From an uncultured Actinomycetes bacterium (lineage in GTDB: Bacteria; Actinomycetota; Thermoleophilia; Gaiellales; Gaiellaceae): DNA of 64,000 nt. Each line of letters begins with the position of its first letter. The first letter of the stretch is position 1. Location: positions 374,060 through 438,059 of the forward strand of contig CAWKDZ010000001.1 in assembly GCA_963848525.1 (NCBI GenBank), read 5' to 3'. This document shows, one piece after another, positions 1 to 64,000 of the stretch. A program made the position numbers and the translations under genes. The notes beneath the pieces were generated by a model, which saw nothing but the letters and a program-made list of their open reading frames with translations, was not told the DNA's origin and made no database searches.

Positions 1-597
1 GCGACCTCCGCGGGCGATCTGGACGCCGCGAAGCTGAGGGCCTTCGTCAGCACGGACACGCGCAACGGGCTGGACCTCCTGCCGGCGCCGCAGAGGCCCG
101 AAGAGGCTGACGCCGTCGGTCAGGCGGAGTTGGCAGCCGTGCTCGTCGCCGCTCGCAGCATGTATGACGCGGTCGTCGTCGACACCGGTCCGCTCTTCGA
201 CGGAGCGATGCTGGCGGCACTCGACCACACCGACGAGCTGCTCCTTGTCTGCAACCCCGAGGTGACGTCTCTCAAGAACGTCCGCATCGGGCTCGAGACG
301 ATCGACCGGCTCGGCTTCGAGCGTGAGCGTGTCTCCCTGGTCGCCAACCGCCTCGGTGCCCCCGGCGCCCTGGATCGGAAGGCGATCGAGAGCGCGCTGG
401 ACGCCGAGGTCGCGTACGAGTTGCCGGACGATCCGGCGGTTCCCGCCGCGATCAACCGGGCAGTTCCCGTGGTCGTCTCGAACGAGAAGTCCCCGTTCTC
501 ACGCGCACTCGCGCAGTTGACGGCTTCCGTATTCACCCCGGCGTCTGAGGACGAGAGTCCTCGCCAGCGCCGCTCACTCCTGCGAGGTCGGCGATGA
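1..597 (+). CDS. CpaE/TadZ-like MinD/ParA-family pilus-assembly ATPase (C-terminal part; 5' end outside window)
   Basis: Frame 1 is open from base 1; the track only shows it from an internal Met at 130. The translation (...YDAVVVDTGPLFDGAMLAALDHTDELLLVCNPEVTSLKNVRIGLETIDRLGF...VANR...) looks like the C-terminal half of a MinD/ParA-type CpaE. Its TGA overlaps the ATG of the next gene (ATGA, 594-597). Confidence 0.7.
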   Translation, partial: ATSAGDLDAAKLRAFVSTDTRNGLDLLPAPQRPEEADAVGQAELAAVLVAARSMYDAVVVDTGPLFDGAMLAALDHTDELLLVCNPEVTSLKNVRIGLETIDRLGFERERVSLVANRLGAPGALDRKAIESALDAEVAYELPDDPAVPAAINRAVPVVVSNEKSPFSRALAQLTASVFTPASEDESPRQRRSLLRGRR

Positions 598-1964
598 GCA
601 CGATTGAACGGAATAGCCTCATGCGCAGCACCGATGCGTCGGTGCTCGCCGAGCGTCTCTACGTCGACGAGGGGGCCCGGCGCGCCCGCGTCCGGGACCC
701 GCATGCGGAGCTGAAGACGAAGATCCACCGCACGTGCATCGCCCGTCTCGGCAACGCGTTCCTCAATCTCGAGGGCAGCGACGAGCTCGCAAGGCAAGTG
801 CGCGAGATCGTCGTCGAGGAGCTGAACGCCGAAGAAGCCCCGCTGAGCCCCAACGACCGGGCCGAGCTCGAGCAACAGATCGCCTCGGACATCCTCGGTT
901 ACGGTCCGCTCGAGCCGTTCCTCCAGGACATGAGCATCACCGAGGTGATGGTCAACGGCTCCGACCAGGTCTTCGTCGAGCGCGGCGGCAAGATCGAGGA
1001 GACCAAGGCGTCGTTCCTCGACGACGCTCATCTGCTCCGCATCATCGACCGGATCGTCTCGCAGGTGGGCCGGCGGATCGACGAGGCGTCACCGATGGTC
1101 GACGCGCGACTTCCCGACGGAAGCCGCGTCAACGCGATCATCCCGCCGCTCTCGCTCCGCGGACCGTCGCTGACGATCCGGAAGTTCGCACGCGACGCGC
1201 TCACGCTCGAGAACCTGATCGGGCTTGGCTCGATCAGCGAGCAGACGGCCGAGTTCCTCGCGCACTGCGTGCACGGCAAGCTCAACATCCTGATCTCAGG
1301 CGGAACGGGCACCGGTAAGACCACGCTGCTGAACGCCGTCTCCGCCAACGTTCCGGGCGACGAGCGCATCGTCACGGTCGAGGACGCGGCGGAGCTCAGG
1401 CTCCTCCAGCGCCACGTCGTTTCGCTCGAGTCCCGTCCGCCGAACGTCGAGGGCGGCGGCGAGGTGCGCATCCGCGACCTGGTTCGCAACGCCCTCCGCA
1501 TGCGGCCTGACCGCATCATCGTCGGCGAGGTCCGCGGCGGCGAAGCGCTCGACATGCTGCAGGCGATGAACACCGGACACGACGGATCTCTGACGACGGT
1601 TCATGCGAACTCGGCCCGGGACGCACTGCATCGACTCGAGATGCTCGTGCTGATGGCGGGAATCGAACTGCCGGTCAAGGCGATCCGCGAGCAGATCGCG
1701 GGCGGGTTCGACCTGCTCGTGCACATCTCGCGACTCGTCGACGGCTCGCGCCGCGTGACTCAGATCACCGAGATCGCAGGCATGGAAGGCGACGTGATCA
1801 CGCTCCAGGACCTGTTCGTCGCCCGTGTACCCGAGCACCGCATGGGCGATGCGCCGATGCTGCTCGGGCCGCTTCAGTCGACCGGCATCAGGCCCGGGTT
1901 CCTTTCGAAGCTCGCCGCGAACGGCGTCGAGCTGTCGCCGAGCACCTGGTTGGGACACGCATGA
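594..1964 (+). CDS. cpaF: CpaF/TadA-type Tad pilus secretion ATPase (VirB11/GspE superfamily)
   Basis: 456-aa ORF with Walker A GGTGTGKTTLLNA, an IVTVEDAAEL Asp box and RIIVGEVRGGEALDMLQAMNTGHDGSLTTVHAN. It has 4-nt overlaps with both neighbours. Confidence 0.9.
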   Translation: MSTIERNSLMRSTDASVLAERLYVDEGARRARVRDPHAELKTKIHRTCIARLGNAFLNLEGSDELARQVREIVVEELNAEEAPLSPNDRAELEQQIASDILGYGPLEPFLQDMSITEVMVNGSDQVFVERGGKIEETKASFLDDAHLLRIIDRIVSQVGRRIDEASPMVDARLPDGSRVNAIIPPLSLRGPSLTIRKFARDALTLENLIGLGSISEQTAEFLAHCVHGKLNILISGGTGTGKTTLLNAVSANVPGDERIVTVEDAAELRLLQRHVVSLESRPPNVEGGGEVRIRDLVRNALRMRPDRIIVGEVRGGEALDMLQAMNTGHDGSLTTVHANSARDALHRLEMLVLMAGIELPVKAIREQIAGGFDLLVHISRLVDGSRRVTQITEIAGMEGDVITLQDLFVARVPEHRMGDAPMLLGPLQSTGIRPGFLSKLAANGVELSPSTWLGHA

Positions 1965-3790
1965 GACGAGCAGCCCTCGCAGCTCTCGTCTTGATGGCGG
2001 TCGCTCTCCCCGCGTCCGCCGCTGCTTCGGATTCGGCGGAGGTCAGGCGCGTCGACTTCGGCAGCTTCCCGCTCGTGCGGGTAACTGCGGTCGCGCCCGC
2101 CGGCAGCCGGCCGGTCCTGCTCGAGGACAACCGCCGCGCCGACTTCGTGAAGGCCTGGGAAGTCGGCTCGGCGAACGCACTCGTGCTCGCGGTGGACAAC
2201 TCCAACTCGATGGACGGAGCACCGCTTCGTGAGGCCAAGCAGGCGGCGGCGCAGTTCCTGGCCGGACGCCGCGGGGCGGGAACGACCGGCCTGGTCGCGT
2301 TCGGGCACGAAGCTCTCGCGCTGACCCGTCCAAAGGACTCGAAGTCCGAAGTTGCTGGCGTGCTCAAAACCCTTTCCACGGACGCCGAGATCGGAACGGC
2401 GCTCTACGACGCCGTCGAGCTGTCGGTCGCACGCTTGCAGCGCATGTCGAACAGCACCCGAATCCTGGTGCTGCTGACCGACGGTCGTGACCGCGGGTCG
2501 CGGAGCACGCTCGCAAAGGCGACCGCCTCCGCACAGCGCGCGAACGTGATCGTCTACGCCATCGCGGCGGGTGCCGGTGCCGACCGCGCACCGCTGGCCC
2601 AGCTCGCCTCGGCCACGGGCGGCAAGCTGTTCAACGCCTCCAACGTGACCGGCCTCGGCAACGCGTACCGCACGCTCAGCCAAGAGCTCGACCGCACGTG
2701 GCGGCTCTCGTACATGTCTCGCGCACGCCCGGGAGACACGATCAGCCTCTCGCTCCAAGGCGGGAACTCCGCGCTGAGGCTTCAGGTTCCGGAGCAAGGC
2801 GGGCAGTCCGGTCTCATCCCGGCTTCGATCGTGCAGAGCGCCTACGCGCCCGTCGGCGTCGTCGTTCTGGTCGCGCTCCTCTTCGCCGGCGCGGGCGTTG
2901 CTGCGCGCCGCCGGAGCCGAGGGTCTGAGATCGCGCTCCTGCTCGAGCCTCACGTCAAGCCGCACGAGCAGGCGGACGTCGAGGATAGGCCGTCGCGGTT
3001 CGAGTCGCTGTTCGCCTGGACCGAGCGTTCACTCGACGACCTCCCCGGATCGAAGCGCCTCTCCAGCGACCTCGAGCGGTCAGGGTTGAACGTGCGTCGC
3101 GGTCACCTGCCGTACCTCGCATTGATCGTGGGCTTCGTGTTCGGGATGGTGAGCATGATCGTCGGTGCACCACCTTGGCTCGCGCTCCTGCTCATGCTCG
3201 TCGGCCTCGCGGCCCCGTTCGCGTACCTGCGCGTCGCCGGGCGGCGGCGGACGAAGGCATTCGACGAGCAGCTGCCCGACGTCCTGGCCACGATCGCTTC
3301 GACTCTTCGAGCCGGTCACGGGCTGCGCACGGCGCTGAGGGCGATCGTCGACGACGGCGCGCCGCCGGCATCGCAGGAGTTCGCTCGCGTGCTCGGGGAG
3401 GAGCGCCTCGGTCGGCCGCTCGATCAGGCGATCGACGCCATGTGCAGTCGGCTCGGGTCGCCGGACCTCGAATACGTCGCGACCGCAATCAACGTCCAGA
3501 GCCGGGCCGGTGGCTCGCTCGCAGGTCTCTTCGACACGCTGTCGGAGACCGTTCGCGAGCGCCAGCGGCACGCGCGCAAGGTGCACGCACTGACCGCGCT
3601 CGGCCGCATCTCGGCGATCGCTCTCGTGGGAATGCCGATCGCGCTCGGCGCGCTGATGACGCTCATCAGCCCCAGCTACATGACGCCGCTGTTCACGTCG
3701 TCCAGCGGCCACGTCCTGATGGGGATCTGCCTGACCTCGATGGCCATCGGATCCCTGTTCCTGAAGCGAATCGTCTCGGTGAGGTTCTAA
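1961..3790 (+). CDS. Fusion protein: secreted/anchored von Willebrand factor A domain + TadB-like (T2SS-F/GspF family) pilus platform protein
   Basis: 609-aa ORF. It has a signal/anchor (AALAALVLMAVALPASAAA), a VWA domain with a MIDAS-like VDNSNSMDG...LLTDGRD, and a TM helix (APVGVVVLVALLFAGAGVAA). A TadB-type domain follows (LPDVLATIASTLRAGHGLRTAL...) with further TM helices. Confidence 0.8.
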   Translation: MRRAALAALVLMAVALPASAAASDSAEVRRVDFGSFPLVRVTAVAPAGSRPVLLEDNRRADFVKAWEVGSANALVLAVDNSNSMDGAPLREAKQAAAQFLAGRRGAGTTGLVAFGHEALALTRPKDSKSEVAGVLKTLSTDAEIGTALYDAVELSVARLQRMSNSTRILVLLTDGRDRGSRSTLAKATASAQRANVIVYAIAAGAGADRAPLAQLASATGGKLFNASNVTGLGNAYRTLSQELDRTWRLSYMSRARPGDTISLSLQGGNSALRLQVPEQGGQSGLIPASIVQSAYAPVGVVVLVALLFAGAGVAARRRSRGSEIALLLEPHVKPHEQADVEDRPSRFESLFAWTERSLDDLPGSKRLSSDLERSGLNVRRGHLPYLALIVGFVFGMVSMIVGAPPWLALLLMLVGLAAPFAYLRVAGRRRTKAFDEQLPDVLATIASTLRAGHGLRTALRAIVDDGAPPASQEFARVLGEERLGRPLDQAIDAMCSRLGSPDLEYVATAINVQSRAGGSLAGLFDTLSETVRERQRHARKVHALTALGRISAIALVGMPIALGALMTLISPSYMTPLFTSSSGHVLMGICLTSMAIGSLFLKRIVSVRF

Positions 3791-3792
3791 TC

Positions 3793-4681
3793 ATGATCAT
3801 GCTGCTCATTGCAGGTATCGGGTGCCTTGCACTCTGTGGGTTCGCTATGACGAGGCCACGTCGCGTCGTCCAGCGTGACCAACAGGCCGCGCTCGACACC
3901 GTTCGCTCCCTGACCGCCGGTCCGGTCGACACGACCGCCGCACGCCGGAACTCTGTGCTGCTGTCACGTGCGACCGCATCACTGGCTCGAGTTCACACGA
4001 AGCTCTGGCGCAAGGACTCTCCTGACGCGATCACCGCGGAGCTGCGCCGCGCCGGTGTCTCGCGCGGGCTCACGGCCGAGCGCTTCATGGCCATTCGCGT
4101 CGCTGCTCCGCTCCTGGGGCTGCTCGCCGGCTTCACGCTTGCCGACGGCGGCCGCAGGATTGTTCTGGGGATCGTGCTTCGCCTTTGCCGGCGTCTTCAT
4201 CCCGCGCTTCCTGCTCAGCAAGGCGGCGGCGAAGCGGGCCGCCACGATCGATGGGCAGATGCCGCACTTCGTCGATCAGCTCGCGATCGCGATCGAGGCC
4301 GGAATGAGCTTCGACGCGGCGCTCAGCTATCTGCAGGAGGCGAGCGACGGCCCGCTCGCGGACGAACTCGGACGCATCATGACCGAGCTCCGCGTCGGCC
4401 AATCGAGGAAGTCAGCCTTGCGCGGCTTCGCCGATCGCGTCGGGAGCCACAACGTAACTGCATTCACGAATGCCGTGCTCGCGTCAGACCAGCTCGGCTC
4501 CCCGCTCGCCGACATCCTTCGGAATCAGGCTGCCGACTTCAGGCATCGCCGGCAGATGAACGCCGAGGAGCGGGCGCAGAAGGCTCCGGTGAAGATGCTC
4601 TTCCCGATCGCGATCTTCATCCTGCCGGTGATGTTCGTAGTGATCCTCGCGCCCGCGTTCCTGGGCGGCGGGATCTTCTAG
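3793..4681 (+). pseudogene. TadC-like (T2SS-F family) pilus platform protein, reads as frameshifted near 4150-4185
   Basis: ATG 3793 lies 2 nt after the tadB stop. The N-terminal part (MIMLLIAGIGCLALCGFAM...AIRVAAPLLGLLAGFTLADGG) is in frame 1. The T2SS-F core (FAFAGVFIPRFLLSKAAAKRAATIDGQMPHFVDQLAIAIEAGMSF...LFPIAIFILPVMFVVILAPAFLG) is in frame 2 (ORF 3968..4681). The rest of each frame is R/P-rich noise. Confidence 0.6.
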
Positions 4682-4986
4682 CGCAGCAGACCCATCGCCA
4701 GCCGGGCAGTCCAGCCTCCGCCGAGGAAGGCGTAGACCAGCAGCGGCAGGGCTACACCGAACACCTGAAAGTAGATGGCTGCCGGTAGGCCGCTCGCGCT
4801 GATCGCGTCGAACGCCGCCGGCAGCACGAGCTGAAGCAGGACGCAGGCGATGACCACGTGACTCACGGCCCACGCGATGGTGCGCGGGCCGAAGCTCGTG
4901 AACCGCAGCAGGATCCATGCTGCGAGCACGGCGGCGCCGACTGCGAGGATGATCCCGAAGGCGGTTGGGCTCACGAGTCGCAGCAT
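4678..4986 (-). CDS. Small integral membrane protein (3 predicted TM helices), unknown function
   Basis: Internal ATG at 4986 of ORF 4678..5280. Downstream of it the sequence is hydrophobic and protein-like (MLRLVSPTAFGIILAVGAAVLAAWILLRF...VALPLLVYAFLGGGW). Upstream of it the frame is Arg-rich noise. Confidence 0.5.
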   Translation of the reverse strand: MLRLVSPTAFGIILAVGAAVLAAWILLRFTSFGPRTIAWAVSHVVIACVLLQLVLPAAFDAISASGLPAAIYFQVFGVALPLLVYAFLGGGWTARLAMGLLR

Positions 4987-5396
4987 AGTCGCAAAATCGG
5001 GCCGAACAACCCCAAACTCACCGAAGGAGCGGGTGCGCGAGACCGCTCGCGCGCGTACGCGCGAAAGTCTCGCTCGAACTCGGGCCACCAGGGCGGCGGC
5101 TCGAGGTCGTCGCTCGACGGTGACTGATCGCCTCGGTCGTCCGCACGGAGGACCAGCAGCGCGCCCACGGCGAACGCGACGACACCGCCGAAGAACGCCG
5201 CTTGTCCGAGTGCAACGGGAAGCGGCAGCAGCAGGTGCAGCGCGACGGCCAGCGGGAGCGGCACGGCGACGAGCGCCCACCCGACGACCTTGCTCGCGGT
5301 CGACGTCGATGCAGGCGGGCGTTTCGCCGCCACGGCGATCACGCCGAGCAGGCCGAGGCCGACCAACACGTCGAGCAGGAGCAGAGGGTGCGCCAA
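4971..5396 (-). CDS. Membrane protein, unknown function (start uncertain)
   Basis: Distal part of ORF 4971..5531, with hydrophobic helices (LLLLDVLVGLGLLGVIAVAA, VVGWALVAVPLPLAVALHLLLPLPVAL, FFGGVVAFAVGALLVL). I placed the start at the in-frame TTG 5396 because a longer version would run into the LuxR gene end (5455). Confidence 0.4.
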   Translation of the reverse strand: MAHPLLLLDVLVGLGLLGVIAVAAKRPPASTSTASKVVGWALVAVPLPLAVALHLLLPLPVALGQAAFFGGVVAFAVGALLVLRADDRGDQSPSSDDLEPPPWWPEFERDFRAYARERSRAPAPSVSLGLFGPILRLCCDS

Positions 5397-5454
5397 GGGA
5401 CGGAACGATAGACGTCCCGCCGCGGCGCCTCTAGGGCGATTAGAACTGAGGAAG

Positions 5455-6138
5455 CTAGGTCGCGCTCGCGAGCTCGTGAGCGAGCCCGAGCCTGTGCGCG
5501 ATTCCGGTGGCTTCGGTGCGATTCGCGACACCGAGCTTCCGGTAGATCTTGTTCAGGTGGAACTTGACCGTCTGGTCCGAGAGGAAGAGCTCCTTCCCCA
5601 CGGCCCGGTTGGAGAGCCCCTTGGAGACGGCCTCGAGAACGTCGAGCTCTCGCGGCGACAACCCTGTCTCCTCGCGGAGCTTGTCGCGCCCGCTCGCGCG
5701 CGTCGTCTGCGCGACCGCGTCGCGGTTGACGCGAGGATTCGTGTAGTAGACGGTGCCGAGCAGCGTCTGCCGGAGGACGGCGGCGAGGTCGAGCGGATCG
5801 ATCGACTTCGCGATGTAGGCGGCGGCGCCCATCGCCATTCCGCGCTCGATGGTGTCCGGGTCGTCGGTGCCCGTGAAGAGGACGACGGTGACGTCTGGAT
5901 GGCGCTCGCGGAGCACCGCGAGACAGCTCAGGCCGTCGAGGCCGGGCATGTGGACGTCGAGCAGGACGAGATCCGGCTCCGTCCTGGCGACGAGCGGCCC
6001 CACCTGGAGCCCCGACGTCGCGGTTCCGACGACCTCGAAGCCCCGCGCATCCTCGAGGACATGGCTGATCGCCTTGAGGAAGATCGGATGGTCGTCGGCG
6101 AGGACGACGCGCGTGTGCAGCTCGACGACGGTTTCCAC
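5455..6138 (-). CDS. NarL/FixJ (LuxR-type HTH) two-component response regulator
   Basis: Receiver domain (VVLADDHPIF...DLVLLDVHMPGLDG...) plus a C-terminal LuxR HTH (LSPRELDVLEAVSKGLSNRAVGKELFLSDQTVKFHLNKIYRKLGV). GTG 6138 (VETVVELH...) was chosen as the start; the track ORF extends to 6201. Confidence 0.85.
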   Translation of the reverse strand: METVVELHTRVVLADDHPIFLKAISHVLEDARGFEVVGTATSGLQVGPLVARTEPDLVLLDVHMPGLDGLSCLAVLRERHPDVTVVLFTGTDDPDTIERGMAMGAAAYIAKSIDPLDLAAVLRQTLLGTVYYTNPRVNRDAVAQTTRASGRDKLREETGLSPRELDVLEAVSKGLSNRAVGKELFLSDQTVKFHLNKIYRKLGVANRTEATGIAHRLGLAHELASAT

Positions 6139-6396
6139 CCGACGTAGCGTAGGGCCGCCGCCGCGGCCGTTTGGCCGCGAGAGCCGGCGCCCCGCCCGCA
6201 AGGCCGCTTCCCTCCACGAGCGGGCACGCCGGGGATTGACGCGATGCTGTCATTGACGCTCGCGCCGCCGGGTCGCTTTAGCGGCCGACCGCCGAATCCA
6301 TTAGCGCCTGTTAAGCCCTGCGCAAGACCCTTCACGAGCACTGTCATCGGCCTCGTCCCCTTCGAGGAACGAGGCCCTGAGGGGAGGGTGAGAACA

Positions 6397-6870
6397 ATGA
6401 TCCGACGCGTACTGGCACTTGCGGCAACGGTTGTCGCGGTTGGTGCGATGGCTACGGGAGCGTCCGCCGACGGCAACTTCAGCGACCGGCTGCTCTACGA
6501 CTGTGGACCGCTGAGCACGCCGCTCTGCATCGGCGACCGCGACATGGTCGGCTTCGATGCCGGCTGGGTGACCTCGAAACAGCGGCAGAGCGGTGCTCTG
6601 GAGGTGAACGTCGCCGTGCGTGGCGGCGACCCGAACACGGAGTACTCCATCACCCTGTGGTGCGGCCCGACGCACGACCTCGCCGGGTCGTCTGTTGCCG
6701 GCTCGGGCGTGACGACCGGCCCGACCGGTCGAGCGAACGTCAGCTTCGTCGCCTCGGCCGCGCAACTCCTGGCCGCATGCGGTCCGGGAAGCCACACGAG
6801 CCACGTCGATCTCGATAGCGAGATTCCCTCGACGCTTGCCGCGTCAGGGCTCACGTGGAGCTTGCCGTAG
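6397..6870 (+). CDS. Secreted hypothetical protein (signal peptide, 4 Cys)
   Basis: ATG 6397 is preceded by GGGGAGGG. The N-terminus MIRRVLALAATVVAVGAMATGASA is a typical signal peptide. I recognise no family. Confidence 0.6.
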   Translation: MIRRVLALAATVVAVGAMATGASADGNFSDRLLYDCGPLSTPLCIGDRDMVGFDAGWVTSKQRQSGALEVNVAVRGGDPNTEYSITLWCGPTHDLAGSSVAGSGVTTGPTGRANVSFVASAAQLLAACGPGSHTSHVDLDSEIPSTLAASGLTWSLP

Positions 6871-6938
6871 CGGCTCGATTCGGTGACGGTCCCCGCGCGG
6901 GTCGCGGGGACCGTCGCCGCTTAGCCGCCGAGCAGGTG

Positions 6939-9113
6939 TCAGGGTTCGAAGCGGATCGAGTCGATCAGCCGCTGGATCTTGCGCTCGACGCGCGGGTCGT
7001 CTCCCTCCCGCAGCGTCGCATCGGCGATGAAAAGGCCCTGCCCGTCCTTGACCATCGTGAACTCCTCGATGCCCGGGAGAAGGATGAACGTCCCCTTTGG
7101 GACAGGGAAGAGCGGCACGCACGGCGCTCCCTGACAGAGTTCCGGGAACGGCGGCTTCGGGACCGTGGCGAAGCGCACCCTCAGCCCCCGCCGGCCGCCG
7201 ACGGTCGCAGGAGCCGCGCTGCGGACCTCGATCGACGGGTTCCGCCGAAGCTCACGGAGGAACGCGTCGGGCGTCGGCGTTGGGACGAGACGACCGTTCG
7301 CGCTGAAGAGGCGCCCCGCTCGCGCGAAGCTCACGCCGGTGTAGTCGAGGCCGGGCCTTCGCTCACGGAACAGCTCGAGCTGGGCCGAGTCGGAACCCGG
7401 GACGACGCCCTCGGCGAACCAGTCGTCCTCGTCGACGCGGATCGAGAACTGCGGCTCGAGCGCAGAGACCCGAACGCGGGCCCCGACCGGAACGGGGCCG
7501 TTGTGGAGCACCCCCTCCTCGGCCACGCGTGCGGTGCCTTCCGGAGGCGGACTCGTCGGGGTCAGTCGTAGCAACGAGTTGGTGTTCGGGTCGTCGACCC
7601 AGAGCGACCCGGCGGCGAACCGGAGATTTCGAGCGCCCTCGGGCGCGACGAATGGCCTCCCGAGCAGCGCTCCGGTCTCGGGATCGATGCGGAAGATCCG
7701 GCTCGGCGGTTGGGTGAGCGCCCAGATCGACCCTCCGCCGGCGACGACGCGCCAGGGCTCCCCATCGAGGTTGAGCGTGCGTTCGATCTCCATCGTCTCG
7801 GGATCGACGACGACGATGGTCCTGTCGGCGCGGGTCGGGATCCAGAGCCGTCCCTCGTGCTCGGCCGGAAAACCGGCTTGCAAGCCCAGTCCGATCGTCG
7901 ACGCCTCCGCGTCGACGTGCCTCAGCGTCGCCTCTCCGCCGAGCGCCCACACCTCACCATCGCGCGCAGCCACCGGTACCGCCTGAGCCCCGGCGGGGCC
8001 GACGGCTGTCTCGCGCTGGAGCCCCTGCTCGAAACGCACCATCTCCGCGACCGGGCTCCGCGGGTCGCTGAAGGTCGCCCACAGGCGCCCGTTGTCGGGG
8101 AGGAGGCCCGAGAGAGCGCGCTGACCGAGCCGCTTTTGCTGGAGGACACGACCGGTTTCCGCGTCGAGCTCGAGCAGAACACCCGGCCCGCCCGCCCAGA
8201 CGGACGCTCCATCCACGACCAGGTCCACCCAGGCGTCGGGAGGGAGCAGCTTCAACGGAGCACCGACGACGCTCTCGGTCCTGACGTCGACATGGACGAG
8301 CTCGCCCTTCGGCGTGATCGCCCAGATGTGCTCGTCATTCGCAGCGAGTGCGCTCACGGGGGACCCGAGCGGGATGCGCGCCGCCTCAGCGGCTACGGGC
8401 GCGTCACGGCTCCCGGACTCCGGGTCGCGCAGGAGCAGGACTGCGAGGAGCGCCGCGGCGGCGGCGGCAACCAGCACGCAGGCTCCGACGACCAAGCCTC
8501 GCCGGCTGCGGCGACGGGCGTATCGCGAGTCGAGCTGTTCGGCGAGCTTGTCGGGCGTATCGGGAGGGCTCTCGAGGAGCGGTCGGCCGACGCGTCCGTC
8601 GAGCAGCTGCACGAGCGATTGAGTCGCCGACGTCGGATCGCCCCCGGTCGGCTGGGCGAGATCCGGGAGCAGCCACGCGTGCTCCTGCTCCCCGGATCCC
8701 TCGACGACGACGCTCTCCGCCGCAAGGCGGTCGGGAACGGCGCCGGCCGCTGCAAGCGCCGCGAGCTGACGCGCGAGCTGCGAGCCGATCCTGGCCGCGC
8801 GCCCCTCGTCGAGGCGTGCGAGCTGCGTCAGCGGCTGCCCCGTCAGCTGACGCGTGGTGAGCCAAAGGATGCCGCCGTCCTCACCTCGACCGTAGATCGG
8901 AAGCAGTCGCGCATCTGAGATCGCAGAGATCCGGCGCGCTCGGTCACGCGTTGTCTCGGCGTCGGCCTCGTCCGCTGGGAGCGGGGAGACGAGAACCGAG
9001 ACGGGGCGCTCGAGTGCCGCTTCCGACGCGCTGAACCACTCGCCCGAGCCGGACGGGGCAAGTCGTTCCCCGATCACGTACGGGCCTAGCTGCCTGCCTG
9101 TTTCCACGCTCAC
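6939..9113 (-). CDS. Membrane-anchored pseudokinase with extracytoplasmic beta-propeller-like repeats
   Basis: 724 aa. The N-terminal ~150 aa align to a Ser/Thr kinase fold, but the VAIK Lys (VSVLV), HRD (VPDRL) and DFG (LLPDLA) motifs are degenerate. A TM helix (LVVGACVLVAAAAAALLAVLLL) follows, then repeated ...hW(A/V)...L.R(I/V)D... blades like those of the upstream gene. The GTG start lies 2 nt after the upstream stop. Confidence 0.75.
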   Translation of the reverse strand: MSVETGRQLGPYVIGERLAPSGSGEWFSASEAALERPVSVLVSPLPADEADAETTRDRARRISAISDARLLPIYGRGEDGGILWLTTRQLTGQPLTQLARLDEGRAARIGSQLARQLAALAAAGAVPDRLAAESVVVEGSGEQEHAWLLPDLAQPTGGDPTSATQSLVQLLDGRVGRPLLESPPDTPDKLAEQLDSRYARRRSRRGLVVGACVLVAAAAAALLAVLLLRDPESGSRDAPVAAEAARIPLGSPVSALAANDEHIWAITPKGELVHVDVRTESVVGAPLKLLPPDAWVDLVVDGASVWAGGPGVLLELDAETGRVLQQKRLGQRALSGLLPDNGRLWATFSDPRSPVAEMVRFEQGLQRETAVGPAGAQAVPVAARDGEVWALGGEATLRHVDAEASTIGLGLQAGFPAEHEGRLWIPTRADRTIVVVDPETMEIERTLNLDGEPWRVVAGGGSIWALTQPPSRIFRIDPETGALLGRPFVAPEGARNLRFAAGSLWVDDPNTNSLLRLTPTSPPPEGTARVAEEGVLHNGPVPVGARVRVSALEPQFSIRVDEDDWFAEGVVPGSDSAQLELFRERRPGLDYTGVSFARAGRLFSANGRLVPTPTPDAFLRELRRNPSIEVRSAAPATVGGRRGLRVRFATVPKPPFPELCQGAPCVPLFPVPKGTFILLPGIEEFTMVKDGQGLFIADATLREGDDPRVERKIQRLIDSIRFEP

Positions 9114-9115
9114 AG

Positions 9116-12100
9116 TTAGCCCTCCTCGATCCGAGTCAGCGTTTGGTCGGACGAGCTACCGACCCAGAGGTCGCCGTCGAACGCCAGGGCGAGCGGCGCG
9201 TTCGCTGGCGTCAAGGGCGAGCCGATGACTGCCCCGGTGCCGGCGTCGAGCCGGGTGACGGTTCCGTCGGCGGACGCGACCCAGATGCTGTCCCGCGAGG
9301 CGACGAGGTCCTGGATCTCCTTGCCGAGCGAAATGGGTGCACCCTCGACGCGGCTCGTGCCGGGATCGATTCGCATCAGCGTGCGGGCGGACATGTTGGC
9401 GACCCACACCGCTTCATCCGTGACGGCAAGCGCGGCGGGGCCGTCTCCGACGGACGTCTTCGTCTGCACCGCCCTCGTGCGTGCGTCCACGCGCCACACC
9501 GAGTCATCGCCCCGGTTCGCCACCCAGACGACGTCGTCTCCGATGGCTACGTCGGACGGGTCGCGCCCGACTTCCATCGAAGCCAGGATCCTGTCGGTCG
9601 CCGGATCGACGTGGACGAGGCGGCCAGACCCTCCGGCTTCCGAGGGTGCGACGGCCCAGACGCCCGTCGGGTCTGCCGCGACGGCGGCGGCCAGTGCCAG
9701 CGGGATGTGCTGAACGGCCTCGCCGGTCGTGGCGTCGACGTGGTCGACGCCCCCGAGATCTGGGATCGCCCTCGCGATCCAGACCGCGCTCTGCGTCGCG
9801 GCCAGGTCGGCGTAGTCACCACCGCCGAGGTCGATGCCTGAGGGAAGCTCGTCGACGCTGCCGGAGTCGGCGGCGACGCGAACGAGCGAGCCTCCGCCTT
9901 CGGCAATCGCCCACACGCGACCATCGGCGGCAGCAAGGTGATCCGGGTCCGTAGGGAGCGCGATCGTCTCGCCGACGACGCGCCCCGCTGCATTGGTGAC
10001 GCCGTCGCTTCGTGACGCGATCGCCCACGCAGACAGCCCCACCGCGAGGGCCGCCAGCGCAGCGACGATCGCTGCGGCGACGGCGAGTGTCCGTTGCGAC
10101 CTCCTCTTTCTCCGACCCACGTCGATCGGGGCAGCAGCTCCGGTCGCCACGCTTCGTTCGTCGAGACGCGGACGACGACCGTCGACCACGCCGCCGGCGG
10201 CTCTTGCCAGGTCGCCCGCGGAACGGAATCGCCGCCGCGGATCCTTGTTCATCGCGCGCTCGACCACCGAGTCGAACGATTTCGGGACTCCTTCTGCGCT
10301 CGGGCGCGGCGGAGGCTGGTCGAGGTGCGCGGCCAGGGCCTCTAGCTCGGACCTCACTTCGAACGGCGGATGACCCGTGAGACACTCGTACAGCACCGCG
10401 CCGAGTGCGTAGATGTCTGCGCGAGCGTCGACCGGCTCGCCGCGGATCTGCTCGGGCGCGACGTACGCCAGCGTGCCGACCCACTGCCCCGTCTTCGTCA
10501 GGCCGTCGCCTGCGGCCTCGTTGCGCGTCAGCCCGAAGTCGGTCAGGTACGCCTGCTCGGCTCGGCCGACCTTCGTGATGAGCACGTTGGCCGGCTTCAC
10601 GTCCCGGTGTACGAGACCGCGCACGTGTGCGGCGTCGAGCGCGGCGGCGACCTGCGACACGATCCCGGCGGCCCGATCGGGCGGGAGGCGCCCGTCGCGC
10701 AGGACCGACTGGAGGTCGGCACCTTCGACGAAACGCATGGCGATGAACAGCCGGCCGTTCTCCTCACCCGCCCCGTAGACGGGTACGACGTTCGGATGCT
10801 CGAGCCCTGCCGCGATGCGGGTCTCACGTGCGAACCGCTCGCGAAAGCGCGGGTCTCCAGCGAGGGTGGGGGCAATGACCTTGAGCGCAACTTCGCGGCC
10901 GAGCGCCAGGTCCTCCGCGCGATAGACGACACCCATGCCCCCCCGCCCGGCGACCGCGCGTACCAGGTAGCCACCGATCACGTCACCGGGGACGAGGTCA
11001 GTCCGTGCCGAGCCGGTCTCGGACTTCGCGAGACTTGCCTCGAGGCGCTCGCGCGCCGGTGAGCCGTCGTCGACAAGGGCGGCGGCGCGCGTCAGCAGCG
11101 CCCGCGCGGCCTCTCCGTCTTCGCGTGCGAGTGCCCGCTCCCCCGCGCGCTCGAGATGCTCTGCAGCGCGCGCGGCGATGTCATCCTCGTCTTGGGGGCG
11201 AAGCTCCGCGCGTAGGCGCGCGGCTCGCTCGAAGTGGAAGGCGATCAGCTCGTCGGCGGCGCTCGCACGCTCGAGGATTTCGCCGAGACGCTGGTGGAGG
11301 TCCGCGCGGCGTAACTTCGGTGTCGCTTCGTACACCGCATCGCGAAGCAGCGCGTGCGTGAAGCTGTACGGGCGCGAAGCCGCCGCGAACACGCGAGACA
11401 GCGTCGGCGACACGACGTCTGGCGCCCCGTCGCCACGACCTTCGACAACGAACGACCGGCGCATCAGCAAGCCGAGCGCGGTCTCGGGCGCAGGCGCATC
11501 GGGCCCGAGCGCGGCCAGCGCGGAGTCCCAGAACTCCCGTCCCATCACCGCACCTCGTTCTGCGACCGACCGCTCCGCCGGAGAGAGCCGCTCGACCCGT
11601 GCCTGCAGGACCGCCTCCAGGCCCGGAGGCAGCTGTTCCGGATCCCCACCTTCTCCGAGATGCAGAGCGAGCTGTAGGAGCAGCAGCGGGTTCCCTTCCG
11701 CGTCGAGCACGACGCGTTCCGTGCTGGAGCGGTCGTAGCCCGCCAGCTCGAGCAGCTTTACCGCGTCCTCGCTGGCTATCGGGCGGAGCGCGAAGCGCGC
11801 GTCGGTGCTCCCGGCGGCGAAGCTCGCATGTGTTTCGAAGACGTCAGGCCGGGCGGTCGCGACCACGGCGACGCCGGGGACCGCGGCAACTGCCTCGATG
11901 AGATCGAGTAGGGGACGCTCCGCCCAGTGGACGTCCTCCGCAACCAGGAGGAGCTCATGGCGGCGGCTCAGTGCAGAGAAGAGCCGCTCCGTTGCGTAGC
12001 GAATCTCGCGGGTCGTCGCTGAAGGCCCTGCGCTGCGCCCCGTGGCGAACAGGAGCTGCTCGTACAGCTCTCTTCCGACAGCTCTCTCGACATCGTCGTC

Positions 12101-13072
12101 CCCGACGGCGTCGAGCCAGTCTGCGAGGACTCGGTACGTGATCTCTTCACCGTATGGAGGGCAGCGGCCCCAGAAGACTTGCCGTGTTGCGCGGCCGGCG
12201 ACCTCGAGAAGTAGTCGCGACTTTCCGATCCCGGGCGGCCCGAGCAGCAGACACGCACCGGCTGCCTCGGCCTGCTGCGCGAGCCAGGCTTCGATCTGCG
12301 TGAGCTCGACATCTCGTCCGACCAGCGGGTAGGCACGGGCGCGCGCCGCGCCGAGAGCAACTTCGACGTCCATGTCGACGAGGCGCCACGCCGGCACGAG
12401 CGCCCCTTTGCCCTTGAGCTCGAGCGGCGGAACCGGAGCGCAGACGGCCTCGTCGCCGATCAACTCTCGCGTCGTGGCGCCGATGAGGATCTCGCCCGCA
12501 CCGGCGGCCTGCTCCAAGCGCGCCGCGGTATTGACCGCGTCGCCGGTGACAGCCTGTTGGCCCTGGCTGAGCTCGCCCGCGACGACCGTGCCCGTGTTCA
12601 CGCCGATCCGAACGGCGAGCCGGACGCCCCACTCCGCATCGAGCTCGACGTTGAGCGCTTCTACGCCGGCAACGAGGTCGAGCGCGGCTCGGCAGGCCCG
12701 CTGCGCGTCGTCCTCGTGTGCAATGGGAATCCCGAAGACGCAAAGGACCGCGTCCCCGATGAACTTCTCGATGGTGCCTCGGTGGCGATGGAGGGCGGCC
12801 TCGCAGGTCGCGTAGTAACGAAGCTGGACGCGGCGGAACGCCTCTGGATCCAGCTTTTCCCCGAGCGCGGTCGATCCGACGAGGTCGCAGAAGAGCAGCG
12901 TGACGAGCTTGCGGACCTCGGTCGACGGCGCCGCAGGCAGACGTGCACCGCACTCGGGGCAGAACTTCGCGTTGCGCGGAAGAGGCGTCTCGCAGTCCGG
13001 GCAGGCGACAAGAGCCGGGGCTTCAGGAACGCCCTCGGAAGGCTGAAGATCGATCGCCGCAGTGTCGTCCAC
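9116..13072 (-). CDS. Multidomain signalling protein: Zn-ribbon + class III adenylate/guanylate cyclase + STAND/AAA P-loop ATPase + helical repeats + Ser/Thr protein kinase + TM + beta-propeller
   Basis: 1318 aa. Motifs in order:
- Zn-ribbon: CPDCETPLPRNAKFCPECG.
- Cyclase: LLFCDLVGST...KFIGDAV...GVNTG...VNTAARL.
- Walker A: LLGPPGIGKSRLL.
- Kinase: GRGGMGVVYRA...VALKVI...HRDVKPANVL...DFGL...APE.
- TM: LAVAAAIVAALAALAVGLSAWAIA.
- About 6-7 VW(V/A) blade repeats. Confidence 0.85.
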   Translation of the reverse strand: MDDTAAIDLQPSEGVPEAPALVACPDCETPLPRNAKFCPECGARLPAAPSTEVRKLVTLLFCDLVGSTALGEKLDPEAFRRVQLRYYATCEAALHRHRGTIEKFIGDAVLCVFGIPIAHEDDAQRACRAALDLVAGVEALNVELDAEWGVRLAVRIGVNTGTVVAGELSQGQQAVTGDAVNTAARLEQAAGAGEILIGATTRELIGDEAVCAPVPPLELKGKGALVPAWRLVDMDVEVALGAARARAYPLVGRDVELTQIEAWLAQQAEAAGACLLLGPPGIGKSRLLLEVAGRATRQVFWGRCPPYGEEITYRVLADWLDAVGDDDVERAVGRELYEQLLFATGRSAGPSATTREIRYATERLFSALSRRHELLLVAEDVHWAERPLLDLIEAVAAVPGVAVVATARPDVFETHASFAAGSTDARFALRPIASEDAVKLLELAGYDRSSTERVVLDAEGNPLLLLQLALHLGEGGDPEQLPPGLEAVLQARVERLSPAERSVAERGAVMGREFWDSALAALGPDAPAPETALGLLMRRSFVVEGRGDGAPDVVSPTLSRVFAAASRPYSFTHALLRDAVYEATPKLRRADLHQRLGEILERASAADELIAFHFERAARLRAELRPQDEDDIAARAAEHLERAGERALAREDGEAARALLTRAAALVDDGSPARERLEASLAKSETGSARTDLVPGDVIGGYLVRAVAGRGGMGVVYRAEDLALGREVALKVIAPTLAGDPRFRERFARETRIAAGLEHPNVVPVYGAGEENGRLFIAMRFVEGADLQSVLRDGRLPPDRAAGIVSQVAAALDAAHVRGLVHRDVKPANVLITKVGRAEQAYLTDFGLTRNEAAGDGLTKTGQWVGTLAYVAPEQIRGEPVDARADIYALGAVLYECLTGHPPFEVRSELEALAAHLDQPPPRPSAEGVPKSFDSVVERAMNKDPRRRFRSAGDLARAAGGVVDGRRPRLDERSVATGAAAPIDVGRRKRRSQRTLAVAAAIVAALAALAVGLSAWAIASRSDGVTNAAGRVVGETIALPTDPDHLAAADGRVWAIAEGGGSLVRVAADSGSVDELPSGIDLGGGDYADLAATQSAVWIARAIPDLGGVDHVDATTGEAVQHIPLALAAAVAADPTGVWAVAPSEAGGSGRLVHVDPATDRILASMEVGRDPSDVAIGDDVVWVANRGDDSVWRVDARTRAVQTKTSVGDGPAALAVTDEAVWVANMSARTLMRIDPGTSRVEGAPISLGKEIQDLVASRDSIWVASADGTVTRLDAGTGAVIGSPLTPANAPLALAFDGDLWVGSSSDQTLTRIEEG

Positions 13073-13195
13073 TTCCGCCTGCTCTGCCGAGCGACAACCA
13101 TCCTGTCACCGGAGCGCCGCGCTGAACAGGTGTAGCTCCCAAGAATCTGCACGGCGAGGAGCTGGCCCCCCGGGAGGGACGAAGCGTTCGGTCGA

Positions 13196-14287
13196 TCAGC
13201 CGATCGGCTCGCACCTTCCCCCGACTCGCGGCAACGACGTGTCTGCGCACGCCGGAAGCTTCCCGCCCGACCGGACGGCGGCGATCGCCGACCGCACGGC
13301 CTCGATCACGAGCTGCGGGACCTCCGCCGCCAAGAAGTGGCCGCGTCCGGGAGCGCTGACCCAGAGCTTGTTCGAGGAGCGCTGAAGGATGTCGGGCGCC
13401 TCGTGGCCGTAGGTCGAGGTCAGCACGACGAGCGGACGGTCGTCGAATCGAAGCCGGTTCAACGCATCGCGATCACCGCTTTCGTCCACCTCGCCAAACA
13501 GCCTCGAGGCGGGGCCGATCGCATCCGAGAAGACCAGGCCGACGACGTCGCCGGGGTGGTGCAAGGTGTAGAGGGAGATGAGCAGTCCGGCATACGACGC
13601 GCCGTAGAGCACGTACGGGCCGACGACGCCCGCGTTCGCCATCAGCGTGTGGAGCTCCTTGGCATATGTGGCTCCGGTCCCGGGAACCGTGGTCGGGCGA
13701 CGGTCGCTCGCGCCGAGGCCGGCGCGGTCGTAGACGCACACGCGCGTCTCGGAAGCGAGCGTCGTTCGCACTGCTCTCCACCCCTGGGCCAACCCGGGAA
13801 TCGAGGTGACCCGGTCGACCGTCGCGCTCGGCGCGCTGAGCCCCGCCTCGAGGATGACCGTCGGCGTCCCACTCCCCTCGCATTCGAGATAGAGGCCGTA
13901 GCCACCGACATCGACCTTTCGTCCGGTCAGCGGAGCCGCCGGCGGTGCGGGCGGAGACGGCTTCGGCACCCCCGTCACGGTCTCGCAGTTCTTCGCAACC
14001 GTGTCCGTCTCATCCGCGTTCGCCCGGTCGCGGCCCGGCCCGCACACCAAGCGATCCGCCCCGCGCCCTCCGGTCAGGACGTCGTTCCCGGGTCCGCCGT
14101 CGAGGAGGTCGTTACCGGCGAGCCCGAGGAGCGTGTCGTTGCCGCCGCGGCCGTACAGCTTGTCGGCGCGGGCCGTCCCGCGCAGCCTGTCGTTCCCAGC
14201 TCCGCCGGGAATCGTCGCCGCCCAGACCGTCGCGGCGAAGACCATCGAGAGAGCAAGGAGCACCGCAACGAGGCCACGCCACTTCAC
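13196..14287 (-). CDS. Secreted protein: RTX-type Ca-binding repeat cassette + Pro-rich linker + alpha/beta-hydrolase-like domain
   Basis: Signal peptide [23 protein letters not shown], followed by [54 protein letters not shown] (GGxGxD-type repeats) and a [12 protein letters not shown] linker. The hydrolase-like body includes ...[11 protein letters not shown].... Confidence 0.8.
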
Positions 14288-14402
14288 AAGCGGCCGACGA
14301 TCTCACGAATTCCTCCGCTCCGCAATCCGCGGCTCCTGTTCGCCGGGAGGCCCACCCCGTTTGTGTCATGACGCCCGAACGCCCGCTCCCTATGCTCGTC
14401 AG

Positions 14403-14868
14403 GTGAGGTTCGGCGCGACCGTCGTTGCTGCTGTCCTCACGCTCGCTTTACTGGCAATTCCGGCTGCGTGCGGTGGTGACGATGACGCCGCGTCGGACGC
14501 GGCGGCCGAAGTGACGACGGCCGCGACGACGCAGTCGACCGCGACGATTCCCAGCGCGGCTCTTGCCGGCACATGGGCGGAAACGAACGGGCCGTTCATT
14601 GTGCAGGCTCACACGCGACGGGACGTTCTCGATGGACGCAGACGGTTCACTCGAGAACGGCGAGTTCGTCAAGGGCACCTACAACGTCGAAGGGTCGAAG
14701 ATCAGGTTCGTCGCGGACGAGCTGGGCCCGCGCGGGTGCGGCGGCCAGGAGTGGGAGTTCGAGATCGCGCTCAGCGAGAGCGGCACGCTCGCCGCCGAAC
14801 TCCTTCAAGAGGTCTGCCAAACAACGGCTGGAACGCGCTGGTCGCTCGTGAAGCGGCCAAATTCTTAG
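14403..14868 (+). pseudogene. Lipoprotein (lipocalin-like small secreted protein), reads as frameshifted near 14595-14620
   Basis: GTG 14403 opens VRFGATVVAAVLTLALLAIPAACGGDDD... (lipobox A-A-C) ...LAGTWAETNGPF in one frame. It continues as ...LTRDGTFSMDADGSLENGEFVKGTYNVEGSKIRFVADELGPRGCGGQEWEFEIALSESGTL... in the +1 frame (ORF 14563..14868). Confidence 0.55.
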
Positions 14869-14880
14869 AACCGCGCCGGG

Positions 14881-15438
14881 TTATGGAAGGCGATAGCGGA
14901 GGTGGACGACGCCGCTGCTGAACCGGTGCTCGTCGATCAGCTTCAGATCGACGCGCACGTCGGTTGGCAGTGCGGGGGTGCGCCCACCGAGGACGACTGG
15001 CCAGACGAACAAGGCCAATTCGTCGACGAGCCCAGCGACGAGAGCCTGGCCTGCCAGGTTCGGGCCACCGACCAACAGATCCCTACTGGCGGCGGCCTTC
15101 AGGTCGCGTACCGCGCTGGGGTCGAAGTGGCGTTCGAGCCGAGTGTTCGCGGTGCGTGGTGCGGCCAGGGTCGAGGAGTAGACGACCTTGTCCGCCGCCT
15201 GCCATGCGCTCGCGTAGTCGGCCATGAGGTCCGACTGGTTGGCCAGGGTGGCGTCGGTCTCCCACACAGCCAGCGTCTCGTACATGCGCCGCCCATAGAG
15301 GTACGTGCGTGCGGACCGCATGAGCTCGGTGATGAACACGAACACGTCGTCGTCGGGCGGAGCCCAGTCGAAGGCGCCGTGCTCATCCTCGGTGCAGCCG
15401 TCGAGGGACATGTTCGACGCGTAGATCAACTTCGCCAT
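14881..15438 (-). CDS. Dihydrofolate reductase-like (RibD C-terminal domain family) protein
   Basis: 185-aa ORF (MAKLIYASNMSLDGC...YLYGRRMYE...LLVGGPNLAGQALVAGLVDEL.LFVWPVVLGG...), the typical pattern of this family. Confidence 0.8.
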   Translation of the reverse strand: MAKLIYASNMSLDGCTEDEHGAFDWAPPDDDVFVFITELMRSARTYLYGRRMYETLAVWETDATLANQSDLMADYASAWQAADKVVYSSTLAAPRTANTRLERHFDPSAVRDLKAAASRDLLVGGPNLAGQALVAGLVDELALFVWPVVLGGRTPALPTDVRVDLKLIDEHRFSSGVVHLRYRLP

Positions 15439-15459
15439 GACACGCTCTTCTGCATAGCG

Positions 15460-16449
15460 CTAGATGGCCCCGGGAGGAGTCGAACCTCCGCGCGCAGATT
15501 CGAAGTCTGCCGCTCTATCCACTGAGCTACGGGGCCCGGCCGACACGGTAGCCGAGCCCGGAACCGGATTCGGGAGCGGTCGGCCGTCGAGCGCGGCGCG
15601 GATGTTGGCGACCAGCTCGGCCGTCGCCGCCTCGCGCGTCGCACGGGTCGCGCTGCCGACGTGCGGAAGCAGCACGACGTTCGGGAGGCCGAGCAGAGCC
15701 TCGGGGACGTTTGGCTCGTCCTCGAAGACGTCGAGCCCTGCGCGCAGCCGCCCCGACACGAGCTCGCGGACGAGTGCGTCCTCGTCGACGATCGCGCCGC
15801 GGGCGGTGTTGATCAGCGCGGCGCCGTCGCGCAGGAGCGCGAGGCGGCGTTCGTCGATCAGCCCGCGCGTCTCGTCGGTGAGCGGGACGTGCAGGCTGAC
15901 GACGTCGGACTCGCGGAGCAGCTCCTCGAGCTCGACGCTTCCAGGGTCGGGCGAGCGACGCGAGTAGAGCACGCGCATGCCGAACGCCTCGGCGCGGGCT
16001 GCGACCGCTGTGCCGATCCGGCCGAGGCCGACCAGACCGAGCGTCGCGCCGCCGACCTCGTCTCCCATCAGCGTGCCCGAGACCCATTCCGTGCCCCACC
16101 GGCCCTCGCGCACGAAGCGGTCGGACTCGACCACTCGCCGACGCACCGCGAGCACGAGCGCCATCGTCAGGTCGGCGGTCGCGACGCCGAGCGCGTCGGG
16201 CGTGTTCGTGACCGCGACGCCGCGCCGGGCGCAGGCGGCGACGTCGACGCCGTCGTAGCCGACCCCGTAGTTCGCGACCAGCCGGAGCCCGGGCAGCAGC
16301 TCGAGCACGGCGTCGTCGACCACCGCCCCGACGATCACGAGCACCTCCGCGTCGGGGCGCTCGCCCGCGAGCGGCCACTCGACCTCCTCGACGTCCTCGA
16401 GCTCCTCCCACGCCGGCCCCGGAAACCGCCGCGTCGACAGGACCCGCAC
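15460..16449 (-). CDS. D-isomer-specific 2-hydroxyacid dehydrogenase (glyoxylate/hydroxypyruvate reductase-like)
   Basis: 329-aa ORF with NAD-binding LGLVGLGRIGTAVAARA and the catalytic region ...LLPHVGSAT. The last ~25 codons read through the same-strand tRNA-Arg, so the annotated 3' end is suspect. Confidence 0.8.
   Translation of the reverse strand: MRVLSTRRFPGPAWEELEDVEEVEWPLAGERPDAEVLVIVGAVVDDAVLELLPGLRLVANYGVGYDGVDVAACARRGVAVTNTPDALGVATADLTMALVLAVRRRVVESDRFVREGRWGTEWVSGTLMGDEVGGATLGLVGLGRIGTAVAARAEAFGMRVLYSRRSPDPGSVELEELLRESDVVSLHVPLTDETRGLIDERRLALLRDGAALINTARGAIVDEDALVRELVSGRLRAGLDVFEDEPNVPEALLGLPNVVLLPHVGSATRATREAATAELVANIRAALDGRPLPNPVPGSATVSAGPRSSVDRAADFESARGGSTPPGAI
15465..15536 (-). 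tRNA. tRNA-Arg (anticodon TCG)
   Basis: The reverse complement GGCCCCGTAGCTCAGTGGATAGAGCGGCAGACTTCGAATCTGCGCGCGGAGGTTCGACTCCTCCCGGGGCCA folds as a cloverleaf. It has a 7-bp acceptor stem, anticodon loop CTTCGAA and T-loop TTCGACT. Confidence 0.85.
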
Positions 16450-16479
16450 GAGACCGAGGCTATCCTGTGCCTCGAGCGT

Positions 16480-16553
16480 GGTGGCGGTAGCTCAGTTGGT
16501 AGAGCCCCGGGTTGTGGTCCCGGTGGTCGCGGGTTCGAGTCCCGTCCGCCACC
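16480..16553 (+). tRNA. tRNA-His (anticodon GTG, with encoded G-1)
   Basis: G-GTGGCGG TA GCTC AGTTGGTA GAGC C CCGGG TTGTGGT CCCGG ... GCGGG TTCGAGT CCCGT CCGCCAC C forms a cloverleaf. The extra 5' G opposite the discriminator C is typical of tRNA-His. Confidence 0.85.
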
Positions 16554-16567
16554 CCTCTTGAACAGCG
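16526..16567 (+). repeat. Direct repeat copy 1 (att-like): last 28 nt of tRNA-His plus 14 nt downstream
   Basis: The sequence gtcgcgggttcgagtcccgtccgccacccctcttgaacagcg recurs at 17226-17266 with one 1-nt indel and one mismatch. Confidence 0.75.
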
Positions 16568-16595
16568 GCTTGGTCGTCTCGCGCTCACAACGCGG

Positions 16596-17210
16596 GTGAC
16601 GAAGAGCTCGGCCCGGCCGGTCGTCCTTCGGAACGGCGTCGAGGTCGAGGATCCCCTGCCTGTCGTGCTGGGGTTCCTGGAGGCCTACCCGCACTTCGAC
16701 GTCGGCGACCCTTCGGGACCCGTCTCGTTCGGCGAGCCCGACCTTCGGCACGCGAATCGGGGCGGCGCCCGGATCTCGGCCGTCGAGATCGGGGTGATCC
16801 TCGAGCGGCGCCCCGCGATCGAGCGCGCTCTCCGGGCGATCGCCCCAGAGGCATCGCTGGCCGAAGCGACGAACGCAGTGCCGTGGTCGCCGCTGAGGCA
16901 GCTGTTCGACACGTTCGCGGAAATCCGGGGAGTCGGCCTCTCGAAGATGACGAAGGCACTACACCGAAAGCGCCCCGCGTTGATCCCGATGCTCGACAGC
17001 GTCGTTCAGGCGTACCTCGTGAACGACGACCCGGGACTCGACGCACCGTTCGGCGAGCGCGCGCTCGGGCTCGTTCGCGGCTACAAGCGCGACGTCGACC
17101 GTAACCGCTCCACGCTCCGCGCGATTCGCCGCGAGCTCGCACGGCGCGACCGCGAGCTCACCGAGGTGCGGATCCTCGACCTTTTGATCTTCTCTGTCGC
17201 GGCGCCGTAG
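16596..17210 (+). CDS. Hypothetical protein with a helix-hairpin-helix-like motif; sole gene between the tRNA-His direct repeats
   Basis: GTG 16596 is the first start after the tRNA within ORF 16512..17210. The protein contains ...LFDTFAEIRGVGLSKMTKALHRKRPALIPMLD... (HhH-like hxxhxGhG). I do not recognise the family with confidence. Confidence 0.6.
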   Translation: MTKSSARPVVLRNGVEVEDPLPVVLGFLEAYPHFDVGDPSGPVSFGEPDLRHANRGGARISAVEIGVILERRPAIERALRAIAPEASLAEATNAVPWSPLRQLFDTFAEIRGVGLSKMTKALHRKRPALIPMLDSVVQAYLVNDDPGLDAPFGERALGLVRGYKRDVDRNRSTLRAIRRELARRDRELTEVRILDLLIFSVAAP

Positions 17211-17225
17211 GCCTACGCCACCTGA

Positions 17226-17266
17226 GTCGCGGTTCGAGTCCCGTCCGCCACTCCTCTTGAACAGCG
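17226..17266 (+). repeat. Direct repeat copy 2 (att-like partial tRNA-His 3' end)
   Basis: The sequence gtcgcggttcgagtcccgtccgccactcctcttgaacagcg is a near-identical copy of 16526-16567. It lacks the 5' two-thirds of the tRNA. Confidence 0.75.
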
Positions 17267-17269
17267 AGA

Positions 17270-17971
17270 ATGGACGCCGTGGCGCTTCCCGCCGGCACAG
17301 TCACGTTCGTCTTCAGTGACGTCGAGGGCTCGACGGAGCTGCTCAAGCGGCTCGGCGATCACTACGCGGAGCTCATCTCCGCTCACAGAAGCATCGTCCG
17401 TGAGACGTTCGGCGCCCACGGAGGCGTCGAAATCGACGCCCAGGGCGACGCGTTCTTCTTCGCCTTCGCCCGCGCGCGCGACGCGGCCACTGCGGCCGTG
17501 GACGCGCAGCGCGCCCATGCGGAGCACTCGTGGCCGGACGGGGAGCACGTCCGTGTGCGCATGGGGCTGCATACGGGCGAGCCGGTCGTCGGTGAGGAGG
17601 GGTATCTCGGGCTCGACGTCGTACGCGCCGCCCGGATCTGCACAGCCGGCAAGGGAGGCCAAGTCCTCGTCTCGGAATCGACGAAGGCGCTCCTCGGACC
17701 CTCCCTCCCAGAGGGCGTCTCGGTGCATCCGATGGGCGAGCGCCGGTTGAAGGACTTGGACGAGCCTGAGCGCGTCTACGAGCTCGTCATCGACGGCATG
17801 GAACAACCCGAGCCGGAGACCGCGCCGCCGGAGGTGGCAGCGGACGTGGATGACGACGTCGACGCCCGCGCCGCCGATCTCGCCAGGCGGTTCTCCAAAG
17901 ACATCAAGGCGAGCGTCCTCCGGTCCCTCGAGCGCAGCCTGGGCGAGCGCGAGCACCGGGGCCCCCGCTAG
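17270..17971 (+). CDS. Stand-alone class III adenylate/guanylate cyclase-domain protein
   Basis: 233 aa: GTVTFVFSDVEGSTELL...VEIDAQGDAFFFAF...VRMGLHTGEP...GLDVVRAARI...RLKDL. This is the cyclase homology domain of the type found at the N-terminus of LuxR/ATPase cyclases, followed by an acidic helical tail. Confidence 0.8.
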   Translation: MDAVALPAGTVTFVFSDVEGSTELLKRLGDHYAELISAHRSIVRETFGAHGGVEIDAQGDAFFFAFARARDAATAAVDAQRAHAEHSWPDGEHVRVRMGLHTGEPVVGEEGYLGLDVVRAARICTAGKGGQVLVSESTKALLGPSLPEGVSVHPMGERRLKDLDEPERVYELVIDGMEQPEPETAPPEVAADVDDDVDARAADLARRFSKDIKASVLRSLERSLGEREHRGPR

Positions 17972-17982
17972 CTGTTCTGCTG

Positions 17983-18807
17983 ATGGGCGAGTCCGGGTTC
18001 GTCGACGTCGATGGCGGGAGGATCTACTACGAGGCCGAGGGGGACGGCCCACCCGTGCTCCTGATCCACGGCGGCCTCGGCACGCTGCGCATGTGGGACG
18101 AGCAGGTTCCCCGGTTCGCCGAGCGCCACCGAGTGATCCGCTACGACACGCGTGGGTTGGGCCGCACGGAGACGGACGACGTCGAGTTCGCGAACCGCGA
18201 CGACGCGATCGCAGTCCTCGACCACCTCGGGGTCGCGTCGGCGGCGGTCGTCGGACAGTCACGGGGCGCGATGATCGCGCTCGACCTCGCGCTCGATCGC
18301 GCCGACCGCGTCGACGCGCTCGTCAGCGTCGCGGGCGGGATCGGCGGCTACGAGCCGGCGCTCGCGGACGGGACGCCCCAGCCGCCGTGGGACGAGCTCG
18401 AGCGCCTCTGGGAGCAGAAGGAGTGGCCGGCGCTCGCAGAGCTCGAGACCCAGGTCTGGGTCGACGGGTGGGGACAGCCGCGGGACCGCGTCGACCCGGA
18501 GGTGCGCCGGCGTGTCCACGACTGGATCCTGGCGGGCTACGAGGCCGACAACGCCGAAGGACGCCCGGTGCCGATGGCACCGCCGGCGATCGAGCGCCTC
18601 GACGAGCTCCGCGTGCCGACACTCGTGCTCGTCGGTGCAGTGGACGAGCCGGGCGCCGTCGCGGCAGGCCGCAAGCTCGGGTCAGCGCCGAACGCGCAGC
18701 TCGTCGAGTTCGAGAACGTCGCGCACATGGTCCACCTCGAGCAGCCGGATCGGTTCGCGGAGGTCGTGCTCGAGTTCCTCGCCGGCGCCCGGCCCCGCGG
18801 AGGCTGA
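17983..18807 (+). CDS. Alpha/beta-fold hydrolase
   Basis: 274 aa: GDGPPVLLIHGGLGT...VVGQSRGAMIALDLAL (GxSxG-like nucleophile elbow)...ENVAHMVHLEQPDRF. Confidence 0.85.
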   Translation: MGESGFVDVDGGRIYYEAEGDGPPVLLIHGGLGTLRMWDEQVPRFAERHRVIRYDTRGLGRTETDDVEFANRDDAIAVLDHLGVASAAVVGQSRGAMIALDLALDRADRVDALVSVAGGIGGYEPALADGTPQPPWDELERLWEQKEWPALAELETQVWVDGWGQPRDRVDPEVRRRVHDWILAGYEADNAEGRPVPMAPPAIERLDELRVPTLVLVGAVDEPGAVAAGRKLGSAPNAQLVEFENVAHMVHLEQPDRFAEVVLEFLAGARPRGG

Positions 18808-18815
18808 CCGCTGCC

Positions 18816-19652
18816 ATGGCAACCCCGCAGACCCCTCTAGACCCCGACGCCTTCAACGCGTTCGAAGCGTCGGCTTGGGAGCAGCGGGCAGCTGGGTATC
18901 ACCGGTTCTTCGCGGCGATCACGACGCGGATGATCGAGCCGCTCCTCGACGTTGCCGAGGTTGGCCGAGGCACTCGGGTTCTCGACGTCGCGACCGGACC
19001 GGGCTACGTTGCGGCCGCTTGTGCGGCGCGGGGCGCCGACGTCGTGGGGGTCGACGTCGCGCCTGAGATGGTGTCGCTCGCCCAGAGGCTTCGTCCCGAG
19101 ATCGAGTTCCGCCAGGCGGACGCAGAGCAGTTGCCGTTCGCCGACGGCTCGTTTGACGCGGTCCTCGGGAACTTCCTCATCCCGCACGTCGGCAGGCCGG
19201 AGCAGATCGCCCTAGAGCTCGCACGCGTCGTCAGGCCGGGTGGGAGGTTGGCTCTGTCCACTTGGGACGTCCCCGAGCAGGCGCGGCTGCTCGGCGTGCT
19301 CGTCGATGCCGCGGCGGAAGTCGGAGCGCAGCTCCCCGCCGACGTCCCATCCGGACCCCCGTTCTTTCGCTTCTCCGAGGAGACCGAGTTCGGCCGGCTC
19401 CTCCGGGCCGCCGGTCTGAGCGATGTCGCCGTGCAGACCGTGGCGTTCACCCACCGTGTCGCGAGCGTCGACGAGCTGTGGTCCGGGCTGACGGACGGGA
19501 CCGTGCGGATGCGCGCGCTCGTGCTCGCCCAGTCGCAAGACGTGCAGGCGCAGATCCGAGCTGCCTTCGATCGTTTCGCTCGCCGCTACACCACGAACGG
19601 CGGTCTGGACCTGCCCGTCTCGATGAAGCTCGCCTCCGGCCGCAAGCCGTAG
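18816..19652 (+). CDS. Class I SAM-dependent methyltransferase
   Basis: ATG 18816 within ORF 17850..19652. Motif I is VLDVATGPGYVAAACA, followed by ...FDAVLGNFLIPH...VVRPGGRLALSTW. Confidence 0.85.
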   Translation: MATPQTPLDPDAFNAFEASAWEQRAAGYHRFFAAITTRMIEPLLDVAEVGRGTRVLDVATGPGYVAAACAARGADVVGVDVAPEMVSLAQRLRPEIEFRQADAEQLPFADGSFDAVLGNFLIPHVGRPEQIALELARVVRPGGRLALSTWDVPEQARLLGVLVDAAAEVGAQLPADVPSGPPFFRFSEETEFGRLLRAAGLSDVAVQTVAFTHRVASVDELWSGLTDGTVRMRALVLAQSQDVQAQIRAAFDRFARRYTTNGGLDLPVSMKLASGRKP

Positions 19653-19711
19653 GCGGGCAAAGCCCGCCTACGCGGCATCAAGAGACGAGGACCTCGGGCC
19701 GATAAGGCCCT

Positions 19712-20197
19712 ATGGGCCTCTTTGCGGCAGAGGCGCTCGAGCGCGAGCAGACGGTGGGCGGCGTGCTGAAGGCGACGTGCGTCCAGCTGACGAGCGTGCT
19801 CGACGCCGACGCGGCCAACCTCTCGCGCGTGATCGGGGAGCTGCTCGTCGACCTCGTCGAGCACTCGGTCGACGGGCGGCGCGTGCAGCTCGGCCGCAGC
19901 TACCTCCTCCCCGACTACCCGGTGACGGAGGAAGTGATCGAGGCAGGCGAGCCTCGGACCGTGTGGCTGCTCGATCCGGGCGTCGACCCGAGCGAGGCCG
20001 CGCTCCTCCGCGAGCTCGACTTCGACGCGCTCCTGATGCTCCCGCTCGAGCTCGACGGCCGCTGCTGGGGTCTGGTCGAGGTGTACCGGACGGGCACGCA
20101 GCGGTTCTCCGACGACGAGGTCGCGCTCGGCGTGGAAGTGATCCAGACAGCGGCGCGGGCCATCCAGAAGCTTCAGCGTCGAGCGGCGGCAGCGTAG
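19712..20197 (+). CDS. GAF-domain protein
   Basis: 161 aa: ...LDADAANLSRV...YPVTEEVIEAGEPRTV...LLMLPLELDGRCWGLVEVYR...FSDDEV.LGVEV.... This is a typical single GAF fold pattern. Confidence 0.7.
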   Translation: MGLFAAEALEREQTVGGVLKATCVQLTSVLDADAANLSRVIGELLVDLVEHSVDGRRVQLGRSYLLPDYPVTEEVIEAGEPRTVWLLDPGVDPSEAALLRELDFDALLMLPLELDGRCWGLVEVYRTGTQRFSDDEVALGVEVIQTAARAIQKLQRRAAAA

Positions 20198-20299
20198 GTC
20201 TTACCGCACGAGCAGAAGTCAGGAGGCGGGCTTTGCCCGACTCCGGTCACTCCGCGGGAGCCAGACCGGCGTCGCCACACCCACGCCGACAAAGTCGAG

Positions 20300-20597
20300 G
20301 CGCGAAGCGCCGACGTTCCGCCGCCGCGCTTGGCTCCCCGCCGTGCAAGCCTCCGGGGTTGAGCGGCCCGCCCGCCTCTACGACCTCCGCTCCACCTTTG
20401 CCTCCAACGCTCTCGCCGCGGGCGTATCGGTGTTCGAGCTCGCACGCGTGATGGGGACGAGCGTGGCGATGATCGAGCGGCACTACGGGACGCTCCTCGA
20501 TGGCGCCCACGCGGGGATCGCCGGCCGGCTCGACGCGCTCGAAGCTCGGTTAGCTGCTACCGAAGTCGCTCCCGATGCTCTCGACCCTTCGCAGTGA
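20300..20597 (+). pseudogene. Tyrosine recombinase (phage-type integrase) C-terminal remnant
   Basis: ...FRRRAWLPAVQASGVERPARLYDLRSTFASNALAAGVSVFELARVMGTSVAMIERHYGTLL matches only the last catalytic region of integrases (canonical ...YDLRHTFAS...MGHS...ERHYGH). No N-terminal or core-binding part is present, and the conserved His of LRHT is Ser. Confidence 0.65.
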
Positions 20598-20639
20598 GAC
20601 CCCAGACCGCGATCTCGTAGGGGATCGCCTGCTCGGTGC

Positions 20640-20834
20640 TCAAGAGGTCTCCGAGACGATCGCCGGGAACGAAATCGCCATTTGCATCCGCACCGCGCGG
20701 AGCTGCACCACCTCTGCCTCTTGCAGCAGCGCGCGCGCCGCCTCCGGCGACTTCAGCTTCCGCTGCGCGTCCTTGATCAGCGTGTCCGCGCGTGCCTCGA
20801 GCGTCCTGATCGTCTCGGTCAGATCCTCCGTCAT
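20640..20834 (-). CDS. Small hypothetical helical protein (possibly truncated or frameshifted)
   Basis: ATG 20834 is preceded by GAAAGGTGG. The protein is MTEDLTETIRTLEARADTLIKDAQRKLKSPEAARALLQEAEVVQL.... The tail looks non-native, and a second frame continues as ...STEQAIPYEIAVWGL. Confidence 0.3.
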   Translation of the reverse strand: MTEDLTETIRTLEARADTLIKDAQRKLKSPEAARALLQEAEVVQLRAVRMQMAISFPAIVSETS

Positions 20835-21004
20835 GGCTGCACCACCTTTCCGTCTTGGCCGCGCGAGCGGCGTTCCTCCAGCACGTTCTCTTGATTATCT
20901 CGTCGTCGTATCGGGATCCGAGAGACACGTTTAGGGCACAAGTGGGGCACGGCGGGGAACCCACGGTTCCCCCGAGTGAGCCGCAACCCCGCCTGGCTCC
21001 TCGA

Positions 21005-21076
21005 CGCGCCCGGGAGGATTCGAACCTCCGACCCGCGGCTTAGAAGGCCGCCGCTCTTCCACTGAGCTACGGGCGC
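21005..21076 (-). tRNA. tRNA-Arg (anticodon TCT)
   Basis: The reverse complement GCGCCCGTAGCTCAGTGGAAGAGCGGCGGCCTTCTAAGCCGCGGGTCGGAGGTTCGAATCCTCCCGGGCGCG forms a cloverleaf with anticodon loop CTTCTAA. Confidence 0.85.
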
Positions 21077-21141
21077 TCGCTGGACAGGGTAACGCCGAAC
21101 GGCGTCAGCGTCTGCGGCCGAAGTGCGCGTCGGTCGAGCGG

Positions 21142-22224
21142 CTAGAGCGGCGTCTCGGCGACCGGCTCGCGCTCGGCAGCCGCCTCGCGGCGACCGCGCA
21201 TCCATTCGAGCAGCAGCACCTGGATCGAGCCCGCGATCGGGATCGCGGCCAGGGCGCCGAGGATCCCCGCGATCGAGGCGCCGATCAGGACGGCGATCAG
21301 GATCGCGAGCGGCGAGAGCGCGACCGTGCGCGAGTACACGACCGGGTAGAGGAAGTGGTTCTCGAACTGCTGGTAGGCGATGAACCAGCCGAGCACGATG
21401 AGGCCGATCGTCAACCCCGAGTCGAGGAACGCGACGGTCGAGACGACGATTGCCGCGATCGTCGCGCCGGCCATGGGGATCAGATCGAGGAGCGCGACGA
21501 GCAGGGCCAGCGCGAACGCGTAGCTGACGCCGAGCACGCTGAGCAAGATGGCCGACGTCACGCCCGCGACGAACGCGATCAACAGCGCCCCGGCCACGAA
21601 CCCGCCGATCGTCGCGTACACCTCGGCGCCGACGCGACGCCACCGCGGCCGCCTGTCCTCGGGGACGAGCGAGAGGAACCGTTCGATCCAGCGTGGCCCC
21701 TCGAGGAGCATGAAGAAGGTCAGGACGAGGATCGTGATCGTGGCAACGACGGCCGTGACCACGCCCTTCGTCACGGCCACCGCAGTGCCGGAGACGCCCA
21801 GCACGCGGCCGAGGTCCAGGTCTCGGACGATGTCCTCCACCCGGTCGACGATCTGGTAGTCGGTCTGCAGGAAGCCGAGCCGGCCGCGGCCCTCGGTGAG
21901 GTCTTCGACGAAGCCGGGTACGGCGTCGACGAAGTCGTTCACCTCGTCGACGAGCGCGGGCACGAACGTGGCCCCGAGGCCGGCGATGCCGATGAACAGG
22001 AGCAGGTACGTCGCCCCAATCGCGAGTCCGCGCCGCGCGATCCCTCGCCGCATCAGGAACTCGACGAGCGGGTCGAGCGCGAGCGCGAGAAAGAGCGAGA
22101 TCAGGATCCACGTGAGGACCTGCCTCGACATCGAAAGTAGCTTGAGGACGGCCGCGACCGCGATCACGATCCCGACGATGGAGAGGATCGTGCGCGCGCG
22201 GAACCGGACGATCCGCTCGAGCAT
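21142..22224 (-). CDS. AI-2E family transporter (PerM/YhhT-like permease)
   Basis: 360-aa polytopic membrane protein with the family-typical C-terminal ...[15 protein letters not shown]...[26 protein letters not shown]. Confidence 0.85.
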
Positions 22225-22282
22225 CGACGTGAGCTTGACGGCGGGACCGGACGTTCACGAAAAGCGGATAGCATCGTCCGCC

Positions 22283-22741
22283 GTGACCGAGGCGACGCTG
22301 CAGACGAACCACGGGGCGATCGAGCTCGAGCTCTTCGACGAGGACGCGCCGAAGACCGTTGAGAACTTCGTCAAGCTCGCGCGGGATGGGTTCTACGACG
22401 GCGTCGTGTTCCACCGCGTGATCCCGGACTTCATGATCCAGGGAGGCGACCCGACCGGGACGGGCCGAGGCGGCCCGGGCTACACGTTCGAGGACGAGTT
22501 CAACGACAACAAGGTCGTCCGCGGGGCGCTCGCGATGGCGAACGCCGGGCCGAACACGAACGGCTCGCAGTTCTTCATCGTCACGGCCGAGGCGACGCCC
22601 TGGCTCGACGGCAAGCACACGGTCTTCGGTCGAGTCGCGAGCGGGATGGAGGTCGTCGACGCGATCTCCGCCGTCGCCACGGACCCGAACGACAAGCCGC
22701 GCGAAGACGTCACGATCGAACGGGTGGAACTTCAGACCTGA
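22283..22741 (+). CDS. Cyclophilin-type peptidyl-prolyl cis-trans isomerase
   Basis: GTG 22283: [64 protein letters not shown]...[18 protein letters not shown]. Confidence 0.9.
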
Positions 22742-23423
22742 GGGCATCGAGCCACTCGGGCCGTTCGAACCCTCCGTACTCCTGGATCGCGCCGAAGATG
22801 TGCTGAACGATCGCGGTCTGACAGACCGAGACACGGCACGTTCCGTATGGAAGACGATTCGAACGCTTCTTTTGGCTGTACTTCGAGTACGTATTTACGA
22901 TCGACTTGCAGAGGCTGCTCCGCGGGAGCTCGAGTTGTGCGAGCCAGAACCGCTCGATCTCGAACTGCCGGTCGACGTGATCGGCAAAGAGGTTGCACGT
23001 GACGCGGAAGCGCTCGTCTGGGACGTCGAAATACCTTCGGAGGAATCGAACGAAGAAGCGCAGCAGTTCCGGGTCAGAGTTCGTGATCTTCGCCGCGTTC
23101 CGGTCCTTGCTACCTTCGGCCCAGTAGAGCATGCAGCCGGCAGCGTGAAACGGATCACCGGATCGCGCGAGCCGACAGCCCTCCCATTGAGCCTGGCGTC
23201 GACGCTCCCGATGCCGCTCGCTAAGAGCTGCGTTGGCCAGCACCTGGCGGAAGTGAAGGCCGTTCGAAGCTTGAAGCCGTTGATGCTGGTCCGGCGTCAG
23301 CGCGATGTCCCGGACCCAGATGCTCACAGACGATTGCGAGACGCCGACGCGACGAGCGATGTCCTTGATCGATCTCCCCTCGCGTCGAAGGATGCGCGCC
23401 TGTTCTCGCTCGGCCGTTTTCAC
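22710..23423 (-). CDS. HTH-domain protein with a possible LAGLIDADG-like endonuclease core, encoded in a low-GC patch
   Basis: GTG 23423 is the first start clear of tRNA-Gly. The N-terminal HTH is [27 protein letters not shown], followed by ...[37 protein letters not shown].... Codon usage is visibly A/T-richer than in the neighbours. The 3' end overlaps the convergent cyclophilin gene by 32 nt. Confidence 0.55.
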
Positions 23424-23465
23424 ATCTGACGACAGTAGCGGTCGCGGAGGACGGGCCGTGTCCGA

Positions 23466-23536
23466 AGCGGGCGGGCGGAATTGAACCGCCATCATCGCGT
23501 TGGAAGCGCGAGGCTCTGCCGTTGAGCTACGCCCGC
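23466..23536 (-). tRNA. tRNA-Gly (anticodon TCC)
   Basis: The reverse complement GCGGGCGTAGCTCAACGGCAGAGCCTCGCGCTTCCAACGCGATGATGGCGGTTCAATTCCGCCCGCCCGCT forms a cloverleaf with anticodon loop CTTCCAA. Confidence 0.85.
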
Positions 23537-23559
23537 GAGGTCCGAGTAGCGTAGCCCGC

Positions 23560-24165
23560 GTGGAGTGGAGCGGCGCCCGCCTGGCTTCCTTCGTCGGCGG
23601 CGTCGCGCTCCTCCTCGCCTCGCTGCTCGGGCCGCTGCACGAGCTCCAGTTCGACTCGCTGATTGCGCACCTGCTCCAGAACATCGCGCTCGCCGAGTGG
23701 GCGCCGGCGCTGCTCGTCTTCGGGTTGCCGCCGGACCTCGGGCGCCGGCTGGCGCGCTTCGTCCCGCCCTGGCTCGGGCTGCCGCTCTGGCTGCTCGCGT
23801 ACTACACCTGGCACGCGCCCCCGCTGTACGACGCGGCGCTCCGCAGCCCCCACGCGCTCCTCCACCTCGAGCACCTGACGTATCTGCTCGCCGGCATGGC
23901 CCTGTGGCTCCCGGTGGCGCATGGACGCATGGGCGACGGCGGCAAGGCGCTGTACCTCTTCGCGGCGTTCCTGCTGATCAGCCCGCTCGGGCTCTTGCTC
24001 GCGCTGATCCCCGAGCCCGTCTACGACTTCTACGACGGCCACTGGGGCCTGACGGCGCTCGAAGATCAGCAGATCGGCGGCGTGACGATGTCCTCGGAGG
24101 CGGCGGTGGTCTTCTTCGTCGTGCTCACGTTCTACTTCTCGCGCTTCATGCGCGAGGAGAGCTGA
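23560..24165 (+). CDS. Cytochrome c oxidase assembly factor CtaG-like membrane protein
   Basis: GTG 23560 is the first start after the tRNA. The protein is polytopic, with ...HLLQNIALAEWAPALLVFGLP...YTWHAPPLYDAAL...HLEHLTYLLAGMALW...EDQQIGGV.... Confidence 0.7.
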   Translation: MEWSGARLASFVGGVALLLASLLGPLHELQFDSLIAHLLQNIALAEWAPALLVFGLPPDLGRRLARFVPPWLGLPLWLLAYYTWHAPPLYDAALRSPHALLHLEHLTYLLAGMALWLPVAHGRMGDGGKALYLFAAFLLISPLGLLLALIPEPVYDFYDGHWGLTALEDQQIGGVTMSSEAAVVFFVVLTFYFSRFMREES

Positions 24166-24166
24166 A

Positions 24167-24241
24167 TCGGGGCGGCGAGACTCGAACTCGCGAACCTCCG
24201 CGTCCCAAACGCGGCGCTCTACCAGGCTGAGCTACGCCCCG
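24167..24241 (-). tRNA. tRNA-Pro (anticodon TGG)
   Basis: The reverse complement CGGGGCGTAGCTCAGCCTGGTAGAGCGCCGCGTTTGGGACGCGGAGG...GAGTTCGAGTCTCGCCGCCCCGA forms a cloverleaf with anticodon loop TTTGGGA. Confidence 0.85.
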
Positions 24242-24348
24242 GTGGTTCGACGAGTCTAGCTTCGCCGTCGCGCACTCCACGACCTGCTGAGGCGCGGTAC
24301 CCGAAGGGGGGTTGCAGGTGTCCGGCACCTCCAGTACGCTGCGCCCGC

Positions 24349-24822
24349 ATGCGGCTTGTAAGACAGGTTTCTATAGTTTTCAGTATGGTTTTGTGCGTGG
24401 CGGCTAGCGCCGCGCCGGCGCCGGGGGCCCCGACGGCGCCCGAGGCCGATCTGCTCCGCGCGGTCAACGCGGTTCGCGCCCACCACGGTCTCGCCCCGCT
24501 GCGCGCCGACTCGCGGCTCGAGCGCGCCGCGCGGGCACACTCGCAGGCCGTGCTGCGCTCCGGCCGGCTCGCCCACGGCGACGTGCGCCGGCGGCTGACC
24601 TCCTACGGCGTCCGCAGCAAGGCCGTCGGCGAGAACCTCGCGTGGGGCGTCGGCTCGCGCGCGACCGCCGCCGCGATCGTGCAGATGTGGCTCTCGAGCC
24701 CGCCGCACCGAGCGAACCTCCTGCGCCCGAGCTTCCGCCGGGTCGGGATCGGGCACTCGGTCGGAACGTTCGCCGGCTACGGCGGCGCCGCGGTGGTCGC
24801 GGCGAACTTCGCCGGGCAGTAG
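24349..24822 (+). CDS. Secreted CAP/SCP (PR-1-like) domain protein
   Basis: A signal peptide is followed by ...LLRAVNAVRAHHGLAPLRADSRLERAARAHS...GENLAWG......IVQMWLSSPPHRANLL...FRRVGIG. The first ~15 codons are unusually A/T-rich. Confidence 0.8.
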   Translation: MRLVRQVSIVFSMVLCVAASAAPAPGAPTAPEADLLRAVNAVRAHHGLAPLRADSRLERAARAHSQAVLRSGRLAHGDVRRRLTSYGVRSKAVGENLAWGVGSRATAAAIVQMWLSSPPHRANLLRPSFRRVGIGHSVGTFAGYGGAAVVAANFAGQ

Positions 24823-24825
24823 TTA

Positions 24826-24912
24826 CTGCGCAAGTCGCGAATCCGCTCGCGCGGATCCGCGACGCGCTAAGACCCCTAAAGGCGTCCGCTTCGCGGCCGC
24901 TGTCGCAGCGAC
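24826..24912 (+). repeat. ~87-nt structured intergenic repeat, copy 1
   Basis: ctgcgcaagtcgcgaatccgctcgcgcggatccgcgacgcgctaagacccctaaaggcgtccgcttcgcggccgctgtcgcagcgac aligns by eye at ~90% identity to 36779-36864. It contains a 13-bp hairpin (24834-24846 / 24851-24863, one A-C mismatch) and a second GC hairpin built on GCGGCCGC. Confidence 0.7.
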
Positions 24913-24937
24913 TGACCGCGATTGGTCTAGCTGCTCC

Positions 24938-25372
24938 TCACTCCTCCATCAGCGCCCGCAGGTCGGCGAGCTTCTCCCGGCGCAACTGGTCGCGCTCGCC
25001 GCGGTCGATCCGGTCGAGCAGGTCACGCACCAGCGGCGCGAGCTCGAGCGGGTTGAACGGCTTGGTGATGTAGTCGACGCCGCCGATGTCGAGCCCCTTC
25101 GCGCGGTCGCGGAACTCGGCGCGGGCGGTCAGGAAGACGATCGGGATGCCGCGCGTCGACTGGTCGTCGATCAGCTGCTCCGCCACGCGCCAGCCGTCGA
25201 GGCCGGGCATCATCACGTCGAGGAGGACCACGTCGGGCCGCTCCGACTTCGCCTTCTCGAGGCCGGTCGGGCCGTCGGCCGCCTCGGTGACCTGCATTCC
25301 CTCCGCCTCGAGGTTGACCCGGCAGAGGAGCCGGATCGGGGCCTCATCGTCGATCACGAGAACTCTGGTCAT
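24938..25372 (-). CDS. Single-domain (CheY-like) response regulator
   Basis: 144 aa: MTRVLVIDDEAPIR...DVVLLDVMMPGLDGW...ITKPF. The ATG overlaps the stop of the upstream histidine kinase. Confidence 0.85.
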   Translation of the reverse strand: MTRVLVIDDEAPIRLLCRVNLEAEGMQVTEAADGPTGLEKAKSERPDVVLLDVMMPGLDGWRVAEQLIDDQSTRGIPIVFLTARAEFRDRAKGLDIGGVDYITKPFNPLELAPLVRDLLDRIDRGERDQLRREKLADLRALMEE

Positions 25373-28300
25373 CGGGGGCCCGATTCGACCGCCTTTACCC
25401 GCGCAGCAGGTAGCTCGAACCCGAACCGGGAGCCCTCACCTTCGGCGGACTCGACCCAGATCCTGCCGCCCATCGCGTTCACGAGCCGCTGCGCGATGAA
25501 GAGGCCGAGACCGGTCCCGCCGCGCGCCTGATCCGCTCGATAGAACTTGCGGAAGATCCGCTCGCGCTCCGCTGCCGGGATGCCGGCCCCTTCGTCTCGC
25601 ACGTGCACCTCGACGGTGTCGCGCGTGCGCAGGGCCGACACGGTGACGCAGCCGCCGTTCGGCGAGAACTTGATCGCGTTCTCGAGCAGCTGCGCGAGCA
25701 CCTGGCGGACCTTGTCGGCGTCGGCCCGCGCCGCGAGTGGCTCAGCCGGTAGCTCCAGGACGAAGCGGTTCCCGTTCAAGCCGCCGTTATCCCGCGCGGT
25801 CGACACGACCTCGGTCACGAGGGAGCGTAGGTCGGTCTCGGAGACGGTGACGTCCAGGTCCCCCGCCTCGAGGCGGGCGACGTTCAGCAGCGCGTCGACG
25901 ATCCTGGTCAACCGCTCGGACTCGGTCGCGATGTAGCCGAGGAACACGCGCCGCTCCTCCTCGCCGAACGGCACGTCCTGGCGCAGCAACGTTTCCGCGA
26001 AGCCGTAGATCGACGTGAGCGGTCCTCGGAGCTCGTGCGAGACCGTCGAGACGAACTGCGACTTCAGCGCTTCCACGGAGCGGTCCTCGGAGATGTCCCT
26101 GAACGCGAAGATCCTGCCCGCGACCTGGCCGGCCGGGTCGCGCATGACCGCCTCGGTGACGGACAGCCAGATCTCGTCGCCGCCGCGGCGGATCGGCAGC
26201 TCGGCCGCACCGGCGAGCGAGCGTCCGAGGATCTGCTCGATCGTTCGTCCGAGCGCTTCGGCCGCCGGCACGCCCGTCGCCTGCTCGGCGGCCTTGTTCC
26301 AGAGCACGACCTCACCCTCCCGGTCGAGCGCGACGATCCCGTCCGCGATGTTCTCGAGGATGGCCGCGCTCCGCTCCTTCTCCAGCGCGACCCGCTGGTA
26401 GAGCTCGGCGTTCGAGAGCGCCGCCGAGGTGTTCGCCGCGAGCGCGAGCAGCGCTTCGACCTCCTCGGGCCGCCAGGCGCGGGCGCGGCGGCCGTAGACG
26501 GAGAGGACGCCGTGCAGCGCTCCTTCCGGCCCGACGAGCGGCACGCCGAGGTAGGCGGCGTAGCCCGCGGCGACGAGCGGGTCGGCCGCACCGAGGCCTT
26601 CGTCCAGCGACGCGTCCTCGACCGCGACCGGCTCGCGCGTCCGTGCCACCTCGCCGGCCAGCCAGCCCGAGGCCGGTGCCCGCTCGCCGATCGTCAGCTC
26701 GGTCCCCTCGCCTGCGACCGCCGCGACCATCAGCTCCTCTCCCTCGACGAGGCGAACCGCGCACGCGTCCGCCGCGAGCAGGACCGGCGCGAGCTCGACG
26801 ACCTCGTCGAGCACGGCAGCCGGGTCGAGCTCGGTGGCGAGCACGCTTCCGGTTCGAGCGAGCTGTTGCGCGAGCGCGCGGGACGTGCGCTCGGCCTCGT
26901 AGAGCTCGCTGCGCTCGAGCGCGACGCGCCCGGCGTGGGCGAGATGGTCGGCAAGCTCGAGGTCCTCGTCGCGTAGGACGCGGTCGTCCGTGAAGAAGAC
27001 GAGGACGAGACCCGCGGCGTCGGTTCGCGACTCGAGTGGGACGACGAGCACCGACCGGAAGCCACACTCGCCCGCGAGCGCCGGCCAGCGGCCCGAGAAG
27101 CGATCGTCGTCGGCGACGCGGCGCGAGGCGAGAACCTGCTGCTCCGCGACCGCCAGCGTCAACCCGTTCCCGTCCTCCGTGCCTTCTTCGAGTGCCTCGC
27201 GAAGGGACGCAGGCAGATCGTGCGCGCCGGCCAGCCGGAGCGTGCCGCCCTGCATCGTCAGCACCGCGGCGGAGGCCGCCGCGAGGGCCTCTTGCGCCGC
27301 CCGGGCGAGCGTGTCCAGCGTTGCGCTCAGGGAGACGGGCTCGACCAGGAGCGACGCGATCCGGTAGAGGGCGCGTTCACGCGCGAGCTGCTTCGCGTTC
27401 TCGGCGAGGAGCTCCGCCATGTGCAGCGCGACTCCGAGCTCGCGGGCGGCGGCTTCGACGAACGCGATCTCCCCGTCCTTCCAGCTGCCCGGCCTGTTCC
27501 GATGGGCAGCGAGGACTCCGATCACTTGCTCGTACGCAACGAGCGGCACCGCGAGAACGGCGCGCGAGCCGAGCTCCAGCAGCGCCTGCCGGCCGGTGAG
27601 CGAGGAATCGTCGAGCTCCGGCGCTGTTGCGATGTCGGCGATCGCGATCGTTCGCCCTTCCCGGACGGCGAGGTTCGAGACGGCTAGGCGCGCCGACCGG
27701 CCGCCGATCGCCTCTTCCTCGGGCCGGCGCCACTCGCCGGCGAGGACGAGCTCCCCCTCGGAACTCCCGAGTCGGACGAAACAGCGGTCGGCCTCGAGCA
27801 GCTGCCCGACGGCCTCCACTCCCTCCCGCACGACCTCGTCGACGTCGCGGTCCGCTCGCACGCGGGCCGCGAGCCGCGCAACCGTCGCGCGGTGGCCGGC
27901 GGGAGGCGTCGACCTCAGCCCCTCGACCAGCGGTGCGGCCTCGGCGGCGAGCGCCAGCAGCCGGGCGACTTCGTCGCCTGAGAACGCCCGCCGGCGACCG
28001 AGGGAGGCGAGGACGAGCACCGCCTGCACACGCTGCTCGGCGATCAGCGGCACGAACGCGAGGCTGCGGGCGCCGACACGCTCGACGAGGCGCTGGCTCA
28101 CCAGCGGCGACGCGGGCGCGTCGTAGACCGTGAGCGGGGCGGCGTCGTGGTACGCGCTCGTCACGCCCGACGGCTCGTGCTCGAGGTCGAGCCTGACGCT
28201 CGGAAACCACTCGAGCTCGCGCCCACGCTCCGTCGCGAGAATCCCGCGAGCGACTGTCCCCTCCTCCTCGACGACCGCGAGCGCCCCGAGCTCGACGTGA

Positions 28301-28698
28301 ATGAGCGCGGTGGCCTGGTCGATCAGTGCCCGGGCGGCGTCCTCGAGCGTGCGGGCCTCGTGCAGCCGGCGGCCGTCGTCCTCCGTGCGCGCCCGGTCCG
28401 ACTGCGCATGCTGGCGGTACCTGGCGAAGAAGGCGAGCGCCGGCAAGGCGGCGACGAGGACAGCGGCCAAGCCGAGCCAGCCGTTACCTCCCAGCGGCTC
28501 GCGGTCCCGGAGGATCAGCAGCGCGAAGACCACCGCGGCAGCCCCGCCGCAGGCGAAGCTGAGAGCGAGCGTCCGCTCGGGCTCGCGGCGGTCGCGTCGG
28601 AGGTCCGGCACGAGCGAAACCGCCGCAGCCAGGTAGATCACCCCCAGCGCGAGCAGGGGAATGACGTTCAGGTACAGGGCCTGCTGCTCGGACGTCAC
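25369..28698 (-). CDS. Membrane-anchored multi-GAF / PAS sensor histidine kinase
   Basis: 1109 aa. N-terminal TM helices are followed by several GAF-like modules and a PAS module (SAAILENIADGIVALDREGEVVLWNKAAE). HisKA is FVSTVSHELRGPLT. HATPase_c shows ...QLLENAIKFSP...VRDEGAGIP...GTGLGLFIAQRLV. Confidence 0.9.
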   Translation of the reverse strand: MTSEQQALYLNVIPLLALGVIYLAAAVSLVPDLRRDRREPERTLALSFACGGAAAVVFALLILRDREPLGGNGWLGLAAVLVAALPALAFFARYRQHAQSDRARTEDDGRRLHEARTLEDAARALIDQATALIHVELGALAVVEEEGTVARGILATERGRELEWFPSVRLDLEHEPSGVTSAYHDAAPLTVYDAPASPLVSQRLVERVGARSLAFVPLIAEQRVQAVLVLASLGRRRAFSGDEVARLLALAAEAAPLVEGLRSTPPAGHRATVARLAARVRADRDVDEVVREGVEAVGQLLEADRCFVRLGSSEGELVLAGEWRRPEEEAIGGRSARLAVSNLAVREGRTIAIADIATAPELDDSSLTGRQALLELGSRAVLAVPLVAYEQVIGVLAAHRNRPGSWKDGEIAFVEAAARELGVALHMAELLAENAKQLARERALYRIASLLVEPVSLSATLDTLARAAQEALAAASAAVLTMQGGTLRLAGAHDLPASLREALEEGTEDGNGLTLAVAEQQVLASRRVADDDRFSGRWPALAGECGFRSVLVVPLESRTDAAGLVLVFFTDDRVLRDEDLELADHLAHAGRVALERSELYEAERTSRALAQQLARTGSVLATELDPAAVLDEVVELAPVLLAADACAVRLVEGEELMVAAVAGEGTELTIGERAPASGWLAGEVARTREPVAVEDASLDEGLGAADPLVAAGYAAYLGVPLVGPEGALHGVLSVYGRRARAWRPEEVEALLALAANTSAALSNAELYQRVALEKERSAAILENIADGIVALDREGEVVLWNKAAEQATGVPAAEALGRTIEQILGRSLAGAAELPIRRGGDEIWLSVTEAVMRDPAGQVAGRIFAFRDISEDRSVEALKSQFVSTVSHELRGPLTSIYGFAETLLRQDVPFGEEERRVFLGYIATESERLTRIVDALLNVARLEAGDLDVTVSETDLRSLVTEVVSTARDNGGLNGNRFVLELPAEPLAARADADKVRQVLAQLLENAIKFSPNGGCVTVSALRTRDTVEVHVRDEGAGIPAAERERIFRKFYRADQARGGTGLGLFIAQRLVNAMGGRIWVESAEGEGSRFGFELPAARVKAVESGPR

Positions 28699-28882
28699 TG
28701 GCCGGGGTCAGATCATAGGGACGATTTGCAGCGAATTCCCCCGGCGGCGCGCGTTTTCCTCGCTTGAAAAGATAGGCCGAACGGCCCATTGTCCCGGCCC
28801 CGGCCGGGAAGTAGCTTGGTCGGCACTGGGCGATGCGAACCGCGGCCACCTGGCCTTGAGTCCGCGGTGAGCAATCTGAAGA

Positions 28883-28925
28883 GGCCGGCTGCACCGACCC
28901 CCCGAAGCAGCCGGCCTTTTCTTTG
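28883..28925 (+). terminator. Rho-independent terminator-like hairpin with a C-rich loop
   Basis: GGCCGGCTGC (28883-28892), loop ACCGACCCCCCGAA, GCAGCCGGCC (28907-28916), then TTTTCTTTG. This is a perfect 10-bp GC stem with a T-tract on the + strand only. No + strand CDS lies upstream. Confidence 0.6.
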
Positions 28926-28956
28926 GTCCAAAACAGGCCGTCGCTACGATCGTGTC

Positions 28957-29913
28957 GTGGTCAAGCGAGTGCTCCTGGCCTCGCCGCGCGGCTACTGCGC
29001 GGGCGTTGAACGGGCCGTCGACACGGTGGAGCTGGCGCTCGCCCACTACGGCGCGCCGGTGTACGTCCGCAAGCAGATCGTCCACAACGCGCACGTCGTC
29101 CGCGAGCTCGAGGAACGCGGTGCGGTGTTCGTCGAGAGCGAGGAGGAGGCGCCGGCCGGAGCGACGATCGTCTTTTCCGCCCACGGCGTGGCTCCGGCGG
29201 TGCACGCGAACGCGGCCGCGCGCGGGCTGAACACGATCGATGCGACCTGCCCGCTCGTGACCAAGGTGCACGTTCAGGCCCGGCGCTACGCGGCCGAGGG
29301 CTACACGGTGATCCTGATCGGGCACGCCGGCCACGAAGAGGTCGAGGGGACGATGGGCGAGGCGCCGGAGTCGACCGTCCTGATCGAGTCGGTCGACGAC
29401 GCGGAGGCGCTCGACTTTCCAGCCGACGCGAAGCTCGCCTACATCACGCAGACGACGCTTTCGGTCGACGAGACCGGCGAGATCATCAAGGTGCTGCGCC
29501 GGCGCTTCCCGCAGATCCACGCGCCGCGGCGCGAGGACATCTGCTACGCGACCTCGAACCGACAGTGGGCCGTGAAGGAGATGCTGGAGGAGATCGAGCT
29601 GTTGCTCGTGATCGGGTCGCGCAACTCCTCGAACTCCAACCGCCTCGTCGAGGTCGCGCGGGCCAACGGCGTCGCCGCCTACCTGATCGACGACGAGACC
29701 GACATCCGCGAGGAGTGGCTCGACGGCGTCGAGACCGCCGGGGTGACCTCCGGAGCTTCGGCGCCCGAGAAGCTCGTCGCGCGTGTCTGCGACTGGTTCC
29801 GCGCGCGCGGGGTAGAGGACGTCTCGCCGTACCGGCTGGTCGAAGAGGACGTCGAGTTCCGCCTCCCCGTTGAGCTTCGCCGCGAGCTCGCGCTCGCAGA
29901 GTCTCAGTCCTGA
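28957..29913 (+). CDS. ispH: 4-hydroxy-3-methylbut-2-enyl diphosphate reductase
   Basis: GTG 28957: VLLASPRGYCAGVERAV...VHN..VV..L...GA.FV...SAHGV...IDATCPLVTKVH...GHAGHEEV.GT...TQTTLS..ET..I...L...F....DICYAT.NRQ.AV...SNS.RL. Confidence 0.9.
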   Translation: MVKRVLLASPRGYCAGVERAVDTVELALAHYGAPVYVRKQIVHNAHVVRELEERGAVFVESEEEAPAGATIVFSAHGVAPAVHANAAARGLNTIDATCPLVTKVHVQARRYAAEGYTVILIGHAGHEEVEGTMGEAPESTVLIESVDDAEALDFPADAKLAYITQTTLSVDETGEIIKVLRRRFPQIHAPRREDICYATSNRQWAVKEMLEEIELLLVIGSRNSSNSNRLVEVARANGVAAYLIDDETDIREEWLDGVETAGVTSGASAPEKLVARVCDWFRARGVEDVSPYRLVEEDVEFRLPVELRRELALAESQS

Positions 29914-30044
29914 TCCGCGTCGCCGCGATCCTGGGCGCGATCGCGCTCGCGTTCGTCGCTGCCGCCGGCGGCTATCTCCTGCGCGACTCGCAGGACCTGA
30001 CGCAAGAGTGGTCGCACTGCGTCGACGCCCGCGCCGGGTACGAC

Positions 30045-30881
30045 GTGCAGTATCCGGGCGACTGGTACACGGCGCGCGGCGAGGTCGCCTGCCGCTTCTT
30101 CGACCCAGAGCCGTTCACCGTCCCCGCGAACTCGGACTTCGGCGGCACGGCGATGCAGGCCGACGTCGTGCAGCAGTCGTTCGACGACGCGCTCGCAGGG
30201 CTGATCGACCGGCGCTTCTACGAGACCGAGGCCCGCGAGCAGGTGACGATCGGCGGCAAGCGTGCGTTCCGGCTCGAGCTCGTCGCGACCGGCCAGGGGC
30301 TGGAGGAGCGCGGGACGCGCACGTACGGGTACCTGATCCGGCGCGCGGGCGGGCCGCCGATCTACCTGCAGACGACCGCGCGTCGGGGCGAGGACCTCGT
30401 CCATGCCGACGTCGTGGACCACGCCGCGCAGACGCTGGCGACGTTCGTCGCGATCGACGACCCGGCCGAGGTGAGCGAGCCCGGCCTGCCCGACGCCGTG
30501 CGCGCCAAGCGGGACGAGATCCTGCGCGCGGCAGAGTCGGGCGACGCCGACGCCGTTGCCGCGCTGGCGGATCCGGCCGGCTTCGAGTACACGTTCGGCG
30601 GGCCTGTGCCCGGCGGGCCGGCGGCGTACTGGCGTCAGATCGAGGAGGAAGAGCAGCCGCTCGAGGCGCTCACGCAGATCCTGCGCATGCCGTACACGCT
30701 CTCTCGCGGCATGTACGTCTGGCCGTTCGCGTACGACAAGACCGAGGACGAGCTGACCGACTACGAGCGCGAGCTCCTGGCGCCGCTCGGCGAGGGCGGG
30801 GCGTTCGCGGACGGCTACCTCGGCTGGCGCGCGGGGATCACGCCCGACGGCCGCTGGCAGTTCTTCGTCGCGGGGGACTAG
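30045..30881 (+). CDS. Hypothetical protein (probably N-terminally membrane-anchored; true start likely upstream)
   Basis: Track ORF of 278 aa from GTG 30045. The same frame is open from 29874 and encodes a clean TM anchor (IRVAAILGAIALAFVAAAGGYLL) with no ATG/GTG/TTG available. Confidence 0.55.
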   Translation: MQYPGDWYTARGEVACRFFDPEPFTVPANSDFGGTAMQADVVQQSFDDALAGLIDRRFYETEAREQVTIGGKRAFRLELVATGQGLEERGTRTYGYLIRRAGGPPIYLQTTARRGEDLVHADVVDHAAQTLATFVAIDDPAEVSEPGLPDAVRAKRDEILRAAESGDADAVAALADPAGFEYTFGGPVPGGPAAYWRQIEEEEQPLEALTQILRMPYTLSRGMYVWPFAYDKTEDELTDYERELLAPLGEGGAFADGYLGWRAGITPDGRWQFFVAGD

Positions 30882-31432
30882 GAGGGTTCGGCGTAGCGGA
30901 AGCAGTCGACCGTGTGGTCGTTGACGAGGCCGGCTGACTGCATCAACGCGTAGCAGACGGTCGGGCCGACGAAACGGAAGCCGCGCCGCTTCAGCTCCTT
31001 ACTCATCGCCTTGGACTCGGACGTCTCCGCCGGAACGTCGGCGAGCTTCCGCCAGCGGTTCACCTTCGGCTCGCCGTCGACGAACGACCAGAGGAGCTCC
31101 GACAGCGACGTGTCGAGCTCGCGGATCCGCTGCGCGTTGTTCACGGTCGACTCGACCTTGAGCCGATTGCGCACGATCCCCGGGTCCGCGAGCAGACGCT
31201 CGACCCGCTTCGGCGTGTAGCGCGCGACCTTCGCGGCGTCGAACCCGTCGAACGCGCGCCGGTAGCCCTCGCGCTTGCGGAGGATCGTGAGCCACGAGAG
31301 ACCCGCCTGCGCGCCCTCGAGCGTGAGCAGCTCGAAGAGCTCCCGGTCGTCGCGGGTCGGCACGCCCCACTCCTCGTCGTGGTACGCGACGTACTCGGGG
31401 ACGTTCGCCGGAACCCAGCCGCAGCGCTTCAT
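30878..31432 (-). CDS. tag: DNA-3-methyladenine glycosylase I
   Basis: 184 aa: CGW....P.Y..YHD.EWG.P..DD..LFE.L.LEG.QAGLSW.TIL.KR..YR.AF..FD........VE.LL.D..I.RN..K......NA...GPT..Y..MQ..G.VNDH...C. Confidence 0.9.
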   Translation of the reverse strand: MKRCGWVPANVPEYVAYHDEEWGVPTRDDRELFELLTLEGAQAGLSWLTILRKREGYRRAFDGFDAAKVARYTPKRVERLLADPGIVRNRLKVESTVNNAQRIRELDTSLSELLWSFVDGEPKVNRWRKLADVPAETSESKAMSKELKRRGFRFVGPTVCYALMQSAGLVNDHTVDCFRYAEPS

Positions 31433-31907
31433 CCGGTCTCGTACGCGACGTACGCGTCGGTCGCGAGTTGCGCGCCGTCGCGGCTCCAGACGTAGCTCCT
31501 GCCGTCCCAGCCGATCGCGGCAACGGCGCGCCCCTCGCCCGCGAACCAGAGGCCCCGCGAGAACGAGCCGGCCGGCACTGCGAACGAGCGCACGAGCCTG
31601 TCGCCGTCCCAGAGCTCGACCGCGGCTCGAGCGCGCTCGAATCCGGGGACGTACGAGACGGCAACCGCGACGAGACCGTCGGGAGCGGCGGCCACCTTGG
31701 AAACCGCCAGCGACGACGGCTCGGTGCCGGGGAACGCCTTCCTGAGCTCGACGGGCTCGATCGACGTGCCGCCGCGGGAGCTCGCGAGGTCGATCAGTAG
31801 CCGGTCATCTGTCGCGGGCGGTTGCGACGGTCCGTCGCTCCGGACGGCGTCGAAGCCGGCGACGACGGCGAGCCCGGCGAGCGCCACGACCACGAGGCGG
31901 TTCCGGA

Positions 31908-31911
<4 letters not shown>
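31429..31911 (-). CDS. Hypothetical membrane-anchored/secreted protein
   Basis: GTG 31911 overlaps the ileS stop (GTGA). The protein is VIRNRLVVVALAGLAVVAGFDAV... followed by a ~135-aa soluble part. The rest of ORF 31429..32622 is antisense-of-ileS noise. Confidence 0.6.
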
Positions 31912-34979
<3,068 letters not shown>

Positions 34980-34985
34980 GGTTCG

Positions 34986-34991
34986 ATTGTA
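34986..34991 (-). promoter_or_regulatory. Possible -10 box (TACAAT) positioned for a leaderless ileS transcript
   Basis: The minus strand reads ...CCCTCCTACAATCGAACCATG. TACAAT ends 6 nt before the A of the ATG, and no Shine-Dalgarno sequence is present. Confidence 0.35.
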
Positions 34992-35235
34992 GGAGGGCTC
35001 GTCGGGACGTCGCTCGTCGCCGGGGTGCGATGGTCGCGCCGAGGCAAGGACGCAGGGAGCGCTCGTATCCGCAGTGATACGAGCGTGACTGAGGACGCCG
35101 CCCTCGGTGCGAGCAGCGCGGCCCGGCGGCACAGGCTACGTTTCGACGAGCCCTCCGATCGAGGGCGACTGTGGGAAGAACTGACGCTCGGGCGTCGTTG
35201 ACATCTCACGTACGACCAAGGGAGAAAGGAACCAG

Positions 35236-35553
35236 TTGACCAACGTGACCACGGACACCTTCGAGCAGGAGGTCCTGAAGAGCGATCAGCCCGTGATCGT
35301 CGATTTCTGGGCGGAGTGGTGCGGCCCGTGCCATGCCGTCGCCCCGGTTCTCGACAAGATCGCGGACGAGCGCAAGGACGAGCTCAAGGTCGTGAAGCTG
35401 AACATCGACGAGGAGCAGGAGATCGCCCAGCGGTACGGGATCGTCTCGATCCCGACGATCGTGCTGTTCAAGGGCGGCGAACCGGCCGCCGCGGCGATCG
35501 GCGCGCAGCCGAAGAGCGCGCTCGAGCGCTCGCTGGGACTCGTCGAGGCGTAG
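35236..35553 (+). CDS. trxA: Thioredoxin
   Basis: TTG 35236 follows AAGGGAGAAAGGA. The 105-aa protein has VDFWAEWCGPCHAVAPVL...KLNIDE......YGI.SIPT...FKGG. Confidence 0.9.
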   Translation: MTNVTTDTFEQEVLKSDQPVIVDFWAEWCGPCHAVAPVLDKIADERKDELKVVKLNIDEEQEIAQRYGIVSIPTIVLFKGGEPAAAAIGAQPKSALERSLGLVEA

Positions 35554-35568
35554 TCGAGGCCGAGGGGG

Positions 35569-36120
35569 CTAACCCCCCTCGGCCTCTTTCTTTTCAGGCG
35601 TCGGGACGGGCGCCGCGGCCTTGCGCGTCGGCTCGCCCACGAGGTTGAGGACGCGCATGCCGTGGACGAAGACGACGCTGCCGCCGATCCAGCCGCCGAA
35701 CACCAGCAAGAGGTACGCGACGACGGTGAGCACGAACGGCCCGGGCTCGATGTTGCCGGCGTCGAACGACTCCTTGCCCGCGATCGCCGTCGCGAGGAAG
35801 ACTGCGCTCGCGAGCAGCTGAGCGACCATGTGCACGGTGGCCGTTCGCCACAGTGGCGTCCTGGTCTCGATCCGGAGCCAGTCGGCGAAGCCGGTCACGG
35901 CCGTCGGGATCGTCGCGAGCAGCCCGAAGACGATCGCGAGCCACCAGCCGTGCGTGGCCGCATTCGTGCTGATCTCGAGCACGTCGGCCAGCGCGGCGAC
36001 GAGCGCGAACGTGTAGGCGCCGATCGTGACGCCGGTCAGCGGCGGGTGCAGAGGGTGCCCTGGCAGCCCGTGCCAGAGGTAGTCGAGCTCGAAGCCGGCG
36101 TGGTCCCGGCGTTCGGTCAC
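35569..36120 (-). CDS. DUF2231-like membrane protein
   Basis: GTG 36120 overlaps the upstream stop (GTGA). The protein reads ...GHPLHPPLTGVTIGAYTFA... with 4 TM helices, the pattern of the DUF2231 family. Confidence 0.65.
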   Translation of the reverse strand: MTERRDHAGFELDYLWHGLPGHPLHPPLTGVTIGAYTFALVAALADVLEISTNAATHGWWLAIVFGLLATIPTAVTGFADWLRIETRTPLWRTATVHMVAQLLASAVFLATAIAGKESFDAGNIEPGPFVLTVVAYLLLVFGGWIGGSVVFVHGMRVLNLVGEPTRKAAAPVPTPEKKEAEGG

Positions 36121-36728
36121 GTGCGGGCTTGCGCGAACCGCTCGACGCCGTCGAGCAGCGTCCAGTTGCCGCGCAACGCCGCCTCCGCGGCGGCGACGAT
36201 CCGGTCGGCGTCGTCGGCCGGGGCCAGCTCGAGCACGCGGCGCGAGCGCTCGGCGTGCTCGTGGTCGCGCTCGGAGTGCACCTCGAAGTAGCGCGTCCCC
36301 TTCGTCCCCGGCTCGAAGCCGTACCAGCGCACGAGCCCGTCGAGCTTCGTCCGCGAGATCTCCGGCTGCGCGGATTCCACCGCGAACAGCGCTGCGGCTC
36401 CCTCGACGCCGGACCCGCTCCACGCCTTCGCGCACTCCGTCGTCTCCGCGCTAGGCCCGCGCCCGAGGTCCGCGTCGAGCGCGGCGGCGAAGTCGTCCCA
36501 GAGCGAGACGTGGGCGGCTTCCTCCGCGGCGTGCTCCGCGTCGGAGGCGGTGCCGGCGAGGCGAGCGAGCGCGTCGACGGCGTGGCGGTACTCGCCGGCG
36601 TAGTAGGCGAGCTCGTCGCGGCTGAGCTCACCGCACTCCCACCGGCGGTAGAAGGGATGGCGCAAGACGTTCCAGCGGTCGGCGACCGCCTCCAGACGCT
36701 CGAACAGGTTCACCGCGGCTCCTTTCAC
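36117..36728 (-). CDS. Heme-oxygenase-like fold protein (TenA/PqqC/CADD-type iron-dependent redox enzyme family)
   Basis: 203 aa: ...LRHPFYRRWECGELSRDELAYYAGEYRHAV.AL...H...EH..LW.DF.... Confidence 0.6.
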   Translation of the reverse strand: MKGAAVNLFERLEAVADRWNVLRHPFYRRWECGELSRDELAYYAGEYRHAVDALARLAGTASDAEHAAEEAAHVSLWDDFAAALDADLGRGPSAETTECAKAWSGSGVEGAAALFAVESAQPEISRTKLDGLVRWYGFEPGTKGTRYFEVHSERDHEHAERSRRVLELAPADDADRIVAAAEAALRGNWTLLDGVERFAQART

Positions 36729-36778
36729 GATCCGGTTCGAGAGATCGTAAGGACCGCGCCGGTTACGCGCTTATCTAG

Positions 36779-36864
36779 CTGCGCAAGTCGCGAATCCGCT
36801 CTCGCGGATCCGCGACGCGCAAGATCCCTGAAGGCGGCCGCCTCGCGGCCGCGATCGCAGGGAC
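36779..36864 (+). repeat. ~87-nt structured intergenic repeat, copy 2
   Basis: ctgcgcaagtcgcgaatccgctctcgcggatccgcgacgcgcaagatccctgaaggcggccgcctcgcggccgcgatcgcagggac has the same two hairpins as copy 1 (24826-24912) in the same orientation. Confidence 0.7.
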
Positions 36865-36882
36865 ATCCGCGGGCGCCGCCGG

Positions 36883-37029
36883 CTAGACGTCTTGGGTCTC
36901 GAGAAACGCGAGGAAGGCTGCGTGCTTCGCCAGGTAGGCCTCGATCTCGGCCACCCCGGCGCCCGCCCAGTCCTCGAGCCACGTCTCCGAGAGATCGTCT
37001 GAAATCGAGTGAAGGCCGCGTTCGCTCAT
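36883..37029 (-). CDS. Small hypothetical protein (48 aa)
   Basis: Internal ATG 37029 of ORF 36883..37065: MSERGLHSISDDLSETWLEDWAGAGVAEIEAYLAKHAAFLAFLETQDV. The composition is protein-like and no family is recognised. Its ATG overlaps a divergent ATG (CATG). Confidence 0.35.
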   Translation of the reverse strand: MSERGLHSISDDLSETWLEDWAGAGVAEIEAYLAKHAAFLAFLETQDV

Positions 37030-37921
37030 GGACAGAATGATCGTCTCGGCGCCGCGTCGTCGCATGGGCCAAACGGCTCATCTTGCGGGCCCCGAGGCCT
37101 ACCCCCTCTGTACGCTTCCCGGCCGTTTGGGCGGCTTCCTGATCGTCAACCCGCGCTCTGGGAGCGCCCAACCTTCGCCGGACGAGCTGGCGGAGCGGGC
37201 ACGCGCCCAGGGGATCTCCGTGCACCTGGTCGAGCCCGGGGAGGACATCGCCGCGCTCGCCCGCGACGCCGACGCGCCTGCGCTCGGGATCGCCGGCGGG
37301 GACGGGTCGCTCGCCGCGGTCGCGGAAGTGGCGCTCGAGCGCGGGCTTCCGTTCGTCTGCGTGCCCTTCGGGACGCGCAACCACTTCGCGCGCGACCTCG
37401 GGCTCGACCGGGACGACCCGGTCGCGGCGCTCGCCGCCTTCGACGGGATCGAGCGGGCGATCGACGTCGGCCGCGTCAACGACAGGCTCTTTCTCAACAA
37501 CGTCTCGCTCGGGATGTACGCGCGGCTCGTGCACGTGCGTGAGCGGCACCGGCGCCGGCGACTCGTTGCAGCGCGCCTGCGTGCGATCCTGATCGCGCTT
37601 CGGCACCGCTCCCCAACCGGGCTGGTCGTCGACGGCGAGCCGGTGTCCGCGCGCGTGCTGCTCGTCTCGAACAACGCGTACGAGCTCGACCTGCTCTCGG
37701 TCGGCGAGCGCGAGCGCCTCGACGAGGGGCTCCTCCATCTCTACGCGGGCAGCGGGATCGTGCGCTCGCGCTGGACCGAGTGGAGCGGCGAGCGCTTCGA
37801 GGTCGACGCCGCCTCCGGGCGACTGGCCGCGGCGGTGGACGGCGAGCCCGAGGAGCTGGAGACGCCGCTCGAGTTCAGGGTCGAGCCGCGGGCGCTACGG
37901 GTGCTCGTCCCGCCAGCGTGA
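37028..37921 (+). CDS. Diacylglycerol kinase-family lipid kinase (YegS/BmrU-like)
   Basis: ...LIVNPRSG....GGDGSL..VA......P...VPFGTRNHFARDLGL..... The start is uncertain: ATG 37028 or ATG 37064. Confidence 0.8.
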   Translation: MDRMIVSAPRRRMGQTAHLAGPEAYPLCTLPGRLGGFLIVNPRSGSAQPSPDELAERARAQGISVHLVEPGEDIAALARDADAPALGIAGGDGSLAAVAEVALERGLPFVCVPFGTRNHFARDLGLDRDDPVAALAAFDGIERAIDVGRVNDRLFLNNVSLGMYARLVHVRERHRRRRLVAARLRAILIALRHRSPTGLVVDGEPVSARVLLVSNNAYELDLLSVGERERLDEGLLHLYAGSGIVRSRWTEWSGERFEVDAASGRLAAAVDGEPEELETPLEFRVEPRALRVLVPPA

Positions 37922-38434
37922 GAGCACCTCGGCGTTGTTGCGGAAGGCGAGCTCCTCGGTCGGCGGGAGCCCGTCGGCGGCGAACCACCTGAGCTCGGCG
38001 ACGTCGTCGGCGGGCTCCGGCTCGCCCGCGACCACGCGGCACGTCCAGTAGAGGTTGAGCGTGTGCTGCGCCTCGTCGCCGTCGCCGTAGCGGTCGACGA
38101 CGACGTCGAAGAACGCGACCGGCTCGACCTCGAGCCCCGTCTCCTCGTCGAGCTCGCGCTTGAGGGCGTCGCGGGGATCCTCGCCCTCGTCGAGGAAGCC
38201 GCCCGGCAGGTCCCACTTCCCCTCGTCGGGCTCGCCTGCGCGGCGCGCGAGCAGGATCCGGCCCTCGGCGTCGAGCACGAGTCCAGACGCCGTCGGCTTC
38301 GAGCTCGCGTAGTGGCGCAGGCCGCACGACGGGCACTCGACGCTCTTTCCGTCGTCCCCGACGAGGCCGGAGCCGCAGCGGGGACAGTGCTTCCAGCCGT
38401 CGAGCTCGCCCACGTCGGGCAGGATACGGCGCAT
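37895..38434 (-). CDS. NUDIX hydrolase with NudC-type zinc ribbon
   Basis: ATG 38434. The Zn ribbon is HCPRCGSGLVGDDGKSVECPSCG and the Nudix box is GGFLDEGEDPRDALKRELDEETGL. Confidence 0.8.
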   Translation of the reverse strand: MRRILPDVGELDGWKHCPRCGSGLVGDDGKSVECPSCGLRHYASSKPTASGLVLDAEGRILLARRAGEPDEGKWDLPGGFLDEGEDPRDALKRELDEETGLEVEPVAFFDVVVDRYGDGDEAQHTLNLYWTCRVVAGEPEPADDVAELRWFAADGLPPTEELAFRNNAEVLSRWRDEHP

Positions 38435-38554
38435 GCACGAGCAGCCCGAGCCCACAGAGCGCGAGCAGGAGGAGACCACCGAGCGGCTGCCCGACGAGGA
38501 CGCGATGCGCTATCCGGGCCACGACGACCCGCCCGAGACACCGGACGCCGACTC

Positions 38555-38926
38555 GTGAGCCCCGTTGCCGCGCACGAGTTCTCCCGCATCGCGCTGCTGT
38601 CCTCGCTGCCGGGGGAGCGGCTGAACGAGCTCGCCGGGCGGATGGCGCGCGAGTCGGTCCAGCCGGGCAAGACGGTCGTGAGCGAGGGCGAGCCCGGCGA
38701 GCGCTTCTACGTCGTCCTCGAGGGAATGCTCGAGGTCACGCAGGCCGGGCGCGGGCAGCGAACGCTCCTCCGCCCCGGCGACTACTTCGGCGAGGTCGCG
38801 CTGGCGATGGACATCCCCCGCACGGCGTCGGTGCGCGCTGTCACTCCCGCGCTCGTGGCCAGCTGCGACCGCGCGACGTTCGACGAGTTCGTGCGGCCCT
38901 TGTTCGCCGAGGACGGGCCGCTCTAG
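38555..38926 (+). CDS. Stand-alone cyclic-nucleotide-binding (cNMP/CAP-effector) domain protein
   Basis: GTG 38555, 123 aa: ...GKTVVSEGEPGERFYVVLEGMLEV.....LRPGDYFGEVALAMDIPRTASVRAV. The FGE...RTA signature is typical of cNMP-binding domains. No output domain is present. Confidence 0.8.
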   Translation: MSPVAAHEFSRIALLSSLPGERLNELAGRMARESVQPGKTVVSEGEPGERFYVVLEGMLEVTQAGRGQRTLLRPGDYFGEVALAMDIPRTASVRAVTPALVASCDRATFDEFVRPLFAEDGPL

Positions 38927-41900
38927 CCGGCCGACGCGGCCGCGCCAACCGACTCGGCCTCGCGGAGCCAGCGGGTCGCGCCGGCCGCGTGGAAGAACTC
39001 GACCGCTCGGGCGAGGTGCTCGTCCGCCTTGGCCCGGCGTCCTGTCGCGACCAACTGCTCGGCGGCGCGGAGGCGCGCGTACGCCTCGTGCATCCCGGTT
39101 CCCATCTCGGCGAACAGAGCGGCGGCTTCCTCGTACTCACCGCTGACGACTGCCCGCGTCGCGGTTGTCCACTTCGTCTGGCGCTTCTGGCGCGCGAGCA
39201 GGCGATCGAGCTCCTCGCGACGTCCGACTTCGTTCGCCGCCCAGGCGAAGTTGATCGTCGTCCAGACCGGCGGCGGGCGGCGACGGTCGAGCGCGCGGAA
39301 GTCGAACTCGGACGCCTTCTGCCGCGCCCGCTCGTCCTCACCGGCCTCGGCAAACGCGCGAACCGCGAACGCCAGCGACTGGAACATCCGGTCCGGTTGC
39401 GCCACCTCATGCGCAAGGTCGAGAGCGCGCTCCGCGTCGGCGACGGCTCCCGCGAGATCGTCGCGACCCAGCCTGATCGTCCCGCGGTAGCTATGAACAC
39501 CGGCCTGCTGGGTGTGCGGCGCACCTGCCTCGCATTCGGCGATGAACGCGTCCGTCATCCGCAGGCACTCGTCCCAGCGTCCGTCGTCGAGCGGGCGCAG
39601 CATCTGCATCGCTCGCATGAATCGCGTCATGTCGGCGTGGCCCGCGCGATCCGCAAGACGCCTCGCCTCGTCCAGGAACTCGTATGCCCGAGAGAGCTCG
39701 CCGGCGCCGAACAGCTGGACCCCGATGTTGTTGCACGCGCGCGATGCCTCGAATAACGAACCGGTTCGTAGCGCTACCTGCCGGCCCTCCTCCCCCTCGG
39801 CGAACCCGTCGTCGTCGCCCGACTCGACGCGCGCCATTCCGACGGTGATGAGAACCCCGGCGCGGACCTCGTCGAGGCCGAGGCGATCGGCAACGGCGAG
39901 CGCGTCCCGTCCAACGCGTATCGCCTCCTCGTGGTCGCCCTCGAGCATCCGCAAGCCCGCGACCGACGCGAGCACACGCGCCGTTGCTGCGGTTGGACGG
40001 TGATCCTCGACGAGTGCGAGGGCACGGTCGAACGCGCCCCGAGCACCGTCCCACGTGCCGCGGTACCACAGGGCTCTTCCGACGAGTGCCTCCGCCTCGG
40101 CCGCGCGGTCGCGGTCGCCCGCGGCGAGCAGCGCGTCGCGGGCCGCCTCGAGTGCTTCGACCTGCCGCTCGTCCGACGCGAGATGCAGCGCCCGACCCCG
40201 CCGGAACAGCAGGTCCACACCCTGCGGCCCGTCGCGGTCCGAGAGCTCGAGCGCCTGCTCGTACAGGTGGCTTGCGTGGGCGAACGCGTTCAGCGCGAAC
40301 GCACGGTCGCCGGCGTCACTTAGGGCGTCGCGAGCGTTCTCCGCGATGCCGGCGGTCGATTGTCCGGAAGCGCGGAGCAGCTCGAGCGCGCTCAGGTAGT
40401 GGTGAGCGACCATCTCGGCCTGGTCCTCGGGTCTGCCGAGCGAGCCGATCCACGCGGCGGCCTGCTGATGCTTCTCGGCCCGCTGCGTCCGCGGGATCTG
40501 GCCGTACGCGACGTCGCGGACGAGGAGATGCCGGAACGCGTACTCGGTCTCCCCGGCGACCGACGAGCGACGCTCCCGGCGGACGAACTCTTTGCGCTCG
40601 AGCGCGTGCAGCCGTTCCTCCGCGACCCAGCGCTCGACTTCCCCGAGCGCCGCGGTGGCGCCGAGCCAGAAGATCTTCCCGATCACCGCCGCGTCCTGAA
40701 GGAGCACCTTCTCCTCTCGGGCGAGCCCGTCGATGCGCGCCGCGAGCAGCCCTTGCACCGTCTCCGGCACTCGGAGCTCCTCCCCCCGGTCGTGCGTCTC
40801 GAGCAGTCGCGCGAACTCCTCGGCGTACAGCGGGTTCCCGCCGGCGCGCTCGAGCAGCGTCTCGTGCGCGTCGGGATCGAGCGAAGACCGCACCAGGAAC
40901 GCGCGCACGAGCTGCGCCGTCTCGTCGTCGCTGAGCGGCGACAACGACAGCGTCAGCGCGTGAGGCTTACCCCCACCCCAGCCCTGCCGGCGCGCGAGCA
41001 GCTCGGGCCGAGCAGTCCCGACCACGAGCAGCGGCACGCCACTGGCCCAGTCGACGAGATGGTCGACGAAGTCGAGCAGACCCTCGTCGGCGAAGTGCAG
41101 GTCTTCGAAGACGAGCACCAGCGGGTGCTCCTCTGCGAGCGCCTCGAAGAAGCGCCGCCACGCGGCGAACGCCTCGCCACGGCGGTCGGCCGCCGCCTCG
41201 CCGCCCGCCTCGAGCCCGACCAGCGGCCGAAGGTGGCGCTCGAGCCACTGGACGTCCTCGTCTGCTGAGACCACCGTGGCGACGGCCGCGCGCAGCTTCT
41301 CCTCGGTCCGGGCGGCGTCGTCGGTCTCGAGGACCCCCGCCTGCGCCTTGACCATCTCGCCGAGCGCCCAGTAGCTGACGCCCTCGCCGTAGGGGAGCGA
41401 GCGGCCCTGTCGCCAGCGGGTCAGCTCGGACCCGCGCTCGACTCGCTGGAACAGCTCCCAGACGAGGCGGCTCTTCCCGATTCCCGGGACACCGACCAGA
41501 GTGACGAGCTGCGGCTCGCGCTCCCGCCGCGCGCGCTCGAGCGCGCCTACGAGCGCCGCGAGCTCCAGCTCCCGACCGACGAGCGGGGTGCGCCCGATCT
41601 GGCGGACGTCGACGCCGAACCGCGCCCGCGCCTCGACGGCTTCCCAAACGGCGACCGGCTCGGTCTTCCCCTTCGCCTCGATGGGTCGCTGCTCGCGGTA
41701 CGAGATCACCCGCTCGGTCGCGCGGTACGTCGTCTCGTCGACCAGGACGCCGTTCACCGGGGCCGCCGACTGGAGGCGCGCCGCCGTGTTCACGACGTCG
41801 CCGGAGGCCATCCCTTCGCCCGCGCCCGTTCCGAGCGCGACGAGCGCCTCGCCGGTCGTGATCCCGATCCTGACCTGGAGGTCGGCTTCCTCGAGCGCCC

Positions 41901-42243
41901 ACTCGCGGATCGCCAGCGCCGCACGCACCGCGCGCTCGGGGTCGTCCTCGTGAGCGACGGGAGCACCGAAGAGCGCCATGACCGCGTCGCCGATGAACTT
42001 CTCGACCGTGCCGCCGAAGCGCTCGAGATCCCCACGCACCCGCTCGAGGAACGACGAGAGCAGCGCACGGACGTCCTCCGGGTCTAGCCGCTCGGCGCGC
42101 GCCGTCGAGCCGACGAGGTCGCAGAAGAGCACGGTGACGACCTTGCGCTCCTCGCGGGGCGCCTCGCCGGTCAGCGCTGCGCCGCAGGCGCCGCAGAAGC
42201 GGAAGCCGGCGGGGTTCTCCTGTCCACAGCTGGGACAGATCAC
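38923..42243 (-). CDS. Zn-ribbon + class III cyclase + STAND/AAA ATPase + TPR regulator
   Basis: 1106 aa and intact. Motifs in order: CPSCGQENPAGFRFCGACG; VLFCDLVGST...KFIGDAVMALFG...GITTGEA...VNTAARLQ; Walker A LVGVPGIGKSRLV. The C-terminus is a long TPR-like helical region. Confidence 0.9.
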   Translation of the reverse strand: MICPSCGQENPAGFRFCGACGAALTGEAPREERKVVTVLFCDLVGSTARAERLDPEDVRALLSSFLERVRGDLERFGGTVEKFIGDAVMALFGAPVAHEDDPERAVRAALAIREWALEEADLQVRIGITTGEALVALGTGAGEGMASGDVVNTAARLQSAAPVNGVLVDETTYRATERVISYREQRPIEAKGKTEPVAVWEAVEARARFGVDVRQIGRTPLVGRELELAALVGALERARREREPQLVTLVGVPGIGKSRLVWELFQRVERGSELTRWRQGRSLPYGEGVSYWALGEMVKAQAGVLETDDAARTEEKLRAAVATVVSADEDVQWLERHLRPLVGLEAGGEAAADRRGEAFAAWRRFFEALAEEHPLVLVFEDLHFADEGLLDFVDHLVDWASGVPLLVVGTARPELLARRQGWGGGKPHALTLSLSPLSDDETAQLVRAFLVRSSLDPDAHETLLERAGGNPLYAEEFARLLETHDRGEELRVPETVQGLLAARIDGLAREEKVLLQDAAVIGKIFWLGATAALGEVERWVAEERLHALERKEFVRRERRSSVAGETEYAFRHLLVRDVAYGQIPRTQRAEKHQQAAAWIGSLGRPEDQAEMVAHHYLSALELLRASGQSTAGIAENARDALSDAGDRAFALNAFAHASHLYEQALELSDRDGPQGVDLLFRRGRALHLASDERQVEALEAARDALLAAGDRDRAAEAEALVGRALWYRGTWDGARGAFDRALALVEDHRPTAATARVLASVAGLRMLEGDHEEAIRVGRDALAVADRLGLDEVRAGVLITVGMARVESGDDDGFAEGEEGRQVALRTGSLFEASRACNNIGVQLFGAGELSRAYEFLDEARRLADRAGHADMTRFMRAMQMLRPLDDGRWDECLRMTDAFIAECEAGAPHTQQAGVHSYRGTIRLGRDDLAGAVADAERALDLAHEVAQPDRMFQSLAFAVRAFAEAGEDERARQKASEFDFRALDRRRPPPVWTTINFAWAANEVGRREELDRLLARQKRQTKWTTATRAVVSGEYEEAAALFAEMGTGMHEAYARLRAAEQLVATGRRAKADEHLARAVEFFHAAGATRWLREAESVGAAASAG

Positions 42244-42252
42244 GGCTCCACC

Positions 42253-43073
42253 CTACGACGGGCGGCTCTCACCGAGCACGGCGTCGGACAAGCTCGGCCA
42301 GAGCTTCTTCGCCTCCGCGCTCCACTCGTCGAAGGGCAGGTCGCCGAGGAACCCGAGCGCGAGGCCGGCCTCGGGGTCGACCCAGAGGAACGTGCCGCTC
42401 CCGCCGAAGTGGCCGAATGTCCGCGGCGAGTTGTTCGCGCCGGTCCAGTGCGGTGACTTGCCGTCCCGCAGCTCGAAGCCGAGGCCCCAGTCGTTCGGGT
42501 CCATCCGCCCGAAGTCGGGCAGCACGCCGACGAGCCCCGGGAAGTTGACCATCGTCGCCTCGGCGAGCGTCTCGGGCGCCACGAGCGTCGGCGCGAGCAG
42601 CTCCTTCGCAAGGTCGAGCAGGTCGAGCAGCGTCCCGTAGAGGCCGGTGGCGGGCGAGCCGCGCAGCTCGCCTGTGAACTCGAGCGGCGCGAGCACGGCT
42701 CGGTCAGGTACTCGACGAACGGCATCTCCGCGCGCGACTCGACGTGCTGCGCGAGCACCTCGAAGCCGCCGTTCGAGTAGATGCGGCGCTCCCCCGGCGG
42801 CGCGATCGGCGTCGTCCCGTCGAACGGCAGACCCGACGCGTGCGCGAGCAGGTGGCGCACCGTCGAGCCGGGCGGCCCGGCCGGCTCGTCGAGGTCGACG
42901 ACGCCCTCCTCGGCGGCGACGAGCGTCGCCAGCGCGGTCACGAGCTTCGTGATCGAGGCCCAGGCGAACTCGCGCCCCTCGTTCCCGTGCATCGCGCGGA
43001 CGCCATCGCCGTCCGCGACTCCGACCGCAGTGTGCTCGGGAGGCCACGCGTCCACTCGACTCAGCGCCTCCAC
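42253..43073 (-). pseudogene. Serine beta-lactamase / PBP-like hydrolase, reads as frameshifted near 42697-42701
   Basis: The N-terminal part with the SxxK motif (WASITKLVTALA) ...MPFVEYLTE is in ORF 42240..43073. The continuation AVLAPLEFTGELRGSPATGLYGTLLDLL...HFGGSGTFLWVDPE is in ORF 42253..43110. The junction looks like a 1-nt loss (gag-gcc read as gagcc). Confidence 0.7.
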
Positions 43074-43093
43074 GCGGCGCGATACTACGTCGG

Positions 43094-44668
43094 GTGGAGC
43101 GTCGGCTCATCTCGTCGGGCTCGCCCTACGAGTCGATCGTCGGGTTCTCGCGCGCAGTCGTCGCCGGTTCGCACGTGCACGTGAGCGGAACCGCGCCCGT
43201 GATGCCCGACGGCGAGCCGCTGCCGGACGACGCGTACGCGCAGGCCCGGCGCTGCCTCGCGATCATCCTCGACGCGCTGGCCGAGGCCGGCGCGCGCCCC
43301 GCCGACGTCGTGCGCACGCGCATCTACCTGACGAGCCCCGACGTCTTCGACGACGTCGCGAGGGCGCACGCGGAGGTCTTCGGCGACGTTCGCCCGGCGT
43401 CCACGGCGGTGGTGGCGCAGCTGCTCGACCCCCGTTGGAAGGTCGAGATCGAGGCGGAGGCGCGTGCTGCCGTGAAGCAGATCTACCCTGCGACGATCAC
43501 CGGCAAGAGCTTCGCGCCCGGCGGCAGCGTGCTGGATCACAAGTTCGGCCAGAGCGACCCGTACACGCTCGGCGTCGAGGAGGAATACATGCTGCTCGAC
43601 GGCGAGACGTACGACCTCGTGCAGCACATCGACACGGTCCTCGCGGCGACGTCTGGTGACGAGCTCGCCGACCGCCTCGCGCCCGAGCTGATGCAATCCG
43701 TGCTCGAGATCGCGACGCCGGTCTGCCGGAACACGGCCGACGTCGACCGCGAGCTGCGGAAGCTGCGCGGCTACGTGATCGACGTCGCCCGCGAGAAGGG
43801 ACTGCGCGTCGGCTCGGCCGGGACGCATCCGTTCTCGCTCTTCGAACGCCAGCGGATCACCGCGCGCGACCGCTACCGCAACCTCGTCGACCAGCTCCAG
43901 TACGTCGCGCGCCGCGAGCTGATCTTCGGCATGCACGTCCACGTCGCCGTCGACGACTGCGAGAAGGCGATCCAGGTCGTGAACGGGATGCTCGTCGAGC
44001 TGCCGACGCTGCTGGCGCTGTCCGCAAGCTCGCCGTTCTGGCGCGGCGAGCCGACCGGCCTCTCGTCCTCGCGGCAGATGGTGTTCGCGGCGTTCCCCCG
44101 CTCGGGCCCGCCGCCGCGCTTCAAGGACTACGACGACTACGCGGAGGTCGTCGGCCAGCTCGAGAAGACGGGCTGCATCGCGGACTACACGCACATCTGG
44201 TGGGACATCCGCCTGCACCCGAAGTGGGGCACGGTCGAGGTGCGGATCTGCGACGCCGTCACCCGTGTCGAGGACGCGGTCGCGATCACGGCGTACTGCC
44301 AGGCGCTCGTCAAGCTGTACTCCGAGCTCTACGACCGGCGCGAGCCGATCCCGTCGTTCCACCGGATCCTGACGACGGAGAACAAGTGGCTCTCGGCCCG
44401 CTACGGCCTCGAGGCGCCGATCATGGACCTGGTCACGGGCCGCAGGAACCGCGTTCCGATCGCGCAGCTGATCCGCCGGCGGCTCCGCGACCTCGAGCCG
44501 CACGCGCGCGAGCTCGGGTCGGAGCGGGAGCTCGAGGGGATCCGCGGGATCCTCTCGCGCGGCAGCAGCGCCGACCGGCAGCTGCGCGTGTTCAACGCCA
44601 ACCGCGACATCGTCGAGGTCGTGCGCGAGATCGCCGACGCGACCGAGGTCGCCGCCGTCGCGGCCTAG
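43094..44668 (+). CDS. RidA/YjgF-like domain fused to a YbdK-type carboxylate-amine ligase (GCS2 family)
   Basis: 524 aa. Residues ~1-125 are RidA-like (...SRAVVAGSHVHVSGTAP...VRTRIYL...PASTAVVAQLLDPRWKVEIEAEA). After a ~30-aa linker the remainder is GCS2-like (TLGVEEEYMLLD...ELMQSVLEI.T.........GTHPF...FG.HVHV...). Confidence 0.8.
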   Translation: MERRLISSGSPYESIVGFSRAVVAGSHVHVSGTAPVMPDGEPLPDDAYAQARRCLAIILDALAEAGARPADVVRTRIYLTSPDVFDDVARAHAEVFGDVRPASTAVVAQLLDPRWKVEIEAEARAAVKQIYPATITGKSFAPGGSVLDHKFGQSDPYTLGVEEEYMLLDGETYDLVQHIDTVLAATSGDELADRLAPELMQSVLEIATPVCRNTADVDRELRKLRGYVIDVAREKGLRVGSAGTHPFSLFERQRITARDRYRNLVDQLQYVARRELIFGMHVHVAVDDCEKAIQVVNGMLVELPTLLALSASSPFWRGEPTGLSSSRQMVFAAFPRSGPPPRFKDYDDYAEVVGQLEKTGCIADYTHIWWDIRLHPKWGTVEVRICDAVTRVEDAVAITAYCQALVKLYSELYDRREPIPSFHRILTTENKWLSARYGLEAPIMDLVTGRRNRVPIAQLIRRRLRDLEPHARELGSERELEGIRGILSRGSSADRQLRVFNANRDIVEVVREIADATEVAAVAA

Positions 44669-44669
44669 C

Positions 44670-45296
44670 GTGCTCGGCCAGATCGCCGCGTTCACGCTCG
44701 CTGCGACGGTCGTCACGATCACGCCCGGGCCTGACATGGCGCTCGTCGCGCGGCGCGCGGTCACCGACGGCTGGCGGCGTGCCTCGGTCACGAGCGCCGG
44801 CATCGTGACGGGGCTGCTCGTCCACGCGGCGGCGTCGGCGCTCGGGATCTCGGTCCTCCTCGTGCGCTCGGCGACCGCGTTCACGGTGCTCAAGATCGCC
44901 GGCGCCTGCTACCTCGTCGTGCTCGGGATCCTCAGCTTTCGGGCGGCCCGACGGACGACGCGCGAGCCGATCGACCGCATCCCGCCGCGCGCACCGCGAT
45001 CGGGTCGGACGAGCTTCGGGCAGGGCTTCCTCAACAACGTCCTCAACCCGAAGCCCGCGCTCTTCTACCTCGCGTTCCTGCCTCAGTTCGTGGGGCCCGG
45101 CGACCCAGTCGTGTTGATGACGGGGATCTTCGTCGCGATCCACATCGTGATCAGCATCGTCTGGCTCGTCGTCTGGGCCTGGCTCGTCGGGCGCGCCGGC
45201 GCGCTGATGCAGCCTCGCTGGCGAGCGGTGCTCGAGCGCGTGACAGGCGCAGTACTCGTCGCGCTCGGACTGCGGCTCGCGACGACGAGCCGCTAG
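44670..45296 (+). CDS. LysE/RhtB-family amino-acid exporter
   Basis: 208 aa: ...TITPGPDMALV...KIAGA.YL..LG........F.QGFL.N.LNPK..LFYLAFLPQF.. Confidence 0.85.
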   Translation: MLGQIAAFTLAATVVTITPGPDMALVARRAVTDGWRRASVTSAGIVTGLLVHAAASALGISVLLVRSATAFTVLKIAGACYLVVLGILSFRAARRTTREPIDRIPPRAPRSGRTSFGQGFLNNVLNPKPALFYLAFLPQFVGPGDPVVLMTGIFVAIHIVISIVWLVVWAWLVGRAGALMQPRWRAVLERVTGAVLVALGLRLATTSR

Positions 45297-46378
45297 CGCA
45301 GGAGCTTCGGCGCCGCGCCGCGGCGGACGACGACGAGCCGCCGTCCGTCCGGCGTGAAGCCGAGCCCGGCGACGCGCCCGACGCGGACCGGCTCGTCGAC
45401 GGCGTCGGTGGCCAGCCGGTAGCGCCACACCTTTCCGTCCACAGCGAACGCGACGGCGTCCTCTCTCGGCGAGACCGCAGCAGCGCCGGCGAGGTCGCGC
45501 GTGCCGCGCGTCCGCTCACCGTTTCGGAACCTGACGATCCGCGCGATCCGCGGCCCGGCGAGGTCGACGACGAGCAGCCGGCCGGCGAACGGGCCGGCGA
45601 CGTAGAGCCTCCGCTCGTCGGGCGAAAGCGCGAGCGAGGACGTGCGGATCGTGCTCGGGTCGACGAAGCCGGCGGGTAGGTCGAGGCAGTGTCCGAAGCC
45701 CCGGTCGAGGTCGAGCGAGTGGATGAAGCCGCCGCCGTCCGGCTTGACGTAGAGGGTCAGCAGCCAGCGGCCGTCGCTCGTGGCGACGGACGTCCACGCG
45801 GCGCCGATCATCTTCTGCTGGGCCGACGACGCCCTCGACCAGCGGCGTCACGGAGAGCCGGCTCGTGCGCAGGTCGTAGAGCCGGAGGTTGTAGCCGCCG
45901 TCGTCGTACTTGATCAGGAAGAGGCGGCGCCCGTCGAGCGAGACCGCCTCGACGCCGTAGGTCCCGCGCAGCGTCGATGCGGCGGAACACCGTCCAGCGC
46001 GAGGTGCCGACGACCGTGAGCCGGGTCGAGCCGGGCCCGAACGACGTGAGCACCGCGCGGTCTCCGCGCGCCGAGACGCGCCGCGAGCCGCTGACGCGTG
46101 CCCGGAGGGAGCCGCGCGCGACGACGCGCCCGCTGGGCAGCGCGTACCGGGTCAAGCTCGTCCGCGTGCCCGCTCGCGCGGGCGACGACGAACGTGCGGC
46201 CGTCGGCCGACTGGAGGCCCGCCGAGAGCCGCAGGTCGGCGCGGAGCGAGTCGAGGTCGTAGAGGACGAGCGGGCCGAACTGCCCGTTCGGGCGGACGGT
46301 GAGCAGGCTCGGGCCGGACGACGCCTGCGCCGGGACCGCGAGCCCGGCGAGCACGGCGACGAGCGCGAGACGCTTCAT
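45293..46378 (-). pseudogene. Secreted beta-propeller-like protein broken by three frameshifts
   Basis: One protein can be read only by hopping frames:
- MKRLALVAVLAGLAVPAQA...GRTFVVARASG (ORF 45914..46537).
- TRYALPSGRVVARGSL...TVVGTSRWTVFRRIDAA (ORF 45808..46155).
- TLRGTYGVEAVSLDGRRLFLIKYDDGGYNLRLYDLRTSRLSVTPLVEG (ORF 45516..45851 frame).
- QKMIGAAWTSVATSDGRWLLTLYVKPDGGGFIHSLDL... (ORF 45293..45811).
The junctions lie at about 46150-46165, 45965-45985 and 45815-45822. Confidence 0.6.
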
Positions 46379-46469
46379 GCGTCTGTTACACCCGGGACCT
46401 CGAAAAAGGTCCCGGCCGTATTCCGGGCGTGGACCTCTCGGCCCTTCCCTCTCGTACAGTCGCTGCGGG

Positions 46470-46981
46470 ATGCCGGGCTCTGGCCGCCACGAGCGCGCCT
46501 GGGTGCGGGGCGCCCAGGGCGGGTCGGCCTCCGACATCGAGGCGCTGTTTCGCGCGCACTGGCCGAGAGCGTTCCGCGCCGCCTACCTCGTCACCCACGA
46601 CGCCGCCGCGGCCGAGGACATCGCGCAGGAGGCGTTCGTCGCCGCCATCCGCTCGCTCGACCGGTTCGACCGGCGGCGCCCGTTCGGCCCGTGGCTGCAT
46701 CGGATCGTCGTCAACCGGGCGATCGACTGGGCACGCACCCGCCGGCTCCGCGGTGAGACCGAGCTCGTCGACGTCGCCGCAGCAGAGCGCGAGCATGCGG
46801 CAACCCGCACGACCTGGCGGCAGCGATCGCGCGGCTGCCGCCGGAGCAGCGCGCGGTGATCGTCCTGCGCCATCTGCTCGAGTACACGCCCGGCGAGATC
46901 GCCGACCTGCTCGGCCTGCCTCGCGGCACGGTCAACTCTCGACTGCGTCGAGGTCTCGACGCGCTGAAGGAGTCGTTGTGA
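46470..46981 (+). pseudogene. ECF-type RNA polymerase sigma factor, reads as frameshifted near 46795-46810
   Basis: Region 2 (...AAAEDIAQEAFVAAIRSLDRFDRRRPFGPWLHRIVVNRAIDWARTRR) is in the frame of ORF 46299..46859. Region 4 (DLAAAIARLPPEQRAVIVLRHLLEYTPGEIADLLGLPRGTVNSRLRRGLDALKESL*) is in another frame and ends at TGA 46979-46981. Confidence 0.7.
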
Positions 46982-48071
46982 AGCGGGAGTTCGAGCGGAT
47001 CGAGATCCCCGGAGAGCACGACGCGCGCGAGCGCGCCTGGTCGGTCGTGCGAGCCGCGTTCGCCGAGCGCGAGCCGCGCGCACGCGAGGTTCCGTGGCGC
47101 CCGCTGGCGCTCGCGGCCGCGGCGACCGCGCTCGTCGCGGCGACGTTCTCGCCTCCGGGGCGGGCGATCGTCGACACCGTCCGCGAGACGATCGGGATCG
47201 CCGGCGCCGACGAGGCGCTCGTCGCGCTCCCCGACGGCGGCCGGCTGCTCGTCGTCTCGGCCGACGGCGTCTGGACGGTCGCGCGCGACGGCGTGCGACG
47301 CCGCCTGGGCGACTACGACGACGCGACGTGGTCTCCGTTCGGCAACTTCGTCGCCGCGACGACGTCGGACGAGCTCACCGCGCTCGAGCCGGACGGCGAC
47401 GTTCGCTGGAAGCTCGCGAGGCCCGGCGTCCGCTTCCCCCGGTGGGGCGGGACGCGCTTCGACACGCGGATCGCGTACTTCAGCCGAGGTTCGCTTCGCG
47501 TCGTCGGAGGAGACGGCAGAGGGAGATCGGCTGCTCGTCCGCCGGGCGGCCGCCGTCGCACCCGCCTGGCGGCCGGGGGCTCGGCACGTGCTCGCCTACG
47601 CGGACGGCTCCGGCCGCATCGTCGCGATCGAGGCGGACTCGGGCCGCCGGCTCTGGCGCACCCGCCCGGGCGGGCGCGTCGCGCAGCTCGAGTGGTCGAC
47701 GGACGGCCGGCCGCCTGCTCGTCCGCCGCGCGCGCTTCGTCGACGTGCTCACCCCGGAGGGACAGCCGTTCACGGGCGTGCGCATCCCGAACGGCGTCGT
47801 CACCGCGGCGGCCTTCCGTCCACGCGGTCACACCGTCGCCGTCGCGTACAAGGTCGGGAACCGCACGCGCGTGCTCGCTCGACGGCTGCTCTTCGCGGGG
47901 CCCGGGCACGTCGACCAGCTCGCCTGGTCGCCGGACGCCCGCTGGCTCCTCGTCGCGTGGCCGACGGCGTCGGAGTGGCTCTTCGTCGGCGCGGACGGCC
48001 GGTCGCGCGTCGATGCGGTGCAGTTCGATCCGGAAGACTTCCCGCGCATCGCCGGCTGGTGCTGCCCGTGA
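46978..48071 (+). pseudogene. Anti-sigma-like membrane protein with periplasmic TolB-like beta-propeller, two frameshifts
   Basis: GTG 46978 overlaps the sigma stop (GTGA). The reading runs in three pieces:
- VKREFERIEIPGEHDARERAW...TM...DGVWTVARDG...AYFSRGSLRVVGGDG.
- GDRLLVRRAAAVAPAWRPGARHVLAYADGSGRIVAIEADSGRRLWRT...EWSTDGR (frame of ORF 47588).
- RLLVRRARFVDVLTPEGQPF...LAWSPDARWLLVAW...IAGWCCP* (ORF 47094..48071).
The junctions lie at about 47515-47522 and 47705-47712. Confidence 0.6.
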
Positions 48072-49010
48072 ACAGGCGCGAGTTCGTCGTCGGCGCGGCC
48101 GCGCTCGCGCTCGCGCCCGATGCGTTCGCGCGACGTGCTCGGCGGCACGCCGACGGCGCTCGTGACCGCCGACCTCGAGTCGCACGTGGTCGCGTTCGAC
48201 GTCTGGGGCGGCAAGGTGCTTCGCCGCATCCGCACACCGCCGGGACCGCGCGCGATCGAGACGGTCAGGAACGATGCCGTCGTCGCGCACACGGAGCACG
48301 GCCTGCTGTCGATCATCGACGGAGCCCGACTGCGGGTGCGGGAAGTGCTCGACGGCTTCGAGGAGCCGCGCTACGCCGTTGCGTACGGCGAGCACGCCTT
48401 CGTCACGGACTCACGCGCAGCGCAGCTCGTCGCCGTCCACGTGCCGAGCGCGCGCGTGGTCGGCCGCGTGGAGCTCGGCGGCGCTCCGCGGCACCTGTCG
48501 CTCGAGCCCTCGGGACGTGTCATCTGGGCCGTGCTCGGCAACAAGGCCGACCGGATCGCCGCGGTCGATGTCACCGACGTGCGCCGACCCCGTCTGATGC
48601 GCCGGATCGCGTCGCCGTTCCTCGCGCACGACGTCGGGTTCGGCCCGGGCCTCGCGTGGGTGACCGGTGGTGCGTCACGGGAGCTCGTCCTCTTCGACGC
48701 GAGTGGGCGTAGGCGAAGGCTTCCGGCCGACGCTCCGCCCCAGCACGTCACCTTCATGGGCCCTTTCGCATTCGTCGCGAGTGGCGACAGCGGGACGCTT
48801 CGGGTCTACATGAAGCGGACCGCCCAGCTGATCCGCACGAGCCTGATCCCCACCGGCTCGTACAACGTCCAGCACACGCAAGCCGGTCTGGTGCTCAGCC
48901 CGTCGCTCACGCGCGGGACGCTCTACGTCGGCGACCGGATCGGTCGGCGCGTCCGGCGGCTTCAGGTCGCACGCTCGTCGCACGACGCGTGCCTGGTCGT
49001 GAGCGCGTAG
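48068..49010 (+). pseudogene. Tat-signal beta-propeller (YVTN/lactonase-like) protein, frameshift between signal and mature part
   Basis: GTG 48068 (GTGA overlap) opens VNRREFVVGAAALALAPDAFA, a twin-arginine signal, in one frame. The mature part RDVLGGTPTALVTADLESHVVAFDVWGG... is ORF 48120..49010 in another frame. The junction is at about 48118-48135. Confidence 0.6.
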
Positions 49011-49020
49011 CGTTCCGCGG

Positions 49021-49479
49021 GTGCTGACGCCGGGCGACCGCCTCCCCGACGCCAACGTGTTCGCCGCGCCGGGCGAGGCGCTCTCGCTCCGCGACGCGGC
49101 CGCGGGCTCGACGACGCTCTTCCTCTTCTATCTCTTCGACTTCTCCGCGACCTGAACGGACGAGATGGAGCTCCTGCGTGACAGGAGACAGGAGTTCGAC
49201 GACGCGGGCGTGCGCGTCTTTGCGATCTCGCGCGACTCGCCGTGGACGCACATCGCGTGGGCGCAGGTGCTCGACCTGAACTTCCCGCTGCTGTCGGACT
49301 GGAACGCCGAGGCGACGCATGCGTTCGGGATCGCGATCACGCACCGCGAGCTCCATGACGTGTCGGCCCGCTCGGCGTTCCTCGTCGACGAGGGCGGTAC
49401 GGTCCGCCGCGCATGGCGCTACGAGACTGGCGACGTCCCGGACTTCGACGAGCTGCTCGCAGCCGCTCGGGCCTTGTAG
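49021..49479 (+). CDS. AhpE/BCP-type 1-Cys peroxiredoxin with in-frame TGA at the peroxidatic Cys position (candidate selenoprotein, or nonsense pseudogene)
   Basis: GTG 49021...LFLFYLFDFSAT-TGA(49153-49155)-TDEMELLRDRRQEFDDAGVRVFAISRDSPWTHIAWAQ...FPLLSDW...SAFLVDEGGTVRRAW.... The same frame is kept across the TGA. The track reports only 49165..49479. Confidence 0.65.
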
Positions 49480-50908
49480 CGCTCGGCGCCGCCCTCTACC
49501 TCGCCGCCGGGGTGCTCGCGCTCTCGCCGGCGCTGCGGCACGCGTCGTCCGACCTGCTCGCGTACGGGACGCCGCGCCCGGGCGGCGTCGTCACGCCGGG
49601 TGACCACCTCCAGACGACGTACAACCTCTGGCTCCCCGGCCACCAGCTCGCGAACGGCCGCGCGCCGTGGCTCGACCCCTACAGCTTCCAGCCCGAGGCC
49701 GAGCCGCGCGTCAACTACCCCGCCTGGCCGTTCGCGGTCGTCTTCTGGCCCCTGCACGCGCTCTTCGGGACGATCGGCGGCTGGAACGCGTTCGCGCTGC
49801 TGACGTACGTCGCCGCCGGCGGGGCGGCAGCCGCGTGGCTGCGCTCGCTGCAGCTGCCGCTCGGCGCGGCGCTCGTCGGCGGGCTCGCGTTCGCGCTCGC
49901 GCCCTACCGGTCGCTCCAGACCTCGGGCGGCCATCTGCTCGGGCCGATCGCTGCGCTCCTTCCCCTCTCGCTCTGGGCGCTGGAGCGGCGGCACGCGTGG
50001 CTCGCGGTGGCCGCGATCGCGTCGATTCCGCTCTCCGGCCAGGTGCACCTCGCCCTTGGCGCGCTCGCGTTCTTCTTCGCGTACGCGGCCGTCCGCCGCC
50101 GCACCGCTCGTCGGTGCGCTCGGCGCGGCGGCCGGCATCACCGCGGGACTGCTCGTCTACGTGACCGAGATCCGCGGCACGGCGGCCGCGTCCGGACGCT
50201 CGTTCGACGAGGTCGAGCGCTACTCGGCGGAGCTGCTCGACTTCGTCACGCGCCACTCGCGGCACGGGTTCGAGACGTTCGTCTTCCTCGGCTGGCTCCT
50301 CCCGGCCCTCGCCGTGGCCGGAGCCGTGCTGCTCTGGCGCCGCGACCGTGGGCTCGCGGCGACGCTGGCGCTCGGCGTGCTCGTCCCGATCGTGCTCGCG
50401 CTCGGCGCGAACACGCCGCTCTACGAGCCGCTCTGGAACGCGGTGCCCGGTCTCGAGGGGACGCGCGTGCCGGCGCGCCTGCTGCCGATCGCGTGCCTCT
50501 GCCTCGCCGCTCTCGCCGCCCATGCGGTCTCGCGCGTCCCGTGGCGCTGGGCGGCGCTCGCGGCGGTCCCGCTCCTCGCACTCGACCTCCGCGTCGACGC
50601 CTACGACCCGATGGGCGGCGACGACGACAACGCCGTCTACGCGCAGCTGCGCGACGCCGGCTCCCGGGCGCCTGCTGGAACGTCCGGTGCACCTCCCCGA
50701 GCTCCAGGAAGGGAGCGTGTACCTCTACTACGCGATCCAAGCGCCGCGCGAGCGGCCGCTCGGCTACTCGACGACGGCCCCGCCCGTCGCCGAGCGCACC
50801 GCCCGCGGGCTGCGCAGCGGCCGGCTCGATCCCTCGACGCTCGGCGTCCGCTGGGTCGTGCGGTTCCGGGACGGCCGCCCCGTCGAGCTTCTCCCTCCGC
50901 AGGGCTAG
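49413..50908 (+). pseudogene. Large polytopic membrane protein (glycosyltransferase-C / YfhO-like appearance), two frameshifts
   Basis: The reading runs in three pieces:
- MALRDWRRPGLRRAARSRSGLVALGAALYLAAGVLAL...ALAFFFAYAAVRR (ORF 49413).
- APLVGALGAAAGITAGLLVYV...AVYAQLRDAG (ORF 50056 frame).
- PGRLLERPVHLPELQEGSVYLYYAIQAPRERPLGY...VELLPPQG* (ORF 50348..50908).
The junctions lie at about 50090-50105 and 50660-50668. The 5' end overlaps the peroxiredoxin gene by 67 nt. Confidence 0.55.
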
Positions 50909-51870
50909 CGCGCGACCACCAGGACGACGTTGCCGACCTTCTGCTGCGTGTCCACGTAGCGGTGTGCCTCGATCACATCCTCGAGCGGATAGGCCCGGTC
51001 GATGACGGCCCGGTACTCGCCGGCCTCGATCAGCCCTTTCAGGAAGAGGACGTCCTGCTTGCGCATGCGAGGCGGCTCGAACACCACCTTCTTGTCGCCG
51101 ACTCGTTTGTGCAAGAGCCACAGGGCAAGGTTCCGGAATCCGTCCGTGGGCAGGTAGAGGCCGCCCGGCTTCAGCGAGCTCTTGCAGCGGCGGAACGAGT
51201 GCTTGCCGACGGCGTCGAAGATGACGTCGTAGGTCTCGCCGTTCTCGGTGAAGTCCTCCTGCAGGTAGTCGATCACGTCGTCGGCGCCGAGCGAGCGAAC
51301 GAGCTCGACGTTCGGCGTGTTGCACACGGCGGTGACATGGGCGCCGAAGTGCTTCGCCAGCTGAACGCCTGCCGTCCCCATCGAGCCGGACGCGCCGTAG
51401 ACGAGGAGCCGCTTGCCTTCGAGTGGAGTCGCGGGCCGCAGGCAGTTCAACGTCAGGAGCGCCCCGTCGCAGACCGCGCCGGCTTCCTCGAAGCTCATCC
51501 CGGCGGGCATGTGCGCGATCGGGAACCTCTCCGGGATGCACATGTGCTCCGCGTGCGCGCCCGTCCTGAGACCCAGGTACGGCAGGGCGCCGAACACCCG
51601 GTCGCCGACCTCGAACTCGGTCACCGCCGCGCCGACCGCCTCGACCTCGCCCGCGAGCTCGTGCCCGAGGATTCTCCGTTTAGGTCGCCGGAACCCCGAC
51701 ATGAACCGGCCGACGAACGGCTCCCCGGACCGAAGATGGGCGTCGGAGCGGGTCACGCCCGACGCGCGGATCCTCACGAGGACCTCGTCGGGCGCCGGGA
51801 CCGGATCGGGGACGTCCTCGATCCGCAGCACGTCCGGTGGTCCGTAGCGGTCGTAGACGACGGCCCTCAT
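50905..51870 (-). CDS. Zn-dependent alcohol dehydrogenase / quinone oxidoreductase (MDR superfamily)
   Basis: ATG 51870: MRAVVYDRYGPPDVLRIEDVPDP.P..DEVLVR......GHE.AGEV.AVG..V..F.VGDRVF...VYGASGSMGTAGVQLAK. Confidence 0.85.
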   Translation of the reverse strand: MRAVVYDRYGPPDVLRIEDVPDPVPAPDEVLVRIRASGVTRSDAHLRSGEPFVGRFMSGFRRPKRRILGHELAGEVEAVGAAVTEFEVGDRVFGALPYLGLRTGAHAEHMCIPERFPIAHMPAGMSFEEAGAVCDGALLTLNCLRPATPLEGKRLLVYGASGSMGTAGVQLAKHFGAHVTAVCNTPNVELVRSLGADDVIDYLQEDFTENGETYDVIFDAVGKHSFRRCKSSLKPGGLYLPTDGFRNLALWLLHKRVGDKKVVFEPPRMRKQDVLFLKGLIEAGEYRAVIDRAYPLEDVIEAHRYVDTQQKVGNVVLVVAR

Positions 51871-52436
51871 CGGACCCCGACGATCACCGCGAGATCCTTG
51901 AACGTCCAGGTCGGTTCGGCCTCGAGCCCGGCTTCGCGCATCCACTCGAGCTGATCGTCGACGCGGTCGGGGAGGTCCAGCTCCCAGTCGATCGGAATCT
52001 GCATGTCCTCTTCGCGCTCCGGCACGACCACGTCGCCGAGCACGAACCTGCCTCCGGGTGCCATGACCTCGGCGACGCGGCGAAAGAGATCCCGCTTGCC
52101 GGCACCGTCGAGATGGTGGACGGCGAGGGCGGAGAAGACGAGCTCGAACGGTCCGGTCGGCAGCGGATCCTCGAGCCGGCTCAGCCGGAGGTCCGCGTCG
52201 GGGAACGTCTCCTTGGCGCGCGCGAGCATCGCCTCGCTCGAATCGATGCCGGTCAACCGCAGCGACGGGTGGTGGTCGAGAATGCGACGAGTCGTCTCGC
52301 CCGTCCCGACGCCGAGCTCGAGCGCAGTCGTCGCCCGGACGTCAGCGGTGGCGGCAGCGACCTGGTCCTGGAACTCGGCATAGGCCGGGATCTCCTCGAG
52401 CATGCCGGGGAGATATGTGTCGGGGTCCCAGGTCAC
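51867..52436 (-). CDS. Class I SAM-dependent methyltransferase
   Basis: GTG 52436 overlaps the stop of the upstream STAND gene (GTGA), and its own stop overlaps the downstream ATG (ATGA). Motif I is ALELGVGTGETTRRIL, followed by ...FELVFSALAVHHL...APGGRFVLGD. Confidence 0.8.
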   Translation of the reverse strand: MTWDPDTYLPGMLEEIPAYAEFQDQVAAATADVRATTALELGVGTGETTRRILDHHPSLRLTGIDSSEAMLARAKETFPDADLRLSRLEDPLPTGPFELVFSALAVHHLDGAGKRDLFRRVAEVMAPGGRFVLGDVVVPEREEDMQIPIDWELDLPDRVDDQLEWMREAGLEAEPTWTFKDLAVIVGVR

Positions 52437-55400
52437 CAGCTCGGCGCGGGAGTAGAGGACTTCGCAAGCCGCGTCGTCTCCTCCGCTCGCCAGCCGAGGC
52501 CCATCCGCTCGAAGCACGCGACGGCCTCACGGACCAGAGTCGCGTCCCTGCGCGACACGCCGAGGGCCCGCAGCGCGAAGGCGCGCGTGTAGCCGTCAGC
52601 CTCGACGTAGAGCGCGGCTTCCTCCTCCAGCCGTTCGATGTCTCCGAGCGCGAGCAACGCATCCAGCCTGGCTGCAGGCCCGTCGATGCCGAACTTGTCG
52701 TCACCGGAGGGCAGCAGGTCGAGGATCCGGCCCATCTCGTCGCGATCTGCGCGCAGGAGCGCGAGCCTGAGCAGCGCCGGCTCGCGCTCGGCCGGAGGCA
52801 TGACGACCGCGGTCGACCTCCCGATCGCCTCCAGGCGCCGCGCACCGCGCTCGTCCCCGAGCTGAGCGAGCCCAAGGGCGGAGACGAGCAGGTTGCGCCA
52901 GTTGAACTGGCACGGAAAATCGTCGTTCGCGGCGGTCACCTCCTCCGCCCGGGAGGCAAGGTCGCGGACGGCGTCCCAGCTGCCGAGAACGCTCTCGACG
53001 GCCAATCGACTGGCCAAGCCGTGGACGCGGTCATGGGGCCCGAGCGAAGCGGTGATCTCCTCGGTGAGCTCGGCCTGCCGGCGGGCACCGCCGAGGTCGC
53101 CCGCTCGCCCGTAGACGAAGACGGCGATGAAGTGCCCGTTGCCGGCGTTGTGGGCGCGACTCAGCCGCTCCGCCACGCGCAGAAGGCGTTCCGACCAGGC
53201 TCGCGCCTCTTCGTAGCGGCGGGCGTGCGTCGCAGCGTCGGCACGCGCTTCCACCGACATCGCGACGAGGGCGTGGTCGCCGACGGTCTCCCCGATCGCC
53301 CGCGCCTCGTCGGCAGCGTCCTCGTTTCCCAACGGCCGCGTCAGCGCCTGCGTCACTTTCGCATAGCCGTAGGCCCGGGAGCCGGGTTCGGACAGCTCGA
53401 GAGCCTTGGTCAGCCACGACTCCGCCGTCTCCAGCGAAGGTGGCTGCCTCCACAGGAACCGGCGAGCGAGGCCGTAGGCGGCGAGGCGCGCGTAGAGCCA
53501 CGCCGTTGTCGGGACGTCCGGACCGAGCTCGAGAGCATTCTCGAGCGACTCGCGGACTCGCTCGGTGTCGAACCGGACGTTCTGGATGTGCGCGCGCTCG
53601 ACATGGAGGTCGATCAGGAGGGGCGCGGCCTCCGCGAGCTCGAGAGCGAGGCTGTTGAGGGCGAGCGCATCGTCGATCTCGAAGCGGTCGGTCGCCAGCT
53701 CCGCCGCCCGCCGCAACCAGCGGATGGCCGACGCCCGCAACGCCTCGTAGCGCTCGGGCTCGTCGCTCCAGGCAAGGTCGGCGTCTTCCGGCCGCGCTGC
53801 GTCCGCGTAGTGGTGTGCCAGCGTTGCCGCGTCCTCGTCTCGCCCACCGCCGCGACCCTCGAGCCAGTCCGCGAATCCGGCGTGCAGGCGGACGCGCTCG
53901 CGTCTCGAGAGCGAGCCCAGCGCCACCTCCCGGGTGAGCGCGTGCTTGATCACCAGCTCGCGGTCCCCTTCGAGGGACGAGCCCGGCCTGCGATGGACGA
54001 AGTCACGCTGCTCGAGGACGGCGAAGTCCGGCTCGTCGCCCACCAGCTCACGGACCGCGCTCGGCCAGAACGTCCTGCCGATGACGGCGGCGGCCTGCAG
54101 CGCCGACCGCTCGGTCGCCGGAAGGGCGTCGATCCTCGCCGCGAGCACGGCCTGAACGGTGTCGGGAAGGTCAACCGCTCGCGGCAGACGCGCGACGTCC
54201 CAGCCGTCGTCCCCCAGCACGCCGTTCGCGATCAGCGTGGCGACGAGCTCCTCGAGAAAGAGGGGATTCCCCTCCGCCTGCGCGAGCGCCTCTCGTACGG
54301 TTGTGGGCGCCTCGCCCGCACCGATGTCGACGAGCCAGCGGTCGACCTCGTCGTCGCTCAGCGGCTCGAGCCAGATCCACTCGGCGGGCACGCGGCCGCG
54401 GCCCCAGGTCGGCGTGCGATCGAGGAGCTCCTGCCTGCCGGTCGCAAGCAGCAGGACGGGCCCAGCGACCTCGCCCAGCGTTCGCTCGAGCAGGTCGAGG
54501 AGGGGCGGCTCCGCCCAGTGGAGATCCTCGACGAGGAGCACCAGCGGCTGCTCGGCGGCGAGCTCCGCCACGAGCTCGACCCAGGTGTCGTGAAGGAAGG
54601 CCCGCGCGTCCATCGGGTGCAGGTCGCCGGCGACGTCGATACCGAGCGTCAGGGCGAGGATCTCCCGACTGCCCAGAAGTGCCAGTGCGCGCTCCGGGGA
54701 GTCGCCGTCGAGGATGCCGAACTGCTCCTTCAGGATCTCGGCGACGGGTGCGTAGGTGCGTGCATGGCCGTATGGCAAGCAGCGGCCTGTGCGGCGCAGG
54801 GCTGTGGGCTGCCTCCGCGCCAAGCGAGGCCCACAACTCGCGAACGATGCGCGTCTTCCCCACGCCGGGCGCCCCGACGATCGTCACGAGCTCGGGCCGG
54901 CGGGAAGTGCGAACTCGCTCGAACGCAGCGTGCAGGCGTCCGAGCTCCTCCTCGCGACCGACGAACGCCGGCGGACGGCCGGGAACGCCCCGGGGGCGCA
55001 TGAGCGTGAGAGCGCGGACGAGCCTGCGGCAAGCCACGCCGCCGGCGATGCCCTTCGCCTCGACTTGCTGGAGCGGGCCGAACTCGAAGGCCCCGGCCGC
55101 CAGAGCCACCGTTCGCTCACCCACGAGGATGGCGCCGGAATCTGCCGCTTGCTCGAGTCTCGCGGCAACATTGACCGCGATCCCCGTCGCGATCGAGCTC
55201 CCTTCGCGGGCGGAGCCGACGACGATCTCGCCGGTGTTGATCCCGATGCGTAGGTCGAGCCCGAGGCCGAGCACCTCCCCTGTGCGGCGCTGCATCGCAA
55301 GTGCCGCGTGCAGCGCTCGCTCGACGTGGTCCTCCAGCGCCTCGGGCACGCCGAAGACGGCCATGACCGCGTCGCCTGCGAACTTCTCGACGGTGCCCCC

Positions 55401-55580
55401 AGCAAGGGAGATCTCGGTCGCCATCGCGTCGTAGAAGCGCGTGAGGAAGGCGCGCATCCGCTCGGGATCCTGCTCGGCGACGCGCTCCGTCGAGCCCGTG
55501 AGGTCGGCGAACACGACGGTGGCGAGCTTCCGCTCGCTGCGCTCGGACTCGCCGTGGTGCCTAGGCGACGTGCCGCTCAC
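52433..55580 (-). pseudogene. Class III cyclase + STAND/AAA ATPase + TPR regulator (no Zn-ribbon), reads as frameshifted near 54800-54815
   Basis: The cyclase and Walker A part (VVFADLTGST...KFAGDAVMAVFG...GINTGE...VNVAARLEQ...IVGAPGVGKTRIVRELWASLGAE) is in ORF 54171..55703. The continuation (ALRRTGRCLPYGHARTYAPVAEILKEQ...LLVEDLHWAEPPLLDLL... plus TPR) is in ORF 52433..54823. The GTG 55580 start is tentative. Confidence 0.75.
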
Positions 55581-55715
55581 CTGCCCAAGGATGGACCTGT
55601 GTGGTCGATCGGGCAAGACGCCCGCCCTACGGGAGCCTCTACATCCCCGTCGCGTGGGAGCCCTTCCGCCCGAGGTACCACGCGAGGTAGCGGACGGACG
55701 CATCGAGCCGACCGA

Positions 55716-58685
55716 TCAGCCGGACATCCGATCGTTCGGCGCCGGTAAGACCTCCGCCCGGGCGAGCGAGTCGATCTGCTCGCGGAGACGGACGACGTAG
55801 GGCAGGCAGCGCTTTCGCTCCCAGACGGCGAGGGAGCGCTCGAGCGCCTCGCGAGCCTCCGCGATCCGGCCTGCGCGCTCGAGCACGGTGGCGAGGTCCT
55901 CGTAGGCCCAGCCCTGAAGCCACGGGTTGTCCGTCTCGGTCACCGCGGCAGCGACGCCTGCACGGGCGAGAGTCTCGGCCCGTTCGAGCTCGCCGCGCGC
56001 GGCGAGGAGGAGCGCCTCGACGGCCGGGCTCAGCGCTCGCGCGACCGGACCGGCCGCGACGGCCTGAGCCTGCCGAAGCTCGGACTCCGCCTCGCCGAAG
56101 CGACCGAGGTGGCAGAGGTCGCGGGCGAGCGGCAGCCGCCACGTTGCGGCCATACCGTCGCTGCCGGGCGGGAGCGCGTCGAGCAGATCCATGTGGTGCC
56201 GGCAGGCGCGCTGCCGGTCACCTTCGATCATCGCGATCGCCGCGAGGTACCCGTCGGCCATCACGCCGCCCGTCACCTCGCGCAGGTGATCCGACCGTGC
56301 CTCGGCGAGCGGCCACGCCTCGTCGAAACGACCGAGCATCGCGAGCAGCACCGCCCGTGCGAGGTCCCCGTCTCCGGGAGGCCGGCCGGGCTCGAGTTCG
56401 TCGAGTATCCGCAACCCCTCGTCCGCCGCGCGCGGGCTGAGGATCGTCGACCAGTCGAGCTCCTGCGTGACGGACGACGCGGAGTCGCCCACGAGGCGAA
56501 AGTAGCGGAGCGCTCGCTCGAAGGCGGCAACGCTCGCATCGTTCTGCATCCGCCAATGCGCGGCATAGGCGATGAGGGACCAAAGGAGCGCGAGCCGCCT
56601 GGGATCAGCCCGCTCCTCCTCGAAGGGAAGCGCTGCGCGGCAGAGCGCCTCCTGCTCGTCGCTCGAGCCGAGCTCGCCGCTGATCACGCGCAGGGTGAGG
56701 GCCATCGCACGCGCCAGCATCGCGCCGGAGCGGTCGCCCGCGGCCTCGGCACGTTCGGCGACGGTGTGCGCTGCCTGCACGGCCGCGCCACCGTCGACCT
56801 CGACGGTGGCCATGGCGGCCTCGAGCTCGAGCACGAGCTCGAGCCGATGCGGGCGCAGGAGCTCGACCGCCCGGGTCAGCAGTGCGAGCGCGGCCCGGCC
56901 GTCGAGGCGGTCTTTCGCGCGCCGGCCGGCGGCGGCGAGCCGCATGGCGGCGCGCTCGGCGAGAGCCGGATCGGGACGGCCGAGGTCGGCGAGGCAGCGG
57001 GCGGCTTGCTCGAGGTGATAACCGACGATCTCGTCGAGCTCGACGAGCGCCTGTCCGTGCTCGCCGAGCCAGTCGGCGAAGCGTTCGTGCAGGTCGGCGC
57101 GGATCGCCTTCGGGAGGGCGTCGTAGGCGGCGTCGCGGATCAGCAGGTGGCGGAAGCGGTAGCCGTCGTCGCCGGGGAGCTGCGCGCGGTCGGGGCGAAT
57201 CAGCTCGTGGCGCACGAGCCCGGCGAGCCGGGTCATGACCTGCGTCTCCCCGGGGGCTAGCGCCTGCACGGCGCCGCGGTGGAAGAGCTCGCCCTCCACC
57301 GCGCCGCGCTCGAGCACCATGCGCTCTGGCTCGTCGAGCTGGTCCAGTCGCGCCGTCAGCAGTGCGTTCAGCGTGGGAGGCACTTCGACCTCCTCGTCCC
57401 CGGCTGCCATCGCGAGCATCTCCGAGATGAAGAGCGGGTTGCCGCCCGCTGCGCGGGCGATCCGCTCGCGCAGGGCCCCCGAGACGGCGTCGCCAATCAG
57501 CGCGCCAGCCTGCTCTGGGGGCAGCGGCTCCAGTCGCAGGGTTCCTCGCCAGCCGGGACGTCGCTCCAGCAGGTCCGGCCGGGCCATGCACAGGAGTAGA
57601 AGTGGCGCGCCGGACGAGAGCAGGGCGGTCGATTCGACCAGATCGAGAAACGTCTGCTCGCCCCACTGGATGTCGTCGAAGACGACCACGAGCGGCGCCT
57701 GCTCCTCGAGCAGCTTCCGGCATGCCCACGCGATCTCGTCGCCGGTCGTCGCGACGTCCGACTCGCCGAGGAGCGAGCGCATCGCCGCGGCCGCGGCCGG
57801 ATCCGACGGCAACGCCGCCAGCCGCTTCACCACTTCGACCACCGGCCAGTAGGTGATCCCCTCCCCGTAGGGCAGGCAGCGGCCCCGCACGACGCGAGCC
57901 TCGACCGCAGCGAGCGCCTCCGCCACCAGCCGCGACTTGCCCACGCCGGCGTCGCCCACCACCGTCACCAGCTCGCAGCGCGCGTGCGCCTGCGCGCGCT
58001 CCCATGCCTCCGAGATCTGCGCGAGCTCCGGCTCGCGCCCGACGAACCGCGTGACGTGGCTGCGCTCCGGGGCGTCCAGCACCGAGAGGAGCCGGTAGGC
58101 CGGCACCGGCTCCGACTTCCCCTTCAGCGCCAGCGGCTCCACCGGCTCTACCACCACCGCGTCTTGCACGAGCGCGTGCGTCGCTTCGCCGATCAGCACC
58201 TCGCCCGGCGCCGCCGACTGCTCGAACCGCGCGGCCACGTTCACCGCATCTCCCGTCGCCAGCCGCTCCTCCGTCCCGGTCACCACTTCGCCGGTGTTCA
58301 CGCCGATGCGGCCGCGAATGCCGAGACCCGGTAACGCGTCGCGCATCTCCACCGCCGCCCGGCAGGCTCGCAGCGCGTCGTCCTCGTGTGCGGCGGGGAC
58401 TCCGAAGACCGCCATCACGGCGTCGCCGATGAACTTCTCCACCGTGCCGCCGTGCGACTCGATGATCACCTTCATGCGCTCGAAGTAGCGCGCGAACAGC
58501 GCCCGCAGCGCCTCCGGATCCGTCTGCTCGCCGAGCTCCGTCGACCCGGTCAGGTCGCAGAACAGCACCGTCACCGTCTTGCGAACCTCGCGCGGAGCCG
58601 CGGTCGTCGTGAGCGCCGCGCCGCAGTCGTTGCAGAAGCGCGCGCCTACCCGGTTGTCCCGTCCGCAACTCGCGCAGATGTTCAC
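55716..58685 (-). CDS. Zn-ribbon + class III cyclase + STAND/AAA ATPase + TPR regulator
   Basis: 989 aa and intact. Motifs in order: CASCGRDNRVGARFCNDCG; VLFCDLTGST...KFIGDAVMAVFG...GVNTGEV...VNVAARFEQ; Walker A VVGDAGVGKSRLV. A C-terminal TPR-like region follows. Confidence 0.9.
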   Translation of the reverse strand: MNICASCGRDNRVGARFCNDCGAALTTTAAPREVRKTVTVLFCDLTGSTELGEQTDPEALRALFARYFERMKVIIESHGGTVEKFIGDAVMAVFGVPAAHEDDALRACRAAVEMRDALPGLGIRGRIGVNTGEVVTGTEERLATGDAVNVAARFEQSAAPGEVLIGEATHALVQDAVVVEPVEPLALKGKSEPVPAYRLLSVLDAPERSHVTRFVGREPELAQISEAWERAQAHARCELVTVVGDAGVGKSRLVAEALAAVEARVVRGRCLPYGEGITYWPVVEVVKRLAALPSDPAAAAAMRSLLGESDVATTGDEIAWACRKLLEEQAPLVVVFDDIQWGEQTFLDLVESTALLSSGAPLLLLCMARPDLLERRPGWRGTLRLEPLPPEQAGALIGDAVSGALRERIARAAGGNPLFISEMLAMAAGDEEVEVPPTLNALLTARLDQLDEPERMVLERGAVEGELFHRGAVQALAPGETQVMTRLAGLVRHELIRPDRAQLPGDDGYRFRHLLIRDAAYDALPKAIRADLHERFADWLGEHGQALVELDEIVGYHLEQAARCLADLGRPDPALAERAAMRLAAAGRRAKDRLDGRAALALLTRAVELLRPHRLELVLELEAAMATVEVDGGAAVQAAHTVAERAEAAGDRSGAMLARAMALTLRVISGELGSSDEQEALCRAALPFEEERADPRRLALLWSLIAYAAHWRMQNDASVAAFERALRYFRLVGDSASSVTQELDWSTILSPRAADEGLRILDELEPGRPPGDGDLARAVLLAMLGRFDEAWPLAEARSDHLREVTGGVMADGYLAAIAMIEGDRQRACRHHMDLLDALPPGSDGMAATWRLPLARDLCHLGRFGEAESELRQAQAVAAGPVARALSPAVEALLLAARGELERAETLARAGVAAAVTETDNPWLQGWAYEDLATVLERAGRIAEAREALERSLAVWERKRCLPYVVRLREQIDSLARAEVLPAPNDRMSG

Positions 58686-58830
58686 AAGTTCAGGCTAAGA
58701 CATCGCGACGCGATCCCAAAGCACGGGGCAAGTCGGGCCAGCAGGAAGAAGACGGCGAGCGGCATTGGCGGGCCACCAGCCTTGCGGGACGGGCCTAGAC
58801 CTTCGCACGCTCGGGTTAGATCATCGGGGC

Positions 58831-58884
58831 ATGCTCAACCCTCCCCGCGGAACCGTGACGTTCCTCTTTAGCTGGTTCTCTTGA
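58831..58884 (+). pseudogene. Possible stub of a cyclase-domain gene (first ~13 codons only)
   Basis: ATG...MLNPPRGTVTFLFSWFS* resembles the start of cyclase domains (compare 17270: ...PAGTVTFVFSDVEGST). The +1 frame continues as LAGSLE (compare D.(E/V)GSTEL). Nothing recognisable follows. Confidence 0.3.
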
Positions 58885-59190
58885 GAACCCATTTCGCAGC
58901 CGGGGGCAGCTAGCGAAGCGACAAAGCTGCGCGAGAGCCGACGGTAACTGGCATGTTCCAAACCCGACCACCCCGGTCGGATCTCGGACCGACCGCGAGC
59001 GTCAGTGCGAGCGACCTGCGGATCGAGGAGCGGGAGCTGAAGGCGGGTCGGCTGAACTAGCGGCGAGTTCGCGCACCGACGCTCGTGCTTCCGCACGCAG
59101 GGCAAAGCTCATTCGGTATGGCGGGAAGCTTGGCCGAAACGTCAGGACGTCATGGTGTTCGGCTCGCCGCCCGGCCCCCAGACCGGGCGA

Positions 59191-60339
59191 TCACAACCCG
59201 CGCCGATATGTCTCGAATGCGTCGTAGAAGGCGTCGACGCTGCGCCCGAACGTCGCGGCGAAAGCGTCCCGCCAGGGCGTACCGCGGCCGAGTGTCTCGA
59301 AGTACGTCAGAAGGTCGCCGCGGTTGCGACCGGTCACGAGGAAATCGACCGCCAACGCGTACATGTCGTACACGCCAGGCGGTCGGCCCCTAAGCACCTC
59401 GAGCGCGCGGAGCGGCGTCGCCGACAGATTCTTTGTCGTTCCTCGCCACCGCGCTCGCACATCCTCGATCCGCATCAGTCCGTTCTCGGCAATCGCCTGG
59501 TAGGCCGTCAATTCCGCAACGCCCTCGCTCAGCCAGCGCGGACCCGCGCGCGGAACGTCGTCGGGCCCACTGTTGAGCGCGCCTTGCCCAGCCAGCTCGT
59601 ACTGGAGTACGTGGACCACCTCGTGAACCGCGACTTTCGTCGCATCCGTCGGAGAATGAACCGCACCTTGAAACCACGGCGGGCCTATCCATATCCTGCG
59701 GTACTCCCCCTCGCCGGTCTGGCCACTCCCCCACAGGCGACGCGCGTTCTCTGGCGAGTTTGGCTTCGTCTGAACGTATGTCGCGATCATCGCCTCGAGG
59801 TCCGTGTGGGCATACACGGTGAACTGGGGCAGTTCCCGTCCGAGCGCCGAACGGATGTAACGGGCCCCGAGATCGAGGCTATCGCGGAGCGCCGCTTGTT
59901 GCGCCGGATTGACCTCTGAGCCGAAGACGTAGGTTGCTGGAGCACCGGGCGCGGGTGGAGGAGGCGGTGGCGGCGTTGGGGGGGACGGAGGCGGTGGAAG
60001 CGGCACCGGCTTCGGACCGCGAACAACCTCGCAGTCCCTGGCGACCGTGTCTCGCACGTCTCTGGTCGCCGTGTCGCGACCCGGCCCGCACCGAAGCGTG
60101 TCCGCACCGATCCCGCCTACGAGACGGTCGTTGCCCGGTCCACCGACGAGCAGGTCGTTGCCGCCAGCGCCGAAGAGCTTGTCGTTGCCACCCTTGCCGT
60201 CGATCTTGTCCGCGCGAGCGCCTCCCCGCAGGGTCTCGTTGCGCGCCGTCCCGTTTATCGTCGCCGCCCAGACGGAGCCGCCTGCTAGCGCGAGAACGGC
60301 GAGTGCAAGTGCCGCAGTCCGGAAGGTGCGTCTCAACAC
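59191..60339 (-). CDS. Secreted protein: RTX-type Ca-binding repeat cassette + poly-Pro linker + putative HExxH metallopeptidase domain
   Basis: The signal peptide is [25 protein letters not shown]. It is followed by ...[47 protein letters not shown] and [26 protein letters not shown]. The C-terminal domain carries [13 protein letters not shown] (HExxH). Confidence 0.8.
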
Positions 60340-60593
60340 AATCCTCCGCGACCCTATGCCCCAAAGTCACGGGTCTCAAGTGTGGGCGATGAGTCTCGTG
60401 CATGGGAAATACGTTCTTGACTGCGGAAGCCACTGCTCACGTCCGTTTCCACCGAGCTATCGAGCGCCGAGCGCTGTGGATGGCCGAGGACGCTGCGCGA
60501 GCTCCCAAATCTGGCCCTCGAGGATGAGCCACCGCATCGCCGCTTTCTCGTACTTCGGCGATCCGCGTTCCGCGTGGAGATGGACGAGCTGCA

Positions 60594-60912
60594 ATGCAAG
60601 AGCGATACCTCGTGGAGGGCACGCCTCGGTTGCGAGAGCCCGAGCGAAACGGCCTCGACGTCTCCGTCGAGCTTGCGGTGGCGTGGGGGAAGATCCACGA
60701 CGCGGCACGTCTCGCTGGGGCGACTTCGCGACTGGAGGAGGAGCTCGGCTCGGCCCCGGGACTCTTACGAGGGAGACTGGTTCGAGCGATCGGTCGAATC
60801 CACTCGCGAGTCGCTCGGCACCGACGCGGACGCGGAGATCCAGCGTGGGCGGGAGCTGTCGCTCGACGAGGCGGCGGCCATCACGCTCGCTGCAACAGCC
60901 GACGCTGACTGA
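60594..60912 (+). pseudogene. Remnant of the C-terminal tail of a TPR/STAND regulator (frameshifted fragment)
   Basis: ...LAVAWGKIHDAARLAGATSRLEEELGSAPG (ORF 60594 frame) joins SYEGDWFERSVESTRESLGTDADAEIQRGRELSLDEAAAITLAAT* (ORF 60574 frame). Together they give the stereotyped AARLLGAA.ALRE..G.....YER.V...R..LG...F......GR.LSL.EA tail of such regulators. No upstream body is present. Confidence 0.4.
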
Positions 60913-60922
60913 CCGGCGGGGC

Positions 60923-61702
60923 CTACATCCCCATTGCGTGGTAGCCGGAGTCGACGTACAGCGTCGTCCCGGTCACGTTGCGCGCGTCGTCCGAGAGCAG
61001 GTACGCCGCCGCCGAGCCGACGTCGTCGGCGCTGATGTGGCGGCGCAGCGGGGCGCGCTCTTCCACGATCGCCTCCATCGTCGGGAAGCCGGCGATCGAA
61101 CGCGCCGCGAGTGTCCGCACGGGTCCGGCGGAGATCGCGTTCACGCGCACGCCCTTCTGCCCGAGGTCCCACGCGAGGTAGCGGACAGACGCGTCGAGTG
61201 TTGCCTTCGCGACGCCCATGACGTTGTAGTGCGGGACCGCCCGCTCGCCTCCGAGGTACGTCATCGTCACGATCGATCCGCCCTCCGGCATCAACGGCTC
61301 GGCGAGCTTCGCGCACGCCACGAGCGAGTACGCGCTGATGTCCAGCGCGAGCCAGAAGCGGTCGCGCGGCGTGTCGATGAAGCGCCCCTCCAGATCCTCG
61401 GCGGCCGCGAAGGCTACCGAGTGGACGAGCAGGTCGAGGCTGCCCTCGAACGTCTCCGCGGACTCCCGGAAGACGCGCTCGAGATCCTCGTCTGCGCGGA
61501 CGTCGCACGCGGTCACGAGCGGGCTCGAGACGCTCTCGGCAAGCTCGCGGACGCCCTTCTCGATCCGCTCGCCCTGGTAGGTGAATGCGAGCCGGGCGCC
61601 CTCGTCCGCGAGCCGCTTCGCGATCGCCCAAGCGATGGAGCGCCGGTTGGCTACCCCGAGCACGAGGCCGGTCTTGCCTTCGAACCTTTGGGCGGACGCC
61701 AC
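60923..61702 (-). CDS. fabI: Enoyl-[acyl-carrier-protein] reductase (NADH), FabI/InhA type
   Basis: GTG 61702: ...LEGKTGLVLGVANRRSIAWAIAKRLADEGA.LAFTYQGER...LVHSVAFA....L.G.F.DT.R..F..A.DISAYSL......M.GGSIV..TY.G.....P.YNVMGVAKA.L...VRYLA..LG..GVRVNAISAGP..TLA. The rest of ORF 60923..63424 is antisense noise. Confidence 0.9.
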   Translation of the reverse strand: MASAQRFEGKTGLVLGVANRRSIAWAIAKRLADEGARLAFTYQGERIEKGVRELAESVSSPLVTACDVRADEDLERVFRESAETFEGSLDLLVHSVAFAAAEDLEGRFIDTPRDRFWLALDISAYSLVACAKLAEPLMPEGGSIVTMTYLGGERAVPHYNVMGVAKATLDASVRYLAWDLGQKGVRVNAISAGPVRTLAARSIAGFPTMEAIVEERAPLRRHISADDVGSAAAYLLSDDARNVTGTTLYVDSGYHAMGM

Positions 61703-61726
61703 GGGCCGCGATCCTAGGCTAGTTTG

Positions 61727-64000
61727 TTGATCTTGCGCCGCCCGGTCGTCTTCTTCGCCTCGCTCGCGGCGCTCGTCTTCGTGCTTCCAGCGGCGGCGGC
61801 GCTCGAGCCGATCCGCCGACCGGTGACCGAGCTCGGCCAGGTCCCCGTCGTCCGCGCGGGCACGCTGGAGGTGCCGCGCGGCCAGGCTCAGGGACTCGTT
61901 CGGGTAGTCGTGCAGCTCGCGCAGCCGCCGCTCGCCGCCTACGGCGGCCGGTCGCTCCAGAGCGCGACCCGCTCCAAGCTGAACACGCGAACCGCGTCGT
62001 CGCGCGCGTACCTCGCGCAACTCGCGGCCGCGCAGCGGACGGCGGCCGTCCGGCTCGAGCGCGCGATCCCGACCGCGAAGGTGCTCCAGCGCTACCAGGT
62101 CGTCCTCAACGGCTTCGCAGTCGAGCTGCCCGCCCGCAAGCTCCCGCAGCTGCTTCGGCTCGGGCTCGGCCGGCGCGTCTACCCGAACGTGCGCTACACA
62201 CTCGCGACGAACCGCAGCCCGGACGTGATCCGCGCGGCCGCGTTCTCGTCGCTCCGTGGGTTCCGCGGCGACGGAATCAAGATCGGCGTCGTCGACGACG
62301 GCGTCGACCCGCGCAGCCCCTTCCTCCAGGGCGCCGGCTTCTCCTACCCCGCCGGTTTTCCGAAGGGCGGTCGGCCGTGGGTGAACGGCAAGATCATCGT
62401 CGCGCGCGCATTCCCCGGCCCGGCTTCCGGGCGCCAGGGCCGCGAGGCGTTCGTGCCGCGCATCTCGTTCCACGGCACGCACGTCGCCGGGATCGCGGCC
62501 GGCAACGCGGGGACGTTCGCGCCGGCCGGCCCCGACCATCCCGCGACGCCCGGTCTCTCCGGCGTCGCGCCACGCGCCTGGATCGGCAACTACCGCGTCT
62601 TCAACGCGCCGACGCCGATCGGCTACGTCGCGAACGCCGCCGAGATCATCGAGGCGTTCGAGTCCGCGGTCGAGGACGGCATGGACGTGCTCAACTTCTC
62701 GGGCGGCGGCGCGATGGGCGAGCCGTCGACCGACCCGATCCTCGAGGCGGTCGCGAACGTGGCCCGCGCCGGCGTCGTGCCCGTGATGTCCGCCGGGAAC
62801 GACCGCGAGGACTTCGGGTTCGGGACGGTCGGGTCGCCGAGCGTCGCCGAAGAGGCGATCTCGGTCGCGGCCACCTCGAACGAGCACGTCTACGCCCCGC
62901 CGCTGCACATCCTTGCGCCGGACGCGCCGGCGTCGCTCCAGACGATCCCGCTCGCCGCTGCGTTCGACGTCCCGGCCGTCAACGCGCAGCGAACGCTCGT
63001 CGACGTGACGACGATCATGGGTGCGAACGGCCGGCCGGTCGACGCACGGCTCTGCGGGCTCGGCGCCGACCCGAACGACGCGAGCTCGAACCCGCTGCCG
63101 GCCGGGTCGCTGGCGGGGCTCGTCGCGCTCGCCTCGCGCGGTGTCTGCACGTTCGCCTCGAAGGCGGTGCGGGCCCGGGCGGCCGGCGCGGTCGGGCTGA
63201 TCCTGGTCGACAACCGCTTCGGCGAGGCGAACGCGATCCCGCTCCAGCTCGCGGTTCCGGCCGGGATGATCGCGGACGTCGACGGCGAGCGGCTGCGCGC
63301 GTACATGGCTCAGCACGGCGGCCGGACGATCGTGCGCGCGGACCGCGCGCCCGCCGAGGTCGTCACCGGACGCAGCGGCGTGGTCACGAGCTTCTCGTCG
63401 GCTGCGCCGACGAACTTCGGGCACGCGCTCAAGCCCGACGTCGCGGCCCCGGGCGGTCAGATCCTCTCCTCGACGCCGCCCGAGTCAGCCGGCAACGGCT
63501 CGCCGTTCGCGGTCTTCGACGGCACGAGCATGTCTGCGCCGCACGTCACCGGCGCGGCCGCGCTGCTGCTCCAGTCGCACCCGTGGTGGACGCCGCGGAT
63601 GATGCGCTCGGCCTTTGTCTCGACGGCGCTGGCCGCGTGGGGCGACACGGCGCGCACTCAGGAGGCGCCCGTCGTGCTCGGCGGCGGCGGGCTGGTCGAC
63701 GTCATGCGGGCGGACGAGCCGTTCGTCTTCACCGACCCGGTCTCGCTCTCGTTCGGCGACCTGAACGTGAACCGCGGCGGGCTGACCCGCGCGCTCGCCG
63801 TCCAGGTCAGCGATTCGGGCGGCGGTGCCGGCACGTGGAGCGTCGAGCTGAGGCCGCAGGCGGCCTCGACCGGAGCGTCGATCGAGCCCGACCCGCAGGT
63901 GACGATCCCACCGGGCGGCAGCGATCGCCTCGCCGTCACGGCGCGCGCCGAGCCCGGCGCCGCGGTCGGCGACAACTACGGCTTCCTCGTCCTGCGACGC
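61727..64000 (+). CDS. Secreted subtilisin-like serine protease (S8 family with I9-like propeptide and PA-domain insert), 3' end outside window
   Basis: The frame is open from 61718 to the window end; it is not in the track because it has no stop. Possible TTG starts are at 61724, 61727 and 61733. The signal peptide is LRRPVVFFASLAALVFVLPAAAA. The catalytic triad contexts are GVVDDGVD, HGTHVAGIAAG and GTSMSAPHVTGAAALL. A PA-like insert (...GLVALASRGVCTFASKAVRARAAGAVGLILVDN...) is present. Confidence 0.85.
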   Translation, partial: MILRRPVVFFASLAALVFVLPAAAALEPIRRPVTELGQVPVVRAGTLEVPRGQAQGLVRVVVQLAQPPLAAYGGRSLQSATRSKLNTRTASSRAYLAQLAAAQRTAAVRLERAIPTAKVLQRYQVVLNGFAVELPARKLPQLLRLGLGRRVYPNVRYTLATNRSPDVIRAAAFSSLRGFRGDGIKIGVVDDGVDPRSPFLQGAGFSYPAGFPKGGRPWVNGKIIVARAFPGPASGRQGREAFVPRISFHGTHVAGIAAGNAGTFAPAGPDHPATPGLSGVAPRAWIGNYRVFNAPTPIGYVANAAEIIEAFESAVEDGMDVLNFSGGGAMGEPSTDPILEAVANVARAGVVPVMSAGNDREDFGFGTVGSPSVAEEAISVAATSNEHVYAPPLHILAPDAPASLQTIPLAAAFDVPAVNAQRTLVDVTTIMGANGRPVDARLCGLGADPNDASSNPLPAGSLAGLVALASRGVCTFASKAVRARAAGAVGLILVDNRFGEANAIPLQLAVPAGMIADVDGERLRAYMAQHGGRTIVRADRAPAEVVTGRSGVVTSFSSAAPTNFGHALKPDVAAPGGQILSSTPPESAGNGSPFAVFDGTSMSAPHVTGAAALLLQSHPWWTPRMMRSAFVSTALAAWGDTARTQEAPVVLGGGGLVDVMRADEPFVFTDPVSLSFGDLNVNRGGLTRALAVQVSDSGGGAGTWSVELRPQAASTGASIEPDPQVTIPPGGSDRLAVTARAEPGAAVGDNYGFLVLRR

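Follow-up and report, generated by a model that had tools for sequence, protein, structure and literature searches.

The window, by which we mean the whole 64,000-nucleotide stretch of Gaiellaceae DNA analysed here, contains a peroxiredoxin (Prx) gene with a TGA inside its reading frame; the gene and its features are listed in Table 1. From the GTG start, the frame runs through 44 sense codons to the TGA and then through another 107 codons to the TAG stop, giving a translation that reads VLTPGDRL...FDFSAT before the TGA and TDEMELLRDR... after it. The TGA is the sole interruption of this frame, and there is no indel anywhere within the gene. Both the coordinates and the sequences agree with the original prediction, made from the letters of the DNA, which had read a single frame from the GTG to position 49479 with the TGA in frame on both sides. 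One detail of that prediction has to be corrected: it held that the ORF track displays just the part after the TGA, and the mechanical ORF listing in fact gives both halves, at 49021-49155 (44 aa) and 49165-49479 (104 aa).

Table 1. Features of the peroxiredoxin gene in the window; codon counts refer to the 83 Sec-form genes.
Feature	Position	Strand	Description
Prx gene	49021..49479	+	152 codons, GTG start, TAG stop 49477-49479, one UGA inside
Ser42 codon	49144..49146	+	T/S of the T/S-x-x-U motif; S in 83/83, 5 different codons
UGA, very probably read as selenocysteine U45	49153..49155	+	peroxidatic-Cys position of the S-x-x-U motif
Possible lower SECIS stem, 5' strand	49157..49161	+	CGGAC; pairs with 49194-49198
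Core of the putative SECIS hairpin	49171..49187	+	CUCCUG 49171-76, loop CGUGA 49177-81, CAGGAG 49182-87
L51			codon CTC in 82/83
L52			codon CTG in 83/83
R53			codon CGT, a rare Arg codon, in 82/83
R55			codon AGG, a rare Arg codon, in 83/83
Possible lower SECIS stem, 3' strand	49194..49198	+	GUUCG; pairs with 49157-49161
Arg117 codon	49369..49371	+	conserved peroxiredoxin active-site Arg; R in 83/83, 6 codons

The public gene calls that we have seen for this gene take one of three forms: a pair of 44-aa and 104-aa ORFs, a Trp-containing protein (code 4), or a truncated NCBI entry. Trp at residue 45 of some called proteins (for example P0001) stems from the use of a code in which TGA means Trp; the underlying DNA is TGA. 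Both sides of the TGA evolve under purifying selection in one shared frame: across 83 orthologues dN/dS is 0.45 upstream of it (codons 2-43) and 0.37 downstream (codons 57-150).

The genes around the Prx gene are in a poorer state. In the stretch from 42.2 to 50.9 kb at least five of them are broken up, each into two or three frames, namely the orthologues of a beta-lactamase, an ECF sigma factor, a 315-aa protein, a 378-aa protein and a downstream 461-aa protein. The alignment to one related contig (L004) is too divergent to place the frameshifts of the window; a 91%-identical JGI contig (L173), in which the downstream gene is intact, resolves two of them as +1 insertions in the window near 50103 and 50662. 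The frameshifts in the neighbouring genes look like assembly indels or private decay, and the Prx gene is untouched by them, which matches the earlier remark that the lesions nearby are indels. In relatives the conserved order of genes is beta-lactamase (-), RidA, GCS2, ECF sigma factor, 315-aa protein, (316-aa protein), Prx, 461/603-aa protein, SDR (-) and S8 peptidase. Pfam searches with the conserved 315-, 316-, 461- and 603-aa neighbours returned only weak sub-threshold matches, to DUF2079 and to beta-propeller families.

Peroxiredoxin domain and conservation of the TGA

For domain searches the TGA of the 152-residue product was replaced by Cys. The product matches Pfam AhpC-TSA (PF00578) with an E value of 1.9e-25, with residues 4-130 aligned to model positions 1-123 of 124, and Redoxin (PF08534) with an E value of 4.2e-16. 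Since the AhpC-TSA match covers residues 4-130, one domain spans the TGA. Among solved structures, 112 peroxiredoxin chains in the PDB match at E < 1e-5, the nearest being Sulfolobus Bcp4 (3hjp, E 2.8e-15), Aeropyrum BCP (2cx3, E 1.7e-14) and M. tuberculosis AhpE (1xxu, E 5.6e-14). The BCP and AhpE structures are about equally distant from the window protein, and the original prediction of an AhpE/BCP-type enzyme fits this result.

The TGA sits on the peroxidatic Cys, as had been proposed: in the alignment, the column of residue 45 holds the Cys of FSPVCTKEL in Aeropyrum BCP (2cx3), and it is also Cys in 62-69 homologous proteins. The accepted motif of the peroxiredoxin selenoprotein family is T/SxxU/C (PMC1794560), and in the window its first residue is Ser42. 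This serine is invariant and yet is written with five codons, so its conservation is at the protein level only. Arg117 aligns with the R of VAKRAVFIV in 2cx3. Position 38, which is the Pro of PxxxT/SxxC, is Leu in 82 of 83 Sec forms and so departs from the canonical Pro, which some Cys homologues (P0008, P0046 and P0061) retain. We take this substitution to be a deviation within the peroxiredoxin family, and it is no ground for exclusion. The window protein has no Cys or Sec elsewhere, and is therefore of the one-Cys (here one-Sec) type.

Three sets of homologues were assembled, by a protein search, by a scan of one genome per GTDB species, and by a metagenome scan seeded with Cys forms. The protein search finds full-length Cys homologues up to about 66% identity. 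The few full-length matches above roughly 66% are TGA or AGA forms, and in addition dozens of 104-aa calls, 75-97% identical, begin precisely at Met49. Fetching DNA through two of these truncated calls yielded five JGI contigs, each with a 44-aa call, the TGA, three codons and a 104-aa call, all in one frame. Aligning orthologues to see whether this column is Cys or TGA had been proposed together with the original prediction. The result is TGA in all five JGI contigs, in 80/80 species-representative GTDB genomes fetched (at 60-76% amino-acid identity; MAGs labelled Gaiellaceae, Gaiellales, Thermoleophilia or Actinomycetota) and in 77/83 loci of the metagenome comparison set, which combines 80 scan loci with three Cys loci fetched earlier; the remaining 6/83 have TGC, a codon that also occurs in syntenic homologues. 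In the first set of unique genes (the window, the JGI loci and the GTDB genomes) the count is 83/83, and overall there are 145 unique TGA-bearing segments of 54 nt. The clade of this gene is near-universal in the Gaiellaceae/Gaiellales, which are soil Actinomycetota.

The hairpin downstream of the UGA

Immediately after the UGA, still within the coding region, the mRNA can fold into a short hairpin with the consensus GCUCCUG[CGUGA]CAGGAGC and a distance of 21 nt from the UGA to the loop. The seventh pair (49170/49188) is G-C in most relatives and an unpaired G/A in the window, leaving a stem of 6 bp here; the minimum free energy (MFE) is -8.7 kcal/mol for the window and -11.0 kcal/mol for the consensus. 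The published criteria for bacterial SECIS elements (bSECIS) are a loop of 3-9 nt with a G in its first two positions, a stem of 4-16 bp, a UGA-loop spacing of 16-37 nt and an MFE of -7.5 kcal/mol or lower (PMC13188914). All of the corresponding values lie within these limits: the loop has 5 nt with G at its second position followed by U, the stem 6-7 bp, the spacing is the 21 nt just given, and both MFE values are low enough. The original prediction, which had pointed to the spacing and to the GU in the loop as SECIS-like, holds on both counts.

Selection on the hairpin is visible at the level of nucleotides. Across the 83 Sec-form genes, codons 50-56 (GAG CUC CUG CGU GAC AGG AGC) are almost invariant, synonymous sites included (Table 1); other invariant Arg, Leu and Ser columns of the gene use 3-6 codons each. 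The pairwise synonymous difference has its single minimum over these seven codons, where it is 0.017, against 0.3-0.55 along the rest of the gene. In the alignment of 83 sequences the helix is 98.1% paired, with 100% for the inner six pairs, and the stem variants found there are changes of U-A to U.G in four sequences and of C-G to U.G in one, together with a compensatory change from U-A to G-C in L088. The metagenome set adds a second, independent compensatory change, from U-A to C-G in L133. All stem variants keep the pairing, and four of the seven pairs never vary. With a hairpin that hardly varies, covariation in these alignments is sparse, though real, and the main evidence for the hairpin is the constraint on its nucleotides.

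A second, lower stem may lie outside this core (Table 1). Over the same 83 sequences 90.4% of its cells are paired; one pair varies between A-U, G-U and G-C, the end pairs have 13-14 unpaired cells, and RNAfold predicts the stem from the consensus 48-mer. Tentatively, it may extend the SECIS. Two pairings had been put forward in the original prediction, and they fare differently. The short one, with the CGUGA loop, is the conserved hairpin described above. The other is a longer pairing of 9 bp between GAGCUCCUG at 49168-49176 and CAGGAGUUC at 49189-49197; both sequences are present as given, but we reject the pairing as a conserved element, as 79% of its cells are paired, without compensation, its top two pairs are mostly unpaired, and its loop would hold the invariant AGG codon without any constraint on it. 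An Rfam search of 49100-49280 at a permissive threshold gave no match.

The Cys forms offer a natural comparison for the hairpin. TGC stands at column 45 in loci L089, L090, L103, L128 and L175-L177. Two of these settings (L089 and L090/91) have the full beta-lactamase, RidA and GCS2 context upstream of the Prx gene, with or without the ECF sigma factor, and the Cys form of L175 adjoins a beta-lactamase gene. Of the 234 unique proteins placed on a rough neighbour-joining tree, 164 are Sec and 69 are Cys forms. The two kinds are interleaved, and parsimony requires at least about 15 changes between Sec and Cys; given the short protein and the low resolution of the tree, this shows only that interconversion was frequent.

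For the hairpin itself we compare 145 unique Sec forms with 7 unique Cys forms. Cys orthologues with the same downstream sequence had been named at the outset as a finding that would speak against a SECIS, and what we see is the opposite: loop codon 53 is CGT in 144/145 Sec forms and in 0/7 Cys forms, which have CGC or CGG (Fisher p = 2.5e-11). Codon 55 is AGG in 145/145 Sec forms and 2/7 Cys forms (p = 3.3e-8), and a hairpin of -7.5 kcal/mol or lower is found in 142/145 and 1/7, respectively (p = 3.7e-8, both by Fisher's test), the median MFE being -11.0 kcal/mol for Sec forms and -3.5 for Cys forms. The hairpin is lost in six of the seven Cys forms. The stem is kept in L090 alone, which is about 84-86% identical to Sec forms and in which the loop U has become C; by its sequence, it looks like a recent change from Sec to Cys that still carries a fossil SECIS. 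The hairpin codons are relaxed in the Cys forms, with the stem of L090 as the one exception, so that only genes with UGA at this codon maintain the hairpin.

In the DNA scanned, this combination of features stands far above the level of chance and points almost solely to the one gene. We searched 1.65 Mb of DNA, comprising the window and related loci, on both strands for TGA codons in frame, flanked on each side by an open, GC3-rich frame and followed 16-37 nt downstream by a hairpin with six or more stem pairs and an NG[G/U]NN loop. The scan returned 156 sites, of which 153 are orthologues of this gene and three look like non-coding junk. With TGA/GC3 scans or with the SECIS model, neither the window nor the 1.65 Mb of loci yielded another convincing selenoprotein or read-through gene.

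How the UGA is read

Comparative evidence of this kind leads us to consider it very likely that the TGA is a genuine selenocysteine codon served by a bacterial SECIS. We take 49021-49479 to be, almost certainly, a true selenoprotein gene that annotation has missed, and it adds a new member to the Sec-peroxiredoxin family already known. A candidate Sec codon in an AhpE/BCP-type peroxiredoxin, followed by a SECIS hairpin, is what the original prediction had claimed, and the conservation of the TGA, the fit to the bSECIS criteria and the relaxation in the Cys forms support it. In translation, Sec-tRNA(Sec) would read the UGA. The elongation factor SelB would bring in this tRNA while tethered to the mRNA at the core hairpin 21 nt downstream, which would act as the SECIS and may be extended by the lower stem. 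Ser42 and Arg117 would position the resulting selenolate, which would reduce peroxides and be converted to a selenenic acid. For want of a resolving Cys in the protein, the recycling of this selenenic acid would fall to an external thiol. We infer the binding of SelB and the reductant from this scheme, and Sec insertion itself by the comparative criteria that are used to define most bacterial selenoprotein families.

The UGA could also be translated as something other than Sec, either through near-cognate read-through promoted by the hairpin (inserting Trp, Cys or Arg) or through genetic code 4 or 25 (Trp or Gly), and we judge this to be improbable. In its favour stands the outcome of our search for the Sec machinery in the window and in the ~20 kb fetched around each orthologue, DNA which covers only the neighbourhood of the Prx gene in each genome. 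There, no tRNA-Sec was found in the window (ARAGORN, Rfam) or around the orthologues (ARAGORN), and tblastn with E. coli SelA, SelB and SelD queries gave no match to selA, selB or selD in either. Reassignment of UGA to Trp has, moreover, recently been described in Actinomycetota, in the Eggerthellaceae (PMC13462651), and some gene callers translated these genes with Trp, although, as noted above, the DNA behind these 'W' proteins is TGA. Against it, Ser42 and Arg117 are invariant, although Trp or Arg at the peroxidatic position is expected to abolish peroxiredoxin catalysis, and the position of the codon, the spacing and the loop all fit the SelB-dependent SECIS model. As for codes 4 and 25, TGA is an ordinary stop for 14/31 neighbouring genes on the same contigs, and the G+C content of the window is 70.7%, compared with 31-40% in the reassigned Eggerthellaceae (PMC13462651); on these two observations we reject reassignment.

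It is very unlikely that the locus encodes two separate products, a 44-aa peptide that ends at the TGA and a 104-aa protein that starts from Met49 and lacks the catalytic residue. Both ORFs are called in every locus, and ATG is the commonest codon 49 across orthologues. This codon is, however, CTC, CTG or GTC in L006-L012, L021, L050, L054, L057, L078 and many metagenome loci, and with Leu or Val at this place in so many orthologues there is no restart codon just past the TGA. The two parts invariably share a frame, lie four codons apart and jointly make up one Prx domain, whereas the 104-aa fragment would be without strands and the active-site loop of the fold; nor does a start site explain the synonymous freezing over codons 50-56. 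That the TGA is a plain nonsense mutation (from TGC or TGT) or a sequencing error, making the gene a pseudogene in this organism, has next to no probability: the five or more split neighbours, the private +1 insertions near 50103 and 50662 relative to the 91%-identical, Illumina-type contig and the long-read style in which the window's contig is named would all suit it, but the same TGA recurs in independently assembled DNA, in 145 distinct orthologous sequences that include all 80 species-representative genomes, in a gene without indels and with both halves under purifying selection, and the caveat to this effect in the original prediction is thereby refuted.

Relation to known selenoproteins

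Cultured Gaiella is aerobic, and Gaiellaceae are among the commoner uncultured soil Actinobacteria; to our knowledge the family is not regarded as a selenium user. Rubrobacter, too, is a deep-branching lineage of the phylum. Reports of the Sec trait in Actinobacteria include Rubrobacter (PMC1794560), and peroxiredoxins with a T/SxxU motif (COG1225/Bcp, PF00578) are an established selenoprotein family (PMC1794560, PMC9312934, PMC13188914). The window gene shares with this family the AhpC/TSA fold, Sec at the position of the peroxidatic Cys with T or S three residues before it, the existence of Cys homologues, and a SECIS hairpin that follows closely within the coding sequence. It differs in its motif, which is LxxxSxxU where the family has PxxxTxxU, and in its lineage, since Gaiellales are soil Actinomycetota and the members in the 2006 survey were mostly anaerobes (PMC1794560). 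Our literature searches found no mention of the Sec-Prx family for Gaiellales, no link between Gaiellales or Thermoleophilia and selenocysteine, and likewise none for a Sec-AhpE.

Because Sec-peroxiredoxins are already known, the biochemistry would not be new. What is new is the setting, a gene conserved in every Gaiellaceae species genome examined. Put at its broadest, the proposal is that Gaiellales as a whole possess an unrecognised 1-Sec AhpE/BCP-like Prx with an LxxxSxxU site and a near-invariant mini-SECIS, that Sec and Cys have flipped repeatedly (at least about 15 times), and that recent Cys forms carry a fossil SECIS; in our estimate this full version could equally well hold or fail. 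If it is true, the peroxide defence of a globally abundant soil order would be tied to soil selenium, and Sec use by Gaiellales would have gone unnoticed because the gene is mis-called in public data. In practical terms, the gene gives annotation pipelines something concrete to correct, and in soil metagenomes it can mark the use of Sec. In evolutionary terms, more than 145 Sec forms with interleaved Cys forms show a putative SECIS that is held by selection and decays after Sec has been replaced.

The hairpin can be set beside the SECIS elements of E. coli fdhF and fdnG and the bSECISearch model. Like these, it folds as a stem-loop within the reading frame shortly past the UGA; its apical loop is small and has G and then U, and the spacing lies within 16-37 nt. 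Its primary sequence is unrelated to that of fdhF and fdnG, no bulged U was identified in it and the core is shorter (6-7 bp); no Rfam family matches it.

PrxU of Eubacterium (Peptoclostridium) acidaminophilum is the case in which replacement of the peroxidatic Cys by Sec has been proven experimentally (PMC1794560, PMC9312934, PMC13188914). The window protein would resemble PrxU in having Sec in place of that Cys, but it is shorter (152 aa), BCP/AhpE-like and belongs to a different subfamily. It scores 37.7 bits against the PrxU model NF040737, far below the cut-off of 270, with residues 29-129 aligned on a model of 233 positions. The proof for PrxU is said to be that of Sohling et al. 2001. 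Against Prx-SUH (NF045827) the score is 19.8 bits versus 298, and the motif is SxxU, not CxxU; the window protein reaches the cut-off of no NCBIfam model.

Nearest among solved structures are AhpE (Rv2238c; 1xxu, 1xvw, 4x0x) and the archaeal BCPs (3hjp, 2cx3), at E 3e-15 to 6e-14, which have a similar length (153-164 aa) and share the active-site Cys column (in the 2cx3 alignment) and the Arg column with the window protein. AhpE exemplifies one-Cys peroxiredoxin chemistry and, like the window protein, has no resolving Cys. Both 2cx3 and AhpE use Cys, unlike the reading proposed here, and their sequence similarity to the window protein is only remote. The names 'mycoredoxin-/glutaredoxin-dependent peroxiredoxin' given by JGI are automatic labels.

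Hairpin retention in Cys, Arg and TGA forms

Some orthologues carry TGC (Cys) in place of TGA. One of these, encoding protein P0013 and found at loci L090/L091, is roughly 84-86% identical to the Sec forms (here those of loci L093 and L097) and keeps the complete 7-bp stem, with a loop that reads CGCGA rather than CGUGA. This hairpin looks like a 'fossil' SECIS left behind by a recent change from Sec to Cys. From the other six Cys forms the hairpin is gone.

A single orthologue has AGA (Arg) at the TGA position, and we know this form from one short contig only (L088; JGI Ga0467039_0293844, 944 nt; protein P0003). Its hairpin is retained through a compensatory change of a U-A pair to G-C (GCGCCUG/CAGGCGC). 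The AGA may reflect a misread first codon base, or else this copy may have been recently inactivated or altered.

Among the TGA forms, two metagenome loci (L117 and L167) carry U instead of A in the 3' arm (CAGGUGC), and the resulting U-U mismatch leaves hairpins weakened to about -6.2 to -6.6 kcal/mol; the loop of L117 is CGUGC. These two are exceptions, and conservation of the hairpin elsewhere is strict.

The protein itself departs from the near-universal peroxiredoxin motif PxxxT/SxxC(U) at codon 38, where 82 of the 83 Sec forms, and likewise many Cys forms of the same clade, have Leu in the place of the motif's Pro, which is retained in more distant Cys homologues (FYPFDWS..C).

How the TGA is rendered in protein collections

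In full-length public versions of the peroxiredoxin, the active-site position appears as Trp in 16 cases and as Gly in one (P0001, P0005, P0011, P0014 and P0034 among them). For P0001 the codon at this position is TGA at the DNA level, and therefore the amino acid was supplied by the code that the gene caller used. Truncations of 100-108 aa make up 33 of the best 120 matches, and at least one of them is an NCBI entry (P0116).

Neighbouring genes

Five ordinary tRNA genes lie in the window, and no tRNA-Sec was found in it. Around the peroxiredoxin, the neighbourhood is conserved (also at loci L001, L004, L005, L089 and L090). Its upstream members are RidA and a GCS2-family glutamate-cysteine-ligase-like gene, which lie no more than 6 kb away in 50 of the 80 genomes; in some genomes this pair directly adjoins the peroxiredoxin, and often an ECF sigma factor and its 315-aa partner sit in between. 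One may speculate that the GCS2 neighbour hints at a low-molecular-weight thiol as the reductant of the peroxiredoxin. Immediately 3' of the peroxiredoxin, 60 of the 80 genomes carry the gene for a 461/603-aa protein with only a weak match to DUF2079.

Judged against intact orthologues, several neighbours in the window are broken across two or three frames. These breaks are likely assembly indels, because the source contig (ENA ERZ25039531 contig_51239, 349 kb) bears a long-read-style name. The downstream gene is unbroken in L173, a JGI contig 91% identical to the window, relative to which the window carries +1 insertions.

Coordinates of the features discussed
Feature	Locus	Position
Codon 38	window	49132-49134
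TGC (Cys) orthologue	L090/L091	10133-10186
AGA (Arg) orthologue	L088	283-336
Trp or Gly versions	L086/L087	
Conserved neighbourhood	window	43082-49010; 49512-50899
Split neighbours (beta-lactamase, ECF sigma factor, 315-aa, 378-aa and downstream 461-aa proteins)	window	42262-50899
Example break sites	window	42687-42699; ~46793-46802; ~47535-47739; ~50060-50128; ~50658-50666
+1 insertions	window	near 50103 and 50662
tRNA genes (Arg-TCG, His, Arg-TCT, Gly-TCC, Pro-TGG)	window	15465-24241

Follow-up and report, generated by a model that had tools for sequence, protein, structure and literature searches.

Two genes encoding proteins with a class III cyclase domain, a STAND-type NTPase and a TPR region lie head-to-tail on the minus strand of the 64-kb stretch of DNA analysed here (the window), with the upstream copy (P0001) at 55716-58685, the downstream copy at 52433-55580 and a 135-bp spacer (55581-55715) between them. 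This order and orientation, reported in a first-pass annotation, were confirmed. Taken as a whole, the best explanation is that the two genes are old, intact paralogues, one carrying an assembly-error frameshift in the deposited sequence, in a strain-variable locus beside fabI, and that their products would place cAMP output under the control of a STAND switch. We assign this combined reading a probability of roughly 0.7.

Domain architecture and ancestry of the two genes

P0001 is an intact protein of 989 aa in which Pfam identified Zn_Ribbon_1, Guanylate_cyc, AAA_16 and, weakly, TPR_12. The downstream copy has Guanylate_cyc and AAA_16 matches split over two frames, followed by a TPR region, and would be about 1048 aa long if read through. 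The AlphaFold model of P0001 (pLDDT 80) has a cyclase domain that can be superposed on the class IIIb cyclase CyaB (3r5g; TMt 0.82, rmsd 2.0), and a fold search also matched it to CyaC and Rv1625c. In the cyclase, D44 and D88 (metal-binding), N149 and R153 (transition-state) and the substrate Lys K84 are invariant in an alignment of 38 family members spanning both clades. The downstream copy likewise retains its catalytic residues (FADLTGST, KFAGDAV and VNVAAR). Adenine specificity is predicted from the conserved Lys alone: the dimer arm lacks 3+3 residues relative to CyaB, the second substrate-specifying position falls in an alignment gap, and the Thr/Ser beside it is below 90% conservation in the 38 sequences.

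The NTPase likewise has residues invariant across the 38 members in Walker A (G244/G247/G249/K250), Walker B (D338) and the G415-N416-P417 motif, and at H513, and the downstream copy shares them. The NTPase-TPR part matched the MalT-clade STAND-TPR protein PH0952 (PDB 6mfv; 789 columns, E = 2.7e-10) by fold search only; a sequence search of the PDB returned no match to this or any other solved STAND protein. The two share the NTPase-helical-TPR body, Walker A and B, the GxP motif and the conserved His, whereas the effector in the window proteins is a nucleotide cyclase and not a DNA-binding domain. Residues 530-980 of the P0001 model form about 20 paired helices with pLDDT >90. The TPR repeats are assigned from this predicted structure, as the TPR_12 scores of the window copies (23-26 bits) are under the gathering score of 30.1.

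Pairwise alignment supported the earlier claim that the window copies are truly paralogous (BLASTP E values of 1e-53 to 1e-117, with 32-41% identity over the cyclase and NTPase). The proposal that the pair arose by tandem expansion did not hold, because the two neighbours are only 38% identical, belong to different deep (starred) clades of the tree and have closer paralogues on other contigs. Judged from these comparisons, they are old, anciently diverged paralogues and not recent tandem duplicates. The closest relative of P0001 is G000:C2:462188-465133 (73% at the protein level, and 77.8% at the DNA level in a match confined to the gene), and the downstream copy has a closer relative (47%) on contig C5. 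A true tandem pair does exist elsewhere in the genome (G000:C1:685106 and 688142, 78% identical). By domain, P0001 and its C2 paralogue are 86% identical in the cyclase, 82% in the NTPase and 61% in the TPR region. Orthologues of P0001 with 85-92% identity were found in soil metagenomes. A 73% match in a genome of the same genus (G011) was considered as a further orthologue and rejected; it is the orthologue of the C2 gene, which thus has its own counterpart (84.6%) in another species, and nothing in its flanks resembles the window.

The window contains five class III cyclase domains, and a whole-genome scan with PF00211 matched exactly these five here. The first-pass annotation had counted at least six; the sixth, a stub at 58831, is a gene remnant without a domain. 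Four of the five belong to cyclase-AAA_16 (STAND)-TPR proteins of this family, with PF00211 scores of 58-76 bits (cut-off 21.9) and AAA_16 scores of 60-80 bits (cut-off 32.6), and Pfam found no GerE/LuxR or other HTH domain in any of them. Besides the neighbouring pair, these are P0004 (38923-42243, minus strand), with a Zn-ribbon-cyclase-AAA_16-TPR layout, and a long-branched paralogue (9116-13072, minus strand) in which Zn-ribbon, cyclase and AAA_16 are fused to a Ser/Thr kinase (Pkinase) and a propeller. The fifth is a stand-alone domain of the non-canonical 'GTVTF' type (17270-17971, plus strand; 48.6 bits), which has Asp at the substrate Lys and Arg at the transition-state Asn.

The host is a soil Gaiellaceae genome, an actinobacterium of 71% G+C. 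It carries 37-38 cyclase domains in 3.35 Mb, or about 11 per Mb, an unusually high load that bears out the strong genomic expansion claimed earlier; at least 25 cyclase-STAND-TPR genes per 3.3-Mb genome adjoin housekeeping genes. A dense cyclic-nucleotide neighbourhood had also been suggested for the window. The components are there, namely one cNMP_binding-domain gene (about 38555-38926) and genes for two GAF proteins (19706-20197 and 25369-28707), but five cyclases in 64 kb is within chance at the genome's density (P = 0.125). Cyclase pairs no more than 5 kb apart are enriched genome-wide (7 observed versus 1.9 expected, P = 0.0016). The cNMP-binding gene, the only one in the window, is convergent with P0004, ending at 38926, and has no effector domain. 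The closest paralogue of P0004 (G000:C1:688142-691495) likewise has a convergent cNMP-binding gene, an arrangement found at three cyclase genes of the genome.

Neighbouring genes and frameshift of the downstream copy

Directly after the downstream copy, and on the same strand, lie genes for a class I SAM methyltransferase of 189 aa (51867-52436; Pfam Methyltransf_25/11/12) and an MDR-family, quinone-reductase-like oxidoreductase of 321 aa (50905-51870; Pfam ADH_N and ADH_zinc_N_2, with an NCBIfam quinone_pig3 match under its cut-off). The translations confirm that the three genes are chained as first described: the GTG start of the methyltransferase lies on the cyclase-STAND stop in a GTGA overlap (52433-52436), and an ATGA overlap (51867-51870) joins methyltransferase and reductase. 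Both genes are probably co-transcribed with the downstream copy. A promoter and terminator scan of 50.5-59.3 kb, using consensus sequences ill-suited to a 71% G+C actinobacterium, returned nothing.

These 4-bp overlaps, together with an identical gene order in the 97%-identical sister-strain contig L047, could indicate that the downstream protein serves a three-gene operon as its dedicated sensor or regulator, with the methyltransferase and reductase modifying the small molecule that is sensed or controlled. Related cyclase/TPR proteins are tied to peptide-modification clusters by the NCBIfam models TOMM_kin_cyc, mod_pep_cyc and HaaT, all of which score far under their cut-offs here. We consider such a dedicated role unlikely. 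The link between the genes extends only to the sister strain, where the cyclase/methyltransferase overlap itself is missing, the two strains differing there by a 3-nt indel, and is absent at the roughly 80% identical orthologues and in 40 related genomes. Orthologues of the downstream copy with 79-83% identity precede other genes, encoding an unknown 211-aa protein, a cupin and a CRP-like regulator. Methyltransferase homologues occur in 2 of the 40 relatives, in other contexts and without the reductase or cyclase gene, and reductase homologues (59-71%) stand alone or beside other reductases and never adjoin a cyclase-STAND gene. The absence of a DNA-binding domain from the cyclase-STAND protein also argues against a regulator of this kind. 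On gene content, the methyltransferase and reductase are tightly packed with the downstream copy in this species only and are not conserved functional partners, which leaves the claim of a functional operon unsupported.

As first annotated, the downstream copy lacks the Zn-ribbon and is frameshifted just past the Walker A motif. The absence of the Zn-ribbon is not decay, since the nearest subclade lacks it too. The frameshift is caused by one extra C, 16 residues past Walker A GK[ST], in a CCC run at 54806-54808 (minus-strand gene) that reads CC in the sister strain; it was located by three-frame reading, homologue spacing and alignment with L047. A recently inactivated, genuine pseudogene beside an intact copy and a remnant would fit birth-and-death evolution, and several observations point that way. 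The frameshift is present in the deposited sequence, 150 bp separate the upstream copy from a genuine remnant of a third gene, the L047 orthologue (97%) is frameshifted too, and cyclase-ATPase genes of M. tuberculosis have repeatedly been pseudogenised by frameshifting indels (PMC4452763).

Closer comparison makes inactivation quite improbable. The extra C is absent from two independent assemblies, L047 and L048, the latter a MEGAHIT-style short-read contig in which the orthologue is intact (1046 aa, 83% identity by tblastn); the P0130 orthologue is intact as well (1025 aa). In L047 the frame is broken by another 1-bp indel, 200 nt beyond this position, and neither strain shows a shift at the site affected in the other. 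No further decay is seen in the 817 codons beyond the frameshift, which remain an open frame and can be aligned with homologues over their full length. Single-base indels are equally dense in all neighbouring genes and in unrelated genes elsewhere: between the two strain assemblies, 30 of 31 indels in the 16.5 kb compared are not multiples of three, and the host assembly splits ordinary genes whose counterparts in two other species are intact. Programmed frameshifting was also considered and dropped, since neither a slippery nor a prfB-like context is present and the orthologues read in frame. The frameshift is thus very probably a one-base assembly error, and the organism most likely carries both head-to-tail genes intact. 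In this long-read-style assembly, a frameshift should not be taken as the mark of a pseudogene. Of the birth-and-death proposal, the part concerning a broken downstream copy is unsupported, and the part based on a dead third gene and on gene content differing between 97%-identical strains stands.

A strain-variable locus beside fabI

The conserved anchor of the locus is a gene for a FabI-like enoyl-ACP reductase (60923-61702, minus strand), for which FabI models give all the best NCBIfam matches (338.6 bits; cut-off 370). Orthologues of this gene (78-99.6%) directly precede P0001-type genes on contigs L045 and L046 and a gene of the other type on L048. A general rule that a cyclase-STAND gene follows fabI proved mostly untrue in 30 representative relatives, with only 2 having a convergent cyclase domain there. 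Within the window, a degenerate relic of the fabI 3' end (55639-55700, minus strand, upstream limit approximate), detected as direct repeat D5 and reading ...GSHATGM*, lies in the spacer immediately before the downstream copy and repeats the true fabI end at 60923-60946. This spacer aligns with the fabI end and adjoining spacer on L048, a contig in which the orthologue of the downstream copy comes immediately after fabI.

P0001 is missing altogether from L047, and alignment with this contig identified both ends of a dead gene between P0001 and fabI. The 5' stub (58795-58868, plus strand) comprises the first 12-13 codons and 36 nt upstream; its 74 bp are 98.6% identical to L047:8766-8839, the start and upstream region of an intact gene for an 835-aa 'GTVTFLF'-type cyclase-NB-ARC-HTH_77-TPR protein. 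The cyclase domain of this protein is 58% identical to the stand-alone cyclase of the window, and the peptide PRGTVTFLFS otherwise occurs only in real cyclase genes of the host genome. The 3' tail (60650-60908, plus strand; 259 bp) is 90% identical to L047:6300-6557 and matches, by tblastn and in two frames, the L047 protein at residues 750-822. The interior of the gene is replaced by a 1.78-kb segment (58869-60649) that has no counterpart in L047 and contains a gene for an RTX-repeat protein (59191-60339, minus strand; Pfam HemolysinCabind). A stretch of 112 bp unique to L047 had no match anywhere. Searches of the insertion borders found no tRNA fragments or long repeats, the only telling repeat being the fabI 3' relic, and no phage or mobile-element genes flank the cyclase-STAND pair. 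As read from these alignments, the locus gains and loses cyclase-STAND genes between 97%-identical strains.

Proposed mechanism and relation to known systems

Class III cyclases need dimers, and STAND proteins of the MalT/6MFV type combine autoinhibition with oligomerisation. By analogy with MalT-type proteins, the C-terminal TPR superhelix would keep the NTPase autoinhibited and bound to ADP as long as no ligand or partner protein has bound the superhelix. Nucleotide exchange would then allow the STAND modules to oligomerise, pairing the N-terminal cyclase domains as dimers, and the cAMP made could be read by the genome's 13 cNMP-binding proteins. The paralogues are similar in cyclase and switch and differ most in the TPR sensor; therefore, each probably reports a different cue.

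The pair belongs to a very large, already annotated family, with more than 8000 database matches under the name 'class 3 adenylate cyclase/tetratricopeptide (TPR) repeat protein'; the annotation 'adenylate/guanylate cyclase domain-containing protein' is also used. Members from Gaiellaceae, Thermoleophilia, Chloroflexota and Actinomycetota have the same full-length architecture and length and show no essential difference; matches to the upstream copy are 72-92% identical, and those to the downstream copy 52-97%. Literature searches for a biochemically studied cyclase-STAND-TPR protein without an HTH domain returned only work on mycobacterial Mclx proteins and unrelated STAND papers. The Mclx proteins Rv0386, Rv1358 and Rv2488c consist of a cyclase homology domain, an AAA/NB-ARC ATPase and a LuxR HTH; Rv0386 is described as an active adenylyl cyclase in the introduction of PMC4452763. 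Like the window proteins, they place an N-terminal class III cyclase before a STAND-type ATPase and are multi-copy in an actinobacterium, with some copies lacking canonical catalytic residues (here the 'GTVTF' type). Unlike them, the window proteins end in a TPR superhelix without a LuxR or other DNA-binding domain, mostly carry an N-terminal Zn-ribbon, conserve the canonical substrate Lys and are nearest to class IIIb CyaB/CyaC by sequence and fold. The cyclase-AAA-TPR region also aligns to positions 261-896 of TIGR03903 ('TOMM system kinase/cyclase fusion protein'), but at 173-198 bits against a cut-off of 705.75, and both the N-terminal kinase and neighbouring TOMM genes are lacking.

It is very unlikely that these genes are NLR-like anti-phage or non-self sensors with a Pycsar-like cyclic-nucleotide alarm as their output: the STAND-TPR architecture does resemble Avs-type defence proteins, genes are present, absent or replaced between strains at one locus, the TPR diverges faster than the remaining protein, cNMP-binding genes are convergent to three cyclase genes, and the cyclase domains match PADLOC models of PycC (E = 1e-14 to 1.9e-17), but these matches reflect ordinary class III similarity, the NTPase and TPR parts match no PADLOC model, the cyclase is fused to STAND-TPR with a purine-type Lys, the pair adjoins methyltransferase, MDR reductase and RTX genes and no effector that binds cNMP or kills through a membrane or TIR domain, flanking phage or mobile-element genes are lacking, the old paralogues have stable orthologues at 85-92%, and their number and housekeeping surroundings look like ordinary signal transduction. 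Were it nevertheless true, a long shot, soil Gaiellaceae would hold an NLR-like repertoire of at least 25 receptors with diversifying sensor arms, exchanged between strains at fixed sites such as the fabI 3' end and each turning the recognition of its own cue, foreign or environmental, into a cyclic-nucleotide pulse; small cNMP-binding proteins encoded convergently beside some receptors would read these pulses, making a surveillance system and not routine signal transduction.

Under the preferred reading of two intact, anciently diverged signalling genes, the window illustrates a class of protein that is among the commonest large signalling proteins of soil Actinomycetota and Chloroflexota. 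To the known family it adds a case of two deep paralogues placed in tandem, with strain-level turnover beside fabI. The comparison with L047 is a clean one between two strains, with one cyclase-STAND gene present or absent and another destroyed, and is useful for questions about how such signalling repertoires turn over.

Cyclase-STAND genes of the window and their relatives

The genome holding the window, G000, comprises 3.35 Mb in six contigs, with 71% G+C, and is 92% complete; the window covers G000:C1:374060-438059. Near-identical proteins in databases bear names that assign the genome to Gaiellaceae/Thermoleophilia. Pfam searches bore out the list of cyclase genes made in a first-pass annotation. 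The upstream copy of a head-to-tail pair (P0001, 989 aa; 55716-58685, minus strand) encodes a Zn-ribbon, a Guanylate_cyc domain, an AAA_16 NTPase domain, and weak TPR matches. The same layout is present at 38923-42243 (minus strand) and, with an added Ser/Thr kinase and propeller, at 9116-13072 (minus strand). The downstream copy (52433-55580, minus strand) has its Guanylate_cyc and AAA_16 matches across two frames, and a stand-alone cyclase is encoded at 17270-17971 (plus strand). These searches yielded five PF00211 matches within the window, and a whole-genome scan returned the identical set. The cNMP-binding and GAF proteins reported earlier were likewise found, as one cNMP-binding domain and two GAF proteins.

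Genome scans detected 37-38 cyclase domains in G000, 7-29 in same-genus relatives, and 0-4 in two sister families of the order. Because the genome-wide density is already so high, five cyclases in 64 kb do not constitute a significant cluster (P = 0.125). Cyclase gene pairs lying within 5 kb of each other number 7 across the genome, compared with 1.9 expected (P = 0.0016).

More than 8,000 database matches to this family are named [quoted passage not shown] and the window genes are additional members of this abundant, annotated but uncharacterized family. Among studied proteins, the closest are Rv0386, Rv1358, and Rv2488c of the mycobacterial Mclx group, which have a C-terminal LuxR domain that the window proteins lack. 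Mclx genes have been pseudogenized by indels (PMC4452763). The NCBIfam TOMM kinase/cyclase model gave only partial matches to the window proteins, with scores far under its cut-off. With respect to Pycsar, PADLOC returned only generic PycC cyclase-domain matches and no match to the NTPase and TPR parts.

Predicted structure and activation

The upstream copy was modelled with AlphaFold (pLDDT 80); the prediction has a cyclase domain and an α/β NTPase, along with a small β-ribbon and a long superhelix of helical repeats. Its cyclase domain superposes on that of the class IIIb cyclase CyaB (TMt 0.82) and on CyaC, and the remainder matches the STAND-TPR protein PH0952 (PDB 6MFV). The metal-binding Asp pair, substrate Lys, and transition-state Asn and Arg are invariant in 38 family members, as are Walker A, Walker B, the GNP motif, and a conserved His. 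Catalytic residues were raised earlier as a guide to substrate specificity; the second substrate-specifying position falls in an alignment gap, as the arm region is shorter than in CyaB. By analogy with MalT-type STAND proteins, we infer an activation chain in which ligand binding by the TPR would release autoinhibition, nucleotide exchange would drive oligomerization, and the cyclase domains would then dimerize and make cAMP.

The genome encodes 13 cNMP-binding domains, three of them in small genes that are convergent to, and within ~250 bp of, a cyclase gene: window 38555-38926 (with 38923-42243), G000:C1:691732-691968 (with G000:C1:688142-691495), and G000:C2:218409-218651 (with G000:C2:216997-218343). 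Each of the first two cyclase genes has the other as its closest paralogue, and the cyclase/receptor pair is therefore a recurring one.

A second cyclase subtype, beginning GTVTFLF(T/S)D(I/V)EGS, comprises the stand-alone gene at 17270-17971 and about ten other genes in G000 (e.g., C2:465258-467891, C5:93586-96054, and C5:427242-430679). In this subtype, His or Arg replaces the transition-state Asn (VHRAAR) and the substrate Lys is missing. These domains, some joined to a STAND-TPR body and some not, may be non-canonical cyclase domains or inactive ones.

Reading frame and gene neighborhood of the downstream copy

The first-pass annotation described the downstream copy as broken. Reading through its frameshift requires that one base be skipped in a CCC run (54806-54808), and the resulting product, GVGKTRIVRELWASLGAEAATALRRTGRCLPYG, has the same spacing as in homologues. 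The 817 codons past the shift contain no stop, and they align with homologues over their whole length. The extra C is absent from L047, a contig of a 97.2%-identical strain (ENA ERZ25039531), whose orthologue has a 1-bp indel of its own, 200 nt further downstream; either assembly stays open across the break of the other. Intact orthologues of 1,046 aa and 1,025 aa occur in L048, a MEGAHIT-style contig, and in another metagenome, respectively. When L047 was compared with the window (42436-64000), 30 of 31 indels in 16.5 kb of aligned, nearly all coding sequence were 1-2 bp long, which corresponds to about one indel error for every kb of this region, in this assembly or in both. Frameshifts in G000 are therefore not to be taken as pseudogenes. 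Ordinary genes at G000:C5:336567-341459 and C2:1015723-1016392 are also split over two to four frames, and two other species of the genus encode their products (691, 767, and 231 aa) intact. Because of the L047 sequence, the intact orthologues, and the indel pattern together with these split genes, the frameshift is very probably an assembly artefact. A genuine mutation of very recent origin is improbable.

Next after the downstream copy come genes for a class I SAM methyltransferase (51867-52436, minus strand) and an MDR-type reductase (50905-51870, minus strand), chained through GTGA and ATGA overlaps as originally described. This packing makes co-transcription in this species a plausible prediction. 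Both genes also follow the orthologue in L047, where a 3-nt indel abolishes the GTGA overlap. Orthologues of ~80% identity are followed by an unknown protein, a cupin, and a CRP-like regulator. Of 40 related genomes, 2 have methyltransferase homologues, in neither case with the reductase or a cyclase-STAND gene, and reductase homologues in relatives are not beside cyclase genes. The proposed operon thus stands as a set of packed, overlapping genes that is species-specific; a conserved functional link of the cyclase-STAND gene with the methyltransferase and reductase is not supported.

Elsewhere in the window, a single 571-codon frame (42953-44668) encodes a GCS2 ligase and a RidA-like protein, which are called as separate neighboring genes in L047 (19901-21474) and in L045 (21093-22510), a related metagenome contig.

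Paralogy and gene turnover beside fabI

The observation of multiple, adjacent cyclase-STAND genes is confirmed, and its interpretation as tandem expansion with gain and loss is partly supported. The upstream and downstream copies share 38% identity across their first 660 residues, and their TPR parts cannot be aligned to each other. A maximum likelihood tree of 32 proteins places them in separate, well-supported clades. The sister of the upstream copy is G000:C2:462188-465133 (73% protein identity), with DNA similarity (77.8%) limited to the gene and ~45 bp upstream; this paralogue has its own orthologue (84.6%) in another species, and soil metagenomes contain 85-92% orthologues of the upstream copy. 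The downstream copy groups with G000:C5:346690-349722 (47%), in a clade where most members, like it, lack the Zn-ribbon. With closer relatives elsewhere for each, the two are old paralogues placed side by side rather than a tandem expansion. When the upstream copy is compared with its C2 paralogue, identity is 86% in the cyclase, 82% in the NTPase, and 61% in the TPR, so that divergence is concentrated in the presumed sensor.

The family has one true tandem duplicate in G000, formed by G000:C1:685106-688298 and 688142-691495 (78% over 402 aa), and its first copy is likewise split by a frame change. In metagenome contig L046 (8327-12732), a response regulator-cyclase fusion and a GAF/PAS histidine kinase lie after an 88% orthologue of the upstream copy; this kinase is similar to the GAFx4-PAS kinase at window 25369-28707.

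L047 aligns to window positions 64000-60650 and 55620-42436, and the strains differ between these blocks. There, L047 lacks the entire upstream copy (~3.17 kb) and carries an intact gene of the non-canonical GTVTFLF type, whose 835-aa product has a cyclase-NB-ARC-HTH_77-TPR layout. The window retains two remnants of the L047-type gene: its 3' tail (60650-60908), at 90% identity, and, at 98.6% identity, a 74-bp stretch (58795-58868) that comprises the upstream region with the first 12-13 codons. The cyclase stub noted earlier at 58831 is thus a true remnant of a cyclase-STAND gene, limited to those 74 bp. Between the remnants lies a 1.78-kb segment with an RTX-repeat gene. A search for the source of 112 bp found only in L047 gave no match.

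The conserved anchor of the locus is a FabI-like enoyl-ACP reductase gene (60923-61702). Its orthologue is directly followed by a P0001-type gene in two metagenome contigs, by the downstream-copy type in L048, and likewise by the latter in two further contigs, judged by adh_short gene calls at that position. Occupancy is patchy, since in most of 30 representative relatives fabI has no such gene after it. Just upstream of the downstream copy, at about 55639-55700, we found a degenerate relic of a fabI 3' end (GSHATGM*), 5.3 kb from the real fabI end, and the spacer after it aligns to that between fabI and the cyclase-STAND gene in L048. The simplest reading is that the downstream copy once lay directly after fabI and that other genes were inserted later; the relic points to ~5 kb of cyclase-STAND genes inserted where a housekeeping gene ends. 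With the upstream copy absent from L047 and the GTVTFLF gene intact there, the turnover of cyclase-STAND genes at this locus, by gain and by loss between close strains, is real.
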